This document shows, one piece after another, positions 1 to 43,468 of a stretch of 43,468 nt of DNA; the stretch's first letter is position 1; every line of letters starts with the position of its first letter. The position numbers and the translations under genes were made by a program. The notes under the pieces were generated by a model. The model saw nothing but the letters and a program-made list of their open reading frames with translations. It was not told where the DNA came from and did not search any database. Origin of the DNA: Promethearchaeota archaeon (GTDB lineage: Archaea; Asgardarchaeota; Lokiarchaeia; Sigyniarchaeales; SOKP01); assembly GCA_016839745.1 (NCBI GenBank), contig JAEOTS010000147.1, positions 1 to 43,468 on the forward strand. The letters run 5' to 3'.

Positions 1-483
1 AAACAGAAAGGCCTCTATATCCTTAATAAAATTTAAGGACTCTTTCTCAATCTTTTTTGTTAATAAGTCTAAATCACTAAAATTGGGATTCTCTACTAAA
101 ATGTGATCTACAATCGAATCAATTCCTTTATCCGGAAATGTAAGGTTATATTTATTCCAATTACCTTTATTAAACAAGTTCCAGTACTTTTCTAATACTC
201 TTTTATTATTTCCTGATAACCAAACTTCAAAACGGAATTCTTCATGAAGAAAAAGGATTACAATTTTCAAATTATGTGGTTTTAAAGATTTAGGATAGAA
301 GTGAAAATATGTTAAATCCATGTATCCAGGATAGATATTATTTGATACGAGAAAATCAGGATATTTGTTGTTAAAATGCGATCTTAAGTCTTTAAAATAT
401 TGTAACAGTCCTCTATAGGCCTCTTTAATGCTACCCTTTTTTAGCTGTTTTCTATACTCATTCATAGCTTCATGAAATGCCAT
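1..483 (-). CDS. Conserved hypothetical protein (DUF7000-like), 3' end runs off the window
   Basis: Not in the ORF track. Manual translation from ATG at 483 gives MAFHEAMNEYRKQLKKGSIKEAYRGLLQYFKDLRSHF...YPGYMDLTYF...FRFEVWLSG..., open to base 1. GAGGGAGGA RBS lies 7 nt upstream. Family name is from memory. Confidence 0.75.
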   Translation of the reverse strand, partial: MAFHEAMNEYRKQLKKGSIKEAYRGLLQYFKDLRSHFNNKYPDFLVSNNIYPGYMDLTYFHFYPKSLKPHNLKIVILFLHEEFRFEVWLSGNNKRVLEKYWNLFNKGNWNKYNLTFPDKGIDSIVDHILVENPNFSDLDLLTKKIEKESLNFIKDIEAFLF

Positions 484-625
484 GGCTTATTCCTCCCTCG
501 AACTAAAAGGCCTAGTAGTTAAATTTGCTATTGAATATTATTGTTATAAAATTATTCCTAAAGCTTTTAAACTTTTTTTTGGTTAGAACTAAGTTGTAAA
601 GAAAAAATAAATTGAAATTGGATTA

Positions 626-2035
626 TTATGTTAACTCCATATATTCTAAAGCTTTATCCTTTATCTTCATCATCGTTGGTGTATCGGTGCTTTCTTCAAG
701 GTAATTAATAGTGAATGTTAGTCTTCCAGCGACTGTTACAACGGGGATTACAAGCTCGATTAAGGGGGTTCCTGACGTAATAAAGATAAATCGATCTAAT
801 TCTAAGGTGCCATATTTTGTTGGGTAATCCATTTGACCAAGATTTGTAATTGCAAGTCCTGGCATTTCTGGTATTTGCTTTTTTGCCCTCTTATTGACGA
901 TATTTTTCTCGTCAGTGCAAAAGGCATGAATTTTTTCATATCTACTATAATCAGAAGGTACATTCTTACCGAAGAAGCTAAAATTCCTTGCATCGACGAT
1001 AGATGGATTGATTAATTCAGTAAGAGCCGCAAATTTAAATATTTTATCAATATCGAGGTTATCTTTCACTTCTTTATCAAATATCTTAACATTTTCCCAG
1101 AAATCCTTTTTTAGATTATAGACTAGTTTAAATTGAAATCCTGAAACATATAGGCCAATATTGTCGCCCACAGGTTTCTTATATTTATTACGTGTGTTCA
1201 CGGGGACCATTATGTTTTGTTTCCCTCCTTTAAAGGGCCCTAAAATCGAGGAGCGGGCAAATAGAAACGCTGTATTTAGAACAGAGTTAACAGTAACTCC
1301 ATTTTTTTTACATTGTTCAATTAAATCTTTTGTCTGATTTTCATTTAACTCAACTGAAATATTTTTGTTGGTATAAGTATCCCGAAATGCTCTAAAAATA
1401 TTGTCCTCATCTTCCTCATCAAATATCACTTCTTTCTTTTGCCACATATCATTCATTTTTTTAATGGCAAATATCATCGCTTTTCCAACTTTGATCTCTC
1501 CAGAAAAATTATCTGAAGTCGCTAAAGGAGCTTCTGGCATCACTTGTATCTCTCTGCTTGGATCTCCGAGATATAATAATATATCACGAGCTATAATAGT
1601 CAATGAAGTCCCATCACAGATAATATGATGACATACAATAATAATTTCAGAAATTTCTTCAGATTGTATTAAAAGAAATCGTGCTAAAGGTCCTTTTCCT
1701 AATTCAAAACGAACATTATATTCATTCGAAAGTTCTCGATCCCAATCATTTTCTAAAGTTCGCTCAATAACCTTTAGTTGGTTTTTTGGAACATTCTCCG
1801 TTGTAAACCAAGCATCGTTATTTTCATCAAGATAAATTCGAACTCCTAACAAAACATGTTGTTGCCTTACTTTATCTATTGCAATATTTAAATCTTCCTC
1901 AGTGATTAATCCTTTTACACGAGCTACTAACGATATTATCTGGTTTGGAGCCCTAAAAAATCTTCTTTCAAAAGAATTTAACTTTCTTTCATATTTTTTT
2001 TGTTGTGTTAATTCAAGTTGTGTTATTTTTATCAC
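626..2035 (-). CDS. Stand-alone condensation-domain acyltransferase (PapA5/alcohol acyltransferase-like)
   Basis: HHxxxDG catalytic motif (CHHIICDGTS), GPLARF motif, C-terminal ITNLG. No adenylation or carrier domain. Exact start uncertain because the GTG lies within a GGTGA motif. Confidence 0.85.
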   Translation of the reverse strand: MIKITQLELTQQKKYERKLNSFERRFFRAPNQIISLVARVKGLITEEDLNIAIDKVRQQHVLLGVRIYLDENNDAWFTTENVPKNQLKVIERTLENDWDRELSNEYNVRFELGKGPLARFLLIQSEEISEIIIVCHHIICDGTSLTIIARDILLYLGDPSREIQVMPEAPLATSDNFSGEIKVGKAMIFAIKKMNDMWQKKEVIFDEEDEDNIFRAFRDTYTNKNISVELNENQTKDLIEQCKKNGVTVNSVLNTAFLFARSSILGPFKGGKQNIMVPVNTRNKYKKPVGDNIGLYVSGFQFKLVYNLKKDFWENVKIFDKEVKDNLDIDKIFKFAALTELINPSIVDARNFSFFGKNVPSDYSRYEKIHAFCTDEKNIVNKRAKKQIPEMPGLAITNLGQMDYPTKYGTLELDRFIFITSGTPLIELVIPVVTVAGRLTFTINYLEESTDTPTMMKIKDKALEYMELT

Positions 2036-2052
2036 CTATTCTTTTATAACCG

Positions 2053-2069
2053 ATCGAACATCGATCGAT
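2053..2069. promoter_or_regulatory. Putative TetR operator 1 (ATCGAAC-ATC-GATCGAT)
   Basis: Near-palindrome with 3-nt spacer, one of three copies in the divergent intergenic region. Confidence 0.7.
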
Positions 2070-2112
2070 CTTCATTTCTAAGATTATAATATCAAAAATA
2101 ATATATAAATAT

Positions 2113-2129
2113 TTCGATCAATGATCGAA
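2113..2129. promoter_or_regulatory. Putative TetR operator 2 (TTCGATC-AAT-GATCGAA)
   Basis: Perfect palindrome, just upstream of the minus-strand TATA box (TTTATATA, 2109-2102). Confidence 0.72.
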
Positions 2130-2188
2130 CTTATTGAATGTTTTATTCCTATAGTCGGCCTTAAGGTTTTATAGTATCAATTTATATT

Positions 2189-2205
2189 ATCGAACATAGA
2201 TCGAT
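2189..2205. promoter_or_regulatory. Putative TetR operator 3 (ATCGAAC-ATA-GATCGAT)
   Basis: Near-palindrome directly upstream of the plus-strand TATA box TTTATATA (2209-2216) of the TetR gene. Confidence 0.72.
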
Positions 2206-2240
2206 AAATTTATATATTTAGATAGGCTATAGTTTATATA

Positions 2241-2816
2241 ATGACAAATATGTTTTCATCCACAAAAGAAAGAATATTAGGTGTTGCTGAAGAGTTAATC
2301 GAAAACAGTGGTTATGTTAATGTAAGTGCTCGGATTATTGCAAAAACAGCTGGGATTAGCGTCGGAACTCTTTATCATCATTTTCCAAGAGGTAAAATGG
2401 AGATTGTCATGGCAATTGGTGAAAAATACAGTGAAATATTAGGAATGTCAGAATTCCTTGCTGATCCTGATGCAGATCCGAGAGTTTGGTTACGTAAAAA
2501 CTTGGAATTAAATCAAAAAAAAAGAGCTTTCATTACCGCAATGGAAATAGAAGCTATGTCCCGACCAGATGAGGTTCAAGCACTAATCAATGAAAATATC
2601 AAAAAAAGAAAAGAAACACAAAAGAGTCTTATCCAAGCATTTAAAATGATGGAAAAGTTTGCGGGGAAAAAGATTAGCATTGAAAAGGCAAAAACGATGC
2701 AGAAAGTACTTAAAGCAATTATGCGACGCCATGTAGTTTTTGGGAACCATTTTGGTTCAGACGATGAATTTATTGATTTATTTCTCAAAATAGCCCTGGC
2801 TGTGGCCGAGGATTGA
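2241..2816 (+). CDS. TetR/AcrR family transcriptional regulator
   Basis: N-terminal HTH TKERILGVAEELIENSGYVNVSARIIAKTAGISVGTLYHHFP. Confidence 0.92.
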   Translation: MTNMFSSTKERILGVAEELIENSGYVNVSARIIAKTAGISVGTLYHHFPRGKMEIVMAIGEKYSEILGMSEFLADPDADPRVWLRKNLELNQKKRAFITAMEIEAMSRPDEVQALINENIKKRKETQKSLIQAFKMMEKFAGKKISIEKAKTMQKVLKAIMRRHVVFGNHFGSDDEFIDLFLKIALAVAED

Positions 2817-2901
2817 TAATTTAATCAAAAATCATTAAAGCTTCTAATTAATTATACAATATATTTATGAGAATTAATAATAGAAATGTGGATTATGTAC
2901 A

Positions 2902-3786
2902 ATGCCTAAAGCGAAAGTAAATAATATTGAAATTGAGTATGAAACAATCGGGAACCCGAGTTCGAAACCATTAATATTAATTGCGGGACTCGGAGGCCAG
3001 TTGTTAGCGTGGTCGGATGAGATGTGCGAAATTTTTGCAAATAGTGGCTTTTTTGTCATCAGATTCGACAATCGAGATGTAGGTTTGTCAACTAAATTTG
3101 AGGATGCGGGAATACCAAACTTTGTGGAAATTAGTGCTGCCCATGCTCGTGGAGAGATACCTGAAGTGCCGTACACTTTAGAGGACATGGCCGATGATGC
3201 TATCGGTGTCTTAGATGCTCTGAAAATAGATAAGACGCATGTCTGCGGTGCTTCCATGGGGGGAATGATCGCACAAATTCTAGCATATAGACATCTGTCT
3301 CGGGTGCTGACTCTTACAGTAATTATGAGCACTACTGGAAATCCCGAATTGCCTCAAGCTAAACCAGAAATCATGGCACAATTCTTTGCACCCGTCCCTT
3401 CCGAACGCGAGGCATATATTGAAGAAATGGTCAAGCGTGATAGTCTCAGTCACGGCACTTTTACTTATGACGAGAAACAAAGTAGGGATTATAGAACAAA
3501 GGAGTATGATCGTAGTTATTATCCAGATGGGATTGCTCGTCAATTAGCCGCAATGGCTGTTCCTGGTAACATTAAGCCTAAAATTTCTGCAATAAAAGCG
3601 CCTACTCTTGTTATTCATGGAAGCGAAGATCCATTTAACTCTATTGAAGCGGGAAAAGAGATTGCAACAGTAATACCTGGAGCAGAACTGCTGATTTTGG
3701 ATGGAATGGGGCATAGCTTTCCTCGTGAAATCATACCACATATCGTAAACGCACTAGTTACGAATAGTAATAAAATTAGCAATTAG
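2902..3786 (+). CDS. Alpha/beta fold hydrolase (esterase/lipase-like)
   Basis: RFDNRDVGLS, nucleophile elbow GASMGG, HGSED, C-terminal GMGH. Confidence 0.92.
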   Translation: MPKAKVNNIEIEYETIGNPSSKPLILIAGLGGQLLAWSDEMCEIFANSGFFVIRFDNRDVGLSTKFEDAGIPNFVEISAAHARGEIPEVPYTLEDMADDAIGVLDALKIDKTHVCGASMGGMIAQILAYRHLSRVLTLTVIMSTTGNPELPQAKPEIMAQFFAPVPSEREAYIEEMVKRDSLSHGTFTYDEKQSRDYRTKEYDRSYYPDGIARQLAAMAVPGNIKPKISAIKAPTLVIHGSEDPFNSIEAGKEIATVIPGAELLILDGMGHSFPREIIPHIVNALVTNSNKISN

Positions 3787-3865
3787 AAATTTCAGGGAAT
3801 CTATCCCGATTTAATTATGTTAACAAAACAAAATTTACTAATAAAATATTTTAAAAAAGCCATTA

Positions 3866-5014
3866 ATGAATCATACCATGAAAGAAATTACATCGGAAGA
3901 ATACTACAATAAGGTTTTTGGATCGTGGCTTGGGCGTGTAGCAGGAGATTTTGTTGGTGAACCTATTGAATTTATGCCCTATGAAAAGATTATGGAAAAA
4001 CATGGAAATATTGAATATTATCTTAAGCCAATAGATTTGAATTATGTAAATGACGATGAAATGTACGAAATCTGTGCGCTAGTCGCATTAGAAAAACATG
4101 GAATTGATTTAACAGCTAAAGACATCGCCCAAGAATGGCTTGATCGCCTTTATACATTCAATTTTACCGCGGAATTAATTGCTCTAAAAAACCTTAAGCG
4201 AGGAATTTGGCCACCAGAATCCGGAATTAACAATAATTTTTACTTCGATGCAATTGGAGCACAAATGAGAGCTGATATATGGGGTCAAGTTGCTCCTGGA
4301 TGTCCTGAAATAGCTAAGAAATACGCAGAAATGGATGGATCAATTTCCCACGACCAAATTGGCATTGAAGGAGAAGTCTTTGTAGCAGTCTTGCTCTCTC
4401 ACGCATTTTTTGAAAGTGATATTAGAAATAATATTGAAATAAGTCTTAAATACATTCCTTCAGTCGAAAAAAGCTCATACACTCGAATGGTACAAAAGTC
4501 ACTTGACATTCATGAGCAATTTCCAAACGATTTCAGAAAAGCCAGGGTCGCTTTGATTAATTACTGGGATCATGTGAGAACAAACGATCTAAAAATTACA
4601 GACACGCGGGGATCTCTCTCACATTCCTTGCTTAGCAGAAAAAGAAGCTGGTTTATTCTTGGAAGTAAATATACTCCAAGAAACGCAGGCGTTCACGTAT
4701 TACCAAACATAGGGATTATGGTTTTATCAATGCTATATGGTGCTCAAGACGATGATCCTCTTGGAAAATCCATATGCGTTGCCGCAATGATGGGGCTTGA
4801 TACTGATTGTAATTGCGGCAATATTGGGGCAATTTTAGGCGCACAGCTAGGTGCCGATAAAATACCATCAAAATGGAAGGATCCACTTCAAGATACTTTT
4901 TCCACCTATGTTAAAGGCTACGAAAAATGGAAGATTTCTGACTTGGCTAAAAGAATATCAAAAATTGGTAAAAAATTAGTTAAAGAAAAATGTCAAAAAA
5001 TAAAGATTCTTTAA
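3866..5014 (+). CDS. ADP-ribosylglycohydrolase family protein
   Basis: GRVAGDFVGEPIE, NDDEMYE, IGAQMRADIWG and GLDTDCNCGNIGAILG metal-binding motifs. Confidence 0.88.
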   Translation: MNHTMKEITSEEYYNKVFGSWLGRVAGDFVGEPIEFMPYEKIMEKHGNIEYYLKPIDLNYVNDDEMYEICALVALEKHGIDLTAKDIAQEWLDRLYTFNFTAELIALKNLKRGIWPPESGINNNFYFDAIGAQMRADIWGQVAPGCPEIAKKYAEMDGSISHDQIGIEGEVFVAVLLSHAFFESDIRNNIEISLKYIPSVEKSSYTRMVQKSLDIHEQFPNDFRKARVALINYWDHVRTNDLKITDTRGSLSHSLLSRKRSWFILGSKYTPRNAGVHVLPNIGIMVLSMLYGAQDDDPLGKSICVAAMMGLDTDCNCGNIGAILGAQLGADKIPSKWKDPLQDTFSTYVKGYEKWKISDLAKRISKIGKKLVKEKCQKIKIL

Positions 5015-5190
5015 CTCGTAATCATCAAGATAATGGATAAAAGTAATATTTCCAATTTTTCCAATACAATCTAAAATAATAAAAAATAGTAATAAAGAAA
5101 ATTATGCTTATAACAGAAAGTTAGAAAGGTAAATGGTAAGGTAAATTATTATTATATTAGCAATAGTTATTCAATAGTATTATTTACGAT

Positions 5191-6744
5191 TTGATTTTAA
5201 TGACTAAAATAAAATTTGAGGATCTGCCTCATCAGCAACAACAAGATGCTATTTTAAATACCGATGTTAGGAATAGATTAGTAAAACGAAATCGATTCTT
5301 GAAGAGGGAACCTGAGGACGAAGCACTCCCTCTATTCCTGGAAATTCAGCATATGTTACCTCAACCTATTTGGGACGGTCATCAAGATGTTTTAGATTGT
5401 TATTGGAAAACGTGGGAACTTGGCTTTTCAAAGTTAAAGAAACCAGAACCTGGGAGCGGTTTTATTACTAATTTTATCGATACTGCGCTCAATACAGATG
5501 TTTTTATGTGGGACTCTGCCTTTATTGTAATGTTTGGCCGCTATGGATCCAGCGCATTTAATTTTCAAAAAACTCTTGATAATTTTTACTCGCATCAACA
5601 TCCTGACGGATACATCTGTCGACAAATCAGACGAAAAGATGGAGCAGAACGCCACACGAAATTTGAAGTAAGCAGTACAGGACCTAATATCCTTCCATGG
5701 GCGGAATGGGAGTATTTTCTAAATTCAGGTGACCTAGAACGTTTAGCCGATGTTTTTTATCCTCTCTTGGCGTATTATCAATGGTTTCGAAGGTGGCGTA
5801 GTTGGCAAAATGGGACGTATTTTTCGTCAGGATGGGGTTGTGGAATGGACAATCAACCTCGACTTCCCGTCATGAATACTGATCGGTTTTGGTTACATGG
5901 TCACATGTCTTGGATTGATACGACATTACAGCAAATTTTTGCAGGTTCAATCTTAATCAAAATGGCGGAGGTATTAGACGAGCTAAAAAAGGTTAAGGAT
6001 ATCGAGATCGAAATCAGTGAATTAAGCACCTTCGTAAATAATAATATGTGGGACGAAACCAGCTCCTTTTATTACGATCGCTTTAAAGATGGTACTTTAT
6101 CAGATGTGAAAACGATTGGGGCCTATTGGGCATTGTTGGCGGACATCGTTCCAAAAGAGAGAATTTCCGCATTTATTGAACATCTCAGGATTACGAAAGA
6201 ATTTAATCGCCCACACAGAGTCCCATCATTGTCCGCTGATCATAAGTCTTATTACCCCAAAGGTGCTTATTGGCTAGGTGGCGTATGGACTCCTACAAAT
6301 TACATGGTATTGCGAGGTTTAAATCTCGTTGGAGAGAATGCTCTAGCACACGAAATTGCTCTCAATCACTTGGATAATGTAGTTCATGTTTATAATGAAA
6401 CAAAGACTGTTTGGGAGAATTACGCTCCAGAAAGTAAAACCCCCGGAAGTACTGCTAAAGACGACTTCGTAGGTTGGACGGGATTAGCCCCTATTAGCGT
6501 TTTATTCGAAAATGTATTTGGTATTTGCCCGAATGTTCCTAATAATCAGATTTTTTGGGATGTTCGCCTCCTAGAAAGGCACGGAATAAAAAATTACCCT
6601 TTTGGTCAAAAAAGTTTAATAGATTTAGAATGTGAAGCTCGAAAAGATCCTTTCGAAGAAGTCCAAATAAAAGCAACATCTACTATGCCAGTTTCATTAA
6701 TACTTAAATGGAAGGGGGGAAATAAAGAAATAACTATAGTATAA
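5191..6744 (+). CDS. MGH1/trehalase-like (alpha/alpha)6 glycoside hydrolase (GH63/GH37-like)
   Basis: FMWDSAF, GMDNQPR, YWLGGVWTPTNY and WENYAPE motifs. ATG at 5200 is an alternative start. Confidence 0.8.
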   Translation: MILMTKIKFEDLPHQQQQDAILNTDVRNRLVKRNRFLKREPEDEALPLFLEIQHMLPQPIWDGHQDVLDCYWKTWELGFSKLKKPEPGSGFITNFIDTALNTDVFMWDSAFIVMFGRYGSSAFNFQKTLDNFYSHQHPDGYICRQIRRKDGAERHTKFEVSSTGPNILPWAEWEYFLNSGDLERLADVFYPLLAYYQWFRRWRSWQNGTYFSSGWGCGMDNQPRLPVMNTDRFWLHGHMSWIDTTLQQIFAGSILIKMAEVLDELKKVKDIEIEISELSTFVNNNMWDETSSFYYDRFKDGTLSDVKTIGAYWALLADIVPKERISAFIEHLRITKEFNRPHRVPSLSADHKSYYPKGAYWLGGVWTPTNYMVLRGLNLVGENALAHEIALNHLDNVVHVYNETKTVWENYAPESKTPGSTAKDDFVGWTGLAPISVLFENVFGICPNVPNNQIFWDVRLLERHGIKNYPFGQKSLIDLECEARKDPFEEVQIKATSTMPVSLILKWKGGNKEITIV

Positions 6745-6815
6745 GTAAGATGTTATAGCGAAAAATGGTTTTGATTTTCATAGTTAAACTATTCCAATGC
6801 TTTCAGAAGAACCAT

Positions 6816-8264
6816 TTAATTAAAGTCTGGTCTTTTATCTTGCCATGGAACTAACTTTTCGAATGCTCTAGAGACTTGTAGAACAGTTAATTCATCAAAT
6901 CTCTTTCCTACAATTTGCATTCCAATTGGTAATCCCTCACTAGACCAACCACAAGGAATTGAAGCTGCTGGATGACCACTTATATTGAATGGATATGTAA
7001 ATGATAACCAGCCTAACAGTGAAACTCTTTTTTCATTTATAATTAAATTTGATTTCATCGTTTCTATATCGTGAATTCCAGATTTACCTATTTCAAACGC
7101 AGGACACGCAAGAGTTGGAGTTATAATTATATCAAAATCTTTTAAGAGTCTGGAAATGTCAAGATATATCATTTCTCTTTGGACTTCTGCCATTTTCAGG
7201 TCTACTGAGGAAAATTTTAATCCCATATTAATAATCTCTACAAATTCAGGATCCATTTTATCTTTCCATTTCTTCAAAAAAGGTTGAAATGCATAGCCAA
7301 ATCCCGACGTCCAAAAAGTCCAGAATAGTGATTCAGGATTTTTTACTTTAAGCTTACTTTTATCAACTGACCAGTTTAACTGTTCAAATTTCTGGATAGC
7401 ATCTAAAACTGATTTTTCAACTTTAGGGTCGAGTGCTTCCGCAAATCCTAAATCTAAGGAATATCCAATTCTTAAATTTTTAGGTTTATCATTAAGTTTT
7501 TCTAAATAACTATAATTTGGTTTAGGTAAAGAGTATCGATCTGAAAAGTGCTCTCCTACCATCACATCCAATAATAATGCAGCATCCTTCACAAACCTGA
7601 CAATTGGACCTTTATGAACGAATGTACCAAGATAACCAAATAAAAACATATTACTTTGAGGAACTCGACCAAAAGTAGGTTTGAGGCCATAAATACCGCA
7701 AAAACTACTAGGAATCCTAATAGATCCTCCACCATCTGAGCCTATTGCTAATGGACTCAGTCCAGATGCTACAGCTGCTGCAGCCCCGCCACTAGACCCT
7801 CCAGGAGTTCTTTCTAAATTCCAAGGATTTTTGGTAACTCCAAAAACTAAATTATCTGTTTCTCCCTTAAATCCAAAAGCGGGAGTATTTGTTTTGCCTA
7901 AAATCACAGTACCAGCTTCTCTAGCTCTTTTAACAAGTATATCATCTCTCCGCGATTTATTATTCTCAAAAATTTTACTACCAAATGTGGTTCGTATTCC
8001 TTCTACTTCAGTTTCATCTTTTATAGAAAGAGGAATTCCATTCAAGATTCCGAGTTTTTTATCTTCCTTTACTCTTTTATCTGCTTCTTTTGCCATCTTT
8101 CTTGCTAATTCCAGCGTTGGAGTACAATAAGCGTTTATTATTGGGTTTATCTTTTGAATTCTTTCGATGATTGTTTCTGTAATTTCTTGAGATGTTAACT
8201 CTTGTGTTTTAATTTTTTCTGCCATTTCACAAGCAGACATGAAACATATATCTTCCTTCTTCAT
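6816..8264 (-). CDS. Amidase signature family protein (GatA-like amidase)
   Basis: SIKD lysine, PGGSSGGAAAAVASG, GSDGGGSIRIPSSFCG. No gatB/gatC adjacent. Confidence 0.92.
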   Translation of the reverse strand: MKKEDICFMSACEMAEKIKTQELTSQEITETIIERIQKINPIINAYCTPTLELARKMAKEADKRVKEDKKLGILNGIPLSIKDETEVEGIRTTFGSKIFENNKSRRDDILVKRAREAGTVILGKTNTPAFGFKGETDNLVFGVTKNPWNLERTPGGSSGGAAAAVASGLSPLAIGSDGGGSIRIPSSFCGIYGLKPTFGRVPQSNMFLFGYLGTFVHKGPIVRFVKDAALLLDVMVGEHFSDRYSLPKPNYSYLEKLNDKPKNLRIGYSLDLGFAEALDPKVEKSVLDAIQKFEQLNWSVDKSKLKVKNPESLFWTFWTSGFGYAFQPFLKKWKDKMDPEFVEIINMGLKFSSVDLKMAEVQREMIYLDISRLLKDFDIIITPTLACPAFEIGKSGIHDIETMKSNLIINEKRVSLLGWLSFTYPFNISGHPAASIPCGWSSEGLPIGMQIVGKRFDELTVLQVSRAFEKLVPWQDKRPDFN

Positions 8265-8494
8265 ATTTTTCGCCTTATATTTAAGATAGTGTAGTATAAA
8301 GTTCTTTATGAGTAATGGATGAAAAGATTGTTAAAAATTTAAACATTTTGCTAGAGAGAGTTTATTCCAGAGCCTAATCACAAACAATATAAAGAATGGG
8401 TTGTCTTACCCATAAGAATATCAATAACTATTATAACAAATCCCAAATTACATATTATAATAATATAAAGAAGCTATCAGAACGGTTTGTATCT

Positions 8495-9835
8495 ATGGAG
8501 AAAAAGAAAGTTGTTATAATTGGAGCTTTAGGAATGGATTTTCACCTATTCAACACAGTTTTTCGAGATAATGATGAATACGAAGTTGTCGCGTTCACTA
8601 TCGCTGGAGAACAAAATGTTGGAACAACCGAGGAGACACAAAGGAAATATCCGGCAGAATTAGCTGGTAAATTATATCCAAAGGGGATTCCAATGCTACC
8701 AGAAGAACATTTAGAAGAAATAATCAAGCATCATCAAATTGAAGAAGTGGTATTCGCGTATTCTGATGTTTCTCACGAAGAAGTAATGCACAAAGCATCT
8801 AGGGTTTTAGCTGCTGGAGCTAATTATCGATTAATTTCTGGGAAATTTACCCAGATCAAATCTAATAAACCAGTAGTTGCTATATGTGCGGTAAGGACAG
8901 GGTGCGGTAAAAGCCAAGTTTCACGGGCAACTTATCGGTATTTAATGAGTAAAGGATTTAAAGTTGTAGCAGTAAGAGAACCAATGCCTTATGGTGATTT
9001 AATAAAACAAAATGTGATGCGTTTTGAAAAATACGAAGATTTAGATAAATACGACTGTACTATAGAAGAACGAGAAGAGTACGAACCGTATATTGAACAG
9101 GGATTAGTGATATACTCTGGAGTTGATTACGAAAAAATCATACGGGAAGCTGAAAAGGAAGCCGATGTCATAATTTTCGACGGTGGAAATAATGAAATTT
9201 CGTTTTATGTTACTGATTTGTTGTTCATTGTTGTTGACCCATTAAGGCCGGGTCATGAAGTTAAATTTCATCCTGGAGAGGTTAACGCAAAATATGCTGA
9301 TGCGTTTGTCATTAATAAAATGAATAGCGCAAAACCTGAGGATGTTAAAATTGTTGAAGAGAATTTAGACAAGTTAAATCCTCTAGCTACTAAGATTTAT
9401 ACTAATTCTGTCGTAACGATCGAGGGTAATCAAGATTTTAAAGGAAAGAGAGTTCTAGTTGTAGAAGATGGTCCAACTCTAACACATGGAAATATGTCTT
9501 ATGGAGCAGGATATGTTGCTGCTCAAAATAGTGGAGCAATAATAGTAGATCCTCGACCCTACCTTACAGGTTCAATGAAAACTGTTTTTGAAGAATTCCC
9601 TCAAATTACTGAAATTATTCCTGCAATGGGTTATAACGATCAACAGATTAAGGATATGGAAGATACTTTGAATAAAGCGGAAGCTGAAGTTATTATAGAT
9701 GGCAGCCCAATAGATCTTGATAAATTAATAAAGAGTAATAAACCAATTGTGAGAGTCAACTACGATATCGAAGCTATAAAAAGTCCAACAATAGAAGAAG
9801 TACTCGATAACTTCATTACCAGATTTTTGAAATAA
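8495..9835 (+). CDS. arcE: Arginine synthetase ArcE-like protein (COG2403, cyclic 2,3-diphosphoglycerate synthetase-like P-loop family)
   Basis: VVIIGALGMDFHLFN, YPAELAGKLYPKGIP, FAYSDVSHEEVMH, P-loop AVRTGCGKSQ, PMPYGDL, TIEEREEYEP, DGGNNE, VEDGPTLTHG. Clusters with OTC and carbamate kinase. Start moved from 8396 to the in-frame ATG at 8495 where family homology begins. Confidence 0.78.
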   Translation: MEKKKVVIIGALGMDFHLFNTVFRDNDEYEVVAFTIAGEQNVGTTEETQRKYPAELAGKLYPKGIPMLPEEHLEEIIKHHQIEEVVFAYSDVSHEEVMHKASRVLAAGANYRLISGKFTQIKSNKPVVAICAVRTGCGKSQVSRATYRYLMSKGFKVVAVREPMPYGDLIKQNVMRFEKYEDLDKYDCTIEEREEYEPYIEQGLVIYSGVDYEKIIREAEKEADVIIFDGGNNEISFYVTDLLFIVVDPLRPGHEVKFHPGEVNAKYADAFVINKMNSAKPEDVKIVEENLDKLNPLATKIYTNSVVTIEGNQDFKGKRVLVVEDGPTLTHGNMSYGAGYVAAQNSGAIIVDPRPYLTGSMKTVFEEFPQITEIIPAMGYNDQQIKDMEDTLNKAEAEVIIDGSPIDLDKLIKSNKPIVRVNYDIEAIKSPTIEEVLDNFITRFLK

Positions 9836-9840
9836 ACTTC

Positions 9841-9855
9841 TCTTTCTATTTTTTT
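9841..9855 (+). terminator. Pyrimidine/T-tract archaeal terminator
   Basis: TCTTTCTATTTTTTT just after the arcE stop. Confidence 0.5.
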
Positions 9856-9940
9856 CCAAATAAATCTTTGTTTCTAAAGAAATGTTTATATAATCAGAAG
9901 ACATAAGTGTAATTATACAATTTTATGAGGTCGAGAAAGT

Positions 9941-10345
9941 TTGGATGATTCAATAATTATTAAAATCAAAAACCACTTATCTGACAGAATAGAAGAGATT
10001 AGAGATGGGACGTACATTCCATACTACGAGAGATTTAAAGACTTGCCGGAATTCAGAGGAATCGAACAAGAAACTTTTGAAATCGCCCGAAGAGAGTGGT
10101 ATAAAGAAAATCTTCCTGCGTCTTATGTTAAACCTTTGGTTTTTGTTAAAAAGCGTTTAAAGAGGTCACTTACTAATGGATTCTGTTTCTTATTTATAGG
10201 AGTGATACTCCTTGTACTTGGCTTGGTGTATGGGGGAGGGAGTAATTGGTCTGGTGGATCTGAGACCATATTAATATGGATCGGCATAATTATAATGGTT
10301 TTTGGAATTATAATCCTATTATACAATAGGTTCAGAAAGTCTTAA
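9941..10345 (+). CDS. Hypothetical membrane protein (two C-terminal TM helices)
   Basis: Charged N-terminus followed by two hydrophobic segments separated by GGGSNWSGGS. GAGG upstream of TTG. Confidence 0.7.
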   Translation: MDDSIIIKIKNHLSDRIEEIRDGTYIPYYERFKDLPEFRGIEQETFEIARREWYKENLPASYVKPLVFVKKRLKRSLTNGFCFLFIGVILLVLGLVYGGGSNWSGGSETILIWIGIIIMVFGIIILLYNRFRKS

Positions 10346-10567
10346 TGATGGATGATGTTTAGTGTAGGAATAATTTACAGTTAATTTAATTAATAGATTT
10401 TTGAATTAAAACTACTCGCTATTTTTTAGGAACTCTAGTTTTCACGGATTTCGAAAGATTTTATTTGCAAGTATTTGGGGGAGAAGAGATAATATTAATT
10501 TTTATTGTTTAATACACTCAGTATTATATATTAATATTTGATTTGCTATTTATCTTGGTGATAATTT

Positions 10568-12748
10568 TTGATTTTAGCTGAAAAAAGATATGAACTTCGC
10601 GATGTCCAGAAAGGATATACTAACAGAACGCTCTACATTAATCTCGCCAATAACAAGATTGAGATAAAACCCGTCACCGCCGGAATGAAAGAGAATTTTA
10701 TCGGAGGGAAAGGATTCGATCTTTGGCTCATGTGGAATGGACTCCCGCAAGATAAAATTGTTAAATGGAACGATTCTGAGAACGAAATTTGTATCTCTTC
10801 TGGACCGTTAGGTGGAAACATCTTTTATCCTGGTTCTGGAAAGTCAATAGTCACAACGGTTTCTCCCTTGACAGATATCATTATAGATTCTAATGTGGGC
10901 GGATATTTCGGTCCTTATTTGAAATTCTCGGGGTTTGACGCAATCGAAATTCAAGGAAAAGCTGAAAAAGAAGTAATTGTACATATAGATGGTGTCGAGG
11001 GACTTGTTCAAATCAAACAAGTTGAAGAATCTGAAGGCTTATCTAAATACTCTCACGAATTGACACAACAGCTTACCGAACATTACGCTCAAGACGATAG
11101 AGAAAAACAACGAATTTCGGTAGTAAGCACAGGTCCTGCTGCAAAACACACCAATTGGGGACTGTTAAACTTTTCGTGGTACGTCCCTGGTCGTAAATGG
11201 GCGTCAAGTAAGCAAGCGGGACGAGGGGGGGTTGGCACCGTTTTTGCTGATAAAAATGTCAAAGCATTAGTGTGTCGTTCTCCAAAGGTAACCGTTGGTT
11301 CAAACAATCCTGCTAATTTAGAACAAGCAAGAAAAATCGGCATCGCACACACTCAAGAAATAATTAAACTTGATCCTGTCCAGAACGAAATGCGAAGAGT
11401 GGGAACTGGACACCTTCCAGACATTATGAATGTTACAGATCTCCTACCAACAGAAAACTTTCGATTTGGAGCTCACAGAGAAATTCGAGGAAAAAACATC
11501 CCTTATAATAGGGAGATCATGAGAGAGATATACTCTGGGAAAGAAGGAGGGGATGGGTGTTGGATTGGTTGTACTGTTAGCTGTTCTCACTACTCAGAGG
11601 GATACGAAATTCGAACAGGTCCTTTTAAGGGTCAGAAATTAATTGTTGATGGCCCAGAATACGAAACTATAGCCGGTTGTGGCTCAAACTGGGGTGTTTG
11701 GGACCCAAAATGGGTTTTAGAAGTAAATTTCTATTGCGATACATATGGTATAGATACTATCTCAGTTGGCACTGGAATCGCGTTTGTAATGGAGTGTTTT
11801 GAAGCGGGTATTCTCAATAAGGAAAGAACCGGCGGATTAGAATTAAATTTCGGAAATGCCGAAGCTGCGGTTGAGCTGATTCATCAAATGGCTAAAGGTG
11901 AAGAATTTGGAATTATCGTAGGAAAAGGTATTAAATCCATGAAGAATTATTTTGTGGAAAAATTCGGAGCAGATCCAAAATTCGTTCAAGATATCGGTAT
12001 GGAACACAAAGGATTAGAATTTTCCGAGTACGTAACGAAAGAATCGTTAGCACAACAAGGTGGATATGGGTTAACAAACAAAGGACCGCAACACGACGAA
12101 GCATGGCTGATATTTGACGATGTCATTCGAAATTCGATTCCCACATTTAAAGATAAAGCTAAAGCATTACAATATTTTCCACTATGGAGAACTTGGTTCG
12201 GATTATGTGGTTTATGTAAGTTACCTTGGAATGATATCCAACCGGAAAGTCAAGCAGATTACCCCATCAAGGATCCAGACACAGGAGAGTTAGTTCGCGC
12301 CAAAATTCCTGATCACCAAAAATGGTATGCAGAATATTTCTCAGCAGTTACAGGACGAGAATCGACTATAGAAGATCTTCTTTTAATGTCAGAACGAGTT
12401 TATACTTTTCAAAGGATATTTAACATAAGATTAGGTAAAGGACTCCGAGAAAACGATTCGAATCTACCTTATAGGGCTGTTGGACCAGTTACTCCTCTCG
12501 AATATGAAAGTCGCGCTGAAAGGTATGACAATCAGTTAAAAGAGATGAATATTGATATAGGGGGAATGTCTACTGAAGAGAAGATTAAAATACTCCGTAA
12601 ACATCGAGAAGAGCAATACGAGAAGCTCCAAGATGCGGTTTACTCGGAACGAGGCTGGAATAAAAACGGTTGCCCCACGATTGCGACTGTAAAAAGGTTA
12701 GGAATAGATTTTCATAAAATAATAGCTATTATTGCTCCTTATCAATAA
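10568..12748 (+). CDS. aor: Tungsten/molybdopterin aldehyde:ferredoxin oxidoreductase family protein
   Basis: SPLT..SNVGGYFG, AGRGGVG, CWIGCTVSC Fe-S motif, GPEYET, DTYGIDTIS, GLCKLPW, RGW..GCPT. GGTGA RBS at 10557-10561. Confidence 0.92.
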   Translation: MILAEKRYELRDVQKGYTNRTLYINLANNKIEIKPVTAGMKENFIGGKGFDLWLMWNGLPQDKIVKWNDSENEICISSGPLGGNIFYPGSGKSIVTTVSPLTDIIIDSNVGGYFGPYLKFSGFDAIEIQGKAEKEVIVHIDGVEGLVQIKQVEESEGLSKYSHELTQQLTEHYAQDDREKQRISVVSTGPAAKHTNWGLLNFSWYVPGRKWASSKQAGRGGVGTVFADKNVKALVCRSPKVTVGSNNPANLEQARKIGIAHTQEIIKLDPVQNEMRRVGTGHLPDIMNVTDLLPTENFRFGAHREIRGKNIPYNREIMREIYSGKEGGDGCWIGCTVSCSHYSEGYEIRTGPFKGQKLIVDGPEYETIAGCGSNWGVWDPKWVLEVNFYCDTYGIDTISVGTGIAFVMECFEAGILNKERTGGLELNFGNAEAAVELIHQMAKGEEFGIIVGKGIKSMKNYFVEKFGADPKFVQDIGMEHKGLEFSEYVTKESLAQQGGYGLTNKGPQHDEAWLIFDDVIRNSIPTFKDKAKALQYFPLWRTWFGLCGLCKLPWNDIQPESQADYPIKDPDTGELVRAKIPDHQKWYAEYFSAVTGRESTIEDLLLMSERVYTFQRIFNIRLGKGLRENDSNLPYRAVGPVTPLEYESRAERYDNQLKEMNIDIGGMSTEEKIKILRKHREEQYEKLQDAVYSERGWNKNGCPTIATVKRLGIDFHKIIAIIAPYQ

Positions 12749-12772
12749 AAACGAATTATGCAAACCTGATTC

Positions 12773-14860
12773 TTGATGGAAAATATAACTAAACACCCCA
12801 TTCTGGAAATTCCCGACAAGAAAAAGATAGACTTCAAATTCGATGGGAAACTTCTGTACGGATTTGAGGGGATGGTTATATCGTCTGCTCTTTTTTTAAA
12901 TAAAATTAAGATATTTGGACATCATGTTAAAGATCACAGTCCGCAAGGATTGTTTTGCGCAAATGGTCAGTGTTCTCAATGTAACGTAATCGCGGATGGC
13001 GTTCCCGTGAAAGCGTGCATGACTCCCTTAACGAAAGGGATGACAATTGAGAGCTGTAATGGTTTGCCAGAATTACCTTCGGAAGATAGTCGTGTTGAAG
13101 TTAGAGATATAGAAATAATAAATACTGATGTTCTCGTAATAGGAGGAGGTCCTGCGGGACTTTCGGCTACGAAAATTTTGGGAGAAAATAATATTGAAGT
13201 TATCCTTGTAGACGATAAATCAAGATTAGGTGGAAAATTAGTACTTCAAACTCATAAATTCTTTGGTTCTCAAGAGGATGTATATGCGGGCACACGCGGT
13301 ATAGATATAGGAAATATACTTGGAGATATAGTATCCAATCTTGATTCAGTAAAGATTTGGGTCAACAGTATAGTTTTAGCCATATTCAGCGACGAATTAG
13401 TTGGGATTATAAAGGATATGGACGAATACGTTTTGATTAAACCTAAGTACTTACTAATTGCAACTGGAGCAAGAGAAAAGATGCTAGTTTTTCCCGGAAA
13501 CACGCTTCCTGGGGTGTATGGTGCTGGTGCGTTTCAAACTTTAGTAAATCGAGATTTGATAAAAGCAGCGGAAAATGTGTTCATTGTTGGAGGGGGTAAT
13601 GTCGGATTAATAGCGGGATATCATGCAATTCAAGCAGGAATAAAAGTCGTGGGCTTGGTTGAAGCTTTACCCAAATGTGGAGGATATAAAGTCCACGAAG
13701 ACAAATTAAAAAGGTTAGGCGTTCCTATCTATACGAATCATACAGTTATATCTGCAAATGGTCAAGATAAACTTGAATCCGTGACTATTGGAAAGTTGAC
13801 AGATAGTTGGGATATTGAACCTGGTTCCGAAAAGACATTTGCTTGCGATACATTATTAATTGCAGTTGGATTAGATCCTGTCGATGAGTTTTATTATAAA
13901 GCACAGCAATTTAACATGAAAGTATGGATAGCGGGTGACGCTCAAGAAATAGCGGAGGCTTCTGCTGCAATTTTTACCGGTAAAATTGAAGCGCTAAAAA
14001 TTTTAAAAGAAATGGGAATTTCAATTGCCGAAAATCTTGAAGAGTTAGAAGATTTTGCGAATTTAATGAAAGCGAAACCTCCTGACCCTATTCAAACAGA
14101 AGTGGTAGATAAAGAAGAAGGTATCTTTCCACTATTTCATTGTAATCAAGAAATACCGTGCAACCCTTGTACGAGTGTGTGTCCTCAACAGCAAATCAAG
14201 ACGGTTGACGATTTGATTACTCAATTACCGTATTTTACCGACGACCAAGATTGTATTGGTTGTGGAAAATGCGTAGCAGTGTGTCCGGGATTAGCTATCA
14301 CTTTAGTTGATTATAGAAAAGATAATAAATCTCCAATAGTTACTTTCCCTTTAGAATTGACTTCTGAAAAGATTGAAGTCGGTCGAAAAGTCATGGTTGT
14401 TGGTAACGATGGGGAATTGGGTGAATTTGAAGTTACGAGAGCACGATTTCTCAAAGAATTTCCAAAAACCCAATTAGTCTCAGTTAGATTACCTTCGGAA
14501 ATCGCAAAGTTTGCTGTTGGGATTAAACTTATAAAATCAATTTATACCGAACCTATGGATCTCTATCAGCAATCATACACAGATGACGATATTATCGTAT
14601 GTAGATGCGAGAGAGTTTCGGTAGGAGAGGTACGAAAGTGGATTCGTTATGGAGTGCGTGATTTTAACGAATTAAAAGCATTAACTAAGGCTGGAATGGG
14701 AGCTTGTGGGGGGAAAACCTGCACCTCGCTGATTAATAGAATCTTCCGAGAGGAAGGGATAAAACAAGAAAACATTACTTCAGGCACGAAACGACCATTA
14801 TTTGTAGAAGTTCCAATGGGCGCATTCGCGGGAATAAAATCAAAGAAAGGGAGTAAATAA
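12773..14860 (+). CDS. Fused Fe-S/FAD electron-transfer subunit of a proline dehydrogenase / sarcosine oxidase / HcnAB-like complex
   Basis: N-terminal 2Fe-2S (CANGQCSQC...C), FAD/NAD Rossmann motifs GGGPAG and GGGNVG, ferredoxin motifs CNPCTSVCP and CIGCGKCVAVCP, C-terminal BFD-like CRCE...GMGACGGKTC. Confidence 0.85.
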   Translation: MMENITKHPILEIPDKKKIDFKFDGKLLYGFEGMVISSALFLNKIKIFGHHVKDHSPQGLFCANGQCSQCNVIADGVPVKACMTPLTKGMTIESCNGLPELPSEDSRVEVRDIEIINTDVLVIGGGPAGLSATKILGENNIEVILVDDKSRLGGKLVLQTHKFFGSQEDVYAGTRGIDIGNILGDIVSNLDSVKIWVNSIVLAIFSDELVGIIKDMDEYVLIKPKYLLIATGAREKMLVFPGNTLPGVYGAGAFQTLVNRDLIKAAENVFIVGGGNVGLIAGYHAIQAGIKVVGLVEALPKCGGYKVHEDKLKRLGVPIYTNHTVISANGQDKLESVTIGKLTDSWDIEPGSEKTFACDTLLIAVGLDPVDEFYYKAQQFNMKVWIAGDAQEIAEASAAIFTGKIEALKILKEMGISIAENLEELEDFANLMKAKPPDPIQTEVVDKEEGIFPLFHCNQEIPCNPCTSVCPQQQIKTVDDLITQLPYFTDDQDCIGCGKCVAVCPGLAITLVDYRKDNKSPIVTFPLELTSEKIEVGRKVMVVGNDGELGEFEVTRARFLKEFPKTQLVSVRLPSEIAKFAVGIKLIKSIYTEPMDLYQQSYTDDDIIVCRCERVSVGEVRKWIRYGVRDFNELKALTKAGMGACGGKTCTSLINRIFREEGIKQENITSGTKRPLFVEVPMGAFAGIKSKKGSK

Positions 14861-14862
14861 TC

Positions 14863-16029
14863 TTGGTGGAATACGACGTTATTATCATAGGAGCTGGAAG
14901 TGTAGGCGTCCCAACTGCTTTAGCGACAGCCAAAAGCGGACTTAAAACGCTTGTACTTGATGAATTACCTTCTGTTGCTCAAGGCGATAATAAACATGCA
15001 ATTGGAGGAATTAGAGCGACTCACTCCCTTAAAAGCAAGATATGGTTATGTCAAAGATCAATAGAAATATTTGCTTCTTGGAAAGAATTGTTTGGGGACG
15101 ATATATGGTGGGAACAAGGTGGTTATTGTTTTCTTGCGTTTACTAACGAACACGAACAAATGTTGAAAGCTACAGTTCGAGAGCAAAAAGAATTCGGGTT
15201 AAACATAAACTATGTAGATGCTGAAAAAATCAGAGGTTTAGTACCTGGAATAAACAATGAGAATTTAAGAGGTGGTACATTTAGTCCTGAAGATGGAAAT
15301 TCGTCTCCTTTATTAGCTCTTCATGCTTTTTATCGTAAATCAAAAGAATACGGAGCAGAATATACTTTTAATGAAACTGTTACTGAAATCAAAACGCAGA
15401 GAAAAAGAATAATTGGTGTAAAAACAAACAAAACTGAATATAAAGCTCAAACAATTGTTAATTCAGCGGGAGCTCACGCAAAAAACATAGGTGACATGCT
15501 AAATATTGATTTACCCGTCATTCCAGAAAGTCATGAGGCAGGGATCACTGAGCCCGTTAAAAAAAAATTTTCTACGATGGTGGTCGATATAAAACCTGCT
15601 ACAGATAAGAAGTTTGGAAATTCAAAAAATTACTATTTCTATCAGAATAAAGAGGGTAAAATTATTTTTTGCCTCACGCCAGACCCTAATATTCCCGGAC
15701 TAGATCGTTTAGAAACTAGTGTATTCTTACCACAAATCGCAAAACGTATGGTTAATTTACTCCCACGATTAAAAAATATTAAAATAAGAAGAACCTGGAG
15801 GGGATTGTATCCTATGACTCCTGATGGAAACCCTATAATTGGTAAGGTTGATGATATTGAAGGATATATTAATGCTGTAGGCATGTGTGGACAGGGTTTT
15901 ATGATTGGTCCTGGACTTGGCGAACTTCTTAGCCGCTTAATCACAGAAAAGCTTAGCTCAAAAGATTATCAAATGCTAGAAGAACTTGGTTACAGCCGCG
16001 ATTATTATAAAATAGAAGATTTGAAGTAA
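14863..16029 (+). CDS. FAD-dependent amino-acid dehydrogenase catalytic subunit (DAO family, proline dehydrogenase beta / sarcosine oxidase beta-like)
   Basis: IIGAGSVG, WRGLYPMTPDGNPIIG, GMCGQGFMIGPG. Starts 2 nt after the preceding gene. Confidence 0.85.
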   Translation: MVEYDVIIIGAGSVGVPTALATAKSGLKTLVLDELPSVAQGDNKHAIGGIRATHSLKSKIWLCQRSIEIFASWKELFGDDIWWEQGGYCFLAFTNEHEQMLKATVREQKEFGLNINYVDAEKIRGLVPGINNENLRGGTFSPEDGNSSPLLALHAFYRKSKEYGAEYTFNETVTEIKTQRKRIIGVKTNKTEYKAQTIVNSAGAHAKNIGDMLNIDLPVIPESHEAGITEPVKKKFSTMVVDIKPATDKKFGNSKNYYFYQNKEGKIIFCLTPDPNIPGLDRLETSVFLPQIAKRMVNLLPRLKNIKIRRTWRGLYPMTPDGNPIIGKVDDIEGYINAVGMCGQGFMIGPGLGELLSRLITEKLSSKDYQMLEELGYSRDYYKIEDLK

Positions 16030-16082
16030 AAAATATAAAGTATAATCTGATATATTCATTAAAACGATAAATTGATGTTAAA

Positions 16083-17015
16083 ATGGTACGCCATTTATTA
16101 AAAATTTCTGATTTTACAAAGGCTGAAATTGAGAAGATTATAGATAAAGCAATAGAGATAAAAAATAATCCCCAAGATTTTGAGTCTGCTTTGAGAGGAG
16201 AAACGCTTTTAATGATTTTTGAAAAGCCTTCTCTGAGAACAAGAATCTCTTTTGAAGTAGGTATGCAACAACTAGGAGGTCATGCGATATTCTATTCGAT
16301 AAAGGATTCTCCACTTGGGAGGAAGGAAAATATACACGATACTGCTAAGGCTGCATCTAAATATATTAATTTAATGGCTGCGAGATTGTTTAAAAGACAT
16401 GATATGTGGGATTTAGCTAAATATGCAGATGTTCCTGTAATTAATATGCTTGACGATTTCGCACATCCTTGCCAAATAATGGGAGATTTCTTAACTATAA
16501 AAGAGAAAAAAGGAAGACTGAATAATCTTAAAATTAGTTATTTCGGAGATGCTTATAACAATGTAACTTACGATTTAATGCGGATTGCTGCGATTTTTGG
16601 TTTAGAATTAGATGTTGCCTGTCCTGTTGGATCAGAATACACACCTGAACAAGGAGTCCTTGATGAAGTCTCTAAAATCTCAAAAGAAACTGGGGCATAC
16701 ATAAATATTATCCATGATGCCTATAATGCTGCGAGAGATTCTGATATAGTTTATACCGACTCCTGGATGTCGTATGGCATTCCAGTTGAAAAGGAGGAGG
16801 AACGACGGATAATTTTCACACCGTTCCAAGTTAACTCACAGATAATGGAAACTGCAAAATCAGACGCAATTTTTATGAACTGTTTACCAGCCAAACGAGG
16901 TTATGAACAAACTGCTGAAGTTATAGATGGACCTCAATCCTTTGTTTTCGATCAGGCAGAAAATAGATTACACAGTCAAAAAGCAATTATGCTCTTTTTA
17001 CGAGATAAATTTTAA
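16083..17015 (+). CDS. arcB: Ornithine carbamoyltransferase (probably catabolic)
   Basis: KPSLRT, HPCQ, YTDSWMSYG, FMNCLP, QAENRLH. Followed by carbamate kinase. Confidence 0.93.
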   Translation: MVRHLLKISDFTKAEIEKIIDKAIEIKNNPQDFESALRGETLLMIFEKPSLRTRISFEVGMQQLGGHAIFYSIKDSPLGRKENIHDTAKAASKYINLMAARLFKRHDMWDLAKYADVPVINMLDDFAHPCQIMGDFLTIKEKKGRLNNLKISYFGDAYNNVTYDLMRIAAIFGLELDVACPVGSEYTPEQGVLDEVSKISKETGAYINIIHDAYNAARDSDIVYTDSWMSYGIPVEKEEERRIIFTPFQVNSQIMETAKSDAIFMNCLPAKRGYEQTAEVIDGPQSFVFDQAENRLHSQKAIMLFLRDKF

Positions 17016-17138
17016 AAATTTTCCTTTTCATATCATTATTGATATTGTACCACATTAAAGAGAAAAGCTTTAAATAAAAAGTAAAATATTATTATTTTTC
17101 ATTTGCTTTAATATTGTTTGTTGTAAAGGTTCTCTTGA

Positions 17139-18053
17139 ATGAAAACATTAATCGTTGCGCTTGGAGGAAATGCCCTCATTAAACCGGGGGAAAGAGGAAC
17201 CCCGGAACAAATGATTAATAACTTACAAGCCCCCATAAAGCAAATTGCTGAATTATCTGAAGATTATAATGTCGTTATTACTCACGGGAATGGTCCTCAA
17301 GTAGGAGCACTTCTCTTACAACAAGAAGCAACTGATGAGATTACGAGAATGCCTTTACAAATTTTAGTAGCTGAAACTCAAGGACAAATTGGCTTCTTAA
17401 TTGAATCTACGCTCGACGAAGAACTCATGCGTCTTGGTACAGATATGAAAAAATATTTTCTCACTGTACTAACCTATGTAGAAGTTAATCCAAATGATAG
17501 AGCATTTATACGACCTACCAAACCAATTGGACCTTCATACAAAAGAAAGCGCCCTGGTTATGTGAAAACATCAAAAGGATGGAGACATGTAGTTCCCTCA
17601 CCAAAACCTTTAAGAATTGTCCAATCGCGAGAAATTAAAAAGTTAATGCAAGAAAATTTTATCGTTATATCTTGTGGAGGTGGTGGCGTTCCCGTTATTA
17701 AAGACGGTAAGCGCTTTCAAGGTGTTGAAGCTGTTATAGATAAAGATTTGGCAAGTGCAAAATTGGGGGAACAGATTAATGCAGAAATCCTTATAATTGC
17801 CACTGATGTCGAAAAAGTAGCATTAAATTACGGTAGAGTAGATTATAAATACCTAGATAAAGTTTCAACTGCAGACGCTAAAGATTATCTAAGGCAAGGA
17901 CATTTTCCTCCGGGAAGTATGGGTCCTAAAATACAAGCAGTAATTAATTTTCTAGAAGCTGGTGGCGAACAAGCAATTATAACTTCAATTGAAAAAATTA
18001 AAGAGGCGTTAGAAGGAAAGGCTGGCACTCATTTCTTCATAGAAGAAAGTTAA
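17139..18053 (+). CDS. arcC: Carbamate kinase
   Basis: ALGGNAL, THGNGPQVG, PTKPIGP, VVPSPKP, GVEAVIDKD, GSMGPK. Confidence 0.96.
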   Translation: MKTLIVALGGNALIKPGERGTPEQMINNLQAPIKQIAELSEDYNVVITHGNGPQVGALLLQQEATDEITRMPLQILVAETQGQIGFLIESTLDEELMRLGTDMKKYFLTVLTYVEVNPNDRAFIRPTKPIGPSYKRKRPGYVKTSKGWRHVVPSPKPLRIVQSREIKKLMQENFIVISCGGGGVPVIKDGKRFQGVEAVIDKDLASAKLGEQINAEILIIATDVEKVALNYGRVDYKYLDKVSTADAKDYLRQGHFPPGSMGPKIQAVINFLEAGGEQAIITSIEKIKEALEGKAGTHFFIEES

Positions 18054-18076
18054 ATCTAATAAAAAATGAACATAAA

Positions 18077-19336
18077 TTATGCTACTAGAACGTCTTCTAT
18101 TACCTTTAAAGCCCAATCTATTTGATCCTTAGTTATAATTAGAGGTGGAGCGAACCGAATGGTTGTAGAGTGTGTGTGTTTAGCCAGTACGCCCTTATCT
18201 TTAAACATCTGGACTATATGTCTTGAGTCTGAATAGAACTCAATCGCCATTAATAAACCCTTGCCTCTAACATCTTTTATGGGAATAATTGTATTCTTTT
18301 TGGCGATGTTTTTGAGTCCTTCTAGAAAGTAAGTTCCAAATTCTTTAGAGCGTTGGGCAAGATGATCGTCAAGATGGACCTCTAACGATTTTAGAGCCAC
18401 GGCTGAAGCTAAAGGATTTCCACCAAATGTGCTTCCATGCGTTCCTGGTTTAATAACGTCAGGGCCAATAATATCCTTAGTGGTTACTACTGCGGAAACG
18501 GGGTAAACACCACCACCAAGAGCTTTTCCAAGTAAGATCACATCAGGTTTTACACTTTCATGGTCACAAGCAAATAATTCTCCAGTTCTTCCGAAACCCG
18601 TTTGAATTTCGTCTGCAACCATCAAAACTTCGTATTTAGTACAGATTTCTCTTACTTTTTTAATAAATCCTTCAGGTGGTATCTTAACACCCGCTTCTCC
18701 TTGAACCGGTTCAAATAGGAACGCAGCTACTTTCTCAGGACCTATTTCTAATATTATATTTTCCAATTCTTCAGCATCCCCGTAAGGAATGGTAACAAAT
18801 CCCGGAGTGTAAGGTCCAAAATTACCGTAATATCTGACAGCTTCAATATCCGTACTAAAACCCACAATTGTGATTGATCTTCCATGAAAATTATCCCGGC
18901 AGATAATAATTTTAGCTTCGTTTTTAGGAATCTTCTTTTTTATATATCCCCATGCTCTAGCGACTTTCAAACCAGAAGAGACGGCTTCAGTCCCAGTGTT
19001 CATGGGAAGTGCCATAATACCTGTATTTTTTGGGTCGTTAATGTGTGGGCCTACAACTTCGCATAGCCTTTTTAAAAAAGGACCCATCATATCGTTATAG
19101 AAAGCTCGAGAGGTTAAAGTAACTTTATCAGCTTGCTCTTTTAAAGCCTTTATGATTTCTGGATGACAATGTCCAGTATTCTGAGAAGAGTAGGCAGATA
19201 AGCAATCCAAATACTTCTTTCCTTCTGGATCGTAAACCCATACTCCTTCTGCTTTAGAAATAACCACCTCTATTGGGTGATAGTTGTGAGCGCAGTATAT
19301 ATCATCCATTTCCATATAATCTTTTGAACTTGGCAT
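18077..19336 (-). CDS. rocD: Ornithine--oxo-acid aminotransferase
   Basis: HNYHP, DCLSAYS...GHCHP, PMNTGTEA, EPVQGEAG, DEIQTGFGRTG, LGKALGGG, HGSTFGGNPL. Confidence 0.93.
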   Translation of the reverse strand: MPSSKDYMEMDDIYCAHNYHPIEVVISKAEGVWVYDPEGKKYLDCLSAYSSQNTGHCHPEIIKALKEQADKVTLTSRAFYNDMMGPFLKRLCEVVGPHINDPKNTGIMALPMNTGTEAVSSGLKVARAWGYIKKKIPKNEAKIIICRDNFHGRSITIVGFSTDIEAVRYYGNFGPYTPGFVTIPYGDAEELENIILEIGPEKVAAFLFEPVQGEAGVKIPPEGFIKKVREICTKYEVLMVADEIQTGFGRTGELFACDHESVKPDVILLGKALGGGVYPVSAVVTTKDIIGPDVIKPGTHGSTFGGNPLASAVALKSLEVHLDDHLAQRSKEFGTYFLEGLKNIAKKNTIIPIKDVRGKGLLMAIEFYSDSRHIVQMFKDKGVLAKHTHSTTIRFAPPLIITKDQIDWALKVIEDVLVA

Positions 19337-19473
19337 ATGAATTCATACTTTTTTCATATAATATTTAGAATATTTAATATAATGAAAATTATCATTAAAA
19401 GTATTAATATTTTTTAGGTTTGGGAAGATCGTGGGATTCTAAAAATAATTCTCTCTTTGAAGCCACTTTTAAC

Positions 19474-19555
19474 ACAAAAATTTATATATAATTCTGTTAA
19501 AAAATTCTTGTACAAAAATTTATATATGATTCTGTTAAAAAATTCTTGTACAAAA
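19474..19555. repeat. 38-bp tandem duplication containing a BRE/TATA element
   Basis: ACAAAAATTTATATATRATTCTGTTAAAAAATTCTTGT at 19474-19511 and 19512-19549 (one mismatch), plus partial ACAAAA. Confidence 0.92.
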
Positions 19556-19598
19556 TTTTCTAAAAAACAAGAAATTCACAAAAAAAAAGTTGAAAATA

Positions 19599-22115
19599 AT
19601 GAAAAAAAAACTAATTGTTTGTGCAACTTCTATTATAGTACTAATGATGCTTTTACCTACACAATCCGTCAGCGCACCTGGTCCATTTACTCCTTACGAA
19701 TTTTTGAGTACTAAAGTAACTATTATACGAGATAATTATGGAGTGCCTCATGTATTCGCAAGTACGAAAGAAGGATTAGCTTTTGGTGCTGGTTATGCCA
19801 TCGGTCAAGATCGGTTATGGCAAGCTGATTTATTCCGAAAACAAGCGTTTGGAAACCTTTTTGAATTTGGGATAGGAAGTCATTACGATGATTATGTAAC
19901 AAGATCACAAGGTTACAGTAGAGAAGAACTATTAGAAATTTGGGATAATTGGATACCCTCGTTTCCAGAAGCAAAATTGAAAGAAATGATCCTAGCATAT
20001 AGAGATGGTTTGAACACGTACATTGCAGAAGCTAATGAAGCTCTTGCGAATGGCGATCCGTCACTTATGCCTGCTGAATATCTATCTTTTGGTTTTCCAC
20101 TTGAGCCTTGGGAGGTCGAAGATAGTATTGCTCTTTTTGTAATGATGGCTTGGAGATTTGGAGCAACGGGAGGCGGTGAACTCAGTTATGCTGGTAGATA
20201 TCAAGCCCTTGAATCAATATATGGCCCAGATTTAGCATGGGAAATGTTTAACGATCTTTATCCTCAACAAGATCCTGGATCGGAGGTAACTATTCCAAGC
20301 GGAGCTTATTTCCCTAATTCAGGGGATTCTGAATCCATACCATCTTATCTTCCAAATAATATAGGTGAATCCATACCATCTTATCTTCCAAATAATATAG
20401 GTGAAATTGCCCAAAGTTATGAAGAATTTAGAATGGGGCAGGATATTTTCTTAAGTTCGATGGGTTTACCCACAAAATTCGGGAGTAACGCTTGGGTGGT
20501 TAATTCATGGAAATCTGAAAATGGAAACGCTATGGAAGTAGGAGGTCCCCAAATGGGTCATTCGACACCTCAAATTGTTAGTGAAATCGGATTTCATGGT
20601 GCAGGTATCGATGCGGTTGGGATGATGATGCCTATGGCTCCAACTATTTTAATTGGAGTAAGTCGGTACGGTGCATGGACGTCAACAACTGGGAGTTCAG
20701 ATATTATAGATACGTACATCGAGGTGTTGAATCCTGATAATCAATACCAATATTGGTATAACGGCGGATGGGTGGATATGGAAGTGAGAACGGAAACAGT
20801 ATATGGTCCATTTGGGTCAAATCCTGTAGATTTTCAGATTTATCGCACAGTGCATGGTCCCCTTATTCATCCAGTTCATGGGTGGGATTTGGCAAATAAT
20901 CTTGCTTATACTGTGAAGGTTCCATTCTTTAAAAACGAGATAGACGCCGAAGAAGGATGGATGCTCTTTCAACAATCTAGGTATATCGAGGACATGCAAG
21001 AAGCTGCTAGACGTGTTAAGTTAAGCCATAACTTCTTATGGGTTGATAGGAAGGGAAACTCAGGATATTGGCACTCAGGTACTTACCCAATTAAACCAAC
21101 TTATGGTAAGGATCTTGGAGCTGGTCCACGACTAATTGACGATAGGTTCCCATTATGGGGGACTGGAGAAGAAGAATGGGTTGGTGTCACAGGTTTTGCT
21201 GAGATGCCCAGAGCGATCAATCCATCTCAAGGGTTCATGGCAAACTGGAATAATAAACCAATTGCCGGTTGGCCATATTCAGAGGCAGATTGGGGCGAAG
21301 GACACCGCGTTAAATGGATACAAGAATTATTGGCGGCTGGAGATGACGTAACCTTTGAAGATATGCAAAGAATTAACACGGAAGCGGGGTACAACCACAT
21401 TCCTGGTATGAATTTCCTCCATTACCTTGTGGAAGCCGCAAGCACATCTGCTGATCCGGATGTTATGGAGGTACTACCCTACCTTGAGGGCTGGAATCAC
21501 CGTTATAACGATGAGATAGCTCCAAATTACCCAGATCCTGATGGAACCTACGACGATCCAGGTCTTACAATCTTTAATGCATGGTATGGAAAGATATTTG
21601 GCGAAGTTTTTGATGAAGCCGGTGTAAACGGAGGTTCAAGCACTTTAATTCACGTTTTTGATGGAGCAGATTCTAAATTACCTCTTAATTTCGATTATCT
21701 TAATGGAGAGGATAAAAACGATGTAATAAATCGAGCTTTAAAAATGGCAGTTGTTGATTTAAAGGCAGCAAGAGGCGACGATATCTCAACCTGGCTTACA
21801 CCAGTTATGATAACTTCTCTCTGGTCACAAGGAGCTCTACCCACTCCAAAAATGCATTCTATGAATCGAGGTACCTACAATCACGTAGCTGAAATGCTAA
21901 AAGATAAACGGTGGTACTGGTTATATAAACCTCCACCTCGTGCAGTCAACGTAATTCCACCAGGTCAAAGCGGATTCTTTAGTGCTCTAACTGGACCAAG
22001 TCCTCATGCGTACGATCAGCTAGCGTTATACGATACTTGGACGTATAAACCGCTTCTCTTCGAAGAGATGGACATCAGGAACGTTGCCGAGTCGATTTGG
22101 ACATATTATATGTAG
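19599..22115 (+). CDS. Secreted penicillin acylase family Ntn-hydrolase (peptidase S45)
   Basis: Signal peptide MKKKLIVCATSIIVLMMLLPTQSVSA, IIRDNYGVPHV, QDRLWQ, autoproteolysis site FG|SNAWVV, RTVHGP, ANWNNKP, PPGQSG. Confidence 0.92.
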   Translation: MKKKLIVCATSIIVLMMLLPTQSVSAPGPFTPYEFLSTKVTIIRDNYGVPHVFASTKEGLAFGAGYAIGQDRLWQADLFRKQAFGNLFEFGIGSHYDDYVTRSQGYSREELLEIWDNWIPSFPEAKLKEMILAYRDGLNTYIAEANEALANGDPSLMPAEYLSFGFPLEPWEVEDSIALFVMMAWRFGATGGGELSYAGRYQALESIYGPDLAWEMFNDLYPQQDPGSEVTIPSGAYFPNSGDSESIPSYLPNNIGESIPSYLPNNIGEIAQSYEEFRMGQDIFLSSMGLPTKFGSNAWVVNSWKSENGNAMEVGGPQMGHSTPQIVSEIGFHGAGIDAVGMMMPMAPTILIGVSRYGAWTSTTGSSDIIDTYIEVLNPDNQYQYWYNGGWVDMEVRTETVYGPFGSNPVDFQIYRTVHGPLIHPVHGWDLANNLAYTVKVPFFKNEIDAEEGWMLFQQSRYIEDMQEAARRVKLSHNFLWVDRKGNSGYWHSGTYPIKPTYGKDLGAGPRLIDDRFPLWGTGEEEWVGVTGFAEMPRAINPSQGFMANWNNKPIAGWPYSEADWGEGHRVKWIQELLAAGDDVTFEDMQRINTEAGYNHIPGMNFLHYLVEAASTSADPDVMEVLPYLEGWNHRYNDEIAPNYPDPDGTYDDPGLTIFNAWYGKIFGEVFDEAGVNGGSSTLIHVFDGADSKLPLNFDYLNGEDKNDVINRALKMAVVDLKAARGDDISTWLTPVMITSLWSQGALPTPKMHSMNRGTYNHVAEMLKDKRWYWLYKPPPRAVNVIPPGQSGFFSALTGPSPHAYDQLALYDTWTYKPLLFEEMDIRNVAESIWTYYM
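20330..20405. repeat. In-frame 36-bp perfect tandem duplication (ESIPSYLPNNIG x2)
   Basis: GAATCCATACCATCTTATCTTCCAAATAATATAGGT at 20331-20366 and 20367-20402. Confidence 0.95.
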
Positions 22116-22146
22116 CTAGAAAAAATTTAATTTAAAATATTCAAAA

Positions 22147-22169
22147 TTTTTTTTTTGTATAATTTTTTT
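22147..22169 (+). terminator. T-tract terminator
   Basis: T10 and T7 runs downstream of the acylase stop. Confidence 0.55.
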
Positions 22170-22389
22170 AACTTAGTAGGTTTAGGACTCATATTATCTT
22201 TTATTTGACTTGACAAATAACTATATATATAATTCTGTCTAAAATTTCTTAATTTTTTTATTTTTATATTATTTTTTAACCTGAAAATGTTATTCTAGTT
22301 CGTTATCTTTTTTATAAATTAGTTTAAATAAAAGGAGTTTATCATATACAAAGATTCTTTTTCCTTACATTTTTTATTTAATTGAAATT

Positions 22390-23712
22390 ATGCGTATGAG
22401 TCTCACTAATAAAAAAAAAGAAAAGGTACCAGAACATCACAAATTCACTTCAGATTTTAATTCAGTGATATATATTGTTGTTTGGAATTCACTTGGGTTT
22501 TTTTTTATTGAATTTATTATAGCTTACCTGATCAAACAAGTTTTAAATTATCCCGCTACTAATTTAGGGTTATTTTTTTCATTTATTACCTTGGGAGGTT
22601 TAATCAGCTCTAGTTTCATTGGATATTTATCAGATCATTTTTCCAAGAAAATTCTAGTCATGGTTGGTTCTTTTGGAAGAGGAGCATCTTATTTTGGACT
22701 CTATATCTCTATAATACTGCAATCTTTAACAGGAATGTATATTAGTGCATTTCTCTTAGGTTTAGGAGCATACATATTTTGGAATCCGTTAGACACTATT
22801 ATATCAGAAAAATCTTCAAAATATCATCGTTCATCTGCTTTTGGGAAACGCAGATTCGCGTTAGGGATGGGTATGGTAATTGGCACAATAGTAGGATTTA
22901 CTATATTTAGTATGGCAAATCTATTTGCACCACTTAATAATTTTATAATATATGGTGCAATCCCAATATTTGGAATAGCTAACTTTTACGCAGGTATTCA
23001 ATTTTCACGAAAAGTCGATGAAGAAAAAAAGTTTACTTATCCTGATAATAATGTAGAAAACGATCCATTATTACAACCAGAATTAAAAACTACTAGTCAA
23101 TTTTCTGGGACACCAGCATTACGTATTTATTTATTGGGGATTATTTTGGTATTTTCAGGATTATTCCTTAGTGCAATTAATGTTGGTTTTTATCGCCCTT
23201 ATATTCAACCTTATGTCCTCGAGCATATCAACAGTAATGCTGGATTGGTAGCATGGTTTTATCTTCCCACTTCTGTAATTGGATCTCTTATTGCTCCAAA
23301 ATTAGGTACAATTGCGGATAAGATTAATCCTTATCTTGCAATATCTATTTCTAGCTTTCTTGGGGGAATAGTAACTTGGATGATTATTAATTCAGGAAAT
23401 TTATGGGTTTTTGGTATTTTGCTTGTAATAGATCAAACTATTATGCTTACTACTGGTTTTGTAATGGTAAATGTTTTAAGTCGTGTTTCCATTAAACATC
23501 GGGGAAAGATTTTTGGATTAATTACCTTTCTTGAATCGATCGGAATGATTGTAGGCCCTTTCTTGGGAGGAATTGTGTGGGAGACTGTTAGTCCACAAGC
23601 ACCTTTTATCATTTCAATTATCGTTGAGTGGTCTTTAATTCCATTCTTTATTGTTGGAATTTTGATTCTTAATCCATATCTAGTTGAAACTAAGGCAGAT
23701 AAAAGAAATTGA
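22390..23712 (+). CDS. MFS transporter
   Basis: About 12 hydrophobic segments, motif A (GYLSDHFSKK; GTIADKIN), RGKIFG...GPFLGG. Confidence 0.9.
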   Translation: MRMSLTNKKKEKVPEHHKFTSDFNSVIYIVVWNSLGFFFIEFIIAYLIKQVLNYPATNLGLFFSFITLGGLISSSFIGYLSDHFSKKILVMVGSFGRGASYFGLYISIILQSLTGMYISAFLLGLGAYIFWNPLDTIISEKSSKYHRSSAFGKRRFALGMGMVIGTIVGFTIFSMANLFAPLNNFIIYGAIPIFGIANFYAGIQFSRKVDEEKKFTYPDNNVENDPLLQPELKTTSQFSGTPALRIYLLGIILVFSGLFLSAINVGFYRPYIQPYVLEHINSNAGLVAWFYLPTSVIGSLIAPKLGTIADKINPYLAISISSFLGGIVTWMIINSGNLWVFGILLVIDQTIMLTTGFVMVNVLSRVSIKHRGKIFGLITFLESIGMIVGPFLGGIVWETVSPQAPFIISIIVEWSLIPFFIVGILILNPYLVETKADKRN

Positions 23713-23739
23713 TTCAAAAAGGAGTTATTAGAGAAAATC

Positions 23740-25302
23740 TTAATTATTCAAATGTTCAAACATTTGCTTATTTCTTTTATACACTTTCATAAATTCAGCA
23801 AAGAGTTTTTGATATATTTCGGTAGTATTGGAATTTGGTTCGTATTCTTCCTTTATTTTTATCAAGGGAATCGCTTCTGAGAAGGATTTGAAAATGCCCA
23901 ATCCTACCATTGAAACTATAGCTGAGCCCTTTGCTCCAGCTAAACCTGGTTCTGACAATTGCACTATTTTTCTATCTAAAATATCGGATAAAATTTGGCA
24001 CCAGATTTCGGAATTAGCGCCTCCACCGATAACATTGATCTTTTTAGTTTTACCTATGAGCTTTTCAATAATTTGTAGGGCCCATTTAATGTTATAGCCC
24101 ACTCCTTCATATATCGCGCGAAGCAGATCTTCTCTCGCATGGTTGAGACTTAAATTATAAAAACCTGCCCTGACCTTAGGATCGTTCAGAGGACTTCTTT
24201 CCCCAAACATCCATGGAGTAAATATTAGGTTTTTCGCTCCCACTGGGCTAGATTTAACCATTGAATTTAAATAATCGTACAATCCTTTTACATCTTCTTT
24301 ATAAGTTTCCACTTTATCTTTAAACATTTGATTTATAATCCAATCAAGACAAGCAGCGCCTGTTTCCTGCTTGGAAATACATAGGTAGTTGTCTTGGGAC
24401 GAACTAATGCTTCCAGTATAATGTATAAGATCCTTCAATCTTTCAGATGTATGTGCTGCAACCCAATCAGAAGTTCCTAAGCAAATGATTGGGTGATTAT
24501 CTAAAATCGCTCCAGATCCTATTGCTGCTGAAGTCAAATCTCCAGAGCCAACAAATACTGGGATTCCCTCCACCAAACCGAGCAGTTCTGCAGCATCTCT
24601 GGTTAGATCTCCTGCTTTTTCGACTGACTTTCTGATCTCAGGTAACTTTTCCTTATCAATTTTAAATTTTTTCAGAATTTTTTCAGACCACACGAACTTC
24701 CCGGGATTACTATCCATCATCCAAGAAGTATGGCCTAAATCACGGGAAGTGACTGCTTTTTTGGTACATTTATAAATAATAAAATCCTTCACGCTCAGAA
24801 ACTTATATGTTTTTTTATAGACATCTGGTTTATGCTCTTTAATCCACAAGATATGAGAAATTGGGTCTTTACCGTTCACACCAGGAGCCCCTCCTGTAAC
24901 CTTAATGAACAGGAGTAACTTTCTCAAACCAAATCCTGCAATTTTTATCAATCCTTTTGTAAACTTACGAGTCACGATCGATGCTCTTGTATCTAGCCAA
25001 CTTATACATCTCATTAAAGCGTTTCCTTCTTGGTTGATTGGGATTGTACAGTTCATTTGACAATCGAAAACCATTGCAATAATGTCTTGCTTTATAATAT
25101 CAGCGTTCTGAAAAATTTTATTTGTAGATTTCTTTACCGCATTCCAAAAATCTTCAGGTTCCTGCTCTGCCCAACCTTCTTTTGGATAATAAATAGGATA
25201 GGATACTTTTTCATGATGAATGGCATTCAATTCCAAATCGAAAAGAACAACTTTATCACCTGTTGTTCCCAAATCATGTGACAAAATATATTGATTAGTC
25301 AT
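23740..25302 (-). CDS. FGGY-family carbohydrate kinase (xylulokinase-like)
   Basis: HDLGTTGDK, GWAEQEP, WLDTRA, LGTS, PWMFGERSP, GGGANSEIWCQ. Confidence 0.9.
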   Translation of the reverse strand: MTNQYILSHDLGTTGDKVVLFDLELNAIHHEKVSYPIYYPKEGWAEQEPEDFWNAVKKSTNKIFQNADIIKQDIIAMVFDCQMNCTIPINQEGNALMRCISWLDTRASIVTRKFTKGLIKIAGFGLRKLLLFIKVTGGAPGVNGKDPISHILWIKEHKPDVYKKTYKFLSVKDFIIYKCTKKAVTSRDLGHTSWMMDSNPGKFVWSEKILKKFKIDKEKLPEIRKSVEKAGDLTRDAAELLGLVEGIPVFVGSGDLTSAAIGSGAILDNHPIICLGTSDWVAAHTSERLKDLIHYTGSISSSQDNYLCISKQETGAACLDWIINQMFKDKVETYKEDVKGLYDYLNSMVKSSPVGAKNLIFTPWMFGERSPLNDPKVRAGFYNLSLNHAREDLLRAIYEGVGYNIKWALQIIEKLIGKTKKINVIGGGANSEIWCQILSDILDRKIVQLSEPGLAGAKGSAIVSMVGLGIFKSFSEAIPLIKIKEEYEPNSNTTEIYQKLFAEFMKVYKRNKQMFEHLNN

Positions 25303-25471
25303 AATGCTTTTTCACTGAGTGATTATTAATAAATATACTATAATTTCTAAAGTATTTTATACTTCTCCTTTTATCTATTTAAAATATAAAGCCAAGTTGT
25401 ACAGATCTTATGTTTTTAAATGTCTTTCCTAAAAGTATTATAAACATCTACTTGATGTGTTACCAAATAAT

Positions 25472-27064
25472 TTAATAACCAACTGCTTGACCGTCCTTTC
25501 TTGGATCGGAAGCTGCAAGATAGCCATCTTCAAGTTTAGATATGATTTGAGCTCCACCAAATTCGAAGTAATGTCCGTTATATACTTGATGACCTAATTT
25601 TTTCAAATGTTCTTGCGTTTCTTTGTTAAAGCCAGGTTCAAGATTAACTTTAAGTCCTTGCATTACCCGCCACCTGGGAGCATCTAACGCCGCTTGAGGG
25701 TTTTGTTCGTACTCAAAAATTCTTACCATCATTTGAGCGTGCCCTTGGGGTTGCATTGAACCTCCCATAACGCCAAAACTCATTAATGGTAATCCGTTTT
25801 TTGTGACAAATGCCGGAATGATGGTGTGATATGGACGCTTTTCAGGTCCAACTTGGTTTGGATGACCCTCGATTAAATTAAATCCGTTACCGCGGTCTTG
25901 TAAACTAATGCCTGTTCCTGGAATAACAATTCCCGAACCAAAACCTAAGTAATTTGATTGAATAAAAGATACCATCATTCCATTAACATCAGCAGTAGCT
26001 AAATAGACGGTATCCCCGGTCTGAGGAATACCAAAATTAAAATGTTGCGCTAATTGTGGATCAATTAGAGCTGATCTTTCTTTCAAATAATTAGGAGCTA
26101 GAGCCCGAGAAGAATCAAATTCCAAATAACTTTTATCAGAAATATAGCGATACGCGTCCGAAAAAGCTAATTTTATCGCTTCTATTTGTAAGTGTATGGA
26201 TTGGGGAGAATCGGGTTCATATTGGTTTAGATCGCAATTCTTTAATATCCCTAATGCTATTAACGCTGCTAATCCTTGGCCATTAGGAGGTAGTTCGTGT
26301 AAAGTTATACCTTTATATTCCATAGTTAGTGGTTTTTCCCAAATTACTTCGTGTTTTTCTAAATCCTCCTGAGTTATCAATCCACCCGCATTTTTAGCGT
26401 GATCTACTATCTTTTTCGCCAATTTTCCACAATAAAAAGATTCTCCTTCAGAATCGGCGATTTCTTTTAAAGTATTTGCTTGTCCTGGATTTTTAAACAA
26501 TTCCCCTGGTCTTGGTGCCCTCCCATTGGGCAGAAAAGTGTCATGAAACTCAGGAAATCTCCGTTGATTATACATTACCGCTAATTGATTCCATAACTTT
26601 GCTGTTATTGGTGACACTAAATATCCATTCTCTGCATATTGAATTGCTGGTTCAAACAACTCTTTAAAATTTAATTGCCCATATTTTTTTGACAGAGCAA
26701 CCCAGGCAGAAACAGCCCCAGGAATCGTCACTGAATCCCATCCCAAAAGGGGCATGGTATTATACTTCGAAAAATGATCTACTGTCCAAGCAGCAGGAGA
26801 TTTACCAGAGGCATTTAATCCAACGATCTTTTTTCCATCCCAAACGATAGCAAAGGCATCGCTTCCAATGCCGTTGTTAACAGGTTCGACCACTGTAAGT
26901 GTTATAGCCGTTGCAATAGCGGCATCAATCGCATTTCCTCCCTTTGTAAGCATAGTTAACCCAGCTTGGCAAGCAAGAGGTTGAGATGTTGAAACAATAT
27001 TTTCAGCTAACACTGGCATTCTTCTAGAAGGATATGGGAACTTCCATTTAAAATAGTCTTCCAA
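25472..27064 (-). CDS. ggt: Gamma-glutamyltransferase family Ntn-hydrolase
   Basis: GGNAIDAAIA, VVEP..GIGSD, cleavage site GD|TVYL, QSNYLGFGSG, KRPYHTIIP, GVMGGSMQPQG, SDPRKDG. Confidence 0.93.
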   Translation of the reverse strand: MEDYFKWKFPYPSRRMPVLAENIVSTSQPLACQAGLTMLTKGGNAIDAAIATAITLTVVEPVNNGIGSDAFAIVWDGKKIVGLNASGKSPAAWTVDHFSKYNTMPLLGWDSVTIPGAVSAWVALSKKYGQLNFKELFEPAIQYAENGYLVSPITAKLWNQLAVMYNQRRFPEFHDTFLPNGRAPRPGELFKNPGQANTLKEIADSEGESFYCGKLAKKIVDHAKNAGGLITQEDLEKHEVIWEKPLTMEYKGITLHELPPNGQGLAALIALGILKNCDLNQYEPDSPQSIHLQIEAIKLAFSDAYRYISDKSYLEFDSSRALAPNYLKERSALIDPQLAQHFNFGIPQTGDTVYLATADVNGMMVSFIQSNYLGFGSGIVIPGTGISLQDRGNGFNLIEGHPNQVGPEKRPYHTIIPAFVTKNGLPLMSFGVMGGSMQPQGHAQMMVRIFEYEQNPQAALDAPRWRVMQGLKVNLEPGFNKETQEHLKKLGHQVYNGHYFEFGGAQIISKLEDGYLAASDPRKDGQAVGY

Positions 27065-27131
27065 AATTTAAGTTACACTTATAATTATTATTTTTTTATT
27101 AATCAAACTTGTAAAGCTATTTATAATTTTA

Positions 27132-27647
27132 TCAATCTCCTTGATAATTAATCAATTCTTTTTCTATCATTTTTATCAATTCGAGAGAAAATGGGATGGA
27201 TTTCGCCAGCACATTGACTAACTGATAGACCTTGTCAAAACCATGCAATTTTTCTATTGAAACCTTATCCCTTTCAATATCTTCTTTAATAGCATTAATT
27301 TTTTTAGCAAATTTTGAGATGTCGTTTGAAAGGTCTCTGAATGAATGAATAAATGCTATGATGGGGTTTTTCATTGTATATGTAATTTCTCCAGTGTTAG
27401 ACACACCAGTCTTTTCGATTAGGTCCAATGAAATTAATTTTCTAATTTCTTGTGATATTGTTCCTCGCGAGAATCCAGTAAGCTCTCGCATTTTTTCTTG
27501 AGTTAAGGATTTTCGAGTAATAAAATAGATTTTAATCGTTATAAAAGTAGTTTTTTGTCCGATAAAAAGGGAATAGGACATTAGGAATTTTAAGATATCC
27601 TTTTCAATCAAATGAATTTCGTTATCAAATTCTTCGATTGTACTCAA
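27132..27647 (-). CDS. GbsR/MarR-like winged-helix regulator (type B, pair 1)
   Basis: LTQEKMRELTGFSRGTISQEIRKL HTH. Overlaps the upstream gene by 4 nt. Confidence 0.8.
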   Translation of the reverse strand: MSTIEEFDNEIHLIEKDILKFLMSYSLFIGQKTTFITIKIYFITRKSLTQEKMRELTGFSRGTISQEIRKLISLDLIEKTGVSNTGEITYTMKNPIIAFIHSFRDLSNDISKFAKKINAIKEDIERDKVSIEKLHGFDKVYQLVNVLAKSIPFSLELIKMIEKELINYQGD

Positions 27648-28426
27648 GTCCTATCCTCCCTCAGCTCTTTTATAAAACTTGATTCTTTAATCTTTTGTAG
27701 CAATTTTACATTGTATTCAAAAAAGTTAATCATTTCAGTTACTCTTTTTGAGAGCGTATCATAACCGTTTTTATCTTTAATTTTGTCTAATTCTTGAACC
27801 TTACTTAATAAGAATTCAATTGCGCGTTCATTAGATTCAGATTTATATGATCCAATGTTAGAGGCGATATCTGCCATGTTAGTTCCTAAGGAGTAAAGAT
27901 ATTCGCGTTTTCCTCCAAAAGGCTCTTTTTTTATCGCAGGAGCACTTGTTAATACCTTTAAACTCTGAGAGATCGCGCCTTTTGAAAACCCTGTTAATTC
28001 TTTAAGTTGTGTTTGAGTTAGACTTCCGTGAAGGAGTAAATAGCCAATAATAGAACCAAAAACAGCGTTCTGACCTTTGATTTTACCGGCATCTACCAGA
28101 ATTTCTATAAGACGTTTCTCGTAAACTCTAACTTTTCCTTCATACACATGTGATTTGCTTTTTAGGTGCTGAGCATAGCGGAGATCAAAAGTTTCTTCCA
28201 TTGCATTCCATAATGCCTCGGTTTCTTCATCGTTAACCTCGAGGTCTTTAAAACTTGTTTTTAATTGATACAAGGATTCATTGTCCCATAATGGATTAGT
28301 AAGGAAATCTTTGATTGTTTCTTTTAAGTAATTAATATTTCTGCCTTTATTTTGACTTAAATATTTTTGAATTATAGCATCCGTTAATTCTAAAATAGGC
28401 TTAAACTTTTCTGAATTAGTTGTCAT
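27644..28426 (-). CDS. GbsR/MarR-like winged-helix regulator (type A, pair 1) with ~90-aa N-terminal extension
   Basis: LTQTQLKELTGFSKGAISQSLKVL HTH, GKREYLY wing. Confidence 0.8.
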   Translation of the reverse strand: MTTNSEKFKPILELTDAIIQKYLSQNKGRNINYLKETIKDFLTNPLWDNESLYQLKTSFKDLEVNDEETEALWNAMEETFDLRYAQHLKSKSHVYEGKVRVYEKRLIEILVDAGKIKGQNAVFGSIIGYLLLHGSLTQTQLKELTGFSKGAISQSLKVLTSAPAIKKEPFGGKREYLYSLGTNMADIASNIGSYKSESNERAIEFLLSKVQELDKIKDKNGYDTLSKRVTEMINFFEYNVKLLQKIKESSFIKELREDRT

Positions 28427-28503
28427 TGATCAAAATTACGAAATTTGGTCATTTAAATTTATAATCCTTAGATAGAATATGGAGATACTTATTTTTAAGT
28501 GTT

Positions 28504-28550
28504 TTCATATTATGTGAATTTTTGGTGTTTCATTTTCACTAAAAATGAAA
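28504..28550. promoter_or_regulatory. Two TTCA-N7-TGAA operators upstream of the ABC operon TATA box
   Basis: TTCATATTATGTGAA (28504-28518) and TTCACTAAAAATGAA (28535-28549). TTTATATA at 28554-28561. Confidence 0.62.
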
Positions 28551-28619
28551 ACATTTATATATGCAAAAATTATTTATTATTATGGTAAAAAAACATTTTT
28601 CAAAAAAGGTGAAAAAAAA

Positions 28620-29576
28620 ATGAGTGCGATCGAAATAAAAAATCTAAAAAAATATTATAATAAAGGAAAAATAAAGGCGGTCGACGGAATTTCGCTTAAA
28701 GTACCAAAAGGAGCAAGATTTGGATTTTTAGGGCCAAACGGTGCAGGAAAGACTACTACGATTAGATGTATTTTAGGATTTCTTAATCCTGATAGTGGAA
28801 TAACAGTAATCAATGGTGAAGAAATTAACCCGAAAAAAGATGTTAAATTTAGAAACCAAATTGGTTACCTTCCAGGTGAGCTTGGGCTCTACAAATACAT
28901 GACCGCAGAACAGTTGATCACATATTTTGCTAAACTATTTGACATCGAAATTGACTGGAAATTCATTAGAGATGTCACGGAAAGACTTGAAATTGAAATG
29001 AATAGGAAAATGGGCGTACTCAGCAAAGGAAACAAGCAGAAAGTAGGTGTTTTAACCGCTTTAATGGGTAAATTCGATATTTTAATTATGGACGAGCCCA
29101 CTTCTGGTCTTGATCCTTTAATGCAATCAGAATTTTATAGAATAATTTCTGAGCGCCAAGAAGAATCTAATTGTACTGCGTTTGTATCTAGTCACGTGCT
29201 TCCAGAAATTGAAAAATTTTGCGATCAAGTTGCAATTATTAGAAACGGTAAAATTGTCGAAGTTTCAAGTGTTCAAGAGCTTAAGAAAAAAAGTCTAAAA
29301 CGGTTTGAACTAGATTTTGAAAATAATACAGGTTTACAGGAATTTAATTCGTTTTTGTCATCCGATTTTCCTAAAGCTATTGTAAAACAGAAATATCAAA
29401 AAAGACTTGAATTTTTACTCCCTTATAACCAATCTCGTGACATATTATCCCATTTAAGCCAAAACAAATGGGCTGGAATGCCTATCAAGGATTTTAATAT
29501 TACACACTCAACCTTAGATAATATATTTCTGGAATATTACAAAGATTCTAATCCAAAAAGAGGTGAAGTTGCTTGA
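28620..29576 (+). CDS. ABC-2 type transporter ATP-binding protein
   Basis: Walker A GPNGAGKT, signature LSKGNKQK, Walker B LIMDEPTSGLD, SSH. Start reassigned to ATG 28620 after GGTGA (28608-28612). Confidence 0.93.
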   Translation: MSAIEIKNLKKYYNKGKIKAVDGISLKVPKGARFGFLGPNGAGKTTTIRCILGFLNPDSGITVINGEEINPKKDVKFRNQIGYLPGELGLYKYMTAEQLITYFAKLFDIEIDWKFIRDVTERLEIEMNRKMGVLSKGNKQKVGVLTALMGKFDILIMDEPTSGLDPLMQSEFYRIISERQEESNCTAFVSSHVLPEIEKFCDQVAIIRNGKIVEVSSVQELKKKSLKRFELDFENNTGLQEFNSFLSSDFPKAIVKQKYQKRLEFLLPYNQSRDILSHLSQNKWAGMPIKDFNITHSTLDNIFLEYYKDSNPKRGEVA

Positions 29577-30388
29577 AGTTAATAAATGCTACTATAAAGG
29601 AAATAAGATATAATCTTAAAGCCATTATAATTCTAGCAGTATGTTTTGGATTATTTTTTTTGGCATTCATGGCTATCTATGATCCTACGCTCTTTGAAGA
29701 CATGGAAGGATTACTTGAGGGTTATCCTGAAGCTATTGTTCAAATGGTTGGGCAATATATCTCATTAACTACATTTGGAGGATTTTTAAACGTATACCTC
29801 TTCTCGATGACTTGGTTTTATTTTGGTTTTTATTTCATAATAAAAGCAGCACAAGATATACCAAAAGAAATCGAAGATAAAACCATTGATATTATTTTAT
29901 CTAAACCTATTAAGCGTTGGAAATTTGTACTAGGTAAATACGTACGCCATGTCACAACCGCGTTAATTCTTGTTGTTTGTTCAAGTCTTGGAGTTCTTAT
30001 CGGTGTTTTAGTCTTTCCAACTATAGTTCCCAGTCAGGTATTTTTAGATGAAATTTATACGGTGTTCCTCTGGCTCTTTATATTTTTGGTTTCAATGATA
30101 AGCACATCGTTATTCTTTTCGACATTTCTACGTTCTAAGCGAGCACTTACCTTAAGTTTTGCGGTTATAATATTCTTTTACATTATAGGTATCTTTTGGG
30201 AAGCATTTCCCGAAGCAGTACATGGTATGAGATTTCTGAGTATCTTTTACTATTTCGAAACTTCAAATTTACTTGTAAACCATGTATGGGATAATGTCCT
30301 CCTTAACATTTTAATTTTAACGGGATATTCAGTTGGTATGTTAGCTCTATCAGTGATAGTATTTAATAAGCGGGATATTCCCGTTTAA
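29573..30388 (+). CDS. ABC-2 type transporter permease
   Basis: Six hydrophobic segments, EIEDKTIDIILSKPIKRWKFVLGK, terminal FNKRDI. GGTGA RBS, 4-nt overlap with ATPase. Confidence 0.92.
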   Translation: MKLINATIKEIRYNLKAIIILAVCFGLFFLAFMAIYDPTLFEDMEGLLEGYPEAIVQMVGQYISLTTFGGFLNVYLFSMTWFYFGFYFIIKAAQDIPKEIEDKTIDIILSKPIKRWKFVLGKYVRHVTTALILVVCSSLGVLIGVLVFPTIVPSQVFLDEIYTVFLWLFIFLVSMISTSLFFSTFLRSKRALTLSFAVIIFFYIIGIFWEAFPEAVHGMRFLSIFYYFETSNLLVNHVWDNVLLNILILTGYSVGMLALSVIVFNKRDIPV

Positions 30389-30393
30389 ATTTT

Positions 30394-30909
30394 TTATTTT
30401 ATTTCCAGACTATCAGCAAATTTTTCATATACTTTGATTGCTGGAAGATAGAAATCTATAATTTTCATGATATTATCGTAACCATTCATATTTACTAATT
30501 TACTACGCTTAGCAATCATTTCGTTTTTTATATTATCGAGTTTGTCTTCCCAATTTATCATCCCTGTTATGACATTTTTAATCCTAGCAGTAGAAATCTG
30601 TTCAACCGTTTCGAAGGTATATACTTTTTTACGAATACCTGGGAGTTTCTTTCTAATGATCATTCCTGAGTCGACAAGCCTATTTAATTCTTCTGAGATT
30701 TTCCCAGAAGAATATCCAGTGAGATTTTTGAGGAGATTTTGGCTTATTTCCTTTCTTAATATGATATAGATTAATATTTTTGAAGTTATTTCATTTCTGG
30801 TAGAATAAATTGGAGAATTAACTAAGTATTCTATTATTTCTTTTTCAATTTTTCTCACATGTTCATCATATGAATCCTTTTCTTCTTCCATTTCTTTGCA
30901 CAATCCCAT
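30394..30909 (-). CDS. GbsR/MarR-like winged-helix regulator (type B, pair 2)
   Basis: ISQNLLKNLTGYSSGKISEELNRL HTH, paralogue of 27132-27647. Confidence 0.8.
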   Translation of the reverse strand: MGLCKEMEEEKDSYDEHVRKIEKEIIEYLVNSPIYSTRNEITSKILIYIILRKEISQNLLKNLTGYSSGKISEELNRLVDSGMIIRKKLPGIRKKVYTFETVEQISTARIKNVITGMINWEDKLDNIKNEMIAKRSKLVNMNGYDNIMKIIDFYLPAIKVYEKFADSLEIK

Positions 30910-30919
30910 TTTTCATTTA

Positions 30920-31435
30920 TTATTTATTGCTTAACACTTTAGTCATAGAAGGTGCTATCTTCATAACCTTCTTATATCCCTTTAATAACACATTTATTTG
31001 AGTGTGAAGAGTATTATATCCGTCTTTATCTCTAAAGTTTTGCAACTCGTTTAATTTAGTTTGTATATATTTAGAAATTAAAGTAAACTGATCAATTGAT
31101 ACTTCACTAGATCTTTCAAATATTTGAGGAAGATCCCCTATCATAGAATATAGATACTTATTACTCGATGCTATTCTTTCTTTTTTTACAACGCCAAGGG
31201 TAATTAAATTTCCAAGTGTAGTTGAAATCGTGCCCGTAGAATAACCAGTTAATTCTTTTAAATTAGATTGAGATAGTTTATCATGAATGATTAAATATCC
31301 AAGAATTTCTTGGACTTTTGCAGGCGTATCCTTGTTTTTACCAATGTCTATGAAGAATTTAATAAGAGTTTTTTCGTAATCTCTAATTTTTCCTTTAAAT
31401 CTAAAATCGTAATCTTGCGTTTGGTTTGAATTCAT
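30920..31435 (-). CDS. GbsR/MarR-like winged-helix regulator (type A, pair 2)
   Basis: LSQSNLKELTGYSTGTISTTLGNL HTH, paralogue of the C-terminal part of 27644-28426. Confidence 0.8.
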   Translation of the reverse strand: MNSNQTQDYDFRFKGKIRDYEKTLIKFFIDIGKNKDTPAKVQEILGYLIIHDKLSQSNLKELTGYSTGTISTTLGNLITLGVVKKERIASSNKYLYSMIGDLPQIFERSSEVSIDQFTLISKYIQTKLNELQNFRDKDGYNTLHTQINVLLKGYKKVMKIAPSMTKVLSNK

Positions 31436-31468
31436 TAATTCTATATTGTTTTTAGAATTTTTAAACTT

Positions 31469-31634
31469 TTCATATTAAATGAAGTTTCGTGAAATATGAA
31501 GAACCTTTAAATAGGTAGTTTATTAATCATTATATGAATACTTCAAAAATCATGAAAGTTCATGAGAATTGAAGAAAAAAAGAAAAAGGAGTAAAAAGAA
31601 AGTGATCTCAGAAAAAGAATTCAAAAATCATGAA
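31469..31634. promoter_or_regulatory. Cluster of five TTCR-N7-TGAA operators
   Basis: Sites at 31469-31483, 31486-31500, 31542-31556, 31559-31573 and 31620-31634. The first four form two pairs with 17-bp period. Confidence 0.65.
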
Positions 31635-31856
31635 GAAATTTTCTATTTTGAAGAACCTGAAATGATGAAGAAGGAAAATAAGGTTAAGAAAATTTACGAA
31701 ACTATAGAACATGAAAAAATTTACGATATTTTTCCTACTTATGATCTTCAAGACGAGAAATTGACTCAGGATATATTAGAGATTTATAAAACTCTATTCT
31801 GGGGTGCTTCTGCTTTAGCTTCGACTCTACTTTGGTTATATTTCTTTATCAACTAG
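31602..31856 (+). CDS. Small hypothetical protein with C-terminal TM anchor
   Basis: Acidic N-terminus and hydrophobic tail LFWGASALASTLLWLYFFIN. GTG 31602 after AAGGAG is preferred over TTG 31569. Confidence 0.6.
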   Translation: MISEKEFKNHEEIFYFEEPEMMKKENKVKKIYETIEHEKIYDIFPTYDLQDEKLTQDILEIYKTLFWGASALASTLLWLYFFIN

Positions 31857-31866
31857 GTTTCAAGTC

Positions 31867-33066
31867 ATGAGTAATTGTGGTTTCACAATAGGAAATTATA
31901 AGATACAAAGAAATAAGGTTGAAATTGGAGTTATGAAAAGTATATTAGAGGAAGAAAATATAGACAGCGGTTTCGCAAGATGGAAAAATTCCAATGGTCA
32001 GAAATATTTAGAAATATTTGCTCCTGATCATTATCAATTAGGTGTGTTAGAAGGATATCATCTTTCAAAACAAATCAAGAGCTTTAAAAGGGTAATAAAA
32101 TTTTTAAGCTTAACTTTTAAGTCGAGAGAGTATTCATATAAGAAACTAATTAAATTATCAAAAGATTATAAACCGTTCATTCCAGATCGTTTTCAGTTAG
32201 AAATGAAAGGAATGGCAGATTCAGTTAATGAAATATCGTTTGATGATATTTTACTGCAAAATTGCTTCCTTGATATATTTTATGGTAAACTCATTCCAAA
32301 GTTTTCAAAATCTATTCTTCTTAAGAATTTCGAAATAGCTTGTACCTCATTTGCAGTGCGTAATAGAAGAAGGACATTAATTGCTCAGAATTTTGATGTT
32401 CCTTTTTTCTTTAAAAATTCCGCTGCCTTTGTATATGTTCATATGCCTGAATATCCTAGTTTTTTTTCATTACGCCTAGGCGCTCATTTGAGTCTCCCAG
32501 TGGCTATAAACAATTTTGGAGTATCTATTAGAGTTAATGCGATTAAGAGTATTCGCCAAGCTGGATTTTCTATTCCAAGTTCTATAAGAGTGCGTGAAGG
32601 ATTAGAAAAAGCGAAAACCGCTCAGGCGTTTTTCAATTATATAACACGCAGAGATTTCACTGCTAGTTGCAATATACTTATCTCAGACCTTTCTAATGTA
32701 TTTTCTTTAGAAGTAGTACCTTATAGATATGAAAAGAAGGAGATTAAAGAATGCGTTTCAAAGAGTAATACTTTCATCTCAGATTCCCTTCAATTAAGCC
32801 TTATTAGTCCGAAGTATTCGAAAAAAAGACAAAAATACGCAGATAGAAGAATCAAGAGCGCGTATGAGAAATCAGGTGGGCAATTAAATGAGAAGAGCCT
32901 TTTGAGTATTCTTAAAGATAATCGAATTATTTGCAGGCGAAATTTTCTTAAACCAATGACCCTAGCTTACTTAACGGATCACTATTTTGGGATTGGGAAT
33001 CCAAGAAGTAATCCATCTGGCGTAGTTCCCATATTTAAATCTAATAATCCAATAATTTATAATTAA
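31867..33066 (+). CDS. Peptidase C45 family autoproteolytic acyltransferase/hydrolase (Cys Ntn-hydrolase)
   Basis: YQLG..EG, EMKGMAD, cleavage site IA|CTSFAV, IAQNFD, AINNFGVS. Confidence 0.78.
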   Translation: MSNCGFTIGNYKIQRNKVEIGVMKSILEEENIDSGFARWKNSNGQKYLEIFAPDHYQLGVLEGYHLSKQIKSFKRVIKFLSLTFKSREYSYKKLIKLSKDYKPFIPDRFQLEMKGMADSVNEISFDDILLQNCFLDIFYGKLIPKFSKSILLKNFEIACTSFAVRNRRRTLIAQNFDVPFFFKNSAAFVYVHMPEYPSFFSLRLGAHLSLPVAINNFGVSIRVNAIKSIRQAGFSIPSSIRVREGLEKAKTAQAFFNYITRRDFTASCNILISDLSNVFSLEVVPYRYEKKEIKECVSKSNTFISDSLQLSLISPKYSKKRQKYADRRIKSAYEKSGGQLNEKSLLSILKDNRIICRRNFLKPMTLAYLTDHYFGIGNPRSNPSGVVPIFKSNNPIIYN

Positions 33067-33152
33067 ATATTAAATAATGCAAATTCCCTTCCCATATATC
33101 AACTGAACGGAATTCTAAGGATATAGTGTAATTAAATAATATATAATTTTAC

Positions 33153-33923
33153 TTAAATAACTCTCGGGTCCAGATACGGTGTTTTAGAATAAATAATTTT
33201 GGTATTCTTTTTCCTTAACTCTTCCATTAAATTCTCTTCGGTTTTATCCTTTAAATTAAGCAGAGTCCATCCATGTACACCACCACTTATTAAGCCATCT
33301 GGTTTGTGCATATCTGTTCCTGTAATCATCCCGATTTTTCTATTGTGCTTTAGGCAGAAATTATGTGACTTTTGATCAAAATTATTTTCTGGTTGTGAAT
33401 CATCATTAACAATCTCAATATAATCTACTCCCCAGTCTAAAATCTTCTCCCGTGTTGGATGATTTTTGTAGTGCGCTTCATGAATACTCCATGGAATATG
33501 ATTACAGACGACTATGCCCCCTTGATCATGGGCTTTGTTAATTGCTTCGATAATCTTTTCGTCTTTAGGTTTATAAGGTATTCTTGTATCCCATTTTGAC
33601 ACACCTATAAAATTTAAATGAAGTCTAGTGGTTGTCCATTCAATGCCACTAGTTATAAGGATGCCTTTTTCAACATATTCTTCTTTTATTTTGTTGATTT
33701 TTTCTAAATGCCGCATATTGTTATGATCAGTTATGGTTAAGGCGTTGAAGCCCATAGCAATGTGCCATTCAATATTTTGCTTAATTGTAAGCTTTCCATC
33801 ACTGAAGTTCGTGTGAGAATGATGATCATAAATCAAATTATAAGCTGTTTTGTCATATCCAGGGGCCACATGAGGTTTAACATTTTTCCAGTCATTATCA
33901 GAGTAAGCGCTTGATAAAGGCAT
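33153..33923 (-). CDS. PHP-domain metallophosphoesterase
   Basis: DHHSHTNFSDG, ITDHN, GIEWTT, CNHIPW, GTDMH. Confidence 0.88.
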   Translation of the reverse strand: MPLSSAYSDNDWKNVKPHVAPGYDKTAYNLIYDHHSHTNFSDGKLTIKQNIEWHIAMGFNALTITDHNNMRHLEKINKIKEEYVEKGILITSGIEWTTTRLHLNFIGVSKWDTRIPYKPKDEKIIEAINKAHDQGGIVVCNHIPWSIHEAHYKNHPTREKILDWGVDYIEIVNDDSQPENNFDQKSHNFCLKHNRKIGMITGTDMHKPDGLISGGVHGWTLLNLKDKTEENLMEELRKKNTKIIYSKTPYLDPRVI

Positions 33924-33940
33924 TATCTTATCTAATCCTA

Positions 33941-34726
33941 TTAAAACATTCTATTATGTAGTTCTTTTACAAAATATGTTGCTACATTTTCAGAAAAAGT
34001 GTTAGGGCCAAAACCAGCATCATATCCTAATTCTTTCGCAAGTTCGTTTGAGATCCTAGGACCACCGCAAATTAGCACGATTTTATCTCTTATCTCTTCA
34101 GCTTCTAGTAGATCGACTAGATTGGTTAAATTTCTCACATGAATATCTTTCTGAGTTACAGTTTGAGAGACAAGAAGCACATCGGCATTCAAATCTAATG
34201 CTTTTTTTACGAAAACTTCGTTTGAAACTTGACTACCAAGATTATAAGCTTCAATCATTTCGTATCTTTCTAATCCATAATGCCCGGCGAACCCCTTTCT
34301 ATTCATGATCGCATCAATACCAACTGTGTGTGCATCTGTACCAGTTGTCGCGCCTATAATTATTAATTTTCGATTCAATTTTGTTTTAATGTAGTCATCT
34401 ATTTCTTCCATCGTCATAGCTTTTGTTACAATAGATTCAACTTTTATTTTAGTATAATCAATTGAGTGTTTAAGACTTCCATATAGCACGAAATATGTGT
34501 ATCCCTTATCTAAAGGTACACGATATGCTACTGAGGGTTCTTCTATCCCCATCTTTTTGGAAAGTTCTAATGCTGCAAATAAAGCTTTTTCTCCGTCATC
34601 TACAGGAAGAGTGAAACTAATTTGAATCTTTCCATCGTTCATCGTATCTCCGTAAGGTTTGATTTTAGTTAGATCCAAATTCTTGTCAAATTCTTTCTTT
34701 TCTGTAGAATACTGTCCACCACCCAT
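33941..34726 (-). CDS. kamE: Lysine 5,6-aminomutase beta subunit (B12-binding)
   Basis: KPYGDTMNDGKIQISFTLP, DAHTVGIDA (DxHxxG), KGFAGHYGLERY, VSQTVTQKD. Confidence 0.96.
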   Translation of the reverse strand: MGGGQYSTEKKEFDKNLDLTKIKPYGDTMNDGKIQISFTLPVDDGEKALFAALELSKKMGIEEPSVAYRVPLDKGYTYFVLYGSLKHSIDYTKIKVESIVTKAMTMEEIDDYIKTKLNRKLIIIGATTGTDAHTVGIDAIMNRKGFAGHYGLERYEMIEAYNLGSQVSNEVFVKKALDLNADVLLVSQTVTQKDIHVRNLTNLVDLLEAEEIRDKIVLICGGPRISNELAKELGYDAGFGPNTFSENVATYFVKELHNRMF

Positions 34727-36294
34727 TAATTCTCGCCCCCTAAGTTCAATTCTTTTGACATGATTTCCAAGAAGGGGTTAAAATATTTGTTGCTTTTGAG
34801 AATAACGCCGTCTAATCCTTTCCCACCACCAATTGGTCTTTTTATCTGTGCGAAGATCCCTTTTTCAATTGTCTTGAATAACCCTTCCTTTTCAATCTTG
34901 GTTAGAAGTTCAAGAGCTTTATTTAATACTTCGCTTGCGCGTTGCTGTATTATTCCCCCTTCCTTAAATGTGATCTCGTCTCCTAAATCTTTCATATTTT
35001 TAAAAATATAACGCGCGTTTTCAATGGATAAAGCCCGATCTGACATGAATGGTGTGTGAATTGCTTCCGTTAACATTCCTAGTAGGTGAATTCTCTGGTT
35101 TGTGAGGATAGTAATAATGTTAAACAATGCATCTTGTACGTGACCTTTAAAGATGTTTCCCGTCATGTATTTTGTAGGGGGCATGTATTTTAACGGAACA
35201 TTTGGGAAAATTTCTCGAGCCATTTGCGCTTGGGCGAGTTCAAAGATGAAACCATTCTCCAAATCAGGATTCATCTCAAATGCATGTCCTAAACCCATTT
35301 GCTCTTCACTTAATCCGGCTAATTTGGCAAATTGCTCGTTAATGAATTGCGATGCGAGTACTGTATGTGCCGCTTCATACGCGTCATCTGTGGTAAGATA
35401 ATTGTCCTCGCCAGTATTGATAATTGCACCTGCATAAGCATTTATCATCCTTGAAAAATGTTGATCAACCATCGTTCTTTGCATGTTTATATCCCGAAAT
35501 AAAATTCCATACAACGCATCGTTTAGCATCATATCAACTCTCTCGAAAGCGCCCATGGCAGCAATTTCGGGCATACAAAGTCCCGAACAATAATTAGTGA
35601 GTCTTATATATCTACCTTCTTCTTTACTCACTTCATCTAAAGCGGACCTCATTAGACGGAAATTTTCTTGAGTGGCATAAGTCCCTCCAAAACCTTCTGA
35701 TGTGGATCCATAAGGCACATAATCTAATAAACTCTGCCCCGTAGATCTTATTACCGCAATGACATCTGCACCTTGTCTTGCTGCAGCTTTTGCTTGAACA
35801 ACATCCTCAAAAATATTACCAGTAGCAACAATTAGATAAATTAACGGTTCACCTTTTTCCCCGTAAGTATGAATTAATTCTTCTCTGTTTTGTTTGTTTC
35901 GCTTGATAATATTCAGATTTTTCTGAATTATAGAGGATAAAGAATTTTTTATTTCGTTGACGTTGTCTAAAGGATGCTCTGTCATGTTTAATTGTTCTTG
36001 AGAGACCATTTCTGCAATATTTTGGGGCGATTTATGAGTATGCAAAATAGTATTTCCAAGGTATAGAGCAATACCATTATTAAGTAATCCTGATTGTTGA
36101 ACGTGATCTACTACAATATTGGGTAATGGTACTCCAAATTCATCAACCCCATCGATCCCTAATAATCTACAAATAGTTCTTTCAATTGTAGTAGTCGTGT
36201 GTTTATCTATAAACTTTTGCGTATCGATAACTATATTTCTCGCTATTTTTCTCGCACTTTCTACTATTTTAAAATCCAAATTTAATTTATTCAT
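34726..36294 (-). CDS. kamD: Lysine 5,6-aminomutase alpha subunit
   Basis: IVATGNIFEDVVQA, RSTGQSLLDYVPYG, NYCSGLCMPE, YMPPTKYMTG, GMLTEAIHTP. Confidence 0.96.
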   Translation of the reverse strand: MNKLNLDFKIVESARKIARNIVIDTQKFIDKHTTTTIERTICRLLGIDGVDEFGVPLPNIVVDHVQQSGLLNNGIALYLGNTILHTHKSPQNIAEMVSQEQLNMTEHPLDNVNEIKNSLSSIIQKNLNIIKRNKQNREELIHTYGEKGEPLIYLIVATGNIFEDVVQAKAAARQGADVIAVIRSTGQSLLDYVPYGSTSEGFGGTYATQENFRLMRSALDEVSKEEGRYIRLTNYCSGLCMPEIAAMGAFERVDMMLNDALYGILFRDINMQRTMVDQHFSRMINAYAGAIINTGEDNYLTTDDAYEAAHTVLASQFINEQFAKLAGLSEEQMGLGHAFEMNPDLENGFIFELAQAQMAREIFPNVPLKYMPPTKYMTGNIFKGHVQDALFNIITILTNQRIHLLGMLTEAIHTPFMSDRALSIENARYIFKNMKDLGDEITFKEGGIIQQRASEVLNKALELLTKIEKEGLFKTIEKGIFAQIKRPIGGGKGLDGVILKSNKYFNPFLEIMSKELNLGGEN

Positions 36295-36341
36295 GTGAAC
36301 TTCATCTCTAAAGATAATTTTAATAATCTAATGTCTAAATT

Positions 36342-36353
36342 ATAAGTTGTCAC
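36342..36353. repeat. Left 12-bp direct repeat ATAAGTTGTCAC (insertion boundary)
   Basis: Identical to 41206-41217 in the last codons of kamB. Confidence 0.8.
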
Positions 36354-36785
36354 TAAAAAAAATTAAAAAAAAATTACTGAGGAGTGCATTCAAACTTCTT
36401 TCCGTTAATTCTGTTAATGTGTTGATCGTTTATTCATTTTTTTTACTTTTTTGCTTCCTAGCGATTTTTTTGTTGCGATTAAATAATATCCGTGAGTCAT
36501 TTTTTATCATTATCCTAATCTTTGATCTGAAAATTCTATTAGGAATTATTTACCGATTTACTTCATTTGTAAATAAGGTTACTCATCTTCCATTTCATCA
36601 ATATCTTTTTGACATTCTTCACATATAAAAAATATAGAGAAATTCCAGAAATGTGTTGCTAATATATCCCGTTATTTCCTTCCTAACGGAAAATAACCCC
36701 ATAACCAATATTTTATTAAATTAGGTGGCCATTTTACTTTAATCCGTTTAGCACAGATAACGCAATATATTTTACACATAATTAC

Positions 36786-37073
36786 TCAATCGTCTTTTAC
36801 TGTCTTATTTTTATTTAATATCCTTTCACGGTATAAATCTTTCTGTTCCCTTTTTTCTGCTTCTGAAAGGTTTTCAGACGCATCAAATTTTTCTATAACC
36901 GTTGTCAAAAGAATTTCTACCTCATTATCCTCTCTGCGATAAATATGAAGATCTCGACCCAAACTTCCAAATACATAATTGAGTAGAAACTGTCCAAGCC
37001 TCTGATCAGGATAACGACTCCAAGCTCGCTCCAGCAATTGGCAAACCCTTTTAATCCTTTTAGGATCTCTCAT
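36786..37073 (-). CDS. Small hypothetical protein, MRDPxRI...W..PDxRLGQ family (DUF1040/YihD-like, often seen in phages)
   Basis: MRDPKRIKRVCQLLERAWSRYPDQRLGQFLLN. Family recognised from memory. Confidence 0.7.
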   Translation of the reverse strand: MRDPKRIKRVCQLLERAWSRYPDQRLGQFLLNYVFGSLGRDLHIYRREDNEVEILLTTVIEKFDASENLSEAEKREQKDLYRERILNKNKTVKDD

Positions 37074-37204
37074 ATTAATTATTAATATTTATTAAGTTAT
37101 TTAATTTATAGTCTGATTTGACAATCTGATTTGTAATGATGATAACCTCAAATCATTTTTATATAATATTTTAAATTTTTGAATTCAAAAGTTGATAAAA
37201 TATA

Positions 37205-37834
37205 TTATTCCAAATCCTTTTCTTTTCTAACCTGATTGATTCGTAAAATAACAGATACATGAGTTAGAATTGAAATTGAAATTAAGCATACTGGAATTGC
37301 CCAATCTGTAAAAAATGCACAAATTCCTGCTAAAAACACAAGAAATAGCCTTGTGTCTCGTCCTTGAATTGTTCTGGAAAAATTAATACCTTCTTTTAAC
37401 TCTACTTTAGCGGCAGTATAACTTATTGAATAGGCTCCTATAATAGTAATTATTCCTAATAAAAAAGCATGTGTAATCAAAAGGACATTAAGAGAGTAAA
37501 ATGTAAGGCCTAAAAATATAAAAACATCAACATATCGATCCATTACAGAGTCAAAGAAACCCCCAAAAAAAGAAGTTCTCCCATTGGCACGGGCTACTTC
37601 CCCATCAGAACCATCAATGATACTTGATATTTGGACAAGGATTCCTCCCATAATAGGAAAATTCATACAAAATAATATTGAACTGATAATCCCAGTTAAA
37701 GCTGATATAATAGATATTAAATTTGGGTTACAATTTGGCCAAAAATACAGAATTAAACTTGTTAATGGACGAGAAAAGTGTCTGTTTATGTATTTTGAAA
37801 CCAGACCATCTCCTTTTGCTGGCATTTCTCTCAA
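37205..37834 (-). CDS. CDP-alcohol phosphotransferase, di-myo-inositol-phosphate-phosphate synthase (DIPPS)-type
   Basis: GDGLVSKYINRHFS, PNLIS, QISSIIDGSDGEVARANGRTSFFGGFFDSVMDRYVD, GRDTRLF, resembling the DIPPS domain of archaeal IPCT/DIPPS. Confidence 0.85.
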   Translation of the reverse strand: MREMPAKGDGLVSKYINRHFSRPLTSLILYFWPNCNPNLISIISALTGIISSILFCMNFPIMGGILVQISSIIDGSDGEVARANGRTSFFGGFFDSVMDRYVDVFIFLGLTFYSLNVLLITHAFLLGIITIIGAYSISYTAAKVELKEGINFSRTIQGRDTRLFLVFLAGICAFFTDWAIPVCLISISILTHVSVILRINQVRKEKDLE

Positions 37835-37903
37835 TTATTTACTTATAATATTATTTATTTAGGATTACTAAAATTTTATTGGATTTAATATCTTTATGAT
37901 CGT

Positions 37904-38710
37904 GTGATAGGAATTTCAATTCGTGCTAATTGGGATTTTGAAAAATTTTTAAATTCAATAATAGACTTGAATATTGATTTCTGTGAAATTCAGCTAGATA
38001 ATCCCATATTTAAATTCCAAAAGCATCAAAGCAAAGCTAAAAAACTTATTGCTAAGCTATATTCAAAAAACTTACAACTTTCATTCCATTTATCATTTAT
38101 TGATTTAAATATTGCTTCATTAGATAATAAAATACGGTGTTATTCAAGTGAAATACTGAGAAAAGAAATAGAGCTTATAAAAACATGGAAACCTCTTTAT
38201 GTTGTTGTACATACTGGAAAGATTAGTGAAACTTTTTATAATATCCCTTCAATAAAAGAACAGGCTCATAAACAACAAATTAAAACAATATCAGAATTAA
38301 TAAAAACCTCTAGCTCTTATTCAATACCATTTGCGATTGAAAACCGGCAAAAATCATTAACAAGTGGTTTGATTGAAAAATTAAGTGATATTCGGTATTA
38401 CAATTGTATTTTCCCTTCTTTATGCTTCTTACTTGACATAGGACACCTTAATACCTTTTATCTTGACTCTAACGCATTGATAGAAGATATTAAACTTATT
38501 TGTAATTTCCCTACAGTTGGAATTCACTTATCAAACAATTTTGGGAAAGATACACACGGAATTTTAGAAGAGGGAACAATTCCTTATATAAAATTGTTTT
38601 CTAAAGTACAAAATCTAAAAAACACACACCTAATAATTGAAAATAGATCATTGAAAGACACTTTACAAAGTTTAGATTTTTTATATAATAAAGTTATAGG
38701 AAAAACATAA
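37904..38710 (+). CDS. Sugar phosphate isomerase/epimerase (xylose isomerase-like / AP endonuclease 2 TIM barrel)
   Basis: SFHLSFIDLNIAS, VVHTG, AIEN, LDIGH, IHLSNNFGKDTH, LIIE. Confidence 0.82.
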   Translation: MIGISIRANWDFEKFLNSIIDLNIDFCEIQLDNPIFKFQKHQSKAKKLIAKLYSKNLQLSFHLSFIDLNIASLDNKIRCYSSEILRKEIELIKTWKPLYVVVHTGKISETFYNIPSIKEQAHKQQIKTISELIKTSSSYSIPFAIENRQKSLTSGLIEKLSDIRYYNCIFPSLCFLLDIGHLNTFYLDSNALIEDIKLICNFPTVGIHLSNNFGKDTHGILEEGTIPYIKLFSKVQNLKNTHLIIENRSLKDTLQSLDFLYNKVIGKT

Positions 38711-38986
38711 TAAAATATATTACAAATAAAAAATCCCTTTTTTATTTAAATTATTATTGTTAAAACAACTTCTTCTTTATTCTAATTAAATTTTTTTTTT
38801 AACTTGTTAAATTAAAACTAAAACTTATATAATTTTTAATCTTATTAGAATTACAAGTGAATAAGTAATTTAAATATGAAAGAATTTTAAAAATGTTTTT
38901 GTAGATTTTTAGAAATATAAAGAGTAATGTTTTGCGATTATATTTACTTGGTTATGGTAAAAATCATCAACAAGAAGTAAATTTTT

Positions 38987-39143
38987 GAAATTTCAGTAAT
39001 CTTAATCATTTTCCTTATCTACAATTTATAAAGAGGATTATAGTGATAGATAATAATAAATTAGAAATTTCAGTAATCTTAATCATTTTCCTTATCTACA
39101 ATTTATAAAGAGGATTATAGTGATAGATAATAATAAATTAGAA
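38987..39143. repeat. 77-bp perfect tandem duplication spanning the RBS and first codons of the IPCT gene
   Basis: 38987-39063 = 39064-39140, plus trailing GAA. Confidence 0.95.
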
Positions 39144-39938
39144 GGTTTAATTCTAGCAGCGGGTTATTCTAGCCGATTTGAATTTAAAGATAATAGATTT
39201 AAAAAGTATTTTTTAAAATTAAATGATTCGAATATTTTAGGATATATTATCGCTGGTATGAGTAAAACAGGAATAAAAAAAATAAAGATAGTGACAAGTG
39301 AAATATTTAACAAATTAAAACATAAAAAAAGGGTATTTAAATCTGTAGCTCGATCAGGAATTGATCTAAAAAATCTTGAATTATCTTTTATTGAAAATAA
39401 GATACCAGAGAGAGAAAATGGATACAGCCTTTTTTTAGGTCTTAATACAATTTCCTCAGAATATACTATACTTACGATGGCTGATCATATTTTTTCAAAA
39501 AATGTTTTTTCTAAAATGATAAAGAACTATAAAAAAAAAGATATTCTTTTAGCAACTGATCCAATGGATAATAAAGGATATTACGACAAGGAGGATGCTA
39601 CAAAAGTATATGGAGAAAATTCTTTTATTATTAAAATTGGAAAGGATTTAATGAATTATAACCGATTAGATATGGGAGTATTTATTTTGAAGACTAAAAA
39701 AATTAAAAAAATTAGTAAGGAAGTTGAATCCAATTTTCGTAAATTTGGTGTGTCAGACATTGTTAGATCAGCATTAAATTCAGATTTAAATATTGGTTAT
39801 TCTGATTTTCCGAATACAATTTGGCTAGATATTGATGATCATAAAAAATATCGTCAATTAAAAAGACTTTTTAATAAAACTTCTAGCCTTCATCCTTTTG
39901 CTCTTAACACGAAACCTACTGTGGTGAATTATTATTAG
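39120..39938 (+). CDS. CTP:inositol-1-phosphate cytidylyltransferase (IPCT)-like nucleotidyltransferase
   Basis: ILAAGYSSRF, PERENGYSL, LTMADHIFS, DATKV, KIGKDL, DMGVF, WLDID. Adjacent to inositol-phosphate synthase. Confidence 0.83.
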   Translation: MIDNNKLEGLILAAGYSSRFEFKDNRFKKYFLKLNDSNILGYIIAGMSKTGIKKIKIVTSEIFNKLKHKKRVFKSVARSGIDLKNLELSFIENKIPERENGYSLFLGLNTISSEYTILTMADHIFSKNVFSKMIKNYKKKDILLATDPMDNKGYYDKEDATKVYGENSFIIKIGKDLMNYNRLDMGVFILKTKKIKKISKEVESNFRKFGVSDIVRSALNSDLNIGYSDFPNTIWLDIDDHKKYRQLKRLFNKTSSLHPFALNTKPTVVNYY

Positions 39939-41088
39939 TAAAATTAAAATTGCTATTGTTGGACTTGGTAATTGTGCTTGTGCTTTAATTCAAGGAATCC
40001 AATTTTATAGAAATAAAACGAACAAGGATGCTATTGGCCTAATGCATTGGGATATTGGTGGATATTTGCCAAGCGACATTGAAGTTGTTGCAGCTTTTGA
40101 TATAGACCGTAGGAAAGTTGGAATAGATGTATCGATAGCTATTTTTCAACCACCCAATTGTTCTAAAATATTTTGTAAAGATATCCCCAAAACGAAAGTT
40201 ATTGTTAAAATGGGTAAAATTTTAGATAGTTATGCAGATCATATGAATTATTACAATAAAGAATATACATTTATTTTATCTGATCAAAAAGAATCAACGC
40301 AAGAAGAAATAATTCAAGAATTAAAAACTTCAAAAGCAGATATCCTTATAAATTATCTTCCAGTAGGCTCTGAAAAAGCGGCTAAATTTTATACGGAATG
40401 TGCTTTAAAAGCAAAAGTAGGTTTCATTAACTGTATGCCTGTTTTCATTGCGAGCAATCCAATATGGGCTGAGAAATTTAAAAGGGATAACATACCAATA
40501 ATTGGTGATGATATTAAGTCTCAATTGGGAGCAACAATAGTCCACCGAGTATTGACAAATCTTTTTAAAAAACGAGGTGTAAAACTCATGCGTACATATC
40601 AACTTAATACTGGTGGGAACACAGATTTCTTAAACATGCTTGATAGACACAGACTCGCTTCGAAAAAACAATCAAAAACCGAAGCTGTTCAATCACAAAC
40701 AAAAACTAGATTGAAAAATGAAAATATTCATATCGGTCCAAGTGATTGGGTTCCATGGCAAAGAGACAATAAGATATGCTTTATTAGAATGGAGGGAAAC
40801 ATATTTGGCGACATTCCAATAGATATCGAATTACGCCTTTCGGTAGAAGATTCTCCTAATTCTGCGGGAGTGGTTATTGATGCTATAAGATGTATAAAGT
40901 TGGCTCTGGATAGAAATCACGGTGGTGTTTTATATAATCCTTCTTCATACTTTATGAAACATCCACCAATACAATATAGTGATGATGAAGCATTTCAACT
41001 GACAGAAGAATTTATAAATGTTTTCTCAGGAGCAAAAGTTTCTTTAATTGATAAAATGATTAAACAAAATGAACAAAGTGCCGATTAA
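39934..41088 (+). CDS. ino1: myo-Inositol-1(3)-phosphate synthase, non-canonical ATT start
   Basis: NYLPVGS, GDDIKSQLGAT, YQLNTGGNTDFLNM, SKTEAV, VEDSPNSAG. The frame extends upstream of ATG 40042 through SKIKIAIVGLGNCA to ATT codons after GGTGA. Confidence 0.92.
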   Translation: MSKIKIAIVGLGNCACALIQGIQFYRNKTNKDAIGLMHWDIGGYLPSDIEVVAAFDIDRRKVGIDVSIAIFQPPNCSKIFCKDIPKTKVIVKMGKILDSYADHMNYYNKEYTFILSDQKESTQEEIIQELKTSKADILINYLPVGSEKAAKFYTECALKAKVGFINCMPVFIASNPIWAEKFKRDNIPIIGDDIKSQLGATIVHRVLTNLFKKRGVKLMRTYQLNTGGNTDFLNMLDRHRLASKKQSKTEAVQSQTKTRLKNENIHIGPSDWVPWQRDNKICFIRMEGNIFGDIPIDIELRLSVEDSPNSAGVVIDAIRCIKLALDRNHGGVLYNPSSYFMKHPPIQYSDDEAFQLTEEFINVFSGAKVSLIDKMIKQNEQSAD

Positions 41089-41197
41089 TAACTTTAGGAA
41101 AATTTGGATTCTTATTCCACCAAGAAGAATAGCAGTACCATAAATATAATGGCTCTTTTACTTCTATTAGAAGTTAGAGTCTAAAAGGTAGTGCACC

Positions 41198-42256
41198 TTA
41201 AAGGCATAAGTTGTCACAAGGACCAAGATTGAATATAGGAACGTTAATTCTCTCTTGTAATGACCTTATGAACTGGTTATTTTCAAATTCATACCCGAGT
41301 GGTGAAGTGTGATTAATTGTAATTGCAATTAAATTAATTCGATCTAGTACCTTTAAGCAACCCCCCTTTTTTATAAATTTATGGAAAACTTGCTTACTAA
41401 TAAATAATTTAGTAGGATCTGTGGCGATTACAGTTAAATTTTTTACTTTTTTATTGGATATGTATTCATCTAAAATGCTATCGGTAATCGCTCCCTTTAT
41501 TACCAGGTATTTAGTGCCTTTTGTTAATTGGTTAAAAATTACTTTAGACGATCCTAAAGCCGTAGATTCTCCTAACTTATTAAACGAATCATCATCATTT
41601 ATAATTCCTACCTTAGCAGTGAGCAAGATTTCGTTACTGATTTTTCTGATTTTATCGTCCTTAACCAACTCTAAGCTAAACAAATTGTAAATATGGGATG
41701 TTAAATCGACAACCCTTTCCATGTTTCTGGACACAGAAGCTCCCGTAGATAGGATGGTTGCATCAGAAATAATTGGCGTTGCAAACGATCTTCTATCAAA
41801 TGCACCATCGATAAAAATCACTTCGCAACCTACTTCTTTCATATCGTTACATAATTCCTTTAATTGTTTATTCATTGATGGGCCTGCTAGCTCAATATAT
41901 CCTTTATTCTTTGCTTTGTAAATGTTGATGTTCCCAAGTGGCGTAGTGAAATCAGTATTTTTAACAAATTCGGTTTCTATATCGCTATTCTTCAATGATT
42001 GCTCTGCTGTTGCAAAAATTGTTCCCTTTTCAATTATTATCTTAGGTTTTGGAAGTTCTGTAATCGCATCGTAAGGTTCTCCATCTCGACCAATGGAAGT
42101 TACTCCAATTGTATGCTTCTCCCTTAACAGATTAATAATGTGATTTAATGTGGTGGTTTTACTTACATTTTTAGCTAAACCAATAATTGATATGACCTTA
42201 TACTGCTTAATAGCATTTATTAAAAGAGCAGGAAATTCTTCATTGCCAGACAACAT
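41198..42256 (-). CDS. kamB: Lysine 5,6-aminomutase reactivase-associated protein KamB-like
   Basis: SIIGLAKNVSKTTTLN, TSIGRDGE, PKP, TPLG, AGPS, IDGAFDR, STGAS. Directly downstream of kamA. Confidence 0.8.
   Translation of the reverse strand: MLSGNEEFPALLINAIKQYKVISIIGLAKNVSKTTTLNHIINLLREKHTIGVTSIGRDGEPYDAITELPKPKIIIEKGTIFATAEQSLKNSDIETEFVKNTDFTTPLGNINIYKAKNKGYIELAGPSMNKQLKELCNDMKEVGCEVIFIDGAFDRRSFATPIISDATILSTGASVSRNMERVVDLTSHIYNLFSLELVKDDKIRKISNEILLTAKVGIINDDDSFNKLGESTALGSSKVIFNQLTKGTKYLVIKGAITDSILDEYISNKKVKNLTVIATDPTKLFISKQVFHKFIKKGGCLKVLDRINLIAITINHTSPLGYEFENNQFIRSLQERINVPIFNLGPCDNLCL
41206..41217. repeat. Right 12-bp direct repeat ATAAGTTGTCAC (insertion boundary)
   Basis: Identical to 36342-36353. 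Confidence 0.8.
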
Positions 42257-42375
42257 CTGTGTTTCAAATAATTAAAGGAGGATATGATTTTAAAGTATGT
42301 CAAATTAACATTTCCACAGATTTAAAATTTTATTAAAGATCTCTTTAAGCGTTTCAGTAAAAAGGTTTAAAACTT

Positions 42376-43468
42376 TTATTTGCTAAGTTTTTTCCTTCTT
42401 AAATTTCTTTCAAGATCCTCAGGTTCTATAGTCATTTTTTGGCCACTTAACAAAGCAGAAACTCCGATTTGTTGTTCGCAATCTTCGCAATGACACTCTG
42501 GTATATAGTTCGTGGGTTCTTCGTAGGTTGTAATAACACCTTCAAAATTCCTTAAGACAACTCTAGTATTTCCTTGTGAGATGGTATAATCGGGCATCAC
42601 GGGTATTTTACCTCCACCACCTGGGGCGTCAACAACATAGGTAGGAACGCACAAACCTGATGTGTGGCCTCTTAATCCTTCGATAATTTCGATTCCTTGT
42701 GCCACACTTGTCCTGAAATGTCCTAATCCTACGGATAAATCGCACTGGTAAATGTAATATGGACGAACTCTAATTTTTACCAGTTCGTGTACTAACTTTT
42801 TCATTACATGTATGCAGTCATTTACTCCCCGTAATAAGACTGATTGATTTCCAAGGGGAATCCCAGCATTTGCGAGCATTTCACATGCCCTTGTAGAATC
42901 TTCAGTTATCTCGTTCGGATGGTTAAAGTGGGTATTAAACCATATAGGATGATATTGTTGAAGCATTTCACATAGATCAGGAGTAATTCGTTGAGGCATA
43001 ACAACGGGGCTTCTTGATCCTAGTCTAATGATTTCTACATGAGGGATTTCCTTTAAACTTATTAAAACATTCTCTAACAATTTATCAGAAATAAGCATAG
43101 CGTCTCCCCCAGATAACAAAACATCTCTAATTGAGGGCGTTTCTTGGATATAGTCTATACATTTATCTATCTGATCTTTTGGAGGTGCCTTATCGTGGTG
43201 ACCCGCGAACCGTCTTCGAGTACAGTGTCTGCAGTACATCGAACAGTTTTCCGTTACTAAAAATAATACTCGATCTGGGTATCTATGAGTTAAACCGGGA
43301 GTAGGACTATCAACGTCTTCGTGAAGTGGATCATCTAAATCAGCGGGATATCTTATAAGCTCGTGAATTGTAGGAATTGCTTGTTTACGAATTGGGTCGT
43401 ATGGATCGTGGGGATCGATTAAGGATAAGTAATAAGGGGTGATAGCCATTCTCATCTTTTCCATAATA
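42376..43468 (-). CDS. kamA: L-lysine 2,3-aminomutase (radical SAM, PLP), 5' end beyond the window
   Basis: [46 protein letters not shown], Zn-binding CHCEDC. Frame open to the window edge. Confidence 0.96.

Follow-up and report, generated by a model that had tools for sequence, protein, structure and literature searches.

Gene content and organization of the cluster

The window, a 43,468-nt contig (JAEOTS010000147.1) from the Promethearchaeota archaeon assembly GCA_016839745.1, carries a group of genes related to arginine and proline metabolism (Table 1). The seven-gene set named in a preliminary description of this DNA (arcE, AOR, alpha, beta, OTC, CK and OAT) was borne out by open reading frames and family matches at the places listed. 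The intergenic gaps are 24 nt between AOR and alpha, 2 nt between alpha and beta, 53 nt between beta and OTC, and 123 nt between OTC and CK, and the OAT gene is convergent with the CK gene. The ORF in the spacer between arcE and AOR was present in only one of 68 related loci (L037) and is probably not a conserved gene. Lysine-fermentation genes and amidases were also found in the window.

Table 1. Features of the cluster, with positions in the window
Feature	Position	Strand	Size and matches
arcE-like gene, arginine synthetase homologue	8495..9835	+	446 aa; 56% identity to Thermococcus sp. orthologue
ORF in arcE-AOR spacer	9941..10345	+	134 aa; no Pfam or NCBIfam match
AOR, long-clade AOR/WOR-family oxidoreductase	10568..12748	+	726 aa; AFOR_N + AFOR_C
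alpha, fused Fe-S flavoprotein	12773..14860	+	695 aa; Fer2_4, Pyr_redox_2, 2x[4Fe-4S], BFD (Pfam)
beta, DAO-fold, proline-dehydrogenase-like catalytic subunit	14863..16029	+	388 aa; DAO 200 bits
OTC, ornithine carbamoyltransferase	16083..17015	+	TIGR00658 359 bits, cut-off 281
CK, carbamate kinase	17139..18053	+	TIGR00746 364.5 bits, cut-off 358
OAT/RocD, ornithine delta-aminotransferase	18077..19336	-	TIGR01885 511 bits, cut-off 378

ArcE matched its Thermococcus orthologue over the full length, with the P-loop motif GCGKS conserved, and gave no match in Pfam, NCBIfam or PDB. A start at an upstream ATG (8396) would give a protein of 479 aa; the orthologues have 445-447 aa. Relatives of ArcE were annotated as 'GTPase' or 'cyclic 2,3-DPG synthase' in the source records, a naming described in the ArcE paper, which had already noted arcE homologues in Lokiarchaeota (PMC11032458). 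Across 92 loci from other phyla, the genes adjacent to arcE included CK (30 loci) and OTC (29 loci). OAT is a single-copy gene in the source genome.

The AOR falls in a distinct "long" clade of about 720 aa. As judged by alignment with PfAOR, its catalytic and cluster-binding residues are intact: Cys331, Cys335 and Cys339 align with Cys288, Cys291 and Cys295, and Glu366, Tyr488 and His509 align with Glu313, Tyr427 and His448, all of them invariant in 17 orthologues. The source genome contains 12 AOR paralogues in all, and none of the other 11 had Arg/Pro-type neighbours within 9 kb.

Enzymes missing from the genome

The source genome is 3.53 Mb in size and 89% complete, and the absences given here cover the whole of it. 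The search for arcA (arginine deiminase) gave only a 25-bit match, and the sole arginase-family gene was an agmatinase adjoining deoxyhypusine synthase. No P5C dehydrogenase was recognizable; the single ALDH was generic, scoring 171 bits to the P5C dehydrogenase model against a cut-off of 648, with no PDB match at 1e-60. PutA-type proline dehydrogenase (PF01619, Pro_dh), ProA/ProB, argG, argH and argC were also absent, and carB and proC were present. The lack of arginine deiminase, arginase and NAD-dependent P5C dehydrogenase, first remarked on for the window, thus extends to the genome. P5C dehydrogenase-like genes were found in none of 68 sampled genomes of the same family. One genome (G165), however, had the full cluster plus a P5C dehydrogenase-like gene, which counts against a replacement role for the AOR, as does the incompleteness of the source genome.

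Conservation within Asgard archaea

The order arcE-AOR-alpha-beta-OTC(-CK-OAT) was kept in 47-51 of 68 loci from related Loki species despite insertions, with AOR in 51 and alpha in 47, and it was also found in a second Asgard family (L134). This conserved order, together with the 11 paralogues without such neighbours, indicates that the cluster is more than chance. However, the linkage of AOR to Arg/Pro genes in Asgard was limited to these two families, namely to genera g1, g2, g4 and g5 of family f1 and genus g11 of family f2. AOR orthologues with 53-69% identity stood alone, without Arg/Pro neighbours, in f7, f9, f24, f29 and genus g10 of f2, and in four f1 genera orthologues likewise lacked such neighbours; in f9 the AOR was present and alpha-beta absent. 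All three observations count against the proposed role. The three modules were found apart elsewhere in Asgard, so the cluster joins separable modules that are held together in five genera.

Bacterial neighbourhoods of the long AOR clade

The survey of the AOR clade covered 80 non-Loki loci, mostly bacterial, with the bacterial members at 50-60% identity. Arg/Orn/Pro/Hyp genes lay within 8 kb of the AOR in 47 loci, and a direct producer of P5C or glutamate 5-semialdehyde (GSA) was nearby in 33. In contrast, no linked Arg/Orn/Pro/Hyp gene was seen in 33 of the 80, 14 of which had full flanks, and this counts against the role. The expected synteny of the clade with Arg/Pro genes was thus seen in a majority of these loci and in two Asgard families, and was not seen in the other Asgard families with orthologues.

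The linked genes comprised proline dehydrogenase (PDH) alpha-beta, arcE, OAT-like transaminases, PutA-type proline dehydrogenase, HypD (hydroxyproline dehydratase; 1158 bits to PDB 6VXC), ornithine cyclodeaminase (OCD), proline racemase and proBA. In Bacillota and Calditrichota the AOR was accompanied by alpha-beta(-gamma-delta) PDH, in Atribacterota by arcE and an NhaC-type transporter, and in Anaerolineae by OAT at 53-54% identity. One locus (L308) combined it with a PF01619 proline dehydrogenase, OCD and proline racemase, and in another (L272) it adjoined proBA. On an unrelated metagenome contig, an AOR with 43% identity was preceded, at a distance of 22 nt, by an OAT-like gene. Sigma-54 activators and transporters were also found near bacterial long-clade AORs, and some relatives stood in unrelated contexts (L118, L121). 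The bacterial enzymes are accompanied by a WorS-type ferredoxin gene that is absent from the Loki window, which counts against our preferred explanation and makes the electron acceptor less certain.

The slot after beta was examined in 80 loci retrieved with the bacterial beta subunit alone. A long AOR and a ferredoxin were near beta in 43 of these, downstream in 41, and the median gap of 538 nt between beta and AOR held the ferredoxin-like gene. In three loci, all from Bacillota, an NAD-dependent P5C dehydrogenase (633 bits to PDB 4IDM) was instead located 60-91 nt after beta. Ferredoxin plus AOR and a bona fide P5C dehydrogenase thus occupy the same slot, and the alternation with rocA/putA that had been anticipated was seen in this form.

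The alpha-beta flavoenzyme

The best solved relative of beta was the beta subunit of Pyrococcus horikoshii L-proline dehydrogenase (1Y56_B, 175 bits), and the next match scored 89 bits. Alpha matched two PDB chains, 2GAG_A and 1Y56_A, with scores near 70 bits, and fuses in one chain a 2Fe-2S module, an FAD/NAD(P) Pyr_redox_2 module, two [4Fe-4S] clusters and a BFD-like 2Fe-2S module; these four modules are separate genes in Bacillota. The NCBIfam matches were all under their cut-offs. Sarcosine oxidase belongs to the family, as do opine oxidase, HCN synthase and D-hydroxyproline dehydrogenase. The substrate of alpha-beta might accordingly be not L-proline but a similar amine, for example sarcosine, an opine, D-proline or D-hydroxyproline. 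A PutA-type proline dehydrogenase lies near alpha-beta in Asgard families f7, f24 and f20, and alpha-beta may have a different substrate if the two are not redundant; furthermore, 12 bacterial loci without AOR have another conserved gene set in common after beta. We nevertheless regard a different amine as unlikely, since 1Y56_B scored twice any other solved relative, a P5C dehydrogenase directly followed beta in three loci, and the source genome has no second proline dehydrogenase.

A proposed route from arginine and proline to glutamate

Taken together, the cluster is probably a catabolic module that converts arginine and proline to glutamate, with a candidate AOR replacing P5C dehydrogenase, where the AOR substrate is assigned entirely from genomic context. 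Judging from its neighbours in at least five bacterial phyla, this AOR clade may take the part of P5C (glutamate-semialdehyde) dehydrogenase in anaerobes. By homology to characterized families, ArcE would form citrulline, NH3 and ATP from arginine, ADP and Pi, and OTC would split citrulline by phosphorolysis into ornithine and carbamoyl phosphate. A second ATP would come from carbamate kinase, and OAT would convert ornithine by transamination to GSA, in equilibrium with P5C. The alpha-beta flavoenzyme may form the same P5C from proline, and the long-clade AOR may oxidize GSA to glutamate at a tungsto- or molybdopterin site in place of the NAD-dependent enzyme. Two low-potential electrons would then leave through its [4Fe-4S] cluster and be taken up by either ferredoxin or the Fe-S domains of alpha, with NAD(P), reached via alpha, as a possible alternative acceptor. 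Because P5C/GSA is the intermediate in common, the earlier proposal of a GSA/P5C oxidoreductase is well supported by context, that is, by the Loki synteny, the bacterial neighbours and the slot exchange.

The AOR could also oxidize another aldehyde, such as 4-aminobutyraldehyde or 4-guanidinobutyraldehyde (formed from arginine, agmatine or putrescine) or aldehydes derived from 2-oxoacids, or serve general detoxification, so that the clustering would reflect co-regulation of amino-acid fermentation and no common intermediate. Characterized AORs are broad-spectrum (PMC12096430), and this reading also draws on the number of paralogues in the genome, the unlinked Asgard orthologues beyond the two families, the relatives in unrelated contexts, and the fact that in most Atribacterota loci no GSA producer adjoins the arcE and AOR genes. 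It appears improbable, however, because the neighbours vary by phylum and most share P5C/GSA production or supply (PDH, proline dehydrogenase, HypD, OAT, ProA, OCD), and the exchange with P5C dehydrogenase points specifically to P5C/GSA.

AOR enzymes can reduce acids, and the cluster might be biosynthetic or bidirectional, with reduced ferredoxin driving the AOR from glutamate to GSA, followed by OAT to ornithine, OTC to citrulline (CPS or CK supplying the carbamoyl phosphate), ArcE to arginine, and P5C reductase to proline. This would suit a genome that lacks argG, argH, argC and ProA/ProB-like genes yet has carB and proC; the ArcE reaction can run in reverse and sustain the formation of arginine in vivo, a possibility that its authors raised for organisms without ASS/ASL (PMC11032458). 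We consider this direction doubtful at best, since carbamate kinase is the catabolic signature by which ArcE was discovered (PMC11032458), bacterial clade members lie beside catabolic PutA-type proline dehydrogenase, HypD and OCD together with sigma-54 activators and transporters, the clade alternates with P5C dehydrogenase, an enzyme that runs oxidatively only, proBA beside the AOR in L272 means that the canonical route from glutamate to GSA is present there, and lysine-fermentation genes and amidases share the window.

Comparison with known systems

The proposed catabolic module resembles the pathway built on arginine synthetase in Thermococcus kodakarensis (ArcE TK2200, ArcB and ArcC; Michimori et al. 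2024, PMC11032458) in combining arcE with OTC and CK, in lacking arginine deiminase, and in having OAT carry ornithine onward. In T. kodakarensis, ornithine instead leads to proline synthesis, and the pathway was described without an AOR or proline dehydrogenase (PMC11032458); the AOR and PDH-like pair between arcE and OTC imply a continuation to glutamate in Loki. Among the dye-linked L-proline dehydrogenases of Thermococcales, P. horikoshii PDH1 (PDB 1Y56) provides the closest solved relative of beta, and Loki alpha is related to PH1363 and SoxA, but it fuses four redox modules into a 695-aa chain.

In the literature searched, no paper described a P5C dehydrogenase role for this AOR clade, in agreement with the preliminary statement that no characterized glutamate-semialdehyde:ferredoxin oxidoreductase was known. 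Formaldehyde ferredoxin oxidoreductase (FOR) of P. furiosus and Thermococcus litoralis (PDB 1B25/1B4N) belongs to the same family. A C4-C6 semialdehyde or dialdehyde derived from basic amino acids has long been the suspected true substrate of FOR, and its crystal contains bound glutarate (PMC2432063, PMC12096430). FOR scores only 142 bits against the Loki AOR, which is about 100 residues longer and in a separate clade. The class II/III tungsten oxidoreductases (WorL+WorS; WorL+WorS+WorN, e.g. Aromatoleum AorABC; Putumbaka et al. 2026, PMC13328260) are similar in two respects: bacterial long-clade AORs adjoin a 145-aa poly-[4Fe-4S] gene resembling WorS, and the Pyr_redox_2 FAD module of Loki alpha is of the same domain type as WorN. 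In contrast, the Loki window has no WorS gene and alpha is shared with a DAO-type dehydrogenase, and no Wor clade was given a proline, ornithine or semialdehyde role in PMC13328260. Finally, bacterial roc/put routes (RocA/PutC/PutA; ALDH4A1 type, PDB 4IDM) likewise take ornithine via OAT and proline via proline dehydrogenase through P5C/GSA to glutamate. Unlike the ALDH of these routes, the Loki enzyme belongs to the unrelated pterin/Fe-S AOR family, and its electrons would exit not directly to NAD+ but at low potential to Fe-S carriers.

Gene layout and host genome

The cluster had been described from its sequence as a candidate route from arginine and proline to glutamate, in which an AOR-family enzyme would take the role of P5C dehydrogenase. 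Open reading frames and family assignments confirmed all seven genes at the places assigned to them in this preliminary description. The intergenic gaps were 24 nt between the AOR gene and the gene for the fused Fe-S flavoprotein (alpha), 2 nt between alpha and the DAO-type subunit (beta), 53 nt between beta and ornithine carbamoyltransferase (OTC), and 123 nt between OTC and carbamate kinase (CK). The spacer between arcE and the AOR gene was 732 nt long and contained a 134-aa open reading frame, which was set aside as a cluster gene because it lacked conservation in related loci. On either side of the cluster are genes for an amidase-signature enzyme, a penicillin-amidase-family protein and a gamma-glutamyltranspeptidase, which may supply it with amino acids from amides or peptides. 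Two genes of lysine fermentation lie farther along, so the contig gathers several amino-acid catabolic modules.

Features of the cluster and of the surrounding window
Feature	Position	Strand	Evidence or content
Amidase-signature enzyme	6816-8264	-	
arcE-like	8495-9835	+	full-length Thermococcus sp. homology
AOR	10568-12748	+	PF02730 (AFOR_N) 161 bits, PF01314 (AFOR_C) 314 bits
alpha, 695 aa	12773-14860	+	Fer2_4, Pyr_redox_2, two [4Fe-4S], BFD-like 2Fe-2S in one chain
beta	14863-16029	+	DAO-fold flavoprotein
OTC	16083-17015	+	above curated equivalog cut-off
Carbamate kinase	17139-18053	+	above curated equivalog cut-off
Ornithine aminotransferase (OAT)	18077-19336	-	above curated equivalog cut-off; converges on the plus-strand genes
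Penicillin-amidase-family protein, 841 aa	19590-22115	+	
Gamma-glutamyltranspeptidase	25472-27064	-	
D-lysine 5,6-aminomutase alpha subunit	34726-36294	-	PF09043, 897 bits
Lysine 2,3-aminomutase	42376-43464	-	LAM_C and radical SAM

Genome-wide absences were judged on the host genome of 3.53 Mb in 192 contigs, which is 89% complete and has MAGs of Promethearchaeota (Loki-type Asgard) as its nearest public relatives. It holds one copy each of arcE, alpha, beta, OTC, CK and OAT. AOR-family paralogues number 12, spread over 12 contigs, an unusually large set for 3.5 Mb, and only the window AOR among them has arginine or proline genes as neighbors within 9 kb. The preliminary description had reported the window to be free of arginine deiminase, arginase and NAD-dependent P5C dehydrogenase, and these statements could be extended to the whole genome. 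For the arginine deiminase model TIGR01078, whose cut-off is 489, the best match reached 25.5 bits. The sole arginase-fold gene adjoins deoxyhypusine synthase and ArgRS and was assigned as an agmatinase. The sole aldehyde dehydrogenase was rejected as a hidden P5C dehydrogenase; it is generic, scoring 171 bits where the cut-off of the P5C dehydrogenase model is 648, and had no PDB match at 1e-60. A PutA-type proline dehydrogenase (PF01619) was likewise absent from the genome, the probes used found no homologue of ProA, ProB or ornithine cyclodeaminase (OCD) there, and no argG, argH or argC was found. P5C reductase and carbamoyl-phosphate synthetase are encoded.

ArcE and the proposed pathway

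The window ArcE aligned over 439 residues with an orthologue from a Thermococcus sp. MAG, which served as a stand-in for TK2200, at 56% identity and 75% positives, and the P-loop of that orthologue was retained. There was no match to ArcE in Pfam, NCBIfam or the PDB. We accept the window ArcE as an orthologue of arginine synthetase, which would catalyze Arg + ADP + Pi <-> Cit + NH3 + ATP. Its relatives carry the public names "GTPase" or, from NCBI, "cyclic 2,3-diphosphoglycerate synthase", and the latter annotation makes a different activity formally possible; the homologues of TK2200 were given those same annotations in the paper that reported the discovery of ArcE (PMC11032458). In other phyla, carbamate kinase lay next to arcE in 30 of 92 loci and OTC in 29. 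MAGs of Eubacteriales and Aminicenantes had, in this order, arcE, CK, OTC, a protein of some 720-745 aa that matched nothing in Pfam (L207:9187-11421, L183:9214-11367 and L228:4003-6231; two open reading frames in L225), and a DAO-type dehydrogenase, which in L207 was followed by an ornithine cyclodeaminase.

In the proposed pathway, ArcE would convert arginine to citrulline with a gain of one ATP, OTC would turn citrulline into ornithine and carbamoyl phosphate, and carbamate kinase would yield a second ATP. OAT would then convert ornithine to glutamate 5-semialdehyde (GSA), which interconverts with P5C, the product that alpha-beta would form from proline. Because GSA is the aldehyde common to the reactions of the neighboring enzymes, it is proposed as the substrate that the AOR would oxidize to glutamate.

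The window AOR belongs to a separate long clade

In an alignment with 1AOR, Cys331, Cys335, Cys339, Glu366, Tyr488 and His509 of the window AOR matched the cluster cysteines and Glu313, Tyr427 and His448 of PfAOR. These residues, and also Cys550, were invariant in 17 Lokiarchaeial orthologues. With invariant, PfAOR-like residues in the catalytic second shell and at three of the cluster cysteines, the enzyme is expected to oxidize aldehydes; by sequence, its metal may be either tungsten or molybdenum. Cys550 is the putative fourth ligand of the [4Fe-4S] cluster. Among solved structures, 1AOR was the best match (168 bits), followed by FOR (142), WOR5 (117) and BamB (78), and the window AOR fell in none of the characterized clades AOR sensu stricto, FOR, GAPOR, WOR4, WOR5/ASOR and BamB. 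An exhaustive profile search returned relatives of 700-740 aa that were 37-58% identical, and identity then dropped to about 33% for ordinary AORs of about 610 aa. This long clade was split from the other AORs of the host genome with 99% local support in a FastTree phylogeny and divided into one half from Asgard archaea and one from bacteria, with the linked gene contexts scattered over the latter. The AORs at two archaeal loci, L133 (from genus g10 of the Asgard family f2) and L285 (from an uncultured archaeon), nested in the bacterial half and were adjoined by a bacterial-type WorS ferredoxin gene, which suggests transfer between domains.

Conservation within Asgard archaea

A query with ArcE brought up 68 related loci at the species level. 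In 51 the AOR gene lay 3' of arcE, and 47 of these also carried alpha, in most cases together with beta, followed by OTC and, where the contig extended, by CK and OAT. This gene order held even where as much as about 4 kb had been inserted. The AOR orthologue was single-copy in 166 of 301 sampled Asgard genomes and confined to six families. The distribution of alpha-beta differed in part from that of the AOR; the pair was absent from one family (f9) in which 60 of 76 genomes had the AOR. In f9 (L122:2599-8336, L135, L138 and L139) the AOR genes were near genes for an HdrB-like (CCG) protein, an HdrC-like protein and a 928-aa GltD/HdrA-like flavoprotein, a set that may serve as another partner for handling electrons in genomes that lack alpha-beta. 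Among 40 fetched loci, the full cluster was restricted to four genera within the family of the window and one genus of a sister family, f2 (L134). In other Asgard archaea the AOR gene (53-71% identity), the alpha-beta pair and the arc genes lay separately, and the cluster thus unites three modules that are separable elsewhere. Four Asgard loci in three families (f7, f24 and f20) had a monofunctional PutA-type proline dehydrogenase (PF01619) 0.4-4 kb from alpha-beta (L142:5069-5995, L143, L144:11790-12719 and L149:5335-6261). Behind it in f24 came an arginase-family gene and what is probably a tRNA synthetase, perhaps ProRS. Linkage seen in Asgard archaea only could be read as inheritance in one lineage.

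Linkage of the long clade to P5C-forming genes in bacteria

The arcE locus of an Atribacterota MAG had a 50%-identical AOR gene immediately after arcE. With this AOR as the query, 80 loci were obtained, with AORs all 50-60% identical to the window AOR. Genes of arginine, ornithine, proline or hydroxyproline metabolism lay within 8 kb of the long AOR gene in 47 of these (26 of the 40 loci with at least 5 kb of flank on both sides), and in 33 of the 80 there was a direct producer of P5C or GSA (proline dehydrogenase complex, ProDH, HypD, class-III transaminase or ProAB) within the same distance. With linkage in these 47 non-Asgard loci and gene order kept in 47-51 of the 68 Lokiarchaeial ones, the anticipated synteny between this AOR clade and arginine and proline genes was borne out. 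Four representatives (P0005, P0006, P0010 and P0014) had contexts on single contigs that either ended too soon or were not informative.

The partners varied with the lineage. Atribacterota had an NhaC-type transporter, arcE and AOR, at times with a class-III transaminase; in loci of this type (L247:142-3138 and L252), two saccharopine-dehydrogenase-family genes preceded the unit of class-III transaminase, arcE, transporter and AOR. In Anaerolineae the AOR gene was followed by a transaminase, 53-54% identical to the window OAT in two loci, and in Syntrophomonadaceae ornithine cyclodeaminase and proline racemase were near it. One Bacillota MAG had a sigma-54 activator, a PF01619 ProDH, ferredoxin, AOR, ThiS, OCD, proline racemase and a binding protein. 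Many Bacillota and a Calditrichales genome had a sigma-54 activator, an SNF transporter, four separate genes that together correspond to alpha, then beta, a poly-ferredoxin of 145 aa, AOR and ThiS; in some of these loci an ALDH resembling ProA and a kinase resembling ProB came next. In Anaerosolibacter and Geosporobacter a glycyl-radical enzyme and its activase came before ferredoxin and AOR; the enzyme scored 1158 bits to trans-4-hydroxy-L-proline dehydratase (6VXC), and the next class scored 569. In these loci (L264:4072-10145 and L296, from Anaerosolibacter carboniphilus and Geosporobacter ferrireducens), HypD and its activase were directly upstream of ferredoxin and AOR, which suggests that P5C derived from hydroxyproline is oxidized and not reduced to proline as usual.

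AOR or P5C dehydrogenase in the slot after beta

The best solved relative of the window beta was 1Y56_B, the beta subunit of Pyrococcus horikoshii L-proline dehydrogenase, at 175 bits, with the next match at 89, and alpha scored about 70 bits each to 1Y56_A and 2GAG_A. The pair thus resembles the archaeal dye-linked L-proline dehydrogenase in having a DAO-fold beta closest to the beta subunit of that enzyme and an adjacent alpha like SoxA/PH1363. For a reciprocal test, 80 further loci were fetched by a bacterial beta subunit, with the AOR not used. A long AOR gene was present in 43 of these and lay downstream of beta in 41, at a median gap of 538 nt that held a ferredoxin gene. Of the loci without the AOR, 28 extended 3 kb or more downstream, and in three of these a 543-aa gene lay 60-91 nt after beta. 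Its product matched P5C dehydrogenase (4IDM) at 633 bits and mammalian ALDH4A1 at about 600. The expected alternation between AOR and P5C dehydrogenase was thus observed: the slot after beta holds ferredoxin and AOR in 41 loci and P5C dehydrogenase in three. That two unrelated enzymes alternate in the slot after a pair resembling proline dehydrogenase argues that alpha-beta makes P5C and that ferredoxin and AOR do the job of P5C dehydrogenase. An opine or sarcosine system is not favored as the identity of the cluster. L-proline as the substrate agrees with the P5C dehydrogenase directly after beta in bacterial relatives and with the lack of any other ProDH in the host genome, yet other Asgard families have a PutA-type ProDH next to alpha-beta. 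Within its limits, genomic context supports the role first suggested for the AOR, oxidation of GSA/P5C to glutamate.

Direction of the pathway and electron acceptor

That the cluster is instead biosynthetic or bidirectional is still a live alternative, since the canonical genes of arginine and proline biosynthesis are missing from the genome. Against it are the carbamate kinase in the cluster, the catabolic character of the bacterial partners (ProDH, HypD, OCD, transporters and sigma-54 activators), the alternation of AOR with P5C dehydrogenase, and the lysine aminomutases, amidases and gamma-glutamyltranspeptidase also found in the window. A catabolic direction is therefore favored.

No WorS or ferredoxin gene was found beside the window AOR; the bacterial members of the clade have one. 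Alpha, just 3' of the AOR, has two [4Fe-4S] sites and a WorN-type FAD/NAD(P) module, and its Fe-S and FAD modules might stand in for WorS. With these modules present and WorS missing from the window, electrons from the AOR might go to free ferredoxin or via alpha to NAD(P)+. It is also conceivable, but we consider it unlikely, that a proline dehydrogenase of alpha-beta or alpha-beta-gamma-delta type and a long-clade AOR form one electron-confurcating unit that makes two NAD(P)H. The potential of the P5C/proline couple is about -120 mV and that of the acid/aldehyde couple in GSA oxidation about -580 mV. The electrons from proline, too positive for NAD+ or ferredoxin, would be joined on the Fe-S/FAD module of alpha with the low-potential electrons from GSA. 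Consistent with confurcation, but no proof of it, are the tight operons that join alpha-beta, ferredoxin and AOR in 41 loci of Bacillota type, and the 24-nt junction between AOR and alpha in the window. If true, strict anaerobes free of a quinone chain could oxidize proline to glutamate by this means.

Comparison with known systems

The arginine synthetase pathway has been published, with Lokiarchaeota listed among the carriers of arcE, in a paper whose main text ties no aldehyde enzyme to the pathway (PMC11032458). Our literature search found nothing linking an AOR to P5C or proline dehydrogenase, or an AOR of Lokiarchaeota or other Asgard archaea to arginine or ornithine, and the paper on the isolation of Prometheoarchaeum mentions neither arginine nor proline nor aldehyde in its main text. 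If the proposed role is true, the two-ATP pathway would extend to glutamate and give low-potential electrons, and it would help to explain how strict anaerobes, including Asgard archaea, could oxidize proline, hydroxyproline and ornithine without a recognizable P5C dehydrogenase. Metabolic reconstructions that score such organisms as unable to turn arginine or proline into glutamate would then need correcting. Several cultured Bacillota have the cluster, so the role can be tested at the bench now.

In the 2026 classification of tungsten oxidoreductases, a physiological role is defined for only 5 of 92 clades, and proline, ornithine and semialdehydes go unmentioned (PMC13328260). The long clade would be a sixth with a specific and testable role, as a candidate oxygen-sensitive, Fe-S-linked substitute for P5C dehydrogenase. 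Its bacterial members have a WorS-like poly-ferredoxin and would thus count among the Class II enzymes of Putumbaka et al. (PMC13328260), whereas the window AOR differs from Class II and III enzymes in that these have an adjacent WorS. Pyrococcus FOR has been suspected to act on the semialdehydes of basic amino acids (PMC2432063, PMC12096430). Although FOR belongs to a different clade, the role proposed for the long clade would, if true, lend weight to a suspicion that goes back decades, namely that some tungsten enzymes of archaea use such semialdehydes.

Follow-up and report, generated by a model that had tools for sequence, protein, structure and literature searches.

A probable TnpB-type insertion-sequence derivative carrying inositol genes at the kamB stop codon of an Asgard archaeon

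The islet of about 4.86 kb at the kamB stop codon, which carries four inositol-phosphate genes, is probably (at roughly 0.6) a fossil element that derives from a TnpB-type insertion sequence and carries cargo. Its style is that of IS200/IS605/IS607, which lack inverted repeats and insert 3' of a short motif. On the right it is bounded by the right end (RE) of the family, which meets the target immediately 3' of TTAT as in six other copies, and the four inositol genes occupy the place expected for tnpB. The element is now immobile. On this reading, IS200/IS605-type element ends here bracket a whole inositol-phosphate pathway, and an apparently mobility-gene-free islet becomes a traceable event. 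Cargo was long thought absent from IS200/IS605 elements and has been reported as rare, and solo TnpBs are reported to be mobilised in trans (PMC10691335).

Bounding repeats and empty site in the kam operon

The window (the whole analysed stretch of 43,468 nucleotides) was taken from G000, a 3.53-Mb MAG of an Asgard (Loki-type) archaeon with 192 contigs, 89% completeness and 5.8% contamination. Exact copies of the 12-mer ATAAGTTGTCAC bound the islet (Table 1), as the sequence-only reading had it. Searched with up to one mismatch, the 12-mer was found in the window at just these two sites (expected 0.2); across the whole 3.53-Mb assembly it was counted twice, at both junctions only. The islet is single-copy within the assembly. 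Its GC content is 27.8% vs 32.3% for the genome, in the lowest 0.85% of same-size random chunks.

Table 1. Positions of the features in the window.
Feature	Coordinates	Strand	Remarks
kamE	33941..34726	-	OAM_dimer plus B12-binding
kamD	34726..36294	-	Pfam 897 bits; now 4.9 kb away from kamB
TTAT target motif (TAM-like, WTAT)	36340..36343	+	directly left of the insertion point
Left 12-bp repeat	36342..36353	+	AT of the motif plus 10 nt of target
Truncated LE region	36354..36432	+	A8TTA9 tract, then motif homologous to the G049:C56 LE
orf95, small protein	36786..37073	-	without Pfam, NCBIfam or PHROG match
CDP-alcohol phosphatidyltransferase, DIPPS/AIPS-like	37205..37834	-	Pfam PF01066; NCBIfam below equivalog cut-offs
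Xylose-isomerase-like TIM-barrel protein	37904..38710	+	Pfam PF01261; PDB 3wqo (MJ1311), E 1e-13
77-bp exact tandem duplication	38987..39143	+	TRF: 2.0 copies, 100% identity
IPCT-like nucleotidyltransferase	39120..39938	+	Pfam NTP_transf_3; NF041135 IPCT half, 110 bits
Myo-inositol-1-phosphate synthase (MIPS)	40042..41088	+	Pfam PF01658, 124 bits
TnpB insertion-sequence remnant, tnpB tail plus RE	41100..41207	+	73-78% identity to six tnpB 3' ends
kamB	41198..42256	-	NCBIfam KamB equivalog 386 bits, cut-off 210; intact
Right 12-bp repeat	41206..41217	+	AT of the RE GCAT plus first 10 nt of the original target (kamB 3' end)
kamA	42376..43467	-	577 bits vs cut-off 525; runs off the window

The coding strand of kamB now ends TGT GAC AAC TTA TGC CTT TAA, and the KamB C-terminus has changed from ..CDNL* to ..CDNLCL*; as had been read, two residues were added and the gene was left intact. 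The conserved 45-nt spacer upstream of kamD is preserved beside the islet. An empty site was found in four congeners (G002, G008, G015 and G014), where kamB ends ...CCTTGTGACAACTTATAA (CDNL*) with a single 12-mer and is followed by 45 nt and the kamD ATG. The same arrangement is present on two metagenome contigs. These six natural empty sites match the product that the sequence-only reading had obtained by joining the repeats, and the kamB-kamD site with one 12-mer that it proposed to look for in relatives is thus on record. kamB also adjoins kamD in remoter congeners and in other genera. The identities of the Kam genes were upheld, and the proposed ancestral order kamA-kamB-kamD-kamE is supported. 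The insertion into this otherwise conserved junction is lineage-specific. Inspection of the variable slot between kamA and kamB gave no obvious repeats. The lysine-fermentation cluster accepts insertions at gene junctions.

An assembly artefact, or an ancestral islet deleted in all relatives, was given virtually no credence. The source is a MAG of many contigs with some contamination, as an artefact would have it, but both flanks lie in one conserved operon that resumes to the base, and a 12-bp repeat is too short for misleading an assembler. An ancestral islet would need repeated identical deletions, given six independent empty sites with identical junctions.

Right and left ends of the islet

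The right end of the islet is a tnpB 3' fragment plus the RE of a TnpB insertion-sequence family. The last ~12 tnpB codons were located at 41105-41143 (..WILIPPRRIAVP*). They are followed by an RE/omega-RNA-like structured region with a conserved hairpin, which ends GCAT (41204-41207) exactly at the junction. The family was identified as TnpB by Pfam matches to OrfB_IS605 and Cas12f1-like_TNB on an intact 839-aa copy; in the islet itself tnpB is reduced to the ~12 codons and no intact gene is left. The islet does have a mobility signature, because its right end is the tail of a TnpB-type insertion sequence. The earlier description as mobility-gene-free, with an unknown recombinase, therefore had to be given up: the right 100 bp are a TnpB-family end, and the target bears the WTAT motif of the family. 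Its companion claim, that no integrase, transposase or inverted repeat is visible, stands for intact genes and for terminal inverted repeats and fails for the tnpB 3' fragment and RE. No recombinase gene was found within the islet (Pfam, NCBIfam). No terminal inverted repeats were found at the islet ends, where a weak 9/11 similarity, internal at the left end, was seen by eye. Rfam gave no match at E<=1 in 36000-41500.

The left end (LE) was recognised from AT-rich sequence, ~60-80 bp long, that is similar to two places. Its motif corresponds to LE positions ~57-117 of G049:C56, a seamless copy (BLAST E 3e-7 to 6e-10), with 36357-36432 aligned to positions 60-117; the LE start of that copy was set by comparison with its empty site. 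The first ~55 nt of the G049:C56-type LE are missing from the islet, and the LEs of other copies differ. A large ORF downstream of an LE-like motif in G049:C121 was considered as TnpB and ruled out, as it is not TnpB-related.

Candidate mobilising enzymes were sought in the genomes. In G000 (89% complete) no gene for tnpB, Y1 (PF01797), serine recombinase (PF00239) or Cas1 was found, and no further copy of either islet end, nor of TnpB, turned up in a search across this genome. PF01797 is absent from G000 and from four family-carrying congeners. PF00239 was detected in G049, in G009, where a stop codon interrupts it, and in G042, which has just a fragment, and nowhere else among the genomes tested. 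Cas1, a candidate Asgard transposase, was absent in 5/5 genomes tested.

Sister copies, target motif and left junction

Six other copies of the family were found at six places in five congeners (G009, G049, G042, G050 and G001), and all end GCAT. All seven left flanks (window, G009, G049:C56, G049:C48, G042, G050 and G001) end WTAT. By empty-site comparison, insertion was seamless in G009:C414 (after ..TATAT), G049:C56 (after ..AATAT) and G050:C236 (after ..GATAT); the RE joints of G001 and G042 follow ..AATAT and ..GTTAT, respectively. Left junctions were resolved for five copies, the left flanks of G042:C57 and G001:C253 lying outside the DNA examined. In G049:C56 a foreign gene replaces the 5' part of tnpB.

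In the window, 10 target nucleotides are retained on the LE side at 36344-36353 (AAGTTGTCAC). G049:C48 reads motif, 9 nt of target, element, GCAT and then the same target, giving an 11-bp overlap, and independently repeats the left-joint anomaly of the window with 9 instead of 10 nt retained. Beyond the AT overlap, the number of retained target nucleotides is thus 10 in the window and 0, 0, 0 and 9 in the sister copies, and the anomaly is present in 2/5 resolved left junctions. The sister-copy overlaps measure 2, 2, 2 and 11 bp, and the 12-bp repeat is neither an att core nor a fixed-length target duplication. It is made up of an AT overlap of 2 bp and of 10 target bases that were kept, without a classical target duplication. 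LE parts are duplicated in G049:C48, and a search for a donor of the 185-211 nt between its retained bases and its LE homologue gave low-complexity matches only. G042:C57 carries a second partial RE plus flank pieces.

These junctions also bear on two other kinds of mobile element. An integrase-less, cis-mobilisable islet (CIME-like), in which an integrase of the tyrosine or serine type, encoded at another locus, recombined the 12-bp att core of a circular element with the kamB 3' end, would account for the exact direct repeats and for a target at a gene 3' end. It was judged distinctly unlikely: the 12-mer is confined to the two junctions in this genome, no integrase was found nearby, the right boundary is the GCAT end of the family to the base, and other copies overlap by 2 or 11 bp at unrelated targets. 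An att reading has to take both the GCAT coincidence and the WTAT motif as chance. A cut-and-paste (DDE-type) transposon with an 11-12-bp target-site duplication is highly improbable. The repeats of 12 bp in the window and 11 bp in G049:C48 have the size it would produce, and TnpB genes can ride in DDE transposons (PMC10691335); against it, terminal inverted repeats are absent, three sister copies show no duplication beyond AT, the overlap length varies between copies, and the element has no linked DDE transposase.

With the IS200/IS605-family and IS607-family TnpB elements (IS1341-type 'solo tnpB', non-autonomous PATE-like), the islet shares asymmetric ends without inverted repeats, a hairpin-bearing RE that extends into the tnpB 3' end, and insertion directly 3' of WTAT, most copies being without target duplication; in both, a transposase acting in trans is presumed. 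The islet differs from these elements in that tnpB is replaced by ~4.7 kb with five genes, in that the LE is truncated and the left joint preserves ten target bases, and in that no Y1 transposase was found in genomes carrying its family.

Under the preferred reading, a derivative of a TnpB-type insertion sequence, the right joint would have been made in trans by the transposase of the family, either a Y1 enzyme or a serine recombinase. The latter is suggested by the shared AT dinucleotide and by an IS607-type element in a congener. The left joint would be non-canonical, leaving the first 10 target bases beside the motif; these and the AT overlap yield the 12-bp repeat. Two routes to this joint may be envisaged. 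By the first, an RE-anchored, LE-independent ('one-ended') insertion would have been followed by short fill-in and end joining. One-ended transposition, as in HUH elements (IS91/ISCR), relies on a single correct end and takes along neighbouring DNA of variable length; the islet is similar in these two respects and differs in the enzyme family. By the second route, TnpB and omega RNA would have guided a break of the empty site, which was repaired from an occupied copy with the TAM-proximal cut end retained.

The second route can be put more specifically, as a tentative and on balance doubtful proposal: the 9-10 retained bases by WTAT in the window and in G049:C48 could be footprints of omega-RNA-guided TnpB cleavage of the empty site, where the end left on the cut non-target strand survived repair from an occupied copy. 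TnpB/omega-RNA-guided homing of IS200/IS605 elements was reportedly described by Karvelis et al. 2021, and a homing model is said to come from Meers et al. 2023. In likeness to such homing, the empty-site motif with its right flank would be the exact target of an omega RNA transcribed from the RE, and the 9-10 retained nucleotides begin at the motif, the place at which trimming would leave the end of a cut non-target strand. In contrast, a TnpB gene was not found in the 89%-complete G000, and homing is normally seamless. If true, RNA-guided homing spread a transposon remnant with a four-gene metabolic module into an Asgard operon. The recurrent retention of 9-10 bases is unpredicted by textbook mechanisms; were it caused by guide-RNA cutting or by one-ended insertion, it would give a searchable sequence signature.

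Several points were counted against the preferred reading: the search of the 89%-complete G000 gave no mobilising enzyme gene, canonical chemistry of these families predicts no 10-nt duplication, which only 2/5 resolved left junctions show, the RE remnant is just 73-78% identical to known copies, the LE was assigned from short AT-rich similarity, and the cargo may have entered a resident insertion sequence instead of travelling along. Nor was an occupied allele with full LE, or a donor locus, found. A two-step origin was considered rather unlikely. Here a small TnpB insertion sequence would first have inserted canonically between TTAT and AAGTTG. Illegitimate recombination would then have put the module and orf95 in place of the LE-proximal part and of most of tnpB, with the 10-nt copy produced by the accompanying repair. 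At about 41100-41112, where homology to the G014-type module gives way to tnpB homology, the junction is of the microhomology type and falls within the tnpB reading frame, and the sister copies G042:C57 and G049:C48 are heavily rearranged, both as expected from such events. However, an internal replacement leaves the right-hand target copy at the left junction unexplained, and a small insertion sequence between kamB and kamD was seen in no congener.

Cargo genes and their other loci

The inositol module that the sequence-only reading had recognised as cargo was recovered as MIPS, IPCT-like, DIPPS-like and TIM-barrel genes. MIPS scored 384 bits against TIGR03450, under the cut-off of 638. The two halves of NF041135 gave 110 and 128 bits vs a cut-off of 580, so that the equivalog level was missed for IPCT and DIPPS, and the AIP synthase model gave 118 bits vs a cut-off of 180. 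PDB matches of the IPCT-like gene were 4jd0 (nucleotidyl transferase, best), 2xme and the IPCT of 4mnd; the best match of the DIPPS-like gene was the DIPPS domain of 4mnd (E 8e-22). These PDB matches back fold and family only. The cargo is predicted to make, probably, CDP-inositol-derived products, i.e. di-myo-inositol phosphate or an inositol lipid. The closest known systems are the IPCT/DIPPS pathway of hyperthermophiles (A. fulgidus 4mnd, 2xme) and the proposed CDP-inositol route to inositol lipids, which the islet resembles in its cluster of MIPS, IPCT-like cytidylyltransferase and DIPPS-like CDP-alcohol transferase. It departs from them in having separate, divergent IPCT and DIPPS genes and an extra MJ1311-like TIM-barrel gene, and in that all scores are below equivalog cut-offs.

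The small gene orf95 had been called phage-type. A PHROG search of orf95, orf93 and the TIM-barrel gene gave no match; the N-terminal domain of orf95 does, however, occur on 19 IMG/VR contigs. Metagenome homologues of orf95 share 84-86% identity. The 77-bp duplication reaches from upstream of the IPCT-like gene into its first codons; in G014 the unit is single, as read from overlapping BLAST pieces.

The same cargo, proposed as a search target at other loci, was found in G014 and G048 at different loci. The module is accessory and its location differs between related Lokiarchaeia; inositol-phosphate or inositol-lipid capacity in Asgard archaea is shown to be exchangeable between species. Islet-type MIPS is present in only 6/42 congeners. 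In G014 the module (84-91% nucleotide identity) separates two genes that are direct neighbours in G000, G008 and G015 and ~70 nt apart in G002; the G000 counterpart of this locus is thus empty. In G048 the module sits in a third context.

An insertion between kamB and kamD

The islet at the kamB/kamD junction is a real insertion. The flanking genes (see the feature table) are those named in the sequence-only reading: KamB scores above its equivalog cut-off, and kamD, kamE and kamA are in place. Among 41 relatives searched, KamB turned up in 24 genomes, with kamD directly after kamB at every locus long enough to judge. The junction was read in the four closest congeners that span it (G002, G008, G015 and G014; KamB identity 83–85%). 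As predicted, all four have the empty site, ..CCTTGTGACAACTTATAA followed by 45 nt and the kamD ATG, with a single 12-mer, and two metagenome contigs (Ga0114922_10026956 and RCNB010006543.1) carry the same empty site. The 12-bp direct repeats said to bound the islet are exact at both positions. Further copies were not found in the window at ≤1 mismatch, and there is no third in the 3.53-Mb assembly (G000), where the islet is single-copy. Islet GC, also proposed for comparison, is low (27.8% versus 32.3% for the genome; 0.85th percentile of random same-size chunks).

In the window the kamB coding strand ends TGT GAC AAC TTA TGC CTT TAA, and through the insertion KamB would gain two residues, Cys and Leu. 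The conserved 45-nt spacer is still present upstream of kamD. Since this spacer holds a TTATTAAA element about 33 nt ahead of the ATG, kamDE may retain a promoter of their own. A T9AAT8 run would stop islet transcripts heading toward kamD.

Between kamA and kamB lies a second variable slot, which spans about 95–130 nt in G000, G008 and G004, and holds an MFS transporter and a Zn-ADH in G002 (L022:3621-6227). In G015 (L024:9611-12773) and G006 (L026:1065-5308) it contains a 692-aa unknown protein and a UbiA prenyltransferase, with an additional DNA methylase in G006. No flanking repeats were seen at the G002, G015 and G006 loci.

Features of the islet and its flanks in the window
Feature	Position	Strand	Remarks
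kamE	33941-34726
kamD	34726-36294
12-mer ATAAGTTGTCAC	36342-36353; 41206-41217
T9AAT8 run	36355-36373	-
Inositol module	37190-41110		four genes (next four rows)
CDP-alcohol transferase			closest to DIPPS domain of PDB 4mnd
TIM-barrel protein			MJ1311-like
IPCT-like nucleotidyltransferase
MIPS
77-bp tandem duplication	38987-39143		exact; 2.0 copies, 100% identity
tnpB remnant	41105-41143		about 12 codons, ..WILIPPRRIAVP and stop; then conserved hairpin region
GCAT	41204-41207		islet boundary
kamB	41198-42256	-	NCBIfam KamB equivalog, 386 bits (cut-off 210)
kamA			runs past window edge

A tnpB remnant and its IS family

In a DNA search of the genus, the right-hand ~100 bp of the islet (41100-41207) matched six places in five congeners at 73–78% identity; there the homologous DNA is a gene 3' end plus ~65 nt beyond. 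The gene is tnpB, because the 839-aa ORF of G009:C414 (genome:contig) matches Pfam OrfB_IS605 and Cas12f1-like_TNB. Similarity among all copies ends straight after ..GCAT, which closes the right end (RE). The islet had been described as free of mobility genes; this holds in that intact tnpB is lacking, and fails in that its right end is a tnpB tail plus RE ending in GCAT at the junction. The one copy that is still intact is the G009:C414 element (L048:3583-6324; 2.74 kb); the first ~220 residues of its ORF match no family.

Junctions of other copies were read against empty sites located in relatives. WTAT ends 7/7 left flanks and GCAT every RE; flank and element have only the AT dinucleotide in common, without inverted repeats. 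The insertion style is that of IS200/IS605 or IS607, and the shared AT would also fit the 2-bp crossover of a serine recombinase.

Junctions of IS family copies
Copy	Left flank	Element end	Right flank	Left joint
G009:C414 (intact)	..TTTATAT	..GCAT	TAATGAGAC	seamless
G049:C56	..ATAATAT	..GCAT	TGTTCTTC	seamless
G050:C236	..GATAT	..GCAT	ACTATAAT	seamless
G001:C253	..AATAT of empty site			only right joint read
G042:C57	..GTTAT of empty site			only right joint read
window	..AAATTAT	..GCAT	AAGTTGTCACAAGG	10 nt of target retained
G049:C48	..ATATAT	GCAT	AACCTTTTATAAC	AACCTTTTA, 9 nt of right flank

At G042:C57 (L047:4340-4660) a first RE is followed by 23 nt of flank and then by a second partial tnpB 3' end with RE, after which the left-flank motif AAGTTAT recurs, as though one site had been broken and repaired more than once.

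Y1 transposase (PF01797) and Cas1 (PF01867) were not found in G000, G049, G009, G042 or G050, and neither a serine recombinase nor any TnpB was found in G000. In G049:C312 a serine recombinase adjoins a different tnpB, forming an IS607-type element; that of G009 has a stop codon within it, and in G042 there is a short fragment only. The G049:C312 recombinase lies directly upstream of a 433-aa tnpB (713-2285) and represents the sole candidate transposase type seen among genomes with the family. TnpB matches number 9–15 per genome in the G049 clade; G000, G014 and G008 have none.

According to Altae-Tran et al. 2023 (PMC10691335), cargo was previously not known in IS200/IS605 elements and is carried only rarely; solo TnpBs sit inside related ends, probably mobilised in trans, and the partners of Asgard TnpBs are unusual. 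Among such cargo-bearing elements the islet fits as a decayed member, and its left joint is atypical. Judged from sequence, the islet is probably derived from a TnpB IS, carries metabolic genes as cargo and bears a footprint of retained target.

Origin of the left joint

The right joint in the window is canonical; the left is not. The stretch 36357-36432 has two matches in G049, one of them 60–117 nt inside the left end (LE) of G049:C56, a copy with a 5'-truncated tnpB that shares its RE with the window. By that LE, element DNA in the window starts about 55 nt inside. As the first 10 target bases, AAGTTGTCAC, stand between TTAT and element DNA, the 12-bp repeat consists of the AT overlap plus 10 retained target bases. 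An att-type repeat is disfavoured, because the islet boundary coincides with an IS end and its motif. The sequence-only reading was confirmed in its observation and only partly supported in its interpretation.

Retention of 9–10 nt, always starting at the motif, was seen at 2/5 resolved left junctions (window and G049:C48), with G049:C48 an independent instance of the anomaly. Such retention is predicted neither by Y1 nor by serine-recombinase chemistry. An enzyme making fixed-length duplications would not have left three copies seamless. Two routes are conceivable. An RE-anchored insertion without functional LE could have been completed when the free motif end was extended by a short fill-in and then end-joined to donor DNA. 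Alternatively, omega-RNA-guided TnpB could have cut an empty site, with an occupied copy serving as repair template; the non-target-strand end, after trimming, would stay in place, and DNA synthesis would restart within the LE. That the two lengths, 9 and 10 nt, are similar speaks slightly for the guided cut and repair, and the lack of TnpB in the G000 clade speaks slightly for an old event or RE-anchored insertion.

The inositol cargo

Five genes lie between the islet ends. The product of orf95 has no family match; its homologues occur in metagenomes at 84–86% identity. Its N-terminal ~55 residues, a small domain, recur at 34–56% identity on 19 predicted viral contigs (IMG/VR; L162-L180). The four inositol genes fall below every NCBIfam equivalog cut-off; the pathway reads as 'CDP-inositol-type', with a putative product. 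The 77-bp duplication takes in the first codons of the IPCT-like gene and the DNA upstream of them; G014 has the 77-bp unit only once.

The same cargo, sought elsewhere, was found at other loci in G014 and G048. The module is 84–91% identical to G014 DNA, where it sits between a 453-aa and a 319-aa gene. These two are adjacent in G000 (contig C77), G008 and G015, and about 70 nt apart in G002. In G048 the MIPS 3' end is 94% identical, followed by yet another gene. Islet-type MIPS (≥75% identity) occurs in 6/42 congeners. Of the 41 other congeners, 39 carry a 40%-identical paralogue, which was not found in G000, an assembly 89% complete. Given these contexts and this distribution, the module is accessory, and its locus differs between species. 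The islet copy may be the sole MIPS of G000, or the other copy may be unassembled.

Module and tnpB homology meet at about 41100-41112, inside the tnpB frame, in what looks like an illegitimate deletion or fusion. The left end of the G014 module insertion (L049:10470-10585) starts with what reads as the C-terminal piece of an oxidoreductase gene; foreign flank DNA seems to have come along there as well.

Follow-up and report, generated by a model that had tools for sequence, protein, structure and literature searches.

Positions 37205 to 41088 of the window (the whole stretch of DNA analyzed, 43,468 nt from a Promethearchaeota archaeon, GCA_016839745.1 JAEOTS010000147.1) encode a CDP-alcohol phosphotransferase, an AP_endonuc_2 TIM barrel, an IPCT-family cytidylyltransferase, and a myo-inositol-1-phosphate synthase (INO1). 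All four lie where, and in the orientation in which, an earlier note on this DNA had placed them; by their coordinates, the IPCT and transferase genes are, as also described there, unfused, nonadjacent, and oppositely oriented, and the TIM-barrel gene separates them. The features of the locus are as follows:

36342–36353, no strand: 12-bp direct repeat ATAAGTTGTCAC, left copy, at the left end of a 4864-bp insert
36786–37073, minus strand: orf95, a small, strain-specific ORF inside the insert, without a Pfam match
37205–37825, minus strand: DIPPS-clade CDP-alcohol phosphotransferase, 206 aa (PF01066, CDP-OH_P_transf)
37835–37903, no strand: divergent intergenic region of 69 nt between the transferase and TIM-barrel genes (from gene coordinates)
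37904–38710, plus strand: MJ1311-like TIM barrel, candidate phosphoesterase (putative DIPP phosphatase; PF01261, AP_endonuc_2)
38987–39143, plus strand: perfect 77-bp tandem duplication (2.0 copies, 100% match)
39120–39938, plus strand: CTP:inositol-1-phosphate cytidylyltransferase (IPCT) family protein, 272 aa (NTP_transf_3/NTP_transferase)
40042–41088, plus strand: myo-inositol-1-phosphate synthase (INO1/MIPS), bacterial-like "type B" (PF01658)
41206–41217, no strand: 12-bp direct repeat, right copy, at the right end of the insert and the kamB stop codon

The clustering of INO1, IPCT, and transferase genes proposed earlier is real and not due to chance, since in related Asgard species the four genes share a span of ~6 kb at 13 of 14 loci; the fourteenth (L015) breaks off at a contig end 75 nt from the transferase. 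All 13 related loci with both a transferase and a TIM-barrel gene show the divergent pairing, with 66 to 82 nt between the aligned ends, and IPCT lies directly upstream of INO1 wherever the sequence covers both, which is so in 11 of 13 IPCT-matching loci.

An insert of 4864 bp, with 12-bp direct repeats on either side, carries the islet genes, and the insertion point is the stop codon of kamB, in a lysine-fermentation operon. Two sister species (G247 and G249) retain the empty site, with one repeat copy and an uninterrupted kamB–kamD junction, so that the module has indeed been acquired, as the earlier note supposed; the insert is recent. Logan contigs from runs X1 and X3 span positions 35800 to 37346, across the left insert end, and one contig from run X3 spans 40956 to 41800, across the right end. 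Within the insert, orf95 is the only copy in the host genome and is absent from all related loci, and cold-seep relatives omit this stretch (joints at 36412/36438/36569 to 37167–37199). A link of orf95 to YihD/DUF1040 is only an Atlas lead (0.90). The 77-bp duplication spans a TATA-like box and the first eight IPCT codons, and its unit shows double depth in runs X1 and X3 and a single copy in the cold-seep run X6.

The loci nearest to this one are titled Promethearchaeota, Promethearchaeia, or Hodarchaeota, and the flanking kam genes share 83 to 86% DNA identity with same-genus genomes, which backs the earlier assignment to an Asgard archaeon. The host is a member of the Lokiarchaeia, a mesophile or psychrophile of cold sediments, and carriers of the module derive from marine-sediment and cold-seep metagenomes. 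The module is patchily distributed (2 of 42 species of the host genus and 13 of 54 species of a neighboring genus) and is an accessory trait of non-thermophilic sediment Lokiarchaeia.

Among NCBIfam models, the cytidylyltransferase best matches the IPCT half of NF041135 (110 bits, against 28 bits for the next family), and its PDB matches are 4jd0 (63.5 bits), 2xme (51 bits), and 4mnd (50 bits), with the next match at an E value of 0.066. In alignment with the N-terminal domains of fused IPCT/DIPPS proteins, it keeps the IPCT motifs AAG..R, ENGYS, MADH, ATKV, IGK, DxGxF, and WxDID. With these motifs kept, and with the Thermotoga maritima and Archaeoglobus fulgidus IPCTs as its best solved relatives, the enzyme is IPCT-like, as first described, and not of the phosphocholine type. 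The INO1 contains an Inos-1-P_synth domain (124.4 bits, against a cutoff of 27) and scores 384 bits on TIGR03450, under the mycothiol-specific cutoff of 638; full-length matches at 60 to 70% identity connect it to the INO1 of bacterial INO1-IPCT/transferase operons. A second INO1, of type A (~77 bits), is nearly universal in the archaeal family and is also present in 11 of the 14 other family genomes with the transferase (e.g., G188, G178, G216, and G248), the remainder having the islet-type INO1 only, in incomplete assemblies. In the host genome, whose assembly is 89% complete, only the islet INO1 was seen, and there it may also feed lipid synthesis.

The transferase ORF occupies 37205–37834 on the minus strand, and its likely start, an ATG at 37825, yields the 206-aa length matched by its orthologs. 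The protein comprises a juxtamembrane helix plus six transmembrane (TM) helices, seen as three double-length hydrophobic blocks, and bears the full D1xxD2GxxAR...GxxxD3xxxD4 motif, with D71, D74, G75, A78, R79, G88, D92, and D96 invariant among 20 family members. Its best PDB match is the A. fulgidus IPCT/DIPPS 4mnd (82 bits), ahead of AF2299 (63 bits) and PIPS (36 to 38 bits). In the maximum-likelihood tree, the transferase falls within the clade of the IPCT-linked DIPPS family (74 rows), split at 100/99 from AIPS-like paralogs; it does not group with the archaetidylinositol-phosphate synthases (AIPS), a grouping that the earlier note had said would refute its reading. Within the DIPPS family, it belongs to an Asgard-only clade (support 97/95) bracketed by Thermoproteota (Desulfurococcales, Pyrodictiaceae) and Archaeoglobi/Aquificota clades, the last of which includes L118 and L092, closely homologous to the solved DIPPS of A. 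fulgidus (494 and 454 bits to 4mnd, respectively). The Asgard clade sits on its own stem, inside neither the Archaeoglobi DIPPS nor the Thermoproteota group, and its acceptor may therefore have changed.

Residues D6, G7, N14, R15, Q65, S68, E76, and D157, common to DIPPS and absent from AIPS-like rows, are kept in the transferase. Also kept are an RxxR motif and R195, which align with acceptor-phosphate-binding arginines of PIP synthases, where two arginines bind the phosphate of the acceptor (PMC4634129). The same arginines do not discriminate, however, because the large bacterial clade of fused proteins, some of which may be CDP-inositol:lipid transferases, has them too. The minimal six-TM build has been tied to soluble acceptors (PMC4634129). 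In the pocket region, several positions set the Asgard clade apart: F86, for instance, corresponds mostly to K/R or acidic residues in the other clades, and A138 corresponds to H in the Thermoproteota clade. On NF041135, the transferase scores 127.9 bits for the DIPPS half only, and since this model, with a cutoff of 580 bits, describes the fused Thermococcales protein, an unfused half cannot reach that value. On NF040950, the AIPS equivalog, it scores 118 bits, under the 180-bit cutoff, and is outscored by three paralogs in the host genome (161, 156, and 137 bits), where CarS is also present. An IPCT-family match adjoins the transferase in ~85 of 96 tabulated loci, archaeal and bacterial. With INO1, IPCT-family, and DIPPS-clade enzymes together, the islet is a CDP-inositol module, as had been claimed.

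The TIM barrel has its best PDB match in MJ1311 (3wqo), both by sequence (55 bits) and by fold (TM score, 0.78 to 0.80; AF2 model pLDDT, 91); its top NCBIfam match, CbiR, is weak (30 bits). Residues H62, H103, E146, D178, and H181 align with H69, H109, E145, D179, and H182 of Nfo, and H208, D216, H218, and E246 align with Nfo H216, D229, H231, and E261, which together we take to be the nine metal ligands of that enzyme (the numbering matched exactly). All nine trinuclear-metal ligands of the endonuclease IV type are invariant among 17 Asgard TIM proteins, and MJ1311 shares the metal-ligand residues in the alignment. We considered a single-metal E-D-H-E ketose 3-epimerase or sugar isomerase, whose fold is similar, but do not favor it given the five extra invariant ligands. 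The nearest sugar epimerase (8xix) has no His at the positions of H62 and H103, whereas MJ1311 and the Asgard family do. The epimerase reading of the earlier note, along with its "epimerised inositol phosphodiester," thus gives way to the nine-ligand site, although some small room is left for isomerase chemistry because the four metal ligands of sugar epimerases are a subset of the nine. The known trinuclear AP_endonuc_2 enzymes (endonuclease IV and CbiR) are phosphodiesterases, not monoesterases, which counts against a DIPP phosphatase. The earlier statement that the islet has no dedicated phosphatase is nevertheless probably wrong, given the nine-ligand site of the TIM barrel; the protein is a likely phosphoesterase and probably the pathway's DIPP phosphatase.

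The TIM-barrel subfamily (at least 280 bits on the family profile) occurs in 24 of 400 Asgard genomes, all 24 of which have the transferase, and the two genes are adjacent wherever coordinates were compared; the TIM-barrel gene was found in none of 64 non-Asgard DIPPS-like loci. At three loci (L093, L099, and L100), the two genes share a strand, the TIM-barrel gene coming after the transferase gene, with an upstream IPCT match only in L093. A CDP-alcohol phosphotransferase that uses a phosphorylated acceptor and is followed by a phosphatase has precedents in known pathways, such as the PIP synthase BT_1523 and PIP phosphatase BT_1525 of the Bacteroides thetaiotaomicron inositol-lipid cluster BT_1522/23/25 (PMC9246714).

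We read the islet, with a probability of about 0.55, as encoding, in a non-thermophile, the synthesis of a DIP-type solute, with a new phosphatase taking part. The product of this self-contained route would be soluble, an inositol phosphodiester of the kind represented by di-myo-inositol phosphate (DIP). As its family membership suggests, INO1 would convert glucose-6-phosphate to L-myo-inositol-1-phosphate, which the IPCT-family enzyme, going by family membership and its constant link to INO1, would activate with CTP to CDP-inositol. The six-TM DIPPS-clade transferase would then move the inositol-phosphate group of CDP-inositol onto a phosphorylated alcohol; the donor is well supported, and the acceptor would most likely be a second inositol-1-phosphate, giving DIPP. 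Finally, the MJ1311-like TIM barrel, with its predicted trinuclear metal center, would strip the remaining phosphate to leave the final solute, a role that would be new for this orphan family. The module entered the host genome at the end of kamB, as the 4.86-kb insert. A counterpoint to the DIP reading is that the host lives in cold sediments, whereas the solute is classically one of thermophiles; a precedent for it is the report of ipct/dipps genes in non-thermophilic deep-sediment Thaumarchaeota (PMC8397731).

A more specific reading, which we offer tentatively, is that the locus represents Asgard-specific CDP-inositol chemistry, in which a distinct DIPPS-family transferase and an MJ1311-like TIM barrel act together, in sediments that are cold and under high pressure, to produce either DIP or an inositol phosphodiester of a new kind. 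The TIM barrel might then be a new class of small-molecule phosphoesterase, the first function for this orphan family, and the trait might spread between Lokiarchaeia genera as a small islet without a recognizable mobility gene.

Less probably, the product is another soluble or cell-surface inositol phosphodiester, made from CDP-inositol and glycerol phosphate (yielding glycerophosphoinositol), a sugar, a glycan, or a polymer, with the TIM barrel a phosphomono- or phosphodiesterase that finishes or remodels it. The position of the Asgard clade on its own stem, apart from every clade with characterized DIPPS relatives, would fit such a product, as would the pocket-region differences (e.g., F86 and A138), a TIM-barrel partner unique to the Asgard clade among the clades compared, and the ability of the solved relative AF2299 to take other CDP-alcohols, e.g., CDP-glycerol (PMC4634129). 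We consider this unlikely, as inositol-1-phosphate is the sole alcohol phosphate made within the islet and would most simply serve as both donor precursor and acceptor, and the loci examined contain no linked glycerol-phosphate or glycan gene.

A reversed-activation (Kennedy-like) route to inositol ether lipids, in which a lipid alcohol such as archaeol would be the acceptor for CDP-inositol, as with the Rhodothermus marinus BEPIS, is less likely than the solute pathway and, in our view, improbable. It draws on the 60 to 70% identity of the islet INO1 to that of bacterial INO1-IPCT/transferase operons, on the lack of any other INO1 seen in the host genome, and on the possibility that the bacterial fused clade, which contains a Rhodothermia MAG, is that of BEPIS (PMC4587543). 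The transferase, however, falls outside that clade, has only six TM helices, and is tightly coupled to a candidate phosphoesterase that an unphosphorylated lipid acceptor would not need; moreover, CarS and three stronger candidates for AIPS are already present in the host genome, and the housekeeping INO1 is kept in 11 of the 14 other transferase-bearing family genomes. That the transferase is instead another AIPS, joining CDP-archaeol and inositol-1-phosphate, with the TIM barrel as AIP phosphatase and the NTP-transferase unrelated, is very improbable: its 118 bits on NF040950 approach the 128 bits of the NF041135 DIPPS half and a phosphatase partner would fit equally well, but the 100/99 split from AIPS-like sequences, a score that lies under the AIPS cutoff and below those of three paralogs, the clade-specific residues of CDP-inositol users, and the IPCT-family match beside it in most tabulated loci (~85 of 96), in archaea and bacteria, all argue against it.

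DIP synthesis has so far been taken to indicate that an organism is adapted to hot marine habitats. If our reading of a DIP-type pathway is true, such solutes would not be markers of thermophily: a conserved, mobile module in cold-seep and marine-sediment Lokiarchaeia would add to the case of the deep-sediment Thaumarchaeota and point to another role for DIP, e.g., osmotic, pressure, or long-term protein protection. The strict pairing with the transferase supplies a concrete candidate function for the structural-genomics orphan family of MJ1311 and makes the TIM barrel a candidate for the last step of the DIP pathway. The relevance to eukaryote origins is limited, as the evidence favors a solute route rather than one to lipids; where Asgard inositol lipids are concerned, the family-wide housekeeping INO1 and the AIPS-like paralogs are the better candidates.

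Among known systems, the TIM barrel most resembles MJ1311 of Methanocaldococcus jannaschii ("D-tagatose 3-epimerase-like protein") in sequence and fold, yet at only ~23% identity, and the Asgard subfamily is defined by its transferase link; because a control search found no MIPS in M. jannaschii, MJ1311 itself cannot act in an inositol pathway. All nine metal ligands of E. coli endonuclease IV (Nfo) align with invariant residues of the TIM-barrel family, but identity is 20%, Nfo segments ~35–55 and 221–228 are gaps in the family alignment, and the TIM barrel has no link to DNA repair, its proposed substrate being a small phosphoester.

The known DIP pathway ends with an IMPase-type phosphatase. 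In the IPCT/DIPPS pathway of (hyper)thermophiles (A. fulgidus AF0263, 4mnd/2xme; T. maritima IPCT, 4jd0), MIPS, IPCT, and a DIPPS-type CDP-alcohol phosphotransferase are clustered as they are here, and the transferases share the CDP-alcohol phosphotransferase motif, the juxtamembrane DGxxSxxxNR helix, and the six-TM build. The islet departs from that pathway in several ways: its transferase belongs to a separate Asgard-only clade, its genes are not fused and run on opposite strands, it has an obligate neighbor in the MJ1311-like metal TIM barrel, and the module is a mobile accessory islet of a cold-sediment mesophile or psychrophile.

The IPCT/BEPIS route of R. marinus to dialkylether glycerophosphoinositol (PMC4587543) and the putative CDP-inositol lipid route of Bacteroidetes (PMC9246714) likewise combine INO1, IPCT, and a CDP-alcohol phosphotransferase, and the islet INO1 resembles that of bacterial operons; the islet, however, lacks a HAD hydrolase and has the candidate TIM-barrel phosphoesterase instead, and the comparison with BEPIS is indirect, made via the bacterial fused clade with its Rhodothermia MAG, which is distinct from the Asgard clade. 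The deep-sediment Thaumarchaeota are also archaea of cold marine sediments, whose DIP-pathway genes have been read as serving osmolyte or stress-solute synthesis and are described as bifunctional and fused (PMC8397731), whereas those of the islet are split, belong to a different clade, and are accompanied by a TIM-barrel partner.

The four genes that the earlier note had grouped as a CDP-inositol module are all present where it placed them:

37205-37834, minus strand: CDP-alcohol phosphotransferase (PF01066), hereafter the transferase
37904-38710, plus strand: xylose-isomerase-like TIM barrel (Pfam AP_endonuc_2)
39120-39938, plus strand: nucleotidyltransferase (IPCT)
40042-41088, plus strand: myo-inositol-1-phosphate synthase (INO1)

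The transferase probably starts at the ATG at 37825, because its orthologs are 206 aa long. The window is one entire contig of a 3.5-Mb genome that is 89% complete, and for every islet gene the closest relatives come from MAGs whose titles read Promethearchaeota, Promethearchaeia, or Hodarchaeota; the host is therefore an Asgard archaeon, as previously supposed, and one of Lokiarchaeia type. We favor, at a probability of roughly 55%, a DIP-type solute as the product of the islet: INO1 would supply inositol-1-phosphate, IPCT would yield CDP-inositol, the transferase would join CDP-inositol to an alcohol phosphate (in the simplest case, another inositol-1-phosphate), and the TIM barrel would strip the remaining phosphate.

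The nearest solved structure to the transferase is the Archaeoglobus fulgidus IPCT/DIPPS (4mnd, 82 bits), ahead of AF2299 (63 bits) and the PIP synthases (36 to 38 bits). We placed the transferase in two trees, a quick one of 109 rows and a careful one of 82 rows (IQ-TREE, LG+C20+F+G4 PMSF, with UFBoot/SH-aLRT supports), built from 80 related loci of species-representative genomes, further Asgard loci, and Archaeoglobus, Aquificota, and Rhodothermia relatives; the two trees agree. All IPCT-linked enzymes form a single clade that is separated at 100/99 from sequences resembling archaetidylinositol-phosphate synthase (AIPS), so that the grouping with AIPS named beforehand as a refutation is not what the tree returned. 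Within this clade, the window transferase belongs to an Asgard-only group of 21 rows (97/95), whose sister (94/90) comprises Archaeoglobi, Aquificota, ANME, and a very large bacterial clade of fused enzymes; a Thermoproteota clade (Desulfurococcales, Pyrodictiaceae, Thermofilaceae) lies outside both. Two loci of the Archaeoglobi group, L118 and L092, are close homologs of 4mnd (494 and 454 bits) and stand in the tree as proxies for the characterized A. fulgidus enzyme. Scans seeded with Archaeoglobi-like and bacterial fused proteins returned no record of A. fulgidus, Thermotoga maritima, or Rhodothermus marinus, and the sole match to a degenerate pattern drawn from the 4mnd peptide was an uncultured Archaeoglobi-like MAG. 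Because lineages of known DIP producers flank the Asgard clade on both sides, a DIPPS-type ancestor is what we would most economically infer for it, and only infer.

Other Asgard lineages have IPCT/DIPPS-like genes placed elsewhere in the tree than the Asgard clade: L098 and L101 (genomes G120 and G116) join Chloroflexota rows close to its base, L102 and L103 (genomes G291 and G295) lie inside the Thermoproteota clade, and L106 (genome G126), a fused form of 519 aa, sits inside the bacterial clade. These scattered positions suggest several independent acquisitions.

Among solved proteins, the islet IPCT is closest to the IPCTs of T. maritima (4jd0) and A. fulgidus (2xme/4mnd), the next PDB match being a glucose-1-P thymidylyltransferase with an E value of 0.066; in alignment with the IPCT domains of fused enzymes, the invariant motifs of the family are kept. 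Around its start, at 38987-39143, lies a perfect 77-bp tandem duplication whose unit takes in a TATA-like box (TTTATAAA) along with eight codons from the start of IPCT, so that the locus gains an upstream ORF of 21 codons and an extra promoter copy. The duplication is real and strain-specific, as the unit has double depth in two runs and is single copy in a cold-seep relative.

Wherever the sequence of related loci covers both genes, IPCT is directly upstream of INO1. The islet INO1 is bacterial-like, with 60 to 70% identity over full-length matches to the INO1 of bacterial INO1-IPCT/transferase operons, versus 25 to 30% to that of the ANME and Thermoproteota loci. Two types of INO1 exist across the 135 genomes of the window's Lokiarchaeial family (f1): type A (about 77 bits on PF01658), found in nearly all of them, and the islet type, type B (about 120 bits), which is accessory, bacterial-like, and tied to an IPCT-like gene. 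Both types occur in 11 of the 14 other family genomes with the transferase (e.g., G188, G178, G216, G194, and G248), the remaining three, all incomplete assemblies, showing the islet type alone. Type B is also the sole INO1 seen in the window genome (through loss or a gap in the 89%-complete assembly). A dedicated second INO1 would be expected to accompany a high-flux solute pathway.

By both sequence and fold, the TIM barrel best matches MJ1311 (3wqo), an uncharacterized protein deposited as "D-tagatose 3-epimerase-like." Its AF2 model is confident (pLDDT 91), and the fold matches include both epimerases and phosphoesterases, which fold alone does not separate. Among 17 aligned Asgard members, 19 columns are invariant, and nine of these align exactly with E. 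coli Nfo residues H69, H109, E145, D179, H182, H216, D229, H231, and E261, the residues that coordinate the trinuclear zinc center of Nfo. At the positions of TIM-barrel H62 and H103, MJ1311 likewise has histidines, which are missing from the sugar epimerase that comes nearest in the PDB. On these residues, we read the TIM barrel as a predicted metal-dependent phosphoesterase, not the isomerase or epimerase that the earlier note had seen in it.

The TIM barrel is bound to the transferase in its occurrence as well. Searched with a family profile, 21 loci, all of the Asgard transferase clade, have a matching neighbor, and none of the 64 non-Asgard DIPPS-like loci does. Proteins scoring at least 280 bits on this profile occur in 24 of the 400 Asgard genomes searched, and all 24 carry an Asgard-clade transferase, the two genes being adjacent wherever coordinates were compared; weaker MJ1311-like paralogs (144 to 230 bits) exist elsewhere without the transferase. 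The sole family-level exception to this pairing is genome G204, where the contig ends 75 nt away from the transferase. In loci L093, L099, and L100, the TIM gene is downstream of the transferase on the same strand, and an IPCT match upstream in L093 gives the order IPCT, transferase, TIM in a row. When the acceptor of a CDP-alcohol phosphotransferase carries a phosphate, the product retains a phosphomonoester that must then come off. That genes for a transferase and a phosphatase can cluster is seen in the Bacteroides inositol-lipid cluster BT_1522/23/25, with PIP synthase BT_1523 and PIP phosphatase BT_1525 (PMC9246714). We propose the TIM barrel as the DIPP phosphatase, in which case the earlier note was probably mistaken in giving the islet no phosphatase.

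The transferase has the full CDP-alcohol phosphotransferase signature, together with a DGxxSxxxNR juxtamembrane motif and Q65, S68, E76, and D157, which mark the IPCT-linked clade and are missing from AIPS-like rows. PIP synthases grip the phosphate of the acceptor by two arginine sites (PMC4634129), with which RxxR and R195 of the transferase align, a fit consistent with a phosphorylated acceptor. As a discriminator between DIPPS and lipid enzymes, these arginines are uninformative, since they are conserved across all clades and in the AIPS-like rows as well. Some other soluble or surface inositol phosphodiester is an unlikely product, but the best placed of the alternatives. A CDP-inositol lipid route, raised earlier and exemplified by the CDP-inositol:dialkylether glycerol transferase (BEPIS) of R. 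marinus, is somewhat less probable still. The careful tree has no Rhodothermus BEPIS among its rows, and none named R. marinus is among the 120 bacterial fused clusters listed, out of 3746 or more, in a protein search. Against this route, the transferase lies outside the bacterial fused clade, has an obligate putative phosphoesterase partner, and is of minimal build: its three hydrophobic blocks are each of double length and are thus read as six transmembrane helices with none extra. The genome, moreover, already has CarS and three better AIPS candidates. The suggested tie to eukaryotic phosphoinositides is correspondingly weak. That the transferase is a plain AIPS is very improbable: although NCBIfam does not clearly separate the two (128 bits for the part of NF041135 that corresponds to DIPPS, versus 118 for the AIPS model), the AIPS model fits three of the six PF01066 paralogs in the genome better.

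The islet favored here as a DIP-type module is an acquired one, as previously claimed. In two species of the same genus without the transferase (G247 and G249), the order is kamA-kamB-kamD-kamE with a kamB-kamD gap of 52 nt, and their DNA aligns with the window over 33166-36353 and again from 41206 on. The insert is 4864 bp long, between 12-bp direct repeats (ATAAGTTGTCAC) at 36342-36353 and 41206-41217 that are single copy at the empty sites. Insertion took place at the kamB stop codon and lengthened KamB by two residues; both junctions are bridged by Logan contigs from two runs. In runs of two other studies (X6, cold seep; X9, marine sediment), the islet is 95 to 99% identical but has different flanks, and the empty kamB-kamD site is also present. 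We found no recognizable mobility gene within the insert, no paralogs or repeats of its flanks elsewhere in the genome, and no Rfam match in 36000-41400.

The interrupted lysine-fermentation cluster (33153-36294 and 41198-43464) encodes lysine 2,3-aminomutase (kamA), a 5,6-aminomutase reactivase (kamB), lysine 5,6-aminomutase alpha and beta (kamD/kamE), and a PHP-domain protein, and is syntenic with same-genus genomes at 83 to 86% DNA identity; the insertion may cut off kamD/E from the kamA/B promoter. The insert also contains orf95 (36786-37073, minus strand). No related islet has it, nor do the X6 and X9 relatives, which skip about 630 to 750 bp at this stretch; the one hint to what orf95 encodes is an Atlas score of 0.90, YihD/DUF1040-like.

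The transferase occurs in 2 of 42 species of the window genus, in 13 of 54 of a neighboring genus, and, at 56 to 57% identity, in 2 of 22 species of one more distant family, with more divergent members of the clade scattered across other Asgard families. The four genes come in two layouts: the IPCT-INO1 pair neighbors the TIM gene in one and is found a few kb past the transferase in the other. Islet-bearing runs, from eight studies, are marine-sediment, cold-seep, and subsurface metagenomes, habitats that argue against a thermophilic host; among the public runs listed for the islet, none is an RNA data set. Elsewhere on the contig, an ORF at 5191-6744 (plus strand) with a mannosylglycerate hydrolase MGH1-like/GH63 domain could be a further gene of compatible-solute metabolism.

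Up to 24 other genomes of the window's family have an IPCT-like ortholog without the islet transferase. Of 10 such loci that we fetched, 8 have a gene, here called X, after the IPCT-like gene; in seven of the eight, X is enclosed by the IPCT-like gene and the type B INO1. The eight loci with X are the following:

L212: 4706-6106
L213: 6522-7883
L214: 6790-8208
L215: 7040-8452
L216: 6845-8206
L218: 6321-7676
L219: 6673-8043
L220: 7456-8775

Of the other two loci, L211 has a remnant of X and L217 lacks it, as does the 103-nt IPCT-INO1 gap of the window. Gene X encodes about 455 aa, with a 255-aa N-terminal domain of no known kind and a C-terminal CDP-OH_P_transf domain; its best PDB match is AF2299 (29 bits), and the D3/D4 part of its catalytic motif looks altered (...AGHIEHSFDQ...). 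IPCT-X-INO1 is a second, uncharacterized CDP-inositol system as predicted from its genes, and it occurs together with the islet in genomes G228 and G194.

A literature search found no paper tying CDP-inositol or DIP to Asgard archaea, the nearest precedent being the ipct/dipps genes of nonthermophilic deep-sediment Thaumarchaeota (PMC8397731). Relative to the known IPCT/DIPPS pathway, the islet module is a variant, new in its Asgard-only transferase clade, in the strict pairing of the transferase with an orphan, putatively trinuclear-metal TIM barrel, in being carried by a small islet that passes from genus to genus, and in its occurrence in cold sediments.
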